Notes under the pieces: generated by a model
The model's database searches: none
Seen by the model: only the letters and a program-made list of their open reading frames with translations
Told to the model about the DNA's origin: nothing
Program-made: the position numbers and the translations under genes
Source of the DNA: Macrostomum lignano
Lineage: Eukaryota
Assembly (NCBI GenBank): GCA_002269645.1
Contig: NIVC01002869.1
Coordinates: 1 to 64,000, forward strand
Direction of reading: 5' to 3'
Length of the DNA: 64,000 nucleotides
In this document: piece by piece, positions 1-64,000 of the stretch
How positions within the stretch are numbered: the first letter of the stretch is position 1
Layout of the letters: each line of letters begins with the position of its first letter

Positions 1-324
1 AAAAAACAGATTTCAAGGTGCTTTTGTGGTCACAATGGCGACGGAGCTAGAAGTGGAAAGCCAGACTCGTTATTTTTGTCAGCCCTGCCCAGGTGAGAGC
101 GAGAGACAGCATTAGAAATTAACTCGAAAAAGAAACTGCTTGAGTAAGTCTTCAAAAAATGACGAAATCCAGTCCGATTGTATGTTTAACCTTGTATTGA
201 AGCAATTTTTGTACACCAGAAATATCATACAGTTAATTATGCAGCCAGAGGACGGGAGAGAGGAGACGGTCAGAGGGAATAGAAAGGATAAGAGAAATAG
301 GAGAAAAGGAGAGGCGAAGGAATA

Positions 325-614
<290 letters not shown>

Positions 615-1365
615 CTATAGTGAGGTTTCAAAGGACCCGAGGGCCGAATAGACAGACTTCGCAGGCGGCACGTGGCCGGCCCCTGGTTGACTACGACCTA
701 GTACTTGTAAGACTGGACTTAAGAAAAAAACTCACACAAACAGCTATTTACACCGGTAAGACAACTTCGGCAATAATGAAAACTTTAACAAAAAAACTTG
801 AAATCAACGGAATCAGTTAAAGGATTGTGCAATTTGGGATAAATTGTGAAAATAGGGATTCATGCGAGCTTAGTGCTCTCAGGAACCGAAAATTAATCTG
901 CCTGGTGAAAAAGTGGTCAGAATTCATGTAAAAAATTGAGCTAAATGAACGCGTATAAATGAGTACAATTAAATTCATGCATTTCCGATCTACTATTGAA
1001 ATAACATTTAAAAGTGCATCAGAAATATGTACATCGCGTGACTTTTTCCGGCTAAAACTGAAATTAGTGAGTTATCTGTTGTGGGCTCGCAGCAAAATTG
1101 AACTAAGAGCTTCATTAAGTTTCAACAACACCTGCCTTTCTGATAAGAATCCAATGTGCATAACAAATAACAAGTGACAGGGTCCACAATGCATTGTGCT
1201 TTCAACTTTGTGTTGAGAATTTCGAGTCTGAACTTCTGAAGTTGAAAGTTAAAAAAAATATACGTCATCGCCAGGCTTCGCCACGCAAAATAACACGGTC
1301 TTTGTACAGCATCCTGTAGCTACAGAAATATTCATTGGAAAGTTGCAACAGAACGGAAAGAAAAA

Positions 1366-1671
1366 CTAAAGCTTATGGATGTACATATAGGTGGCCTTGC
1401 GGTGTCCCACAATTTCTCTGTGCCCGATGGCGACCTGCAGGCCGACCGTCTCGCCGGCTGAGAATCGGCGAATCCCGTCAATGGCGCAGCTGGTAAAGTC
1501 CCTGGCGCCGCCCGCTACCGCTGGCTGATGGGCCTGACAGGTAAGCCAGGCGTGGGCGGCTTGCTCCCGGTCAGCCAAACAGTCGTGGTTGCCAAGGCAC
1601 TCCGTCAGCTGTGGCGGGTCGATGCGTACGTGCATGCTGGTGTGGTGCGCTATCTTGTCGTAGAAGGCCAC
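1366..1671 (-). CDS. TNF-like ligand exon 4 (C-terminal TNF homology domain)
   Basis: Acceptor cgctgcag; VAF completes the YxVYxxVxF strand; TSCAIDGIRRFSAGETVGLQV and ATYMYIHKL-stop resemble the terminal TNF strands. Confidence 0.85.
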   Translation of the reverse strand: MAFYDKIAHHTSMHVRIDPPQLTECLGNHDCLADREQAAHAWLTCQAHQPAVAGGARDFTSCAIDGIRRFSAGETVGLQVAIGHREIVGHRKATYMYIHKL

Positions 1672-1771
1672 CTGCAGCGGGGTTGGAGCAGAAATCCACT
1701 CTCTTTTATTAGATTTTGGACGGACTTAAATAGGCTGGAAGTTGACTGCATGTGCGGGTGCTCAAGACGAT

Positions 1772-2135
1772 AGGAAGGAGTGGGGTGGGTGTCTACGAGG
1801 GAAGGAGGTGGGGTGGGTGTCTACGTGGGAAGGAGGTGGGTGTCTAAGGGGGCAGGAGTGGGGTGGGTGTCTAAGGGGGCAGGAGTGGGGTGGGTGTCTA
1901 AGGGGGAAGGAGTGGGGTGGGTGTCTACGGGGGAGGAGTAGGTAGGTGGCTAACGCGAAGGAGTGGGGTGGGTGTCTAAGGGGAAGGAGTGGGGTGAATG
2001 TCTACGGGGGAAGGAGTGGGGTGGGTGTTTAAGGGGGAGGAGTGGGGTGGGTGTTTAAGGGGGGAGGAGTGGGTGGGTGTCTAACGCGAAAGATTGGGGT
2101 GCGTGTCTACGGGGGAAAGAGTGAGGCTGGTGTCT
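1772..2135. repeat. G-rich minisatellite of about 27 bp in TNF intron 3
   Basis: Unit gggggcaggagtggggtgggtgtctaa. Confidence 0.9.
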
Positions 2136-2230
2136 AAGGAGACATGTTGGTAGCTGTCTATGAAGGAGCAAATGAGGTGTCGAAGGCGGATTCAAAAGCT
2201 GAGAGCAATCAGCAGTTGGATAAGACTCAC

Positions 2231-2388
2231 TCTAACATAAACGCGGTACAGGCCATCCCTGGGTATTACAACTCCAAGCCCATTTTTGGCCACGCGAAAG
2301 TCGTTGCCTTTGCAGTTGTCGCTGCCTTTGGCTCCGCCTGACTGTTTGAACGCATCGTCGTGACAGCGCAATGGGCCTATTGGAGCGT
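2231..2388 (-). CDS. TNF-like ligand exon 3
   Basis: Acceptor ccccatttccag, donor gtgagt, 158 nt; NGLGVVIPRDGLYRVYVR matches the TNF-family pattern G-L-x-I-P-x-x-G-x-Y-x-V-Y. Confidence 0.85.
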
Positions 2389-2484
2389 CTGGAAATGGGG
2401 AAAGATGACAATGGTGAATTTTTGAACAATGTTTTGTGAAAACACTAATAGTCAAATTTGAGAATTTCTCAAAGTTTTACTCAC

Positions 2485-2584
2485 TTGAGCAGACGTAGAG
2501 ACTGTTTCTTTTGCATGCAAGCTGGTTGGCTTTTCCATCACAATTCCGGGTGCCGTTTAAATCTATCACCACGGTGATGTGCGG
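2485..2584 (-). CDS. TNF-like ligand exon 2 (PHITVVIDLNGTRNCDGKANQLACKRNSLYVCS)
   Basis: Acceptor ttcattgcag, donor gtgagt, 100 nt, phase 0 to 1; PHITV resembles strand A of the TNF homology domain. Confidence 0.7.
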
Positions 2585-2807
2585 CTGCAATGAACGGAAG
2601 AATGAAACAAGAATTTTGCTTTTTGCAGGATTTAACATTTTGTCTCATTCTGGCCATTCCGCTGACTCCTGAGCACAATACAAGTGTGCCAATACTGTAC
2701 ACAGGACCGCAGTCATGCACACGCTCACACAGGGTGTACAGCGGCCCTGATTTTCTAATCGTCAGGCATGTACACTCTCTGTGCCTTGGGGGCTGGCCCT
2801 CACGCAC

Positions 2808-3035
2808 GTAATCGAACCAGGGTCGCGGTGGGCAACGCTTTACCTTCGAGTCAAGGCGGTACAGCCAGTAAAACACAGCGGCCTGCAGAGCCAGCAGGAA
2901 CAAGAACGGCAGAATCACCCAGGCAACGTGAATCCGCCGGCAGAAAACTCGGCTGGACTTTTTCCTCAGCCTGCCCTGGCCCTGCTCAACCTTCAGGTAG
3001 GCCTTGGTGCAATCGTTGTTGTCTGGCTCTGGCAT
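2808..3035 (-). CDS. TNF-superfamily ligand (type II membrane protein), coding exon 1 of 4; join complement(2808-3035,2485-2584,2231-2388,1366-1671) = 792 nt, 263 aa
   Basis: ATG at 3035; basic cytoplasmic segment then hydrophobic TM IHVAWVILPFLFLLALQAAVFYWLY; ends WFDY at donor gtgcgt (phase 0). An acceptor just upstream (ctcacag) means the N-terminus could be longer. Confidence 0.75.
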
Positions 3036-3487
3036 TGCGACTCCGCCCGGATAGAGGCTTGCACTGCCGCTGCTGTGAGTAGTATTTTAAACTGTCTGTT
3101 TTATTTGACCCACTGTCAAGACAGCATTGCGCTTATTTATATACGAATGAATGCACAGCAGTCCTATTGGAAATGTATTTACCCGCAGATCCGTCCGTCT
3201 TTGCCCGCGTGTCGGCAGCCGAAACCCGCGGGGTCCAATCCAGGCCAGGCCCATTGTGTCATGCGCTTTCGGTGCTTTCCCGGCACCCCCTCCCCAAGAT
3301 TAGTCCAGCCCTCACCCTCTCCCTCTCCCTCTCTCTCTCTATTGCTACTGCTGAAAAGAAGAAGCGAGCGAGAGACAGAATAGAGAGAGAGAGAGTGGAC
3401 AGCTTAAACTTGATTGGCGCAAAAAAATAGCAACATCCGCAGGCGCGCTCTGGGCCACGGAGACCCAGAAAAAGAGCTCTGGAGTCA

Positions 3488-3790
3488 CAAAATAATAATA
3501 ACTGATTACACCGGCCCTAATGGGCAGATGTGCAACCGACAGCTCAGCCGCAGCTATTGCGCGGCGCATCTGAAGGCTGCGTACGGCTGTTCAGTGCAAG
3601 GACTGGGTGGGGAGACGCCAAGCACCCTCAATTACCCCAGCTAATGCTGGCATCAATTTTACAGCTGGGTGAACTGAAGCAATGCAGAGTTTTGTGTCAA
3701 GTGCTCAAGGACACAAATTGTTCCGAGTGGGTCAAGAATCGAACCCCCCCCCCCATTGTCGAGTTGTGAGTCTGATGCTTTAAGCAGCAG
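3488..3790 (-). mobile_element. tRNA-derived SINE, copy 1
   Basis: About 250 bp closely similar to 35729-35992; B-box-like ggttcgattc; central ccttgagcacttgac...cagctgtaaaa segment; (TTA)n-like tail near 3488-3502. Confidence 0.75.
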
Positions 3791-4348
3791 GCTAAAAACC
3801 CCCGTGAGCAATGATCTATTGTGCTTGATCTGGAGTTGCCCCTGCCCCCCCCCCCCCACATTCAGACAGGTAGGCTGAGCGCACACCTAAAGTTTCGAAA
3901 TGCGCCTGACCACCCGCGTTGGTTCGATTCCGTGTGCAAACACATTCCCTCAAGGCACAGAAAGTGTACACGGCTTTTCATCGACTGCCTTCTGGCTGAC
4001 TCCGGCGCATCGTGTTCAACCAAACCGAAGCATAGCAACGATATGAGATGTTCAAGCTTGAGATCTCCTTTAGCTCGTCCCCCAGAGCTCTCAACACATG
4101 AATGCATTTCATAATTACAAACGGTGAATGAATCAACGAAGAAAACAAAGCTACTAAATTTTATATTTCAGTCTGATGTTGAATTCCTACCGCTGCCTAC
4201 GTGCAGATCCTCGGGACTTGGCTTACAGATCTGGATTTTTATGCATGTACGAATATATATATGCTGAATCTTTATATTTATGATTTATATCGATTGAAAT
4301 CAAAATATTAAAGTAGCTCGTACAGCTGGTAAAACAAGTAAAATAGAT

Positions 4349-5259
4349 TTTGGAATCAATCCCTCAGGCTTCTTATCTGTGGGATCAATCCCTCAGGCTT
4401 CTTATCTGTGGGATCAATCCCTCAGGCTCCCTATCTGTGGGATCAATCCCTCAGGCTCCCTATCTGTGGGATCAATCACTCAGGCTTCCGATCTATGGGA
4501 TCCATCCCTCAGGCTCCCTATCTGTGGGATCAATCCCTCAGGCTCCCTATCTGTGGGATCAATCCCTCAGGCTCCCTATCTGTGGGATCAATCCCTCAGG
4601 CTCCCTATCTGTGGGATCAATCCCTCAGGCTTCCTATCTATGGGATCAATCCCTCAGGCTCCCTATCTGTGGGATCAATCCCTCAGGCTCCCTATCTGTG
4701 GGATCTATCCCTCAGACTCCCTATCTGTGGGATCAATCCCTCAGGCTTCCTATCTATGGGATCAATCCCTCAGGCTCCCTATCTGTGGGATCAATCCCTC
4801 AGGCTCCCTATCTGTGGGATCAATCCCTCAGGCTCCCTATCTGTGGGATCAATCCCTCAGGCTCCCTATCTATGGGATCAATCCCTCAGGCTTCCTATCT
4901 ATGGAATCAATACCTCAGGCTTCCTATCTGTGGGATCAATCCCTCAGGCTCCCTATCTGTGGGATCAATCCCTCAGGCTCCCTATCTGTGGGATCAATCC
5001 CTCAGGCTCCCTATCTGTGGGATCAATCCCTCAGGCTTCCTATCTATGGAATCAATCCCTCAGGCTCCCTATCTGTGGGATCAATCCCTCAGGCTTCCTA
5101 TCTATGGAATCAATACCTCAGGCTTCCTATCTATGGAATCAATACCTCAGGCTTCTTATCTGTGGGATCAATCCCTCAGGCTTCTTATCCGTGGGATCAA
5201 TCCCTCAGGCTCCCTATCTATGGGATCAATCCCTCAGGCTCCCTATCTGTGGGATCAAT
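4349..5259. repeat. 29-bp minisatellite, about 31 copies
   Basis: Unit gggatcaatccctcaggctccctatctgt. Confidence 0.95.
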
Positions 5260-5787
5260 ATTAGGTGCACTTAGACACTGCTTGAGTCGAAAACCCATGC
5301 TTTATAAAATACCTTCCCGTTTAAACAATCTGAAACCAAACCACACTCGTAGGTTGCGGTGCATAAGCAAAGTTTGCAGCCTGTCAGAAAGATAAAACAG
5401 CTACGAGTTATCCAAAAACATCCGGAAAAATTTTAGTTTACAAAAATAGCCTCGATTCTGCAGCATTTAAGGCATGTTTCATCTCCATCCTGCTTTTTTA
5501 GCACGGGCTGTGATAACTTTGGATCATAAGAGCCACCCCAGCAACAAGTGAATAGTGCATAGGTGAATGCAGCGCAATGGTCTTATCAGATTTCCGGACA
5601 ATAACAGAGCAACTAAATTTAGCATTCTTGATTTTAACTTTGATAGCTCGTAAGTTCTGTGGTCTGAAACGCGAGCCATAAATGGCGCAGTTATATTGAA
5701 CTTCTGTAACTTTCTCATTACCTGGTAAACACGTGGCACAAATTTAATTTTAACAAGTGTATTGAACACCTTTCTAAAATTATGTAT

Positions 5788-6803
5788 TAGCCCGCTATCA
5801 CACAGGTCATAAACAATAGCCCGCTATCACACACAGGCCATAGACAGTAGCCCGCTATCACACAGGTCATAAACAATAGCCCGCTATCACACACAGGTCA
5901 TAGACAATAGCCCGCTATCACACACAGGCCATAGACAGTAGCCCGCTATCACACACAGGTCATAAACAATAGTCCGCTATCACACACAGGTCATAGACAA
6001 TAGACCGCTATCACACACAGGTCATAAACAATAGACCGCTATCAAACACAGGTCATAAACAATAGCCCGCTATCACACACAGGTTATAAACAATAGCCCG
6101 ATATCACACACAGGTCATAGACAATAGCCCGCTATCACACACAGGTCATAGACAATAGCCCGCTATCACACACAGGTCATAAACAATAGCCCGCTATCAC
6201 ACACAGGTCATAAACAATAGCCCGCTATCACACACAGGTCATAAACAATAGCCCGCTATCACACACAGGCCATAGACAGTAGCCCGCTATCACACAGGTC
6301 ATAAACAATAGCCCGCTATCACACACAGGTCATAGACAATAGCCCGCTATCACACACAGGCCATAGACAGTAGCCCGCTATCACACACAGGTCATAAACA
6401 ATAGTCCGCTATCACACACAGGTCATAGACAATAGACCGCTATCACACACAGGTCATAAACAATAGACCGCTATCAAACACAGGTCATAAACAATAGCCC
6501 GCTATCACACACAGGTTATAAACAATAGCCCGATATCACACACAGGTCATAGACAATAGCCCGCTATCACACACAGGTCATAGACAATAGCCCGCTATCA
6601 CACACAGGTCATAGACAATGGCCCGCTATCACACACAGGTCATAAACAATAGCCCGCTATCACACACAGGTCATAAACAATAGCCCGCTATCACACACAG
6701 GTCATAAACAATAGCCCGCTATCACACACAGGTCATAAACAATAGCCCGCTATCACACACAGGTCATAGACAATAGCCCGCTATCACACAAAGGTCATAG
6801 ACA
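5788..6803. repeat. Minisatellite of about 31-32 bp
   Basis: Unit tagcccgctatcacacacaggtcataaacaa. Confidence 0.95.
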
Positions 6804-7193
6804 ATCCTCGTAGCTCACAAAAAACTAAAATTGAACGAAAAACTTCATTTTTAAAACAATTGCGTCATTTAACTGCAGAGACAGTTGTTATGTGTATTAG
6901 AATTTAATTGGTCACTTTAGCGACAAAAATACAGTAACGTTGGCAAACATTAGCAATTTACAAGCAACCGCACAAATCGGTACAATGTTTTATTAAACAA
7001 TGCATTAATGCTTTGAATTCACTAAACAGAAAAATGCACAAGAGAAGTCACATTCCCTCCACAGTACACTACTAGTAGTAGCTAAAAACGGAGAAGTGAT
7101 TTTCTGTTGATTACGCCTTCAAGTTTTGCTAAAAATCCAAAATGCAACCAGGACCACTTTGACAACGGAAATAAAATAAACCATTTCTTATAA

Positions 7194-7346
7194 TCAGTTT
7201 GAGCCGCAGGCGAAGATGGACGGGAAAGCCTGCTGCTTGCTCACAACCAGCTTCTGCTGCTGGTAGGCAATGTAGCCGCGAATCTTGCCTTCATAGATGA
7301 GATTGGCCACGATGCACTGGGTCAGCTCCGCGTCAGCGTCCTCTTC
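7194..7346 (-). CDS. PCID2: PCID2 last exon
   Basis: QCIVANLIYEGKIRGYIAYQQQKLVVSKQQAFP winged-helix end, then stop; acceptor cgctgcag. Confidence 0.95.
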   Translation of the reverse strand, partial: EEDADAELTQCIVANLIYEGKIRGYIAYQQQKLVVSKQQAFPSIFACGSN

Positions 7347-7374
7347 CTGCAGCGTTGAAGCAGAATGAGCATTA

Positions 7375-8057
7375 CTGTCCGCCTGTCTGCATCTGTCCGC
7401 CTGTCTGCATCTGTCTGTCTGCATCTGTCTGTCTGTCTGCATCTGTCTGTCTGTCTGCATCTGTCCGCCTGTCTGCATCTGTCCGCCTGTCTGCATCTGT
7501 CCGCCTGTCTGCATCTGTCCGCCTGTCTGCATCTGTCCGCCTGTCTGCATCTGTCTGCATCTGTCCGCCTGTCCGCATCTGTCCACCTGTCTGCATCTGT
7601 CCGCCTGTCTGCATCTGTCCTGTCCGCCTGTCTGCATCTGTCCTGTCCACCTGTCTGCATCTGTCCACCTGTCTGCATCTGTCCGCCTGTCTGCATCTGT
7701 CTGCCTGTCTGCATCTGTCCGCCTGTCTGCATCTGTCTGCCTGTCTGCATCTGTCTGCCTGTCTGCATCTGTCCGCCTGTCTGCATCTGTCCTGTCCACC
7801 TGTCTGCATCTGTCCTGTCCACCTGTCTGCATCTGTCCGCCTGTCTGCATCTGTCCGCCTGTCTGCATCTGTCTGCCTGTCTGCATCTGTCTGCCTGTCT
7901 GCATCTGTCTGCCTGTCTGCATCTGTCTGCCTGTCTGCATCTGTCCGCCTGTCTGCATCTGTCCTGTCCACCTGTCTGCATCTGTCCTGTCCACCTGTCT
8001 GCATCTGTCCGCCTGTCTGCATCTGTCCGCCTGTCTGCATCTGTCCACCTGTCTGCA

Positions 8058-8088
<31 letters not shown>

Positions 8089-8101
8089 GCATCTGTCCGC
8101 C

Positions 8102-8136
<35 letters not shown>

Positions 8137-8169
8137 ATGCATATGTCTGTCTATCTATCTATCTATCTG

Positions 8170-8212
<43 letters not shown>
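7375..8212. repeat. TGTC-derived 18-20-bp minisatellite grading into (TGTC)n and (TATC)n
   Basis: Unit ctgtctgcatctgtccgc; fills the last PCID2 intron. Confidence 0.95.
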
Positions 8213-8333
8213 GTCATGGGCAATAGTGCGTCTCGCCGGTTGCGTGACAATGTCGCTTAAAGTGCGCCAGGGTGCACATGGCTCCCGTCTCTAATAAAAA
8301 ATCTATATTCCCGCACAGTGCAGCATGGCTCAC

Positions 8334-8526
8334 CTGTAGAAACTGCAGAGCAGCCGTGAATGCAGCGATGTCGAGCTGAAAGCTGCCCAAGATGAGGAAA
8401 ACCTTCTTAAACAGATTCCTATACGTGATCATGCGCAGCTTCTCCAGTATCAGGTAGATTCCGCAGCTGATGAAAAACTGCTCGTTGCGCTCCAGTTCCT
8501 GCTTCAACTGCAGGACGTTGCCGCTC
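8334..8526 (-). CDS. PCID2: PCID2 exon
   Basis: FFISCGIYLILEKLRMITYRNLFKKVFL (PCI domain); acceptor atcaaacag, donor gtgagc; 193 nt. Confidence 0.95.
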
Positions 8527-8611
8527 CTGTTTGATGAGGCAAAAACAAAGAAAACTTGACTCATTAATAAAGCACTGTTTAATCTGCCAATGCCATCACA
8601 CGGTGCAAACA

Positions 8612-9258
<647 letters not shown>

Positions 9259-9682
9259 CTGACAGCCGTGGCGATGCCGCTGAACTGCAGCAGGCTATAC
9301 TTGCGCAGCAGTTGCTGCCTGGGCAGGGAGCCGAGCAGCATTCGCACCGGGATCAGGTAGATCAGAATCTGCCTCTTGTTGCTATGCGCCCGTCTATGGC
9401 AGCGGCGAAATGCAAAGCTGAGAAATTTCTGCGCGTCCTGAAAATTGTCCTCAAAGATGGCCTTCCTGCCAGTGTAATAGTTGTAGGTGATGGCCTGGGC
9501 CAGGCTGAAGCGGTCCTTGGGCCAGCCCAGATTGTCAATGGCGCGGACCATGGGCTTGCACAGGTTGAGCTTGTTGATGCGAAAGTAGATCTTGAACAGC
9601 TGGTTGCACAGGCCCATCATGCCCCACTTCTTGGATTTGTCCATTGTGGCCCGGGAATCGCTGGCGCACACGCGGAACAGGC
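9259..9682 (-). CDS. PCID2: PCID2 exon
   Basis: [49 protein letters not shown] and [17 protein letters not shown] are near-identical to PCID2; acceptor tttaccag, donor gtctgt. Confidence 0.95.
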
Positions 9683-9744
9683 CTGGTAAATGGCATGGAA
9701 ACTGTGGTCATTGCGACAGAATTTAATATACATAGAACTACATC

Positions 9745-9945
9745 TATAGATTGAATCCCACACTCATCTACCGACTGAACCCCACACCCATCTACAGACT
9801 GAACCCACACCCATCTACAGACTGAACCCACACCCATCTACAGACTGAACCCCACACCCATCTACAGACTGAACCCACACCCATCTACAGACTGAACCCC
9901 ACATCCATCTACAGACTGAACCCCACACGGCCCATCTACAGACTA
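9745..9945. repeat. Minisatellite of about 23-24 bp
   Basis: Unit catctacagactgaacccacacc, in a PCID2 intron. Confidence 0.9.
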
Positions 9946-9982
9946 AATCGCCAACTCAAATCTATAGAGCCAAGCGCCTCAC

Positions 9983-10334
9983 CCATGATGGAGTCGGCCG
10001 CTTTCTCCAGATGCTCGTGCGGCTTCTTGCCATAACCGGCGGCTGCGCAGCGACAGGCGAGCCGGCGCAAGTCGACAGCCAGAGTCAGCATGACCGGCAG
10101 CGGCCAGTTCTCGCTCTCCATGGCCTGAAAAGCCCGTGAGAACGCCTGCACAATGATGGTCTGACAGTCGAAGGCTTCGTCGAAAGCGCCGCGGCGTCGG
10201 GACCAAGCGGTTCTTAGATGGGTGGCCACCACCTCCTGCCAGGGCGGGTTAACCCGACCGGACACCTCTAATTCGGGATTCTCAACGCACAGCCGGTCAT
10301 TTTCGGCGTGTTGATGACTCAGACTGAGCAGGCT
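9983..10334 (-). CDS. PCID2: PCID2 exon
   Basis: Acceptor cattacgcag, donor gtgagg; QTIIVQAFSRAFQ, ENWPLPVM and LEKAADSIM match PCID2. Confidence 0.92.
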
Positions 10335-10386
10335 CTGCGTAATGAGAAATTTATTTTTAGCTTAAACCAGCAGTTCAGCTTAAATA

Positions 10387-10800
10387 GACTAATCTATAGG
10401 CCGTATCTATAGACTAATCTATAGGCCGTATCTATAGACTAATCTATAACCTGTTTACTAAAAATCGATCTATAGCCTGTTTACTAGACTAATCTATAGA
10501 CTGTATGCTATAGACTAATATATAGGCTGTATCTATAGACTAATCTATAGGCTGTATCTATAGACTAATCTATAGGCTGTATGCTATAGACTAATATATA
10601 GGCTGTATCTATAGACTAATCTATAGGCTGTATCTATAGACTAATCTATAGGCTATATCTATAGGCTGTATCTATAGACTAATCTATAGGCTATATCTAT
10701 AGGCTGTATCTATAGACTAATCTATAGACTAATCTATAGGCTGTATCTATAGACTAATCTATAGGCTGTGTACTAAAGACTAATCTTTAGACTATAGACA
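10387..10800. repeat. Palindromic minisatellite of about 26 bp
   Basis: Unit tatagactaatctataggctgtatc. Confidence 0.9.
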
Positions 10801-10990
10801 AATCAAAACAATATAATTTTGATTTCACAATAACACTTATAGCATGATAATTTTATTATAACAGTTAAAAGCCTTTATTAATTTTTCCCAGTAAGATGCC
10901 TAAAAAAACTACATCTTCTTGTAGACTTTTATATCAGAAATATTAATAAAGCCCCTAAGCCATACCTACATAAGACAGAATGACACTTAC

Positions 10991-11032
10991 TGCAAGAGTC
11001 CTTCCATCACGTCTTTGAGCAGCTCTTTCAAT
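10991..11032 (-). CDS. PCID2: PCID2 (PCI domain protein 2, TREX-2 subunit), most 5-prime coding exon found; join complement(10991-11032,9983-10334,9259-9682,8334-8526,7194-7346) = 387 aa, lacking about 12 N-terminal residues
   Basis: tttttttag/ IERAAQRRDGRTLA /gtaagt; resembles VYEAIDSRDGASCA of human PCID2 (recalled sequence). Confidence 0.75.
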
Positions 11033-13099
11033 CTAAAAAAAAAATTTGTTGGTGCACATTTCAGTTCTCATACATAGGAATGTGTATATATTTTGAATGT
11101 TCTATTATACATTAGCAACATTGGTAGCAAATGAAAAGCATTCTAATAAAAAGCCTTACATTAATATATAGTAAAAATTAGTATTATTAGTTAAACCTAA
11201 CCAAAATCGAAGCTTTTATAAATGATAATAGGAAGTTTGGCATTGTAAACATGCCATGAAAGTGACTGCTAGCCAAAAGCAAGCCTCCCACATCTCACTA
11301 ACACATTTAACACTAACTTTTCCTAATATATATATATGTATTGATTAGGCCTAGCTCAAGTATTTTTCAATTAATTAATTAAATATGTTTGAAAGGAAAC
11401 TAATTTGATTAATCAAGGATTTAGGATCTAATGACCAAAAATTTTGATTGTAAGAAAAAAATCTTAAATGCAAGATCTAAAAAATTAAAAAATTCTGACT
11501 TATGATAATTTAATACCTAAAACTGGAAAATTTTGAACAAAAATGTGCCAGGTAGTAAGAAAGAGTTTTACCTTTGTACCCAAATTTAATCAATTTGGAT
11601 AAGCACTAAACTATATAAGCCAAAATTCAATGAAACACAATTTTTGTACTTGTAATGCTACTATTTTTTAATGACATTACTAAATTAAGGTGTAATAAAA
11701 TTTAAAAAATGTTGACAATAAAGACTTTAAACTGAAAAATTTTGCATATATATTGCAATTTTTTAAGTATTTTTTTATTTTCAATAATAGTTTGACTGAT
11801 TTTTTTAATTTATATATGCATTTTCTTAAATTATAAAATATATATCAAATTTTATATTTGATATGCTGCATTTAGCCTCTACTATGCTGCACCACTATGA
11901 TGTAACTGCACTGTCTAAACTGCATGCATTGTGATATTAACCTGAGAAGGCTCTAGAAATGCACTAGAACTTTCTAAGCATAAGGATATCATCCTAAGTA
12001 TGGATCACACATGCCATATATGTTACAAAACTTTTATTTTATATAGTTAATATAGTACATATAGTATAATATAGTATAGCTATAATTTTATGTTTATAAA
12101 TAGTATAATCTACTCTTAGAAAATGTATACTTTAAATTTCTATTAGCTTTATTTAACTGTTGTGTTTTTCAATAATATTTTATAAATAATATTTGTTTTA
12201 AATTGTGTCTTGATTATTATAAATCAAAGGCCAAAAGGACAAGCCAAGGAACAACAACTTGCACTTTATTTACCACTTCCCACTCACAATTTGCTGCTTA
12301 CTTGCTACTCACTTAAAAATGAAAGTTTTAATATTGCTTCCAGCTTTAGAAAGTTTTCAATCAAATTGTTTTGGCAGCTTTTGAACAGACTTATTCATTT
12401 CCATAAGACTATAAGCCCCAAAGTATTGGGAAAATTAAGAACCATTTAGAAATGAGACATACCTCAACAGTCTAAGGTAAAATTGCCTTAGAACAGAATA
12501 GACCCCTTGAAAGAGCCATGACCCTCTGACCCTAAGAATGCCTAAACTGAGAGAAATCCCTTTATAGGAATAAATAGAACATAGGAATAGGGTAGACAAT
12601 GCCAAATAACTAGTCAAGCCAGTAAATAGTATATATACTAGTAGTAAATAAGGTTATGTATTAATAGGAATATTTAAAGACACTGTCTAAGCTATTAGCT
12701 ATATACAAAGAATGAATAAGTAATAAGATAAATATTGGTAAAGTTACAATATATAGTTGTAACTTTTGATAAAACTAATAGAACAAAATGATTATAGTAG
12801 CAAATTGCAAAAGGAAAAAGCCACTTTCTAGAGACACCTAATTTGTAATGATTGATTGCATTGTTTATGAGCAGTATCCAAAAGTAAACATACATGCGCA
12901 ACTGCTGGCCGACCTGGCCGATCCGGCCACCGTAAATCGTGGCTGACCAGGGGTAAGTCGCAAAATTGAGTCAACCAAAAACAGAAAAACACAAGAACCA
13001 AGAAAGGCAAGAGGAAAGCGAAAGAAAGAGCAGTTCAGGGAAAATAATGAAGCAAAAGAAAAACAATTCGCAAAAGAAGCAAACTAAGTTGTAAAAATA

Positions 13100-13920
13100 T
13101 TCAGGTAAGTCGCAAAAAGGATCAGGTAAGTCGCAACAGGAATCAGGTAAGTCGCAAAAGGGTTAGGTAAGTCGCAAAAAGGATTAGGTAAGTCCCAAAA
13201 AGGATTAGATAAGTCGCAAAAAGGATTAGGTAAGTCACAAAAAGGATCAGCTAAGTCGCAAAAGGATTAGGTAAGTCGCAAAAAGGATTAGGTAAGTCGC
13301 AAAAAGGATTAGGTAAGTCACAAAGGGTTAGGTAAGTCGCAAAAGGATTAAGTAAGTCGCAAAAAGGATTAGGTAAGTCGCAAAAAGGATTAGGTAAGTC
13401 GCAAAAAGGATTAGGTAAGTCACAAAGGGTTAGGTAAGTCGCAAAAGGATTAAGTAAGTCGCAAAAAGGATTAGGTAAGTCGCAAAAAGGATTAGGTAAG
13501 TCACAAAGGGTTAGGTAAGTCGCAAAAAGGATTAGCTAAGTCACAAAGGGTTAGGTAAGTCGCAAAAAGGATTAGGTAAGTCGCAAAAAGGATTAGGTAA
13601 GTCGCAAAAAGGATTAGGTAAGTCGCAAAAAGGATTAGGTAAGTCGCAAAAAGGATTAAGTAAGTCGCAAAAAGAATTAGGTAAGTCGCAAAAGGGTTAG
13701 GTAAGTCGCAAAAGGATTAGGTAAGTCGCAAAAAGGATTAAGTAAGTCGCAAAAAGGATTAGGTAAGTCGCAAAAAGGATTAGGTAAGTCACAAAGGGTT
13801 AGGTAAGTCGCAAAGGGTTAGGTAAGTCGCAAAAGGGTTAGGTAAGTCGCAAAAGGATTAGGTAAGTCGCAAAAAGGATTAAGTAAGTCGCAAAAAGGAT
13901 TAGGTAAGTCGCAAAAAGAA
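13100..13920. repeat. 21-23-bp minisatellite inside the hAT element
   Basis: Unit ggattaggtaagtcgcaaaaa, roughly 35 copies. Confidence 0.95.
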
Positions 13921-14087
13921 GCAACTAAGTCGCAATAAGAGGGAAGTAAGTCACAATCAGAGGCAATCAGGGGGTAGTAGGTGCAAGTGTGGCAGGAGAG
14001 CAAAAACAGAATAGAAGCCTTCAACCACAGACAAGATCTTTGAAATCAGAAGCCCGCGTCATTTCTTAAACTCTGGAGCAGGGGTTG

Positions 14088-14126
14088 GCAAACTCCGGCT
14101 CGCGAAGCCCCTCTATCTGGCCCTCG
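14088..14126 (+). mobile_element. hAT-Charlie-like terminal fragment nested in the hAT element
   Basis: caggggttggcaaactccggctcgcgaagcc...atctggccc resembles the 5-prime end of Charlie/MER58-type MITEs (from memory); no partner end found. Confidence 0.35.
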
Positions 14127-14184
14127 CCCCTCGGGTTCTTTGAAACTTCCTAACTACGAGTAGCAAGGTTGGTGTCTCTTCAAC

Positions 14185-14812
14185 TCTCATCTCTCTCTTC
14201 TTCTCTACCTTGCCTCCCCTCTTCTCTCTCTCCCCCTTTTCCCTCTTCTCTCTCCTCTCATTTTTACTCTCCTCTCTTCTCCCCCTTTCTCTCTACCCTT
14301 TCTCCTCAATGCCCTCTTCTCTCCTCTTATCTTCAGCAAAAATATGTGCATATTTTCTTACTTCAAAGTAGAGGGAATAGAAGATTAGAGATAAGCAAAC
14401 AGAGGAGAGGCGAGCGATGCGATGGGAGAAAAGATAGAAGAGGAGAGAAAAGCTGAGGGAGGAAAAAGAGATGAGAGAGAAGATCAGAAGAGAGGAAAGA
14501 GGAAAGAGGAGAGAGTAGATGAGAGAAGAGAGGATAAAGAGGAGATGAGAGGAGAGTGAAGAGAGGAGAGATGAGAGAGTAGAAAAGAGAGGAGAGATAA
14601 GATGAGAGAGTAGAGTGGAGAGAGACGAGAGGGAAGATAAGATGAGAGAGTAGAGTGGAATGGAGAGAGACAAGAGGAGAGATAAGAATGTAGAGAGGAG
14701 ACAGAAGAGATAGGAGAGGAGAGGAAAGAGAGGAGAGAGGAGAGGAAAGAGAGAAGGGATAAGGGATGAGAGAGAAAAGAAAAAGAGGATGAGAAGATTG
14801 AGGAATGGAGAG
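14185..14812. repeat. CT-rich tract (14185-14330) followed by AG-rich tract (14400-14812)
   Basis: Direct reading; low complexity. Confidence 0.85.
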
Positions 14813-15447
14813 AATTTGCAAAGGCCTCAAATCTTAGTTTAACATGCATCACTCCCATCTTTGCCTTTTTCCTAACTGTTAACAAGTTTTTGTTTGAGCA
14901 TGACTTCAAATTTAGAATCTATGCAAAAATAGTTCCGGGAATTAGAATTCAGTGGTTTAAAAATCTGTGGGTTTTCACAGCTTGTATCTCTACTGGATTC
15001 GTATTCTGCATCTGATGAGCCATCTGAATCAGGGCTCTCATCTTCCATGCCAAATCGTCTAGCAAATCGTTCTTGAGCTATAGGTCACACTGTATTCACT
15101 TCACTTACTTCTGGACATTCATGAATCATGACTTTTGTAGTATGCTCACTACACTGTACTGACAATTTACCAATTGCTTCATGCCGCCACTAGATGACAT
15201 ACTGATTAGCTGTTATAAAAACGCGGAATCTGCACGCAGCACTAATTAGCTGGCGAGGCATTTAGCTTTAAAAATATGGTCATAGTTACTCCTGCCGTTT
15301 ACCTAAAGTTTTTGCTTGGCTCTTTCATAGGTAAGTCGCATTTTTTATCGAAAACTAAGTCGCACGGCCAGCGTAATTTCAGAAGTTGCGCATGTATGAA
15401 AGTAAAAGTACTTATAGAACACACCTCCTATCAAAATGATGGTGTAA

Positions 15448-16016
15448 GACCAAGATGGCCACATACCAAGATGGCCCAACATTGAATAATTATTATATCT
15501 ACTCTCTTTCCATCTATCATTAATTAGCAATATAATATATTATTTTTTTTGTTTAATCAATTATATTCATAAATACTAATACAATAGATTTGAAACTAAT
15601 TAGGCTACTTATAATACAAAACCTTCAATCTTTTTTAGTGTTTATGCCAATTTATTATCTATCATTACATCTATCAAATCTATCACAATTAGTTTATTAA
15701 GAAACTATTGCTAATGGTAATGCTAGCTATGCAAATAATTAGGGATAAATATATGAATGTCATAGGGTATTTATTTTGTACTAGGTTACTTGCTTCATGT
15801 AGTAGATAAATAGATAGGCCCCTATAGGTCAGGTTACAATAAAAGCTAGGCCTAAGTCCAAAGGGAATAATAATTATAATATAATTCTATTATAATATCT
15901 ATTTTCCTAATTATTAAAAAAGGAAAGGAGTTAAATATATGTACCTAGTCTTATTATTATCTATTTAGACATTTAGAGCTGTGGCCATCTAGGTAGCCTA
16001 TGTGGCCATCTTGGTC
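15448..16016. mobile_element. MITE-like element
   Basis: Perfect 18-bp inverted repeat gaccaagatggccacata (15448-15465 and 15999-16016) around an AT-rich core; TSD not identified. Confidence 0.5.
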
Positions 16017-16084
16017 ATGCGCCAAAATGACACTGAAGCCTAGACTATTTCAAAAATCATTTTGTGGAATATACTCTACACAGA

Positions 16085-16934
16085 TGTACGCAAATTCGGC
16101 AACAGAGACTCACAATGGACCAATTTGGCAAAAGCGAATTCGGCGACAATCTAGGCAAATTTGGCGACACGCCTTTTTATAGCTAGCCAAAAGACAAGTT
16201 AAAACAAATTACATATAAAAAGGCTTTTTTACAATACAGGATAAAGTTACCTGTTACAATACAGGTAGGGTATAGGGTGCATACTGAGTTGTTTATGTAT
16301 AAAATATACAGTTAAAATGTACATGTATCACTGCATGACTAGCAATAACTGAGATCATGTAAATGATAATGCATGTACATGTACAGTAAATGTACATATA
16401 TATACTGTAAAATGCGAAAAATATGCAATATATCAGCAGACGCTTTTGCAGCTTTAAAGTGCAACAAAATTTACGAAAATTTACAGTTCCACATGTACAA
16501 ACTATCATGTTACATGTCCTACATGCATGGAACAGCTAGTTTTAACAAATTTAAATAGTTTTACATGTAAAAATTGTATAATATCACCGATAAAAGACAG
16601 TAATGAAGTTCTAAAAAAACTAAAATCAGAAAAAAATTTCAGAAGTAGGCACTTCTGAAATTTTGACTTCCAAAATTTTTTTGAAATTGAAATTTGCTCT
16701 AAAAAAATCCAAATTTCGGAAAATCGAAATCGAAATCGAAATTTCGGAACATCTCTAATTCCTTCCCCGACATTGTAAACAATTAATTATCCAAATCATA
16801 TGCAATTGTTTTTCCTTCATTAATTGTCGCCAAATTTGTCTAGATTGTTGCCATTGCTGAATTTGCTTTCGCCAAATTAGTCCATTGTGAATCTCTGTCA
16901 CCAAATTTGTTTGTTGCCGAACTGGTCAGCACCC
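16085..16934. mobile_element. MITE-like element with long imperfect TIRs (Mutator-like)
   Basis: About 80-bp imperfect inverted arms (about 16090-16170 and 16826-16920); flanked by direct repeat actctacacaga (16073-16084 and 16935-16946). Confidence 0.6.
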
Positions 16935-18881
16935 ACTCTACACAGAATGATTTCTTCAAGTCAAGCTTGTGCAGGCCTAGTTAAGCATTTAAAATTCTTA
17001 AATACACTAAGAATAGTGTAATAGTATAAATATGGCTGAAAATCATAAAATACACTATAATGAAAATGAAGTGTTATTAAGCTAGCAGCTGTCTAAATTG
17101 ATATTAGTTTTGCACTTAGCTTGTTTGAAAAGAAATAATATTGATAAGCGATAGAACAGAATCATAAGACACAAAGCAACTTACAGTATCAAGGTATGTA
17201 TCAAGGCGAAGAAAAGATGCCATGCTTTTTCAAATATAGGACTTACTGCAACTATAAAGGTGTAAGGTTTGTATAAGATTAAAATTTTTAAATTGAAAAA
17301 GAACTTTTGCAGCTTTGAATCTATTAGAAGATAGTTGCTATGCCTATTACTAACAGTGAGCCAGCCAGAGTTCACTATATCCACACGCCGAGTGTGACCA
17401 ATTGGAAGACTTTCTAAGAAACCTGCAAACGTGCATTAGAACGAGAACAAATAAGTATGTGTTTAAACCTATATAATTTTATCTATTATATTGATAAATT
17501 TTAAAAGTTCAGATCAATTCTCTAGCGTTGATAGTCAAAAGTTAAATCTAGTGCTCATTTCGCGCTTTGTTAAAGTGTAAATATTAACAAAACGGATCCG
17601 GGGTCCGGGTTGTAACGTTACCCCTTGTGACTGAGCGGTGAGCGCCATATTTTGTACGTCAATTTCTAGCTAAAATATAACTATTAATTATTTTTCGTGA
17701 CTTATTTTCAATTATAGCAACTCACGCAGCAGTTCTGAGTACAATAGATCCAGGAATTTCATTATATGGCATCTTTTGCTTTTACATTATTTCATGGGCA
17801 GTTGTGCGTGGTCATGTAGACTTTAAGTTCCATGCAAGGACGAATTCACTAATGTTAATTGATTCTTAAGCTGCGCATACGGTGTTCTCATTTGTTTTTA
17901 TGTTCTCATACATGTCCATGATCGAAATGTCTCATTATAGTTTTGAAAAAAACATTTGCACTAACAATCGGACGTCGGTGGCAAAATAAGTTCTTTTAGC
18001 GGCGAACTCCTTTAGGTAAAAAAACTTGAGAAACTTAAACTTAAACAAATAATTTGCGAATTAAGCGAAAGGTAAGTTTTTGCACGGGCATTTATCGGAT
18101 GTACATGTAAAACCCATATGGTATAACCAATCCCCGGTGTCCGACAAATAGCAGAGGCGCGCTTTTTCTAAAAAGATATCGTGCAATATTGAGAGATGCG
18201 GAAAGACCTCCAGAGAATGCAGAACAGAAATCCACACACTTGTACAAATGTAGATCTAATAATTGCGCGGCTGCACCAGACCTTGATCAAATAGATTTGC
18301 CTATAGGCGAACCAAATCTAGCTAAACAGGTTCTCTTCTATAATGCTTAACTGCATTTCTCATGAAAAGGCAGTAAATTAAAAAGCCCTGCAGAACTTCT
18401 CTGTCACCAGACATTGCACTGTACACACATGCATACAGTTGGAATAAGCAACCAACTTTAGGGGGATACAAACGAATTACTGCTATGGATCGAATCGAAA
18501 AATCGCATTCTGTATTGCGTACATGCATCTCGTTGTGCACTCGATTGGATTACGTAATCAGCATATTCCGTGGTTAAATTCGCATAGATTATGAGCCGGC
18601 TTTGCTGAGAAATATTAGTTGCAAGGCACGAACCCGCGCGGCCTGCCCCTTTCGCAAGCTCGCTTCGATCTAAAAACGAACGAATGACAAAGCAAACACG
18701 TGCTCGATCAGCCAGGATGCTGTCAGTGTTAGCTTTGTCTGCACGCTTGCTGTGGGCTGCAGGCACGGCACTCGCTCTCCCTGCTCTCAATCACCACGCA
18801 AACAAAACTCGGCCTGCACGAGTCCCTGCCAGAGATTAGCACTCAGAAACAGAAATCTATCTCCAGCAACATCTATCAGCA

Positions 18882-19348
<467 letters not shown>

Positions 19349-19982
19349 GACACGCTAGTGCAACAATGCTTCGTGAATGCATTGCAAACAAGTCCAGTGC
19401 AGGTCTTTCATCGGACTAACTCAATTTCGTATGGCTTCGCTCCTCCCACCCCATACTGCCTCAAAGCAGACGGCTGAGCAGCTGTAGATGGTTCTGAGGT
19501 GTCGCAGAGTGCAATGGGATCCTTTAGAGAATGAAAGCCGGCCAAAGCAGACTGTGAGCGCGCATGCTAGAAACGGAGCCCCCGAGCCTGCTGAGGTCAC
19601 GTGACAGCCAAGGAGTTGAATAGGACTCAGCTATGGGGCCGCCAGTGCTACAGCCAGCCAGCATTAGCAGCTGGACCGGACTTGGCCCGGCTTTGGCGGC
19701 ATGAATTTGCGGAAGCCCTACCGGTATAGACAGGCGCCGCGCCAGCCCGCATGCTGCGAGGGATCGGGGAGGAGGCAGCGCAGGGGGGAGGGCGGCTTGC
19801 CCAAGGAGACCAGCGACCAGAATCTGGAGTGCGCATTTCACCCCTTTTTTAATTCAAGGCGCATAGCTTCGATAAGATTCTCGATAATTTCCAAACGGCA
19901 AAACCGATTTTTAATTATTCAGTTGTTTCATTTATGCGTCAGAAAAAGTTTATTTATGAAGTAGAAAAAATGATTCTGTATT

Positions 19983-20275
19983 CAGTGGCGTCGCCATGGA
20001 TTTTATGATGGGGGGGCAAAGCCAAGAGTTCAACATGCATGTAGATGACTAAATTCCTACATGCCATTATTTTGAGAATCGGTGTTGTCAGCGCTCATTT
20101 TAGCGCCGCAGTCACTCCTTTTAGCGCCGCAGGCACTCATTTTTGCGCCGAAGGCGCTATATTTTGGCGCCTGAAGAAAAATTATTGAATTCCACAACGA
20201 GTCGCAAGGTGGGGTGGAGGGACAAAGCATTGGCATGTCCCCTCAATAGCTTTTACTGGGGGGCCCCGGCTGTCT
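19983..20275. mobile_element. Possible degenerate MITE fragment
   Basis: Begins cagtggcgtcgcca...gggggg and has internal cgccg(c/a)ag motifs; resemblance to invertebrate MITE ends only. Confidence 0.25.
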
Positions 20276-21089
20276 GCATTTGTTTACGCGTTTTGCAAAT
20301 CAACCTTGAAAAGGAGTTGGCACTCCAGACCCTGGTTTGCAGGCCTCCTTGGTCCAAATAAGAACTCAACTAGAAATCGAAGAATAAGAAAGAAGAGGCC
20401 ACCGGGAAGGAAGCTAAGCGGTAGATTTTCCTCTGTGGCAGAATTGCAGGTATTTGTCATTTCTCTTTCTAACTCTATATTGGATTTGCCGGATTCCAGA
20501 TGGCCTTCGTCAGTCAGCTGCTCTCTGTAGCTTTTCAGGCGGCTTGGCTTCCGTTTCTGCTCCTGCTGCGAGTAGACAGACAAGATTTATGGCTCAAAAC
20601 GATATATTGAAGCTAACGATTGGTCTAAATATTCCAACGCTTGGCAGTTCGGAAGTGACACTGACGCCTTCCAAGCACGGGTCTGACTGATCAATTCACC
20701 CTTTGACAAGTAGATAAAAGATTTCTAATGATTTCAATTTCCGCTCTCTTCTATCACTTTAGTCAGTCAAAAAATTAGAATTCGATATCGTGTTTGATTA
20801 AACTACTCACAAAACTCAGTAGTATGCGGATGCATGCAGCCTAGTCTGTCTTCGCTTCGCAGCTTAGTAGTTCCAGGGACCAATGAGAAGCCTTCCAGAA
20901 GCCTCTCTATTGGCTCATACTTGTGAGAGAAAGATTCTTCTTAAGCACAACCGATCGCTTTCGTATTAATTCTACCCCTCACCCACGCCGAACTATAGGG
21001 ACCCTATACACAGCGAAACCAAGCAAAGACGGAATTAAACTCCTGAGCCAACTCAATAGACTAATCTCAACCAGGCGGCCAGGGCTATC

Positions 21090-21809
21090 ATGACCAGCAG
21101 ACAGTTGGAATGCGAGCTCAAGTGCCCGCTCTGCCGCAGGTGGCTCAACCAGCCAGTGCTGCTGCCCTGCGGTCACTCGCTCTGCAGCGCCTGCTGCCTC
21201 GGCAGCTTTCAACAGCAGCAGCAGCCGCCACCGCATCAGCACCAGCAGCAACAACAACTGGCGGAGGCAGCGGCTGACAACTCCGACCAGGCCTCGGTGC
21301 TGTCTGAGGCGGACTCCGGCGTCTCCATACCGTCATCTTCGTCTAGCGGCGGCGGCGGCGGCGGCGGTGGGGTCGGCTTCCTCTGCCCGACCTGCCGGCG
21401 GCCTGTGTCGTTGCAGCAGGCCGCTCTGCCACCGCGCAATCCGGCGCTGGAGCGGCTGGTTGCTAAGCACGCCGCGGCCAGCAGCCAGCCGTTGCTATGC
21501 TCAGCGTGCTCCCCAACTGAAGAGGCTGGCGCAGCTACAATAGTCTGCGAACAGTGCGAGATGTACTTTTGCGACAGGTGCTCGGGCAGGACTCACGACC
21601 AGCAGCAGCAGCACCACCTGTTGCCCGCTGCACTCGGTCGGGACCTGCTGAGCCAGAAGCAGCTGCACAGAGCGGCTCTGTGCCAGACACACCGTCAGGA
21701 GCTGCTGACTCTGTACTGCCGCACCTGCTGCGTCGCTCTGTGCGGCAACTGCGTCGGTCACGCCGGGCACGAGCTCGAGCCGCTGCAGGCCTGCTGCAAG
21801 GCGCGAAAG
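21090..21809 (+). CDS. TRIM9: TRIM9/TRIM67-family E3 ligase exon 1 (RING, B-box1, B-box2); join(21090-21809,28803-28898,32059-32292,33365-33524,34605-34744,37804-38167,43542-43849) = 2022 nt, 673 aa
   Basis: CPLC..CGHSLCSAC..(long insert with SEADSG)..CPTC RING with the subfamily-typical insertion; two B-boxes; donor AAG/gtttgg. Confidence 0.92.
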
Positions 21810-22169
21810 GTTTGGCACTGAGACTCAACTAAGGGGCGGATTAAGTCAATCAGTTTCAGCCTATGTGTAATTTTGGCCTCGTTGCCTGACCGTGTAGAGA
21901 GGCGAGTAGAGAGTGACGATCAAAGAGAACCGCCTTGACCTCCGCCTGGCAATAATGGGCTGTTGGGTGCCAAAAATAAAGCCTAACTGGCTTTTAGTTT
22001 TACAGTTTCAAAGCCCCTGGAGAGGGTGTGAGACCAGGCCGGGGCCACTCACTGCTCTCCGGCTTCCTCTCTTTCATAGTGACTTTTACGTGTATTCAAG
22101 TTTCAGTTCTCGCTTGGCCCACACAACTCATTGTTTCAATATTTCTCACTCCAATTGTGCAAGCAGACT

Positions 22170-22207
<38 letters not shown>

Positions 22208-22850
22208 TCCATTCCTCATAATAGCATTAAAGCCCAGTGCCTCCCTGCAACCGGCAGTTCACGCCTGCCTGCATGGTAACAACAGAAACTGCTGAGTCGC
22301 TTCTTGCTTTGAGTGCTCGGGCAAGAAAATGGTTTGAATGCTGATATTAACACATCTCACACATTTCTGATAGCTAATATGCTGTATGGCTATTCATTCT
22401 TGGTGGCTCAAGCAATAAATACGGTGGCAGACGCAGTGGCGCCGCAGATACCACTTCGGGTGCAGTCAACCGCCGGCCCATGGGCTCTCATTATGTGCTT
22501 CTTCTCTCGTTAACGATATACTCTGCCAGCTGCTACTGCCAGCCAAGAGCAATCAAATTTGTGTGCTCCTATTGACATTGGAAAAGTGGCGCCTTCCAAC
22601 CTCGGTTTCGAACAAAGAGCTTGACTGGCGATTGTCACTCTCGCCTCTTTACTAATTAAACGCGTATATTTGAGAAGTTGTGTAGACAATATTTGAGTTG
22701 ATTGAAACCTTCTATATAGTACGTAGATACCATTCTCAAACTAGTGCACAAACGCGTTTAATAGCTCTTTAATAGACTTCAACTAAAAGATCTTAAATGC
22801 TGTGTTTGAATGTACGAACAAAGTGGATTCAAGCTTTCAAATACATAATT

Positions 22851-23625
22851 AGTTACAGAAGAGTGCAACACGATGTAGATCACACTTGCATCGAGTTACA
22901 GAAGAGTGCAACACGATGTAGATCACACTTGCATCGAGTTACAGAAGAGTGCAACACGATGTAGATCACACTTGCATCGAGTTACAGAAGAGTGCAACAC
23001 GATGTAGATCACACTTGCATCGAGTTACAGAAGAGTGCAACACGATGTAGATCACACTTGCATCGAGTTACAGAAGAGTGCAACACGATGTAGATCACAC
23101 TTGCATCGAGTTACAGAAGAGTGCAACACGATGTAGATCACACTTGAATCGAGTTACAGAAGAGTGCAACACGATGTAGATCACACTTGAATCGAGTTAC
23201 AGAAGAGTGCAACACGATGTAGATCACACTTGAATCGAGTTACAGAAGAGTGCAACACGATGTAGATCACACTTGCATCGAGTTACAGAAGAGTGCAACA
23301 CGATGTAGATCACACTTGAATCGAGTTACAGAAGAGTGCAACACGATGTAGATCACACTTGAATCGAGTTACAGAAGAGTGCAACACGATGTAGATCACA
23401 CTTGAATCGAGTTACAGAAGAGTGCAACACGATGTAGATCACACTTGAATCGAGTTACAGAAGAGTGCAACACGATGTAGATCACACTTGCAACGGGTTA
23501 TAGAAGAGTGCAACACGGTGTAGATGACACTTGCAACGGGTTATAGAAGAGTGCAACACGATGTAGATGACACTTGCAACGGGTTATAGAAGAGTGCAAC
23601 ACGGTGTAGATCACAATTGCATCGA
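22851..23625. repeat. 43-bp minisatellite, about 18 copies (TRIM9 intron 1)
   Basis: Unit gagttacagaagagtgcaacacgatgtagatcacacttgcatc. Confidence 0.95.
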
Positions 23626-24247
23626 GTTATGGCATAAGCATCTGGGCCAGAGCATTTAGATATTTGTAGCCAGATTGGTCTGCTAGGAACTGCAGTAAAA
23701 ATCCACAATATTTGCAACAAAAAACCTAGCTTGCTTGTTCACATCCCAGCAAAGCTCACACAGAACATAGCAAGAGTTTGCCATGCAATTTGTCAGCGGA
23801 TCTGCTGAGCTTTCTGGTTAAGAGTTCCTACCAAACCATGGGGCATCGCTGCTGCTTGCAGAGCAATCATCCAGCATGCTAAGCAACTCCCTAATCCGAT
23901 ACATTCACACTTCTGTGCAGTCAAGCGAACACATTTGCTGCCTGAATCTCGTCAGTCAGCAGATCAAACAGATTTCTCATAGCCGCTTCTTTCTGTGGAG
24001 CGAAATCGATGTGCTGTACTGTCATGTAGCTGATGGTAGAAGAGAATTTCTCGGAAAAGGGATTGATATGACATTGAATGCTTGCTTATTATATTAATAG
24101 AGTAGCCAACCTGAACAGATGCTAACACAAAACAGCAATTATGATTTATAGAAAATTAGCTAGGGATTAGGTAAACTGGTTGAGCGGGGCTTGGTTAGAA
24201 GAGGGAAATTCTGATAAAAGAGTGAAGAGAGAGAGAGTTGGAGGGGA

Positions 24248-24412
24248 AAGTCAAATGGGAGAGTCAGATGGGAGTCAGATGGGAGAGTCAGATGGGAGAG
24301 TCAGATGGGAGAGTCTGTTGGGAGTCAGATGGGAGAGTCAGATGGGAGAGTCAGTTGGGAGAGTCAGATGGGAGAGTCAGATGGGAGAGTCAGTTGGGAA
24401 AGTCAGATGGGA
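24248..24412. repeat. 13-bp minisatellite
   Basis: Unit gggagagtcagat. Confidence 0.9.
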
Positions 24413-24774
24413 CAAACATCGATAGAAGCCATGACAGGAACACCATGCAAATGACAGATTCCAAAGAGCAAAACATTCCAAGAAAGGCAGGGAATGTTGT
24501 GAATCACCAGCACATACCACCGTCAGTCGGTGAGCAATGTTATCGCATTGGTAGAGCTCAGAGCCAAGTGAAGTTTTCCAATGCGGTACAAATTTTCAAA
24601 TTCGTCACGCACTCCAGCAACAGAGCCCGCGGGCCTCACCGCGGTCCTCTCCCTCCAAGCGATTGCGGCGCATTTGTGTCGCGTATTATCGATATGTTCT
24701 GCTTTGGGGACTTATCTGCCTTATCTGAAAGATTTAGGACAGGGTTGTCTTCAGTGTGTAAGGATTTAGGACAG

Positions 24775-25262
24775 GGTTGTGTCCTCAGTTTGGCACTCTC
24801 AAGACATGGAGTAAGACATTGTTGTGTCCTCAGTGTGGCACTCTCAAGACATGGAGTAAGACATTGTTGTGTCCTCAGTGTGGCACTCTCAAGACATGGA
24901 GTAAGACAGGGGTTTGTGTCCTCAGTGTGGCACTCTCAAGACATGGAGTAAGACAGGGGTTTGTGTCCTCAGTGTGGCACTCCCAAGACATGGAGTGGGA
25001 CATTGTTGTGTCCTCAGTGTGGCACTCTCAAGACATGGAGTAACACACTGTTGTGTCCTCAGTGTGGCACTCTCAAGACATGGAGTAAGACAGGGGTTTG
25101 TGTCCTCAGTGTGGCACTCCCAAGACATGGAGTGGGACATTGTTGTGTCCTCAGTGTGGCACTCTCAAGACATGGACTAACACATTGTTGTGTCCTCAGT
25201 GTGGCACTCTCAAGACATGGAGTAGGACATTGTTGTGTCCTCAATGTGGCACCCCAAGACAG
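24775..25262. repeat. Minisatellite of about 45-47 bp
   Basis: Unit tgtgtcctcagtgtggcactctcaagacatggagtaagaca plus a variable linker. Confidence 0.9.
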
Positions 25263-26039
25263 GGACTAAGACAGGGTTGCAGTCCTGGAGGAAACCCAGG
25301 GAAAAGGCCACAGCAAAAGCTGGCATAAATGACTCACTACTCATATTCCGGTATATCTCGTGTGCCACTTCCTGGTCCAAAACCGCTGGCTCAGCCGCCC
25401 CCCAGTGAATCCTCAACAAGCTGTAGAATCAAAGTTAATGAATCCGCGCCCGCTAAGACAGGGCTGACTCACGGGCAAGGGTGGATATAATTTATCACTA
25501 AAACTATAAGAGCTCACTTAGCTCTAAAGCAAATTTCTAAATAGCCCTGAGGGACTGAATGTCTACTCAATGTCTACAAAAACTCTGGAATAGTCTGGGG
25601 TGGAACATATTTATAATTGGTTGCTCCAGATATTGCTTGCATGCGGAAACAACAAATACGAATGAATTATTGACGGCGGTCCCACCCCCCCCCCCCGCTA
25701 TCGTTTGCATCTCGTGGCTCACGCGTGACTCATCCACGCCAGATGATGAACAGCTGAACCGATGAGGCTGAGAGGCTGAGACTGTATTGGGATATCAGTA
25801 GCTAATAGTAAGAGGGCGTAATTATTCCACTGCAATTATTTTGTCAATGTGTAATCGATACATATTAGTGTTGCTTAACTGCGTGCGTTGAAATCTCGGC
25901 TGAGGTTCCATATCCATATTGAACTCATGCCATGCGGTTTTCCCGATTTCTGAGCGGCTGCTCAAATCCTTTTTCTCTGCAGAGGGGAGGGGTTTTGGGG
26001 AGGGGGAGAGCTTCATATTTCGAAATTGTAAATTACCAA

Positions 26040-27012
26040 GCTTGTGAAGTGAAGCTTCGGGCTTGTGATGCTTCGGGCTTGTGAAGTTTCGAGTTTATGA
26101 AGTTAATAGCCTGTGAAGTTTATAGCTTGTGGAGTTTATAGCTTGTGCAGTTTCAAGCCTGTGAAGTTTATAGCTTGTGGAGTTTATAGCTTGTGCAGTT
26201 TCAAGCTTGTGGAGTTTATAGCTTGTGGAGTTTATAGCTTGTGAAGTTTATAGCTTGTGAAGTTTATAGCTTGTGGAGTTTATAGCTTGTGGAGTTTATA
26301 GCTTGTGAAGTTTATAGCTTGTGAAGATTATAGCTTGTGCAGTTTATAGCTTGTGGAGTTTATAGCTTGTGAAGATTATAGCTTGTGAAGATTATAGCTT
26401 GTGCAGTTTATAGCTTGTGGAGTTTATAGCTTGTGGAGTTTATAGCTTGTGAAGTTTATAGCTTGTGGAGTTTATAGCTTGTGAAGTTTATAGCTTGTGG
26501 AGTTTATAGCTTGTGAAGTTTATAGCTTGTGGAGTTTATAGCTTGTGGAGTTTATAGCTTGTGCAGTTTATAGCTTGTGGAGTTTATAGCTTGTGGAGTT
26601 TATAGCCTGTGCAGTTTATAGCTTGTGCAGTTTATAGCTTGTGGAGTTTATAGCTTGTGGAGTTTATAGCTTGTGAAGTTTATAGCTTGTGGAGTTTATA
26701 GCTTGTGGAGTTTATAGCTTGTGCAGTTTATAGCTTGTGGAGTTTATAGCTTGTGGAGTTTATAGCCTGTGAAGTTTATAGCTTGTGGAGTTTATAGCTT
26801 GTGGAGTTTATAGCTTGTGGAGTTTATAGCTTGTGCAGTTTATAGCTTGTGGAGTTTATAGCTTGTGGAGTTTATAGCTTGTGCAGTTTATAGCTTGTGG
26901 AGTTTATAGCTTGTGGAGTTTATAGCCTGTGAAGTTTATAGCTTGTGGAGTTTATAGCTTGTGGAGTTTATAGCTTGTGGAGTTTATAGCTTGTGGAGTT
27001 TATAGCTTGTGA
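26040..27012. repeat. 16-bp minisatellite
   Basis: Unit agtttatagcttgtgg (variants gtga, gtgc). Confidence 0.95.
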
Positions 27013-27479
27013 AAGCTATCCAATTGTTTCTATATTTTGCAACCAAATCAGTTCGAATGCAACAAAGTAAAGTAAAGTGAGTCTTTGTTCAGAAACTGTG
27101 CTTACCGTTCGCTCTAGCACAGAGGCCAGGCATTTTTACTGACTGACCTGCAATTACTGCACACAGTTGCAGAAGCAGAATCTCTCTTGAAAAAGAGTCT
27201 GAGCTTTCTTTGAGCTGACAAAAGATGAGGAAGAAGATCACACTCCGACTACGCTTTCATTTTGGGATGCCTCTCAATCTTGCGGGGAAAATTTCCTTAA
27301 TTGCTACCCTTTACCATTGGTCAGTCTTTGCCTATTTATAATTGCTAATCTGCAACATGCAAAGGCAGAAGTTCAGAATCAACTTTTCTAAGTTTTCAGA
27401 CTCCCAAAGAAGTTGTTTTCGATTAAATATTGACCATGTTATTACTTAGCTTACTCTGCTACCTTCTGGTACTCCAGTT

Positions 27480-28006
27480 TCGAGATTATCAAGTTTTGAG
27501 ATTATCAAGTTTTGAGATTATCAAGTTTCAGGACTATCAAGTTTCGGGATTATCAAGTTTCAGGACTATCAAGTTTCGGGATTCTCAAGTTTCAGAACTA
27601 TCAAGTTTCGGGATTCTCAAGTTTCGGGATTCTCAAGTTTCAGAACTATCAAGTTTCAGGACTATCAAGTTTCGGGATTCTCAAGTTTCGGGATTATCAA
27701 ACTTCGGGATTATCATTATTTGGTGTTATCAAGTTTCGGGATTACCAAGTTTCGGGATTATTAATATTTGAGACTATCAAATTTCGGGATTATCAATATT
27801 TGAGACTATCAAATTTCGGGATTATCAAATTTCGGGATTATCAATATTTGAGACTATCAAATTTCGGGATTATCAATATTTGAGACTATCAAATTTCGGG
27901 ATTATCAATATTTGAGACTATCAAATTTCGGGATTATCAATATTTGAGACTATCAAATTTCGGGATTATCAATATTTGAGACTATCAAATTTCGGGATTA
28001 TCAATA
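27480..28006. repeat. 16-bp minisatellite evolving into a 32-bp dimer
   Basis: Unit gggattatcaagtttc, later gggattatcaatatttgagactatcaaatttc. Confidence 0.9.
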
Positions 28007-28802
28007 TACTGTCAATAGCTGTCAAAGAATGAGACGGGAAGAATATCCTGGGAAACTATCAGTTTAAAAGCCAGCTGCTCCCCATACCAAAGCCGGACTC
28101 ATTGTCATCCGAATAAAAAAGCCGGAAAACCGCAGAGCTTTGCCAGAGCGACACTGGGTTTAAATAAAAACCCAGAAGGACGGGAGAACTGGGGACCAAA
28201 AAAGTGGGTGCCAAAATGAAAAAAAAAATTCGGCCTGTATATAATTGCTTTTTTGGCAAAGCGCTTGACAGAAAACAATGAAATAAAAAAACCAGTTGGA
28301 AAGGCCCTGGGCTCAGAACTGCTGAGCAATGCGAGAGAATGCAATGAAGTGAGGAGATGGAGCGGATCAGGTGGCGGGTCTTTGTAGTCGGGCCCACGGG
28401 TCCTCCTCATTGCTTTGATCAGCAAAAATTCTTCACTTCAAACCGCCATCTCAAACTGCTTCAAGTGCGCCCCTGGGGCATCTCACAAATAGAGGAGATA
28501 GCATTGTTCCCTGCACATGGCACTGGAGTTTTGCGCCATTTCCGATAGAAAAACAATAAGTAGGTCTTTGTGTCGCAATTTGAGTGCTCTGTATTTGTCA
28601 CTTTCTCTAATACTGGTCTTTGTTTCCACCCAAGTTTGGAATTGTTGGAATTTTTCACTCCATTGCTGGCTGCTGTCAACTTCTGCGCTATGCAATCGCA
28701 CTATTTTTTCTCTTGCTTCTGATTATTTCTGCGTATTTGTGGCAGCTGATACACCTGCGATTGGTGCCGAATCTGTTTATCGCAACTTGACTTTTCCCAC
28801 AG

Positions 28803-28898
28803 ACCGAGCTGTCCATGGTGCTGCAGGCGCTGTCGGAGAAGGCGAAATCAGGATCCGAGTTTCATCAGCAGTTGAAGAACAGTCCGGACAAAATACGG
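28803..28898 (+). CDS. TRIM9: TRIM9-like exon 2 (coiled coil)
   Basis: cccacag/ TELSMVLQALSEKAKSGSEFHQQLKNSPDKIR /gtgagt; 96 nt. Confidence 0.88.
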
Positions 28899-28923
28899 GT
28901 GAGTCAGCGGCTGGCTGCCGGCA

Positions 28924-31378
<2,455 letters not shown>

Positions 31379-32058
31379 GGTTTTAAACAGAAAATCAACA
31401 TTATTGATTGCCACTGCAGCTACTCCTCAGCTGAAACATCCCCAGACAGTTTATTCAGCTCAAACGTAGAAGTCCACACTGCAGCTTAAATTCCTTACCA
31501 ACCAAGCAGCTTGGCTACCTCTTTCACCTTAGAAACTCCGCAACGCTCCGGCAATTCTTGTCGTTCCCATCGCCCTCCCAGCCTCTTTCTCGCCCAGCTC
31601 AGCTGCCTCTCTCGCCCAGCGCAGTGCAGGCAGGTTTTTCTCTTCAAAAGCGGTTTTTTCTGCTAGCTAGCTGCAGCTCAAAATAAGAAGTGGAGAATGA
31701 ATAGTGGAGAACTCTCCTTGTTACTCAGCTGGCGTGTCAGTTGCACGATGAAGCGCAGCTGCCGGGGCCAAGTAGGAGAGCGGAGGCTGGACCGGGAGCT
31801 GGCTGGGGTCCTGCATCCGTCGGGGTCCTCTTGAGCTGGAGAAGGACAGAAAAATAGAGAGAGAGAGAAAGAGGGAGAGAGAGAGAGAGAGAGCAGCCTG
31901 GCTGGCTGGCCATGTTCTACCTCCGCCAGGGACCTCTAGACATTTAGCGCCGGTGGACTGGAAGCTAAAATAACACCCCACCTCCCCCAGTTTAACTTTG
32001 ACAATTTTGAAAAAAGATTAGTATGACTAGAAAGATCCAACCTTCACATCACTTTCAG

Positions 32059-32292
32059 ACCAGCTGCGAGGCTCTGTCCACCAGCATCAGCGAGCAATTT
32101 GACAGTCTAGTTGAGGCACTGCTGGCCAAGAAGCAGCTGATGCTGGCCCAGCTGCAGTCGGAGCGGGAGCACAAGCTCCGCGTGACGCGCGACCAAGCGA
32201 CCCGTTGCGCCACTGTGCTGGCCAGGACGACCAGCCTGCTGCAGTTCTGCGTCGAGATGCTCAAGGAGACTGATCCAGGCGCCTTCCTTTTG
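32059..32292 (+). CDS. TRIM9: TRIM9-like exon 3 (coiled coil)
   Basis: actttcag/ ...EREHKLRVTRDQ...LLQFCVEMLKETDPGAFLL /gttggt; 234 nt. Confidence 0.92.
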
Positions 32293-32311
32293 GTTGGTCG
32301 TTTGTTTAAGC

Positions 32312-33260
32312 TATGACCTTGGGAGTTTCCTTGCAACATTAGCTGTGACCTTGGAAATTTCCTTGCAGCATTAGCTGTGACCTTGGAAATTTCCTTGCAA
32401 CATAAGCTGTGACCTTGGAAATTTCCTTGCAGCATTAGCTGTGACCTTGGAAATTTCCTTGCAACATTAGCTGTGACCTTGGAAATTTCCTTGCAACATT
32501 AGCTGTGACCTTGGAAATTTCCTTGCAACATTAGCTGTGACCTTGGAAATTTCCTTGCAGCATTAGCTGTGACCTTGGAAATTTCCTTGCAACATTAGCT
32601 GTGACCTTGGAAATTTCCTTGCAGCATTAGCTGTGACCATGGAAATTTCCTTGCAACATTAGCTGTGACCATGGAAATTTCCTTGCAACATTAGCTGTGA
32701 CCTTGGAAATTTCCTTGCAACATTAGCTGTGACTTTGGAAATTTCCTTGCAACATTAGTCGTCATAAACTTGGAGATTTCCTTGCAACATTAGCTGTGAC
32801 CTTGGAAATTTTCTTGCAACATTAGCTGTGACCTTGGAGATTTCCTTGTGAAAATTGGCTGTGACCTTGAAAATTTCCTTGCAGATACTTGGTATTAGCT
32901 GTGACCTTGGAAATTTCCTTGCAACATTAGTCGTCATAAACTTGGAGATTTCCTTGCAACATTAGCTGTGACCTTGGAAATTTTCTTGCAACATTAGCTG
33001 TGACCTTGGAGATTTCCTTGTGAAAATTGGCTGTGACCTTGAAAATTTCCTTGCAGATACTTGGTATTAGCTGTGACCTTGGAAATTTCCTTGCAACATT
33101 AGTCGTCATAAACTTGGAAATTTCCTTGCAACATTAGCTGTGACCTTGGAAATTTTCTTGCAACATTAGCTGTGACCTTGGAGATTTCCTTGTGAAAATT
33201 GGCTGTGACCTTGAAAATTTCCTTGCAGATACTTGGTATTAGCTGTGACCTTGGAAATTT
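32312..33260. repeat. 32-bp minisatellite with a 172-bp higher-order unit (TRIM9 intron 3)
   Basis: Unit ttggaaatttccttgcaacattagctgtgacc. Confidence 0.95.
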
Positions 33261-33358
33261 CTGGAGTGGGTGTAGCCTAAGTACCCTGCAATTTCTGCAG
33301 GACAATGTGGTGCTGTAGCACTAGCATTGTAACTTTCAACCGCACGTGATTTTTTTAA

Positions 33359-33562
<204 letters not shown>

Positions 33563-33667
33563 TAGTACAATACTTGTTGATAAATAATTTTAAAATGTGC
33601 TTGAGATTCGCTGACAAACACCGAATAATCACATATTTAAAGAAGAGCTTCATCAGTCCAGACCCCG

Positions 33668-34016
33668 TGACTCCACACCCACCTCACTCCACAACCACCT
33701 CACTCCCCACCCACCTCACTCCCCACCCACCTCACTCCCCACCCACCTCACTCCACACCCACCTCACTCCACAGCCAACTCACTCCACACCCACCTCACT
33801 CCACACCCACCTCACTCCACACCCACCTCACTCCACACCCACCTCACTCCACACTCGCCTCACTCCACACCTACCTCACTCCACACCCACCTCACTCCAC
33901 AGCCAACTCACTCCACAACCACGTCACTCCCCACCCACCTCACTCCACACCCACCCCACTCCACACCCACCTCACTCCACAGCCAACTCACTCCACAGCC
34001 AACTCACTCCACACCC
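33668..34016. repeat. 16-bp C/A-rich minisatellite (TRIM9 intron 4)
   Basis: Unit cactccacacccacct. Confidence 0.9.
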
Positions 34017-34444
34017 CTGAGACATCATGGATGACTTTTATCCCGTGACTTCCTTGCTTATATTCGTCAAAAATTTTTGCCGAAACATCACCAAAACGAT
34101 ATGCCAGATCAAGAATCGAGCACGAAAACAGAGCCTGACGAACGGAACGGTCAAGGTTTGTACAATTGCACGAGATTAAGCCAGATTTCGCTAGTAAATG
34201 TACACTACGATGCGTATCGTTGTACATTTAGTTCATTTTTTATTACAATAATTGCCTATTTCTTTTCTTAGCGCACCGGTACGCAGCTGTGCCATTTTTC
34301 ACGGATTTTTTTTCAGCTCCATTATTTATGAAAGCTTTCCCAGTGTTTAATTCAATCTATTTTGAGTTACCTTCTACAAAGTTCTTTTGCCTTCACTTGA
34401 AGATAATTTTAGTTTAAAGCATCACTCCTCAGCGCGACTTATAG

Positions 34445-34861
<417 letters not shown>

Positions 34862-35719
34862 TAAAAAAAGATTTCTACTGATCAATTGTACACTACTAAT
34901 TCTAAAAATAGATTAGATGGCCTCCACAGAGAGAAGAGGGAAAGCGATCAATACTCGGGAGCCATGCGCATTTTTAGAAAAATCGATTGAACTGGTTTCC
35001 AGACTTTCTATCCCCTAAGCGTGTTTTCATGTGGAGGGGGCGGGGTTGCTGATGCGTCTGTTTTGATTTAGAATACATGGGAGGCAGAAAATTTCAAAGT
35101 TCTAGAATGCCCACGAGGTGGCCGCTATTGTCTACCCGTGTCCGACCTCATTAATTAAGAGATTACCGATATAAATATGAAACTATGCATCTTCAGTAAG
35201 TAAATTCAAATTTATTATGAAACTAACACAAAATCCGGCCACTGATTGATCGATTTGCTAAGCTTCATTATTCAGGACACAGGATTAAGTAAATATTCGT
35301 CACGCAAACTCTGAATTTTGCTGGCAGTCAATCAGCAGTTTGAAGATTGCAACAAAGTTACTGAAGAAACAAGTAAAACAGTCAGCGCAGACAAGCTATT
35401 TGTGTCAGTCGAAACTTGAACGCTTTTTAACTGACAGTTGGCCTCTTAGCACAGAAAAAAGGAGCTCAACAGCCACTCACTAAACAGCTGGGGTTGCTTT
35501 CCCCATAGCAACCAAGTTGCTCCACAAATCTCCACTTAAGCCAGAGCATTCTAAAAACAGCAGCAGTCGCTCCTGCCAGCTCACTTTCTCTTTCAAGTGG
35601 AGTTCTACCCGAGCTATGAACTTTCTGTAATCTATACGCCTTTTTTGGCATCAGACTTGCTGACTGGCAGATAATGCTGTATTAACCATCGAGCATAAAA
35701 ATAAAAGTATCAAATAATG

Positions 35720-35992
35720 GGCAATGGCCAGATGTGGAACCGACAGCTCAGCCGCAGCTATTGCGCGGCGCATCTGAAGGCTGCGTACGGCTGTTCAGTC
35801 CAAGGACTGAGGGGGGGGGGTCGCCACACACCCTCAATTACCCCAGCTAATGCTGGCACCCATTTTACAGCTGGGTGAACTGAAGCAAAGCAGAGTTAAG
35901 TGTCAAGTGCTCAAGGACTCCGAGTAGGTCGAGAATCGAACCCCGACCTTTCAGTCGTGAGTTCGACGCTCTAACCACTAGGCTACAGCCCC
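35720..35992 (-). mobile_element. tRNA-derived SINE, copy 2 (5-prime end intact), in TRIM9 intron 5
   Basis: Minus strand ggggctgtagcctagtggttagagcg (A box) ... ggttcgattc (B box), then a CORE/MIR-like segment cagttcacccagctgtaaaatggg. Confidence 0.8.
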
Positions 35993-36872
35993 TGTCACTA
36001 GGCTACAGACGCTGTCACTAGGCTACAGACGCTGTCACTAGGCTACAGCCCCTGTAACTAGGCTACAGCCCCTGTCACTAGGCTACAGCCGCTGTCACTA
36101 GGCTACAGCCCCTGTAACTAGGCTACAGCTCCTGTCACTAGGCTACAGACGCTGTCACTAGGCTACAGCCCCTGTCACTAGGCTACAGCCGCTGTCACTA
36201 GGCTACAGACGCTGTCACTAGGCTACAGCCCCTGTAACTAGGCTACAGCCCCTGTCACTAGGCTACAGACGCTGTCACTAGACTACAGCCCCTGTCACTA
36301 GGCTACAGACGCTGTCACTAGGCTACAGACGCTGTCACTAGGCTACAGCCCCTGTCACTAGGCTACAGCCCCTGTCACTAGGCTACAGCCCCTGTCACTA
36401 GGCTACAGACGCTGTCACTAGGCTACAGCCCCTGTCACTAGGCTACAGCCCCTGTCACTAGTCTACAGACGCTGTCACTAGACTACAGCCCCTGTCACTA
36501 GGCTACAGACGCTGTCACTAGGCTACAGCCCCTGTAACTAGGCTACAGCCCCTGTCACTAGGCTACAGACGCTGTCACTAGGCTACAGCCCCTGTCACTA
36601 GGCTACAGCCCCTGTCACTAGGCTACAGCCCCTGTCACTAGGCTACAGCCCCTGTCACTAGGCTACAGACGCTGTCACTAGGCTACAGCCCCTGTAACTA
36701 GGCTACAGCCCCTGTCACTAGGCTACAGACGCTGTCACTAGGCTACAGCCCCTGTCACTAGGCTACAGCCGCTGTCACTAGGCTACAGACGCTGTCACTA
36801 GGCTACAGCCCCTGTCACTAGGCTACAGCCCCTGTCACTAGGCTACAGCCCCTGTCACTAGGCTACAGCCCT
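35992..36872. repeat. 20-bp minisatellite abutting the SINE 5-prime end (TRIM9 intron 5)
   Basis: Unit ggctacagcccctgtcacta, about 44 copies. Confidence 0.95.
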
Positions 36873-37532
36873 TTGAGAATAATTGTCAAAACTAATCCGG
36901 CCTACTCACTTTAATTGCCAGAAAACCAAGCCTCTATCCATTGGGATGAAATTACACCTCCCGACAATGCTTGGGCCGATCAGGCAGACTGGGAAATGAG
37001 ATAAAAAGCAAAGTTCAGAAAAATCGATTTCTAAGACAGTTTCTGTTTTGCCAACGCTGGTTCGCGGGAAGAAAATTAATGGAAAGAAACTGAGAAAGAG
37101 AAGGAGGAGAAAATCATGAACTGGTCACGGGTCGAAGCTCAAGCGCTCCTGATGAGCAGGAACTGTTGAGACGATTGACAGCGGCACCCCAGATACAGCA
37201 GGGCACTGCTCGTAGCGTTGTGAGAAAAGCAATCCCAACCCCTTGAAGCTCGCGTGACAGAGGGGGACGCAGGGACTCACCCTATTGACCTGGATAGTTC
37301 TCCTGAATTCTTCTTTTTCAGAAGTAGCCTTTTCTCACGTTTCTCGCTTATTGTCGCAGAGAGAGAGAGCGGCACTAATCGATAGTCAGCTCGAGTGTCT
37401 GCCTATGCAGAAGTACATTTCACTTTTGAAGCTCATTTTATTTTAAATTGGTTGCTGAATAACATATTCAATGCACTAGGTTTTAGTAGTTGGCTGTTCG
37501 AGTCGCAAGATAGGGACAATGGTTCTGTTGGA

Positions 37533-37762
37533 GATACTGCTGTAACCGGTTCAGTTAAGGACACTGCTGTAACCGGTTCAGTTAAGGACACTGCTGTAAC
37601 CGGTTCAGTTAAGGACACTGCTGTAGCCAGTTCAGTTAAGGACACTGCTGTAACCGGTTCAGTTAAGGACACTGCTGTAACCGGTTCAGTTAAGGACACT
37701 GCTGTAGCCGGTTTAGTTAAGGACACTGCTGTAGCCGGTTCAGTTAAGGACACTGCTGTAAC
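37533..37762. repeat. 27-bp minisatellite just upstream of TRIM9 exon 6
   Basis: Unit actgctgtaaccggttcagttaaggac. Confidence 0.9.
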
Positions 37763-37803
37763 CGTCTCATTGCTCACTCCCTCACCCATTGCAATGCCAT
37801 CAG

Positions 37804-38167
37804 CGCTGCTACCGCGGTCAGGAGACGGTGTGCTGCGTGCAAGGCCTGCAGTTCGACACAGTCTATCAGGCCCGGGTGAGGGCGCACAACTCGGCGGGCG
37901 AGTCCGACAGCAGCGACTTCGTCAAATTGCGCACCGCTGGTCGAGCGTTCTTCCAGTTCTCGCCGGAGGACTCGCACCCGGATCTGGTGTTCACCAACCA
38001 GGGCATGTCCGTGACGTCAACCTCGTTGGAGGAGCGCGTGGCCGTCTGTACAGTGGGATTCTCGCACGGCGTGCACTACTGGGAGTTCGTGGTTGACCGC
38101 TACGACGACAAAGGCGATCCGGGCTTCGGCGTGGCCCGGCTCGACTGCCGGAAAGATGAGAAACTGG
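37804..38167 (+). CDS. TRIM9: TRIM9-like exon 6 (FN3 end, SPRY start)
   Basis: ccatcag/ [52 protein letters not shown] /gtgagt; 364 nt. Confidence 0.94.
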
Positions 38168-39269
38168 GTGAGTTCACGCTGTGCGGGGTGGTGGAGGGAC
38201 ACAGTGGCGAACTGCCAGCCAATCAGCGATCAGCTAGGGTGAGAGAGATAAGTGGAAGGAGGAGGGGAGGCGTCGTTGGCTGGTGTACACTGCCTATGTA
38301 CATCGATCTGCACTGGATTCTTAGAAAAGTTTATTACTACCTCGTTTGTACTCGCTTTTGTATTTAGCACCCCCTGCTTCGTAGTTGGTATAATTTATTA
38401 TAATATGTCGATTTGAATGTGCTACAATTTGAACAGGAATCTAATTTAGTTTTTGCAATGAGAGACTGTCATTTTGTAAATTTAGAATGAAAAAGTTTTC
38501 ATTTCTCTATTCGGAGTTCCCATCTCCGGGCTTAGCCATAAAGCAACAAAAGGAGTTAGCTGGGAATAGGATGGCAGCCATAATCTTCCCAAGGCATTGG
38601 CGGCACTTCCTTTCCTTTGCATATTTCCGTCTCGTTGGCGGCTGACCCCAGTCCTCGCCCTTGTGCCCCCCCCCCCCGCCGCCGCCGAACGATGGCGGTC
38701 CTGCTCTCTCCCAGTGTTTGTTCGAGAGTCTCTCCAGTGTGTGTGTGCGCCAGTGAATGTAATAAGCTGGCAGAGTGGTCGTGTCCTGCACAGCGTTGTG
38801 TTTTAGTTGACCTCGCATGACTCACGGCCGCCTCCGATCTCTCCCTCTCTCTCTCTCAGACTCAAGCGCGTGGCCCTGCATGCATGTTTTTGTGTGCGCA
38901 TTGTATTTTGTTAGAAATATATGGCCAGATTGGCTGGCAGCGAGGAGAAAAGGAGACGTTTTTATGACCTATTGGCAACAGTGAGGGGGGGGGTAGCCCG
39001 GCGTAGCCCACGCCTCACCCTGAGCCATTCCCCCTGCCTCAGAGGCGGCTTGTTCTCAATAAAAAATCCTTTGAGATTGCCCGCACCGTCTCACTGTCGC
39101 CAATAATGGGGGGGGGGTAAGTGCGCTCCACGCGTCTTCTGTTTCTCCTGGCTTTCTACCTGACCCCTGCCGTCCCAGCAAGCCTCCATCCCTCATCGTA
39201 ACATGTGTCTCCATCTTCTCTTGCTTGCTTATTTTCTTCTCCGTCTCCTTCCCTTTTATCTTTCTTTCA

Positions 39270-40288
39270 GGTTTCCCTCTCTCCTGTCTCCCTCTTCTGT
39301 CTCTCTCTCTCTCTTCTGTCTCCCTCTCTTCTGTCTCTCTCTCTCTTCGGTCTCCCTCTCTTCTGTCTCCCTCTCTTCGGTCTCCCTCTCTTCGGTCTCC
39401 CTCTCTTCTGTCTCTCTCTCTCTTCTGTCTCCCTCTCTTTTCTGTCTCCCTCTCTTCTGTCTCCCTCTCTTCTGTCTCCCTCTCTCTTCTGTCTCCCTCT
39501 CTTTTCTGTCTCCCTCTCTTCTGTCTCCCTCTCTTCGGTCTCCCTCTCTTCGGTCTCCCTCTCTTCTGTCTCTCTCTCTCTTCTGTCTCCCTCTCTTTTC
39601 TGTCTCCCTCTCTTCTGTCTCCCTCTCTCTTCTGTCTCCCTCTCTTCTGTCTCCCTCTCTCTTCTGTCTCCCTCTCTTCTGTCTCCCTCTCTTCTGTCTC
39701 CCTCTCTCTTCTGTCTCCCTCTCTTCTGTCTCCCTCTCTTCTGTCTCCCTCTCTTCTGTCTCCCTCTCTTCTGTCTCCCTCTCTCTTCTGTCTCCCTCTC
39801 TCTTCTGTCTCCCTCTCTTCTGTTTCCCTCTCTTCTGTCTCCCTCTCTCCTGTCTCCTTCTCTTCTGTCTCCCTCTCTTCTGTCTCCCTCTCTTCTGTCT
39901 CCCTATCTTCTGTCTCCCTCTCTCTTCTGTCTCCCTCTCTTCTTTCTCCCTCTCTCTTCTGTCTCCCTCTCTCTTCTGTCTCCCTCTCTTCTGTCTCCCT
40001 CTCTTCTGTCTCCCTCTCTTCTGTCTCCCTCTCTTCTGTCTCCCTCTCTTCTGTCTCCCTCTCTTCTGTCTCCCTCTCTTCTGTCTCCCTCTCTTCTGTC
40101 CCCCTCTCTTCTGTCTCCCTCTCTTCTGTCTCCCTCTCTTCTGTCTCCCTCTCTTCTGTCTCCCTCTCTCTTCTGTCTCCCTCTCTTCTGTCTCCCTCTC
40201 TTCTGTCTCCCTCTCTTCTGTCTCCCTCTCTTCTGTCTCCCTCTCTTCTGTCTCCCTCTCTTCTGTCTCCCTCTATTCGGTCTCCCTC
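39270..40288. repeat. Pyrimidine-rich 16-18-bp minisatellite (TRIM9 intron 6)
   Basis: Unit ctctcttctgtctccc. Confidence 0.95.
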
Positions 40289-41765
40289 TACTAGCTACTC
40301 AATACTTAGCTAGCAGTCACTTTCCAGCGCAAAAAAATGTTCCAAATCCCGCATCCCAGGAAGTTGGGAAGCAAATCAGGGGGAGGGGATATTTCTCAAG
40401 CCCACTTGCTTGCCTCACTAAAACCGAGCCGCTTCCTGCTCCTGCGGCGAATTAATGAACCGCGCTCTGCTTTCGGTCAAGCCGCTATGCGAGCTGCCCC
40501 GCGTGCACTGCAGTCAGGACAGGAAGACTAAGATTGAGTGGGGGGCTCCGCAGATCCTCTAGTTCGGTGCATGATAGAAAACACACACACACACGAACCG
40601 CCTCTCCGGTGCCCCAGTTCTGATCCCATATTTAACTCCCAGAGGCAGGACGGCAGGGCTCCAAGGCTCCGCCCATTCGACATCCGGTGGAGCAGGCAGG
40701 CGAACTGCTCAGAGAGACTCCAAGCCAAGGAGTAGGCAAAGCAATAATCTCAAACATCCGATTGTCAAAAAAGATTTTGCCTTCGATTCCACCATTGTTT
40801 GGTCCGCTAGCGACTTGGTATTCTGTCCTACTTAATAGACTGGCAAACAAGCGAGCCAAGAGGCCGTGAGGGGACGGGCTCAGCCTTTTGACGCGACATA
40901 TTTGCCCGCAAAGTGACTTTCTCATAGAGCCGAGGACTAAATGCTGTAGATAAAGCTAAGCGGACAGCAGTGCAAGAGAAAAGCTGTCGCGCATTATAAT
41001 TGAGAGAGTTGAAATTTCCTTGCCAAAAGTACAAATGCAGCTGCGTAGGTGTTGGCTATCCATGAGCACTGTTTGCTCAGAATGCTCTGCTCACACAAGA
41101 CATGGCTTAAATGCAATAGTCCTTCAGACAGGCATTCTATGCATGCAAAATAAACTTTAGAATGCTGAAGAGAGTTCTTCTGCAGCACCTGTAGACTGGG
41201 GTCTCGTGGGCGTTCGCTCATCAAGCAGTCGCTTTAAAGGTGCTCACCAAATTAAGCCAGCAATGCTCCTGTCAATCATGCATCATTAAGCAATGGGAGT
41301 CAAGGAGAATAATATAATATATCGCAAATGGGATTGATAGAATTAGGCCTAATTACAAGCTTTAATGCCATCTCAAAGTCAACTAACTATGCAAGAGAAA
41401 GCTCTGAAGAGTGCGCTAGAGGAGGATTTGCTCCCGGGGAAAAGACATTGAAGCACACTTTTTTTAGAAGCACTTCTTCATCCCATAGCTTGCTGTGAAG
41501 TGGCGGGGTTGTGAATATTGATTGCACGCTAAGCAATCGTGTGCCCTCCCCCCCCCCTGGCCAGAAAGCAGACGCACAGAGTAGCCTAGAGGGGAGAAAG
41601 GAGAAGAGAAAGTCCAGAAAGATGCTTCTGTTGTTGTTGCTGCAAGCTTGGCAGGGCACAGAGTGTCCCAGCCGCAGCTTCCAATATGCCAGCAGTAGTG
41701 CAAGAGCATGATCGATCGCCATTAGCTTTAATCACCATGAAACAAGACTGAAAATCTTAGACAAT

Positions 41766-43506
41766 AGCACCATGAGACACCGGTTGAACAGACCATAGCA
41801 CCATGAGACACCGGTTGAACACACAATAGCACCATGAGACACCGGTTGAACAGACAATAGCACCATGAGACACCGGTTTAACACACAATAGCACCATGAG
41901 ACACCGGTTGAACAGACCATTGCACCATGAGACACCGGTTGAACAGACCATAGCACCATTAGACACCGGTTGAACACACAATAGCACCATGAGACACCGG
42001 TTGAACAGACCATTGCACCATGAGACACCGGTTGAACAGACCATAGCACCATGAGACACCGGTTTAACACACAATAGCACCATGAGACACCGGTTGAACA
42101 GACAATAGCACCATGAGACACCGGTTTAACACACAATAGCACCATGAGACACCGGTTGAACAGACCATTGCACCATGAGACACCGGTTGAAAAGACCATT
42201 GCACCATGAGACACCGGTTTAACACACAATAGCACCATGAGACACCGGTTGAACAGACCATTGCACCATGAGACACCGGTTGAACAGACCATAGCACCAT
42301 TAGACACCGGTTGAACACACAATAGCACCATGAGACACCGGTTGAACAGACCATTGCACCATGAGACACCGGTTGAACAGACCATAGCACCATGATACAC
42401 CGGTTTAACACACAATAGCACAATGAGACACCGGTTGAACAGACCATTGCACCATGAGACACCGGTTGAAAAGACCATTGCACCATGAGACACCGGTTGA
42501 ACAGACCATTGCAGCATGAGACACCGGTTGAACAGACCATTGCACCATGAGACACCGGTTGAACACACAATAGCACCATGAGGCACGGGTTGAAAAGACA
42601 ATAGGCCATGAGGCACGGGTTGAAAAGACCATATCACCATGAGACACCGGTTTAACACACAATAGCACCATGAGGCACCGATTGAACAGACCATATCACC
42701 ATGAGACACCGGTTGAAAAGACCATTGCACCATGAGACACCGGTTGAAAACACTATAGCACCATGAGACACCGGTTGAAAACACAATAGCACCATTAGAC
42801 ACCGGTTGAACAGACCATTGTACCATGAGACACCGGTTGAACACACAATAGCACCATGAGACACCGGTTGAACAGACCATATCACCATGAGACACCGGCT
42901 GAACAGACCATTGCACCATGAGACACCGGTTGAACACACAATAGCACCATGAGGCACCGGTTGAACAGACCATTGCACCATGAGACACCGGTTGAACACA
43001 CAATAGCACCATGAGACACCGGTTGAACAGACCATATCACCATGAGACACCGGTTGAACACACAATAGCACCATTAGACACCGGTTGAACACACAATAGC
43101 ACCATGAGACACCGGTTGAACACACAATAGCACCATGAGACACCTGTTGAACACACAATAGCACCATTAGACACCGGTTGAACACACAATAGCACCATGA
43201 GACACCGGTTGAACACACAATAGCACCATGAGACACCGGTTGAACACACAATAGCACCATGAGACACCGGTTGAACACACAATAGCACCATTAGACACCG
43301 GTTGAACACACAATAGCACCATTAGACACCGGTTGAACACACAATAGCACCATTAGACACCGGTTGAACACACAATAGCACCATTAGACACCGGTTAAAC
43401 ACACAATAGCACCATGAGACACCGGTTGAACACACAATAGCACCATGAGACACCGGTTGAACACACAATAGCACCATGAGACACCGGTTGAACACACAAT
43501 AGCACC
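41766..43506. repeat. Minisatellite of about 31 bp (TRIM9 intron 6)
   Basis: Unit accatgagacaccggttgaacacacaatagc; ends about 35 nt before the exon 7 acceptor. Confidence 0.95.
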
Positions 43507-43541
43507 AATACGAGCTGGATGTCTTTCTTCAACCCTCGCAG

Positions 43542-43849
43542 GTCGCGACGCCCAGTCCTGGTCAATGTACATCGACTTCAAGCGCAGCTGGTTTCTACAC
43601 GCCGGAGAGCACTCTGACAGATGCGACGGCGGCATTGCCAAAGGTGCGGTCATCGGCGTCAGGCTGGACTGCGACAAGGGCAGCTTGTCCTACTACGTCA
43701 ATGACGAGCCGCACGGGCCTGTGGCGTTTTCTGGCCTCTGCGGCCTCGGCCCCCTGCATCCGGCAGTGAATTTGAGCCGAAATGTGCAGCTGACCCTGCG
43801 GCCCGGCCTGGACGTGCCCTCGGAGTCGGAGGAGAGCTCCGAGGAGTGA
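43542..43849 (+). CDS. TRIM9: TRIM9-like exon 7 (SPRY end)
   Basis: cctcgcag/ GRDAQSWSMYIDFKRSWFLH..GGIAKGAVIGVRLD..PAVNLSRNVQLTL..stop. Confidence 0.94.
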
Positions 43850-44722
43850 CCAGAAGTGACTGAGAGTGACAAGAAGTGACTAAAAGGGAGAAAAAGTCTG
43901 AGAGTGACTAGGAGGGATAAAAAGTGACTATAAGAGACTGTGAGTGACTAGAAGAGACCAAGAGTAGCCAGGTGTGACTAGAAGAGACCAAGAGTAACCA
44001 GGTGTGACTAGAAGAGACCAGGAGTAACCAGGTGTGACTAGAAGAGACCGAGAGTAACCAGGAGTGACTAGAAGAGACCAGAAGTAACCAGGAGTGACTA
44101 GAAGAGACCAGGAGTAACCAGGAGTGACTAGAAGAGACCAGGAGTAACCAGGAGTGACTAGAAGAGACCAGGAGTAACCAGGAGTGACTAGAAGAGACCA
44201 GGAGTAACCAGGTGTGACTAGAAGAGACCAGGAGTAACCAGGTGTGACTAGAAGAGACCAGGAGTAACCAGGAGTGACTAGAAGAGACCAGGAGTAACCA
44301 GGAGTGACTAGAAGAGACCAGGAGTAACCAGGTGTGACTAGAAGAGACCAGGAGTAACCAGGAGTGACTAGAAGAGACCAGGAGTAACCAGGAGTGACTA
44401 GAAGAGACCAGGAGTAACCAGGAGTGACTAGAAGATACCAGGAGTAACCAGGAGTGACTAGAAGAGACCAAGAGTAACCAGGTGTGACTAGAAGAGACCA
44501 GGAGTAACCAGGTGTGACTAAAAGAGACCAGGAGTAACCAGGTGTGACTAGAAGAGACCAGGAGTGACCAGGTGTGACTAGAAGAGACCAAGAGTAACCA
44601 GGAGTGACTAGAAGAGACCAAGAGTAACCAGGTGTGACTAGAAGAGACCAGGAGTAACCAGGTGTGACTAAAAGAGACCAGGAGTAACCAGGTGTGACTA
44701 GAAGAGACCAGGAGTGACTAGA
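43843..44722. repeat. 30-bp minisatellite starting at the TRIM9 stop codon
   Basis: Unit ggagtgactagaagagaccaggagtaacca. Confidence 0.92.
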
Positions 44723-45394
44723 AGAGGCGGAGTCATAAAAAGACTGCTTGACTCTGATTAGTCAAACAAATTTTCAATCGCTATGATTTTTCAGTCTCAA
44801 TTTTTCTCAGCAAATGAACAGATGCTTAAAGACATACTTTGCCTGTCTTCGTGGTTAAAATTGACACTTATGCTGCACTGTACATAACAGCAAAACACAC
44901 ACAGGAGCCCCAATTTCTGATCAATTCTATTTCTTATCATCTTAATGTTTCAATGTTGTAAGCCATGTTTCAATATTTACTGCTGAATATGCAGATTTGA
45001 AGCAATAGCATTAGCAATAACAGCTTTGCGTATTTTATAACCAAATAGCAAGTCCCCTTTGATGTGTAAATAAACTCATTAACCTGTTTGGCCCCGAAAT
45101 AGAACTATTATTATACCCATAAATCAAAGAGGATTCTTTGTATCGTTTCGAATCAAATCAGTGTAATAAACAACAGTATCAATGCAATAAAACAACAAAA
45201 GCAACAACAATAAAAACATCAAGACAAAAGCCTCCAGCTATAGACATAGGTCTCCAAGTTGGCCTCGGGATTCCCGTGGCGAATTTCGGATTTCCCTACT
45301 ACTTTAACCATAGAATATATGCACGTTGATCACGACTGGGTAGCGGGACAGATTCTCCTACTAGATTGTACACCTGTAGAAAGCCAATCGCATA

Positions 45395-46176
45395 TCGGAA
45401 ACCTATGTCCGGAGACCTATGTCCGGAGGCCTCTGTCCGGATGCCAATGCCCTCAAATCTATGTCCGGAGGCCAATGTACGGAGACCTCTGTCCGGAGAC
45501 CTCTGTCCGGAGACCTCTGTCCGGGTAAAACTGCTCCGATAAGTGAACGGTTTATAAAGGATTTGATAATCAAAACGATCATCATTTCATTAACTGCATT
45601 CAAACTACCTGTCAATGCGTACTACAATACATTAACTCAACCCATAATTCTGTAATGCATTAAAATGGAATAAACAAGCAGCGTTGCATTATCACACTCA
45701 AACGACCTATGGATACGCAATACATTGAAAACGATTTATAATTCCGTAATGTATCAATCATACATGGATCAATGTATTAAATCGATCTGCAGGTTCTTGA
45801 TGGATTGTGCTGAAACGGTATGAGTTAAGGTGGAGAGATCTGATGGAGAAATTTGACTGGTTAATAGCACTTGACGATTAAATCAATAATCCATGGATCA
45901 ATAAACTAAAACGATTGATCGGCTTGTAACACCTTGGACTAGATTTAGGTTAGGCTCATGTATACGGTTACACTTAGGTTAGGCTTATGGTTAGGCTTAG
46001 GGTTACAGCTCGTAAGTTTAGGTTTATGGCAGGGACTACTCCGACACCGTGTTTGAGTAGTCCCTGGGTTAAGGTTAAAGTTAAGGTTTGGTTTTCAATG
46101 TGAGTTCGGGTTCGCGTTCGCGTTCGGAGACATGGCAGGAATTGTCTGTCGGGCGTCGGAAACTGTATGCACTACC
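45395..46176. mobile_element. Unclassified repeat element with subterminal (gtccggagacct) repeats, telomere-like TTAGGN tract and 12-bp hairpin
   Basis: About 7 copies of tgtccggag at 45405-45525; degenerate ttagg(n) units 45944-46092; stem-loop 46030-46066. Boundaries uncertain. Confidence 0.45.
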
Positions 46177-46247
46177 TACTGAGGTCTGGATTCATCAACA
46201 CGCGTAAGTATTCTTTTAGGTACGCGTTAGGTACGCCTTAGCCACTA

Positions 46248-46336
46248 GTTTGTAGCGTCGTTGTGGTTGGAGCGTCGGACTCACGACTTGAAGGTCGGGG
46301 GTTCGATTCTCGATCCACTCGGAACAATTTGTATCC
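46248..46336 (+). mobile_element. 5-prime fragment of the same SINE
   Basis: tgtagcgtcgttgtggttggagcgtcggactcacgac...ggttcgattctcgatccactcggaacaatttgt matches the heads of copies 1 and 2. Confidence 0.7.
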
Positions 46337-46508
46337 GCAATTTGCATCAGCAATTTCAACAACCGTTGCGACCGCAACCGCGTCCTCGGTCTCTGCAGTA
46401 GCAACAGCAGCAACAGCAGCAACTGTCTCGACCGCAACCGCGTCCTCGGCTTTTTCTGCAGCAGCAACAGCAACGGCGGACTTTGCAATCAGGAAATCTG
46501 CAACAGGA

Positions 46509-46540
<32 letters not shown>

Positions 46541-46825
46541 TTGGCCGTGGCAATCGTCGGCAAGAGCTAGTCCGTCTATTCAGACGCGTACAGATGTGCC
46601 GTCGGTTGTGTACAGAACGACTTGACGTGTGTATTAACTGTGCATCGTTCATAAATGAGCAACGTGCATCAAACTATCGCACGCTTAATGATATGCTGGG
46701 CGGCGCATACCAAGTCGGTACTGACACTAGTCAACAGACTAATCCTGCCGACGCAGTACGCAGCGATAATGATGCTGCTGCCGAGTCCGCTACTCCTTCT
46801 GCTGCCACTGTTAATGCCAGTTTGA

Positions 46826-47536
46826 CAGCCACCACAGCCACAGAAAATATCGCCACGACAGGAGTCAATCGACTTACAACAATACGCACAGTCTGTCCAA
46901 CGATTCGTGCCGTATGCGAAGCCATTGCGACAGGAGAAGGGTGTCGTCTACTTGTACGGCCCTTCCGGTGTTGGTAAAACGCACACCGTATTTGAGCATT
47001 GTGGCGATCGTCGGGTTATTAACATCACCCCCCCCGTCTCGCACTGCAGCCAATACATTTTTATTCAATCAGTTGGACGTGACTATACACAGCGTCATGT
47101 TTATCGACTATCTGCGTCCCGACTTGTTCGACGACAATTCCGATGTCAGGGTGAGTTAAAATCATTGACATGGAATTCCGATTATACGCGTATGAATTTA
47201 TAAGCAACACTTATTTATTATTATCATCGCACCCGTAAAAAATCGCACCCGTAGCTCTCGCTACTTCGACTGATCAACGGCAACACCTTCACTGTGAATG
47301 CCAAATACCAGTCTGTAAGGAGCGAGACGTGGCGAAATCGGCTACTTGTGTTCGCGGGACATGATCCTGTCGCGTCATATTCGCCCGGCGTACAGTGCCG
47401 ACTGAAGAACGGCAGTATGCTGAGGGATCGGCTCGTCACAGTAATCTATGTTGGACATCCGTTGGATGGAACATACGATTGCGACGAGACATGTGTACCT
47501 CTTCGCGATTCATACGGAGATCCACCTCGTCTCTAG
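46826..47536 (+). pseudogene. Parvovirus NS1/Rep-like superfamily 3 helicase fragment (endogenous viral element or domesticated gene), with one intron (47151-47254) and one frameshift (C8 run 47028-47035)
   Basis: Walker A VYLYGPSGVGKT (GPSGVGKT at 46958-46981); NTFLFNQ resembles AAV Rep NENFPFND; Walker B VMFID (47094-47108); B-prime LINGNTFTVNAKY; Arg-finger MLRDRL resembles PLQDRM. Motif spacing fits SF3. Confidence 0.75.
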
Positions 47537-49639
47537 TCTGTTTTTAATTACTGACTGACTGTCAAATGGTGCGTCAACGCTTTGATTCCGTATCGCGATG
47601 TACACAGGACCCACAAGTACGCTGGCTTCTCGATTGTCGCATATCTACTGCAATAGTTGTTGCATTGCGCGTATTTTTTTCTGTTTCATAACAGCTAGTA
47701 TAGTTCATTGTGACGAAAGTACTACTCGTAACTCGTAACGTCTATTGTGTTTGTCCGTTTAGAGAAAAAACTTTAGTTTCATATTTGCCTGTTTTGCGCG
47801 CAGCCCAGTTGTCGATTTGATAAAGACAGTATCAAATCGCACGATGGATGCAAAAACAGTTGTGTTTATTAAATGCTGTGTTGCACTCGTATGCGTGGGT
47901 CTATCTATATAGTACATAAATTAATCGGGCTGCGCCGTTATTGCCTCATTAGGTGTTACGCTCGTGTGTAAATACACATCTGTTCATACCTGTTTCGTTA
48001 CCTTGTACACGTTATCTATACGAGCTAGATTGTCACGTCTCCGCTTTTCTTTTCATTCAAGATTTCATTCTCAGCAACATTGAAAATTGTAAATTGAAAA
48101 TTGAAAATCACGGTGTGCGAGGGTTGGACGGATTAAAGCCGATCAGTTTTCTCGTATCTTTTATTTTAGACTAGTCCAAGAGAAATTGCTCACTGGCGCA
48201 TAGAGTGGCGGCTTTTCAATGTTGCTGAGTATAATGCACTCGATTTTAAATGCTGCCAATCCAACTCATTGCTAGTATATAGGTATCGTGTTATTGCACT
48301 ATTAGTTGGCCATAGACGATTTAATGTATGCATTTAATCAATACTGCGCGTTCGCGCCCTTTTGTCTCTTAATTCTCTTTCGCCCGTTGCAAACGATATT
48401 GCCATAGACCAAGTGCACAAGCGTGAATACCAAATGACCTCGCCTTCGACCAATACATATAGGCGAGAAATCGATTAACTGGCTAATTTAATCATTGTTT
48501 CGTACCAACAAGTATCCCGGCAAAATGGCAAAAACAACAACAAAAACAACAGCAACAGCAGAAATATGACATGTATATTACGTCACTACCTCAGACCTTA
48601 ATTAATGCCAACCAAGGTTCGTTCCATATCCAATCTTATTTTCAATAAGGGTATCTTACTTCCTAGGTATATATGAGCTAGTAAAAAGCTGTACTGAATG
48701 ACGCCAAAATAATATTTTAGAAATTCCTGAATCTGTTTCTTAGAATCTGTAGCGGAGTTGAGTCGGCGCCCGTAAAAGCTTATACTCAACTTTAGTCAGT
48801 CAGGCGGTCAGCTTCTTCCACCCAATTTATCTGGCAGTGTAGTAGATCCGATGTCAAAGCAGAAATTGACTTCCTCACACTCTTCTAGAGAAGGGGGGGT
48901 TGGGACAGAAAAGTCGGGAAAGAAAGAAAAACAGAACGGAATTGAGAGGGGGCTAACTCAAGAAGGAAGAGGAGAAAGTGAGTGATTGAAGTGGACTGCA
49001 GGCTCCGGCTGTTACGTCATCCGCGGAATGTGTCACTATAGCTGCATACAGCGGGAGTTAACTTATAACACCCTGAGCTACAGCAGCTGTAATGCATAGC
49101 CGGCCCATCCTGATTCTGCTCTGGTCAACCCGACGCAGTGACTCACGACGCAGGCGCGGCGCCCGATCGGCATTCCGAACCGAACGCATCTTTTATCTCC
49201 GCCCCCCCCCATCGCAGGGGATTGCCCCATGCAGCGCCTGCCTTCGGGCCGTTTCTCGATTAGTTTTTCTCCCCAGCCGAAAAAAGCTGATAATAATGAG
49301 ATTGAGAGGAGAGGCCGAGCGCCGACTGAGTGCCGAGTGTGAGAAAGAGTGACTCACACCCAGGGCAGGAAGAAAGGTACAAGGCCGGGGTTGCCGCAAA
49401 CGAACGAGATTTGCGCTAGCGGGCCACCTCTGCGAAATGAGGAACGATTTCTCAACTAATTTTTGCAAAAACAGCTAAAATCACGACCAAATGCGCTGTA
49501 AAAACGCAGGTGTATATCTTCATTATTTTATTGTCTACCGGTAATTGATTTATTCATGCATTAGCGAACTTCTTTTCAGGTCTTCAGTTTGAATCACCAT
49601 CGCCTAGGCTCCTCAGTTGCTGAACTGTTACCCTCCCAG

Positions 49640-51030
49640 ATCCTCAGTTGCTGTGCCAGATTCACGGATCCTCAGTGTTGCTGTGCCAGATTCACGGATC
49701 CTCAGTGTTGCTGTGCCAGATTCACGGATCCTCAGTGTTGCTGTGCCAGATTCACAGATCCTCAGTTGCTGTGCCAGATTCACGGATCCTCAGTGTTGCT
49801 GTGCCAGATTCACAGATCCTCAGTTGCTGTGCCAGATTCACGGATCCTCAGTGTTGCTGTGCCAGATTCACGGATCCTCAGTGTTGCTGTGCCAGATTCA
49901 CAGATCCTCAGTTGCTGTGCCAGATTCACGGATCCTCAGTGTTGCTGTGCCAGATTCACGGATCCTCAGTGTTGCTGTGCCAGATTCACGGATCCTCAGT
50001 GTTGCTGTGCCAGATTCACAAATCCTCAGTTCCTGTGCCAGATTCACAGATCCTCAGTTGCTGTGCCAGATTCACAGATCCTCAGTTGCTGTGCCAGATT
50101 CACGGATCCTCAGTGTTGCTGTGCCAGATTCACAGATCCTCAGTTGCTGTGCCAGATTCACGGATCCTCAGTGTTGCTGTGCCAGATTCACGGATCCTCA
50201 GTGTTGCTGTGCCAGATTCACAGATCCTCAGTTGCTGTGCCAGATTCACGGATCCTCAGTGTTGCTGTGCCAGATTCACGGATCCTCAGTGTTGCTGTGC
50301 CAGATTCACGGATCCTCAGTTGCTGTGCCAGATTCACAGATCCTCAGTTCCTGTGCCAGATTCACAGATCCTCAGTTGCTGTGCCAGATTCACAGATCCT
50401 CAGTTGCTGTGCCAGATTCACGGATCCTCAGTTGCTGTGCCAGATTCACGGATCCTCAGTTGCTGTGCCAGATTCACAGATCCTCAGTTGCTGTGCCAGA
50501 TTCACGGATCCTCAGTGTTGCTGTGCCAGATTTACGGATCCTCAGTTGCTGTGCCAGATTCACGGATCCTCAGTGTTGCTGTGCCAGATTCACGGATCCT
50601 CAGTGTTGCTGTGCCAGATTCACGGATCCTCAGTTGCTGTGCCAGATTCAGGGATCCTCAGTTGCTGTGCCAGATTCACGGATCCTCAGTTGCTGTGCCA
50701 GATTCACGGATCCTCAGTTGCTGTGCCAGATTCACGGATCCTCAGTTGCTGTGCCAGATTCAGGGATCCTCAGTTGCTGTGCCAGATTCACGGATCCTCA
50801 GTTGCTGTGCCAGATTCAGGGATCCTCAGTTGCTGTGCCAGATTCACGGATCCTCAGTTGCTGTGCCAGATTCACGGATCCTCAGTTGCTGTGCCAGATT
50901 CACGGATCCTCAGTTGCTGTGCCAGATTCAGGGATCCTCAGTTGCTGTGCCAGATTCACGGATCCTCAGTTGCTGTGCCAGATCACGGATCCTCAGTGTT
51001 GCTGTGCCAGATTTACGGATCCTCAGTTGC
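49640..51030. repeat. 28/31-bp minisatellite upstream of the GPCR
   Basis: Unit gctgtgccagattcacggatcctcagt(tgt)t; degenerate copies recur at 51592-51748. Confidence 0.95.
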
Positions 51031-51779
51031 AGGGCCCTAACCTTCTCAGATCCTAAATCAACTTTCCAACAAGATCCGGGATTATAGTTCTGAGGTTGCA
51101 ATGTTTCGAGACTTTTTTTGCTTATTAAAGTTGATATGAAAGACAAATTCCCAACAGCCTACTCTTGTAAAAGTAGTAAAATAAGCCCGCTATACGAGCT
51201 ACCCAAATTTAGCAGGCAGAAAACGACAGAACGGAACTCCCGCACGGCTTATGGAAGCTGCAAGCCAGAATTAGGGAAATCTCCTAGTGAATTGGGAGCG
51301 AGGGAAGAGCGGTCGAGAGGATGGAGGGTTGGGAATAAATTCTACACTCAAGCCTCAGTCGTCCAATGGCGCAGGCCTTGAATGGCACTATATATCAGCT
51401 ACCGATGGGGGCGAGCCGCCTGCCTGCTTCGCTGCCTACCCAATTCGCATTGCAGCTCTGAGCTCATTTTGTGCTTCTTAATTATTGTTTTGCTGCTGTA
51501 ATTATCCATAGACACTGCCGTATTGTCTGCTTCAAGTATGAATAATAGGTAAGTAGCAGAGGGACACTGGGCATGGGCCATCCCCCACCTTCCCAGATCC
51601 TCAGATTGTGCGGCTACCCTCCCAGATCCTCAGATTGTGCGGCTACCCTCCCAGATCCTCAGTTGCTGGGCCAGCCTCCCAGATCCTCGGTTGATGGGCC
51701 AGCCTCCCAGATCCTCAGTTGCTGAACCAGCATTCCAGATCCTCAGTTGAAACCTTCCTCATTTTTCAGTAGCAACTTC

Positions 51780-52217
51780 ATGCAGGAGCAGCAACTCTGC
51801 TTCAAGAACGCCAGCCTCGAATGGTTCGACTGCTCCGGCTGCGGCCAAATGCGCGCCGTCGACTCTTCCTGGTGGCGCGCCGTCGTGGTGTTCGTGGTGT
51901 CTCTGCTGGCCGTGCCCGCCAACCTGCTGGTCATTGTGATTGTCTACCAGACGCCCGCCCTGCGGAACAACCAGGGCATCTACATGCTGTGCCTGGCGCT
52001 CAGCGACCTCGGCACTGGCCTGTGGTTTCTGGCGTTCTGCTTTCGCTACGCCGTCACCGGCTACGGGCCGCAGTCACCCGAGGAGCTGGACATCGGGGCC
52101 TGGGTGTACTACCTCACCATCACCACTGCGCTCTGCTTCACCCTGGCCATCGGCATGGACAAGCTGCACCAGATCAAGTGGCCTTACAGCTACGATCGGG
52201 TCATGACCAGGAGAAAG
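51780..52217 (+). CDS. Class A (rhodopsin-like) GPCR exon 1 (TM1-TM3); join(51780-52217,52291-52989) = 378 aa
   Basis: ATG 51780; ANLLVI (TM1), LALSDL (TM2), IGMDKL (DRY position); donor AAG/gtgcga. Confidence 0.85.
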
Positions 52218-52290
52218 GTGCGAGACGGTGGTAACTTGGGAGTTTCGATTCATATTTAGGCAAGCCAGCTGTCAAACCCACCCGCCACAG

Positions 52291-52989
52291 GTGATCGCAA
52301 TAGCTTCCAGCATCTGGCTGGTCATCGGCATTCTGAGCCTTCTGCCAACTCGAATCGTGCCAATCAGCGGCTATTACTACGAGTTCACGAGCAGTTCGCT
52401 CATGTTCAACACCAAAACCTGCGGAGCCAACGCGCACAGCAAAGTGGACGTGACCCTGGTGGTCACCCGCATCGGCCTGATCCTGTTCATGGTGGTCATG
52501 CTAGTCGGCGGCTACGGCAGCCTGTTGGTCATCTCCCGCCGCCATCTGCGCAACATGCAGCGAATGCAGGAATGCGCGGCCGCTGCGCCGCTCCGACCGC
52601 AAGCGGCCGACGTTGACGGCATCGACAGGGACAGCGGCAGCGGCGGCGGCGGCAACGGCAGGAGCAGCAAATACGAGAGTCGCAGGAGCGGCCTGCGTGG
52701 CTGGATTACCAACGCCTGCGTCATTCTTGGCTTCCTGGTGTGCTGGCTGCCATTCTTCATCTACAAGATCGCCATCGCGATCGGGCCGGGCGGCGGCGAC
52801 ACGGAGACCGGCCAGTTCTGCATCATCTGGTTCACCATGAACTACACCAGCATCAATGTTGCTATCTATGGCGGCACCTATAAGCCGTTTAAGAAGGGCG
52901 CAAAGCGCTTCATCGGGAGGCTGTGCGGAAAGTCTGTGGCGAAGCGCGAGGAAATGTTCATGTCGCAGCGGGGGCACAACAGGCGCTGA
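52291..52989 (+). CDS. Class A GPCR exon 2 (TM4-TM7 and tail)
   Basis: 73-nt intron 52218-52290 ends ccgccacag in phase 0; IW in TM4, FLVCWLPFF in TM6, NVAIY in TM7, helix-8-like FKKGAKRF. Confidence 0.88.
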   Translation: MIAIASSIWLVIGILSLLPTRIVPISGYYYEFTSSSLMFNTKTCGANAHSKVDVTLVVTRIGLILFMVVMLVGGYGSLLVISRRHLRNMQRMQECAAAAPLRPQAADVDGIDRDSGSGGGGNGRSSKYESRRSGLRGWITNACVILGFLVCWLPFFIYKIAIAIGPGGGDTETGQFCIIWFTMNYTSINVAIYGGTYKPFKKGAKRFIGRLCGKSVAKREEMFMSQRGHNRR

Positions 52990-53037
52990 GCTGATCACGA
53001 CTGGGATAACTACGAGGCGCAGGGGGTGGTCGCAGAG

Positions 53038-64000: not shown

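What the first reader, a model, noticed from the sequence alone, without database searches (positions are those of the whole stretch)
46826..47536. Hidden parvovirus NS1/Rep-like SF3 helicase containing a spliceosomal intron
Seen: three short ORFs join into about 200 aa after removing one C from the C8 run (47028-47035) and an AT-rich 104-nt phase-0 intron (AGG/gtgagt 47151 to cccgtag/CTC 47254). The product is ...EKGVVYLYGPSGVGKTHTVFEHCGDRRVINITPPSRTAANTFLFNQLDVTIHSVMFIDYLRPDLFDDNSDVR/LSLLRLINGNTFTVNAKYQSVRSETWRNRLLVFAGH...SMLRDRLVTVIYV. Known: motif order and spacing follow SF3 helicases of small DNA viruses (AAV Rep GPATTGKT, NENFPFND, LGGSKVRVDQK, PLQDRM). Parvovirus-related sequences and the planarian extrachromosomal element PEVE are reported in flatworms. 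Unusual: the intron lies between Walker B and B-prime, Walker B is DY rather than DD/EE, motif C lacks its Asn (LLVFAGH), and no nuclease or capsid gene is nearby. Inference: a highly divergent virus lineage, a new SF3-helicase mobile element, or a domesticated intron-bearing host gene; the frameshift may be a homopolymer sequencing error.
Basis: partly seen in the sequence, partly recalled or inferred. Interest (0 to 1): 0.85.

Follow-up and report, generated by a model that had tools for sequence, protein, structure and literature searches.

The report
Broken virus-derived helicase gene copy
This stretch of the flatworm Macrostomum lignano genome is a truncated, frame-broken copy of a small, unstudied gene family descended from the helicase half of a small DNA virus's replication protein; the copy is probably dead, but its intact relatives look like working genes.

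Summary
They tile in order onto an intact 252-aa paralogue in the same species (Macrostomum lignano PAA62424.1) and onto three relatives from one JGI metagenome sample.

The SF3 call holds only indirectly. The window pieces hit no SF3 family in Pfam, PHROGs, NCBIfam or PDB. The family profile, however, aligns to genuine Rep helicases at 99% hhalign probability. A model of the paralogue matches almost only CRESS Rep and parvovirus NS1 in the viral fold library. Affinity to parvoviruses in particular is unresolved.

- Homology continues upstream in a third frame, so the gene spans 46558-47536 and has two frameshifts, not one.
- All three relatives are uninterrupted where the window carries its 104-nt GT-AG segment.
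- "AGH" in place of the motif C asparagine is shared by the whole family.
- Walker B is DE in the relatives.
- Longer relatives carry an N-terminal domain that the window copy lacks.

Intact members evolve under strong constraint (dN/dS about 0.07).

Verdict: most likely a 5'-truncated pseudogene of a Rep/NS1-derived flatworm gene family. The intron is plausible but unproven. Interest is moderate.

The parts
46558..47536 (+). Broken copy of a Rep/NS1-derived SF3-like ATPase gene, given as one part from first homologous base to stop codon. In order it holds a short helical, Cys-containing N-terminal region with a low-complexity expansion, then the P-loop ATPase core (Walker A, F-x-F-[DN] motif, Walker B, B'-like LLRL-NG...K motif, AGH in place of motif C, Arg-finger region), then a Cys-containing tail. 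Breaks: 2 frameshifts, 1 intervening 104-nt GT-AG segment (intron or insertion), no in-frame stops inside the homologous pieces. Relative to the longest relative it also lacks about 240 N-terminal residues and has no start codon at the position where relative P0006 starts.
   Evidence: sequence and frames; relatives found and named; tblastn/tblastx collinear tiling; alignment of the separate pieces to the relatives; upstream frame matches the P0006 N-terminus, E 3e-5 and 0.002, collinear; 66 of 95 family-invariant residues kept; no N-terminal-domain homology upstream.
46340..46540 (.). Neighbour, not part of the gene: a CAG/CAA/GCA-rich microsatellite-like tract directly against the 5' end of the homologous region. 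It marks where homology to the relatives stops.
   Evidence: direct-repeat families D3, D4; poly-Q / poly-A reading frames; its only Rfam match, isrG at 24.5 bits against a cut-off of 100, is low-complexity noise.
51780..52989 (+). Neighbour, not part of the gene: a two-exon rhodopsin-type GPCR gene with a 73-nt GT-AG intron. The public gene model A0A1I8FT91 (P0001) fuses the helicase-like pieces to this gene.
   Evidence: ORFs, intron sequence, spliced host product of 378 aa; P0001 sequence and its UniRef name.

Best explanation
Window 46558-47536 (+) is a 5'-truncated, frame-broken paralogue, most likely a pseudogene, of an uncharacterised Macrostomum gene family. The family descends from the helicase half of an HUH-SF3 replication initiator (Rep/NS1) of small ssDNA viruses: the helical region before the core plus the SF3 AAA+-like ATPase core.

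Shown:
- Homology of the window pieces to intact relatives.
- Homology of those relatives to Rep-type SF3 helicases.
- Strong purifying selection on intact members.
- Host-chromosome context in M. lignano.

Inferred:
- Intact members are probably still oligomeric NTPases. They keep Walker A, Walker B (DE) and an Arg-rich finger region. All have His where SF3 helicases have the sensor-1 Asn. The longest ORF has Arg where a related Rep has its catalytic Tyr, so they probably no longer nick DNA.
- The window copy probably makes no functional protein. It has two frameshifts and one 104-nt intervening segment. It has lost the Walker B glutamate and 29 of 95 covered family-invariant residues, and it lacks the N-terminal domain.
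- The 104-nt segment arose in this copy after duplication. It looks like a host intron, but whether it is spliced is unknown.
For: (1) Relatives. Exhaustive phmmer found P0002 (M. lignano PAA62424.1, 252 aa, intact, single exon in L002) and P0004. Follow-up searches found P0006 and P0007, from JGI sample 3300040801.

(2) Tiling. The window pieces, kept separate, cover the relatives in order. tblastn gives E 1e-16 to 1e-18; tblastx gives a combined 4e-26. The upstream third frame matches the P0006 N-terminus.

(3) SF3 identity.
- P0002 aligns to PF00910 over profile positions 1-88 of 105, and P0006 to PF19263 over 1-106 of 114, both below cut-off.
- The next-best database proteins are P0009 (PF19263 33.2 bits and PF00910 22.3 bits, both above cut-off), P0010 (HUH-like motifs plus SF3) and P0013 (Viral_Rep 63.9 bits).
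- P0002 against P0010 by BLASTP: 175 aa, E 1e-10.
- hhalign of the family against these Reps: 99.0%, 112 columns, 30% identity.
- The family-plus-Rep profile against PDB: full-domain matches to parvovirus NS1 9kbj (E 0.0027) and an 'NTPase' 9r34 (4.7e-4).
- AF2 model of P0002: pLDDT 69.5, core 80-93. Foldseek against BFVD: the top 50 are nearly all CRESS Rep or parvovirus NS1, E 3e-7 to 9e-6. Against PDB: papillomavirus E1, AAV2 Rep40/Rep68 and PCV2 Rep ATPase (TM 0.62-0.65 by target length) sit among generic AAA+ proteins. The model has a helical N-terminal region and no C-terminal lid.

(4) Constraint. L003 against L004: pN 0.14, pS 0.71, dN/dS about 0.07.

(5) Decay of the window copy. Frame breaks, 66 of 95 invariant residues kept, and no N-terminal-domain, nuclease or capsid-like remnant anywhere in the window. 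No window ORF is on record as a called gene. The only public model of the locus is a chimera with the GPCR that hops frames with invented introns.

(6) Host context. L002 lies in a 220-kb contig near COG7 and EME1/MUS81 genes.
Against: - The copy is not heavily decayed. It keeps 69% of family-invariant residues and has no in-frame stop inside the homologous pieces. A live gene with assembly errors is therefore not excluded.
- One frameshift sits in a homopolymer, a typical long-read error site. I could not tell which assembly the window comes from or inspect reads.
- The 104-nt segment has a perfect AG|GTGAGT donor. GTRAGT occurs about once per 1000 bases on this strand. Its removal would put the two flanking pieces in one frame, as expected of a real intron.
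- The SF3 link is transitive. No curated SF3 model reaches its cut-off on any flatworm member.
- The Rep sequences used for the profile comparison and for the AF2 alignment were chosen because they resembled the family. That inflates the hhalign E-value and may bias the model.
- The PDB fold search ranks generic AAA+ proteins (Hda, RavA, Rix7) as high as SF3 helicases.
Confidence: 0.65

Rival explanations
1. Live, intron-bearing gene. The frame breaks are assembly errors and the 104-nt segment is a true spliceosomal intron gained after duplication. The locus would then encode a divergent helicase-only SF3-like ATPase.
For: - Consensus donor, AG acceptor and a frame-preserving length. The size (104 nt) is close to the one verified host intron in the window, 73 nt.
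- No stops inside the homologous pieces, and 69% of invariant residues kept.
- The public model A0A1I8FT91 uses the same junction.
- One break lies in a homopolymer. The M. lignano assemblies rest on PacBio data (PMC5730564).
Against: - There are two separate frame breaks, and the second is not in a long homopolymer.
- The Walker B glutamate and 28 other family-invariant residues are replaced.
- There is no start codon at the position where P0006 starts, and the N-terminal domain is missing.
- Three relatives have no intron there.
- No called gene matches any ORF of the locus.
- The public model needs two further invented introns to hop frames.
Confidence: 0.2
2. Not virus-derived. The family would be an orphan cellular P-loop/AAA+ ATPase of flatworms, and its likeness to SF3 helicases would be convergent or reflect only the shared ASCE fold.
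For: - No curated SF3 Pfam model passes its cut-off on any family member. PF00004 (AAA) scores 25 bits on P0002, above its cut-off.
- The PDB fold search is led by Hda, RavA and Rix7.
- The sensor-1 Asn is absent in all members.
- The genes lie in host chromosomal context.
Against: - The PF00004 match rests on the 16-residue P-loop, while PF00910 and PF19263 align over the whole core.
- The best non-family proteins among 5.8 billion are Rep-type SF3 helicases, two of them with HUH nuclease domains.
- The alignment to Rep P0010 runs 175-221 residues and extends N-terminally past the ATPase core into the linker and the motif III position.
- hhalign gives 99%.
- The viral fold library returns Rep/NS1 and not other viral P-loop proteins.
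- The model has no AAA+ lid.
Confidence: 0.08
3. Part of an active mobile element, an episome like PEVE, or contaminating viral DNA, rather than a fixed host locus.
For: - The family is multi-copy: at least 2 loci in M. lignano and at least 3 in the JGI sample.
- Intact members are under purifying selection.
- L004 is a short contig with hairpin-forming palindromes near one end.
Against: - The window copy lies inside a 64-kb host sequence, between host microsatellites and a GPCR gene.
- L002 lies in a 220-kb contig with COG7 and EME1 genes.
- No capsid-like, nuclease or terminal-repeat feature flanks either M. lignano copy.
- Scans of IMG/VR with the window pieces or the family profile found no relative; the only hit was a generic ClpB-type P-loop.
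Confidence: 0.04
4. A chance assembly of short ORFs around a fortuitous Walker A motif.
For: Each piece alone hits nothing specific. A bare GxxGxGK[ST] motif is expected 0.27 times per window.
Against: All pieces align collinearly to intact relatives with E down to 1e-18 and 4e-26.
Confidence: 0.01

Closest known systems
SF3 helicase domain of ssDNA-virus replication initiators: CRESS-DNA virus Rep (e.g. PCV2 Rep ATPase, PDB 8xms) and Parvoviridae NS1/Rep (AAV2 Rep40/Rep68, PDB 9rm5/9bu7; NS1, PDB 9kbj)
   Same: - The same order of Walker A, an F-x-F-D/N motif, Walker B, a B'-like motif with a conserved Lys, motif C position and Arg-finger region, with the short Walker A-to-B spacing.
- A helical region before the core and no C-terminal lid.
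- Best matches in the viral fold library.
- 99% profile match to Rep helicases.
- Helicase-only products also exist in AAV (Rep52/Rep40; my own knowledge, not tested here).
   Different: - The sensor-1 Asn is replaced by His in every member.
- No curated Pfam SF3 model passes its cut-off.
- There is no recognisable HUH nuclease. The longest relative has Arg and Gln where Rep P0010 has the motif III Tyr and Lys.
- No capsid gene and no terminal repeats.
- The genes are chromosomal host loci.
- The window copy is broken and has lost the Walker B Glu.
Endogenous parvovirus- and CRESS-like elements of animals, including flatworms: parvovirus-related sequences in 19 platyhelminth species (PMC5013282), and PIVE in Schmidtea mediterranea with the episomal PEVE of Girardia tigrina (PMC3198968, citing PMC116598)
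   Same: - Rep/NS1 helicase-derived sequence integrated in a flatworm genome.
- Often only the NS1 SF3 domain survives.
- Frame disruptions and adjacent repeats are common (PMC5013282).
   Different: - Macrostomum does not appear in that survey or its supplement.
- The published flatworm sequences were found by at least 30% identity to NS1, whereas this family is too divergent for any direct NS1 hit.
- Intact members here are under strong purifying selection.
- No PEVE or PIVE sequence was available in the tools, so no direct comparison was made.
Papillomavirus E1 / polyomavirus large T SF3 helicases (PDB 7apd, 2v9p, 1tue)
   Same: Fold-level match (ranks 6 and 44). Weak PPV_E1_C matches of the linking Rep-like proteins over about 100 residues.
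   Different: E-values are no better than for generic AAA+ proteins. There is no origin-binding domain and no dsDNA-virus context.

Membership tests
SF3 helicase (Rep/NS1/E1/2C type) | Walker A GxxxxGK[ST] preceded by a hydrophobic strand | tested here: met
   VVYLYGPSGVGKT in the window. Conserved in all relatives that cover this region.
SF3 helicase (Rep/NS1/E1/2C type) | Walker B: hydrophobic strand ending in two acidic residues, about 40-55 residues after Walker A | tested here: inconclusive
   The relatives have hhhhDE at the expected spacing. The window copy keeps the Asp but has Tyr for the Glu.
SF3 helicase (Rep/NS1/E1/2C type) | Motif C with the sensor-1 Asn at the end of a hydrophobic strand | tested here: not met
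   All flatworm-family members and the window have A-G-H where P0009, P0010 and P0013 have (C/T/I)-S-N.
SF3 helicase (Rep/NS1/E1/2C type) | B' motif between Walker B and motif C, and an Arg finger after motif C | tested here: inconclusive
   LLRL-NG--F-IN-KHQ and FQRRL are invariant in the family and align to the matching Rep segments. The window copy has substitutions in both. Their function was not tested.
SF3 helicase (Rep/NS1/E1/2C type) | A curated profile hit above threshold (PF00910, PF19263, PF01057, PF00519) | tested here: not met
   Window pieces: only a 17-residue P-loop match to PF00910, E 0.14. P0002: PF00910 at 17.5 bits against a cut-off of 21.5. P0006: PF19263 at 19.2 bits against 27.6. 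No PF01057 or PF00519 hit.
SF3 helicase (Rep/NS1/E1/2C type) | Profile-profile homology to bona fide SF3 helicases | tested here: met
   hhalign of the family against P0009/P0010/P0013: 99.0%, 112 columns. The comparators were chosen by similarity to the family, so the E-value is optimistic.
SF3 helicase (Rep/NS1/E1/2C type) | Fold: ASCE core with an N-terminal helical region and no AAA+ C-terminal lid | tested here: met
   AF2 model of P0002 (pLDDT 69.5) shows helices 22-86, then the core, then a short tail. BFVD top hits are Rep/NS1. PDB hits mix SF3 with generic AAA+. The model's alignment included Rep sequences.
Parvoviridae NS1/Rep gene or endogenous parvoviral element | HUH nuclease domain N-terminal to the helicase | tested here: not met
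   tblastn of the Rep proteins P0010 and P0013 and of the L004 N-terminal domain finds nothing upstream in the window. In L004 the position aligned to the motif III Tyr of P0010 is Arg.
Parvoviridae NS1/Rep gene or endogenous parvoviral element | Direct sequence similarity to NS1 (PF01057 or NS1 structures) | tested here: inconclusive
   No PF01057 hit on the window pieces or the family. The family-plus-Rep profile matches NS1 9kbj at E 0.0027 over the full domain. CRESS Reps score equally well by fold.
Parvoviridae NS1/Rep gene or endogenous parvoviral element | Capsid gene or terminal hairpins nearby | tested here: not met
   No flanking inverted repeats of that kind. The only capsid candidate to hand (the L005 422-aa ORF) has no match in the window. 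No true capsid comparator was available.
Spliceosomal intron | GT-AG ends with a consensus donor, frame kept after removal, host-like length | tested here: met
   The host GPCR intron used for comparison is 73 nt.
Spliceosomal intron | Conserved position in homologues | tested here: not met
   L002, L003 and L004 are uninterrupted across the site.
Spliceosomal intron | Spliced transcripts | not testable with these tools
   No read or transcript data were available. Exact-ORF look-ups of unspliced ORFs found nothing.
Processed or decayed pseudogene / dead endogenous viral element | Reading frame disrupted relative to intact homologues | tested here: met
   Two frameshifts and one intervening segment. 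Whether they are real or assembly errors could not be tested.
Processed or decayed pseudogene / dead endogenous viral element | Relaxed constraint (loss of invariant residues, neutral dN/dS) | tested here: inconclusive
   29 of 95 family-invariant residues are lost, including the Walker B Glu. Synonymous sites are saturated against every available relative, so no dN/dS could be computed for this copy.

The most novel reading that the evidence does not exclude
The intact relatives (PAA62424.1 and the JGI copies) would be a domesticated viral replicative helicase: a Rep/NS1 descendant that has lost nuclease chemistry and swapped its sensor-1 Asn for His. It would be kept under strong purifying selection as a multi-copy host gene family in macrostomid flatworms. 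The window copy would then also record a spliceosomal intron gained inside a virus-derived, originally intronless gene.
Probability: 0.3. Interest if true: 0.65.

Novelty: new member of a known kind. Interest (0 to 1): 0.4.

Why it matters
Rep/NS1-derived sequences are already known in animal genomes, flatworms included, so the locus itself, a broken copy, is ordinary.

Three things are worth keeping:
- The family is unannotated ('hypothetical protein') and too divergent for standard domain searches. It shows what such scans miss in a regeneration model organism.
- Its intact members are under strong constraint, with an altered catalytic signature. That is the pattern expected of a co-opted viral helicase and could be followed up with expression and distribution data.
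- The only public protein model of this locus (A0A1I8FT91) is a chimera of pseudogene pieces, tandem-repeat sequence and a GPCR, and should not be trusted.

Tried and rejected
- Pfam, PHROGs and NCBIfam on each window piece, and on the single-frame translation with X at stops: only generic P-loop hits.
- phmmer of each piece against PDB: noise, such as glutamate carboxypeptidase and ABCE1.
- Word-indexed homologue search with the single-frame translation: nothing. The exhaustive search was needed. Two of its five hits, P0003 and P0005, are repeat proteins and were discarded as noise.
- IMG/VR scans with pieces 1 and 3 and with the family profile: one ClpB-like P-loop match (L001), otherwise nothing.
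- The scan with the Rep profile gave one 2-kb contig with an SF3-like ORF (L008). It adds little.
- Metagenome scan with the family profile: nothing.
- Exact look-ups of three window ORFs as called genes: none on record.
- AF2 with the 3-sequence alignment: pLDDT 51.7, not used for fold search.
- Family-only profile against PDB: P-loop matches only.
- Rfam on the locus: only a low-complexity false positive.
- The 104-nt segment has no second copy in the window, so there is no sign here that it is a repeated insertion element.
Full report
**What is in the sequence**

The window is eukaryotic and packed with microsatellites and tandem repeats. It has no tRNA or Rfam gene at gathering score. The segment is 65% A+T against 49% for the flanking homologous sequence.

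A bare GxxGxGK[ST] motif is expected 0.27 times per shuffled window. One preceded by a hydrophobic strand occurred in none of 200 shuffles. That is suggestive for one window but not for a genome-wide scan.

**The pieces alone identify nothing**

Each piece was kept as it stands. So was the single-frame translation with X marking stops. All were scanned against Pfam, PHROGs, NCBIfam and PDB.
- Only the Walker A piece scored, and only against generic P-loop families: AAA_16, AAA_22, FlhF and ABCE1. PF00910 reached E 0.14 over 17 residues.
- The other two pieces matched no family, even at E <= 10.
- The one IMG/VR match of the Walker A piece is the D2 P-loop of a ClpB-like chaperone.

**Relatives exist**

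The word-indexed protein search found nothing. The exhaustive phmmer search of 1.84 billion representatives found three real relatives.
- P0001 is UniRef A0A1I8FT91 from Macrostomum lignano, which identifies the organism. It is a gene model of this very locus. It strings together tandem-repeat sequence, parts of all the homologous pieces and the downstream GPCR.
- P0002 is PAA62424.1 (BOX15_Mlig013629g1), an intact 252-aa hypothetical protein of M. lignano. It is encoded without interruption in a 220-kb contig near COG7 and EME1/MUS81 genes (L002).
- P0004 is a fragment of a relative from JGI sample 3300040801.

Follow-up searches added P0006 (208 aa) and P0007 from the same sample. The annotation of the assembly that holds P0002 was built from transcriptome assemblies (PMC5730564). 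The paralogue is therefore probably transcribed; this is an inference.

The separate window pieces tile the relatives in order.
- tblastn of P0002, P0006 and the long L004 ORF against the window gives E values from 6e-14 to 1e-17.
- tblastx against L002 gives four collinear segments, combined E 4e-26. L002 is continuous while the window changes frame and skips the 104-nt segment.
- L003 and L004 are also uninterrupted there.

The ORF in the third frame (46483-46977) matches the N-terminus of P0006 in two collinear blocks, E 3e-5 and 0.002. The homologous gene therefore spans about 46558-47536.

Relative to its intact relatives, the copy carries two frameshifts and one intervening 104-nt segment, with no in-frame stop inside the homologous pieces. 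It also has a low-complexity expansion in the N-terminal region and no start codon at the position where P0006 starts.

**What the family is**

The family conserves these motifs:
- GPSGVGKT behind a hydrophobic strand.
- An F-x-F-D-G-L motif.
- Walker B of the form hhhhDE.
- LLRL-NG--F-IN-KHQ.
- A strand ending in A-G-H.
- FQRRL.
- A DHDI--C-G-C tail.

Evidence for SF3 identity:
- On the intact members, PF00910 (P0002) and PF19263/DUF5906 (P0006) align over nearly their full lengths, but below their cut-offs.
- A profile search of 5.8 billion proteins returned Rep-type SF3 helicases as the next-best hits. P0009 passes both PF19263 and PF00910. P0010 is a 371-aa protein with HUH-like motifs I-III ahead of the helicase. 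It sits on a 3.2-kb Logan contig with an opposite-strand 422-aa ORF. P0013 is a CRESS Rep with Viral_Rep at 63.9 bits.
- P0002 aligns to P0010 over 175 residues at E 1e-10, starting well before the ATPase core.
- hhalign of the family against these three Reps gives 99.0% over 112 columns at 30% identity. The comparators were chosen by similarity to the family, so the E-value is optimistic.
- P0010 itself weakly matches parvovirus NS1 (9kbj) and papillomavirus E1 (1tue) over the full core. The combined profile matches NS1 at E 0.0027.
- An AF2 model of P0002 made with the 8-sequence alignment reaches pLDDT 69.5, and 80-93 in the core. It shows a helical N-terminal region, the core and no lid.
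- In the viral structure library its top 50 matches are almost all CRESS Rep or parvovirus NS1.
- In PDB, E1, AAV2 Rep40/68 and PCV2 Rep appear among generic AAA+ proteins.

I conclude that the family descends from the helicase half of a Rep/NS1-type protein. Whether it is nearer to parvoviruses or to CRESS viruses is unresolved.

AGH in place of the motif C Asn is shared by every family member. It is a family trait and not decay. DY for Walker B is peculiar to the window copy; the relatives have DE.

**Longer relatives**

In L004 the helicase is the C-terminal part of a 444-aa ORF. L002 has the same N-terminal domain upstream of the annotated start. There it lies in another frame and is interrupted: one frame change and at least one stop.

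BLASTP of the L004 ORF against P0010 starts exactly at P0010's motif III. L004 has Arg and Gln where P0010 has the Tyr and Lys. This points to a nuclease relic without its catalytic tyrosine, but the evidence is one pairwise alignment.

The window has no trace of this domain or of any nuclease or capsid-like ORF. Homology ends at a CAG-rich microsatellite.

**Constraint**

The two JGI copies differ at 71% of synonymous sites but only 14% of non-synonymous sites, so dN/dS is about 0.07. Intact members are working genes.

Comparisons with M. lignano are saturated. No dN/dS can therefore be given for the window copy. It keeps 66 of the 95 covered columns that are invariant in three intact members. 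At the 157-160 covered columns identical in the two JGI copies, it keeps 81 where intact P0002 keeps 99. That is more diverged, but not wrecked.

**The intron**

For a true intron:
- A perfect AG|GTGAGT donor. GTRAGT occurs about once per 1000 bases on this strand.
- An AG acceptor.
- A length that keeps the two flanking pieces in one frame.
- A size near that of the verified 73-nt host intron in the neighbouring GPCR gene.

Against, or neutral:
- Three relatives lack it.
- It has no second copy in the window.
- No transcript evidence could be obtained.

It arose in this copy after duplication. Whether it is spliced is open.

**Verdict**

The most likely reading (0.65) is a 5'-truncated, frame-broken pseudogene of a Rep/NS1-derived Macrostomum gene family. 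The main rival (0.2) is a live gene whose frame breaks are assembly errors. The assemblies rest on PacBio data polished with Illumina (PMC5730564), and I could not establish which assembly the window comes from.

Rep/NS1-derived insertions in flatworm genomes are known (PMC5013282; PMC3198968). Macrostomum is not among the reported hosts, and this family is too divergent for the searches used there.

**Limits and procedure**

No product joined across the breaks was built or searched. The intact paralogue was used instead. This report gives counts of breaks only.

Noticed in passing
window 45259-45655 and 51780-52989; protein P0001: The public protein A0A1I8FT91 ('G_PROTEIN_RECEP_F1_2 domain-containing protein') is a chimeric gene model. 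It joins a 14-nt tandem-repeat array, the helicase-like pieces and the downstream GPCR. In the GPCR part it flips between frames where the window has clean ORFs, which suggests it was predicted on a lower-quality assembly.
   Followed up: partly
window 51780-52989 (+): A two-exon rhodopsin-type GPCR gene with a 73-nt GT-AG intron and a spliced product of 378 aa. This exact product is not in the protein collection.
   Followed up: partly
window 21090-21821, 34481-34864, 37789-38367 (+): The ORFs read like exons of a TRIM-type gene: a RING C3HC4 and B-box-like Cys/His patterns, then fibronectin-like and SPRY-like stretches. This was judged only by reading the translations.
   Followed up: no
window 46216-46330: Translations such as GFDSRS (+) and RESNPRP (-) suggest a tRNA-derived SINE-like fragment just upstream of the CAG tract. 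ARAGORN and Rfam found no tRNA here, so this is unverified.
   Followed up: partly
window 4350-5400, 7200-8300, 18750-19480, 29100-31400, 39200-40450, 41700-43300, 43900-44620, 49590-51090, 52500-54000, 55700-56800, 60290-62720, 63490-63990: About a third of the window is long tandem arrays (tetranucleotide arrays and longer units). They create ORFs of up to 808 aa in several frames on both strands, and none is likely to be coding.
   Followed up: no
L002 8454-10082 (upstream of the annotated paralogue PAA62424.1): Homology to the 444-aa L004 ORF continues upstream of the annotated start of PAA62424.1. There it lies in another frame and is interrupted (one frame change, at least one stop). The annotated 252-aa protein may therefore be the surviving helicase half of a longer gene.
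   Followed up: partly
L004 1531-2865 (+) and L004 1-192: A 444-aa uninterrupted ORF joins an N-terminal domain to the helicase. At the position aligned to the motif III Tyr-x-x-Lys of Rep P0010 it has Arg and Gln. The contig's first 200 bases hold two hairpin-forming palindromes, one a perfect 18-nt pair. The source organism of JGI sample 3300040801 is unknown.
   Followed up: partly
L002 11201-11922: A small element with perfect 48-nt terminal inverted repeats encloses a 111-aa ORF that reads like the helix-turn-helix part of a Tc1/mariner transposase. It lies 450 bp downstream of the paralogue and is unrelated to it.
   Followed up: no
L005 (Logan SRR28040978, 3230 bp): A Rep-like gene (P0010: HUH-like motifs plus an SF3 helicase with the canonical motif C Asn) faces a 422-aa ORF with no Pfam match, and partial ORFs run off both contig ends. 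It looks like a small ambisense ssDNA virus genome of unknown host, and it is the nearest Rep-bearing relative of the flatworm family.
   Followed up: partly
window 46323-46539 (-): An Rfam 'isrG' match (24.5 bits, gathering score 100) falls on the CAG-rich tract. It is a low-complexity false positive.
   Followed up: yes
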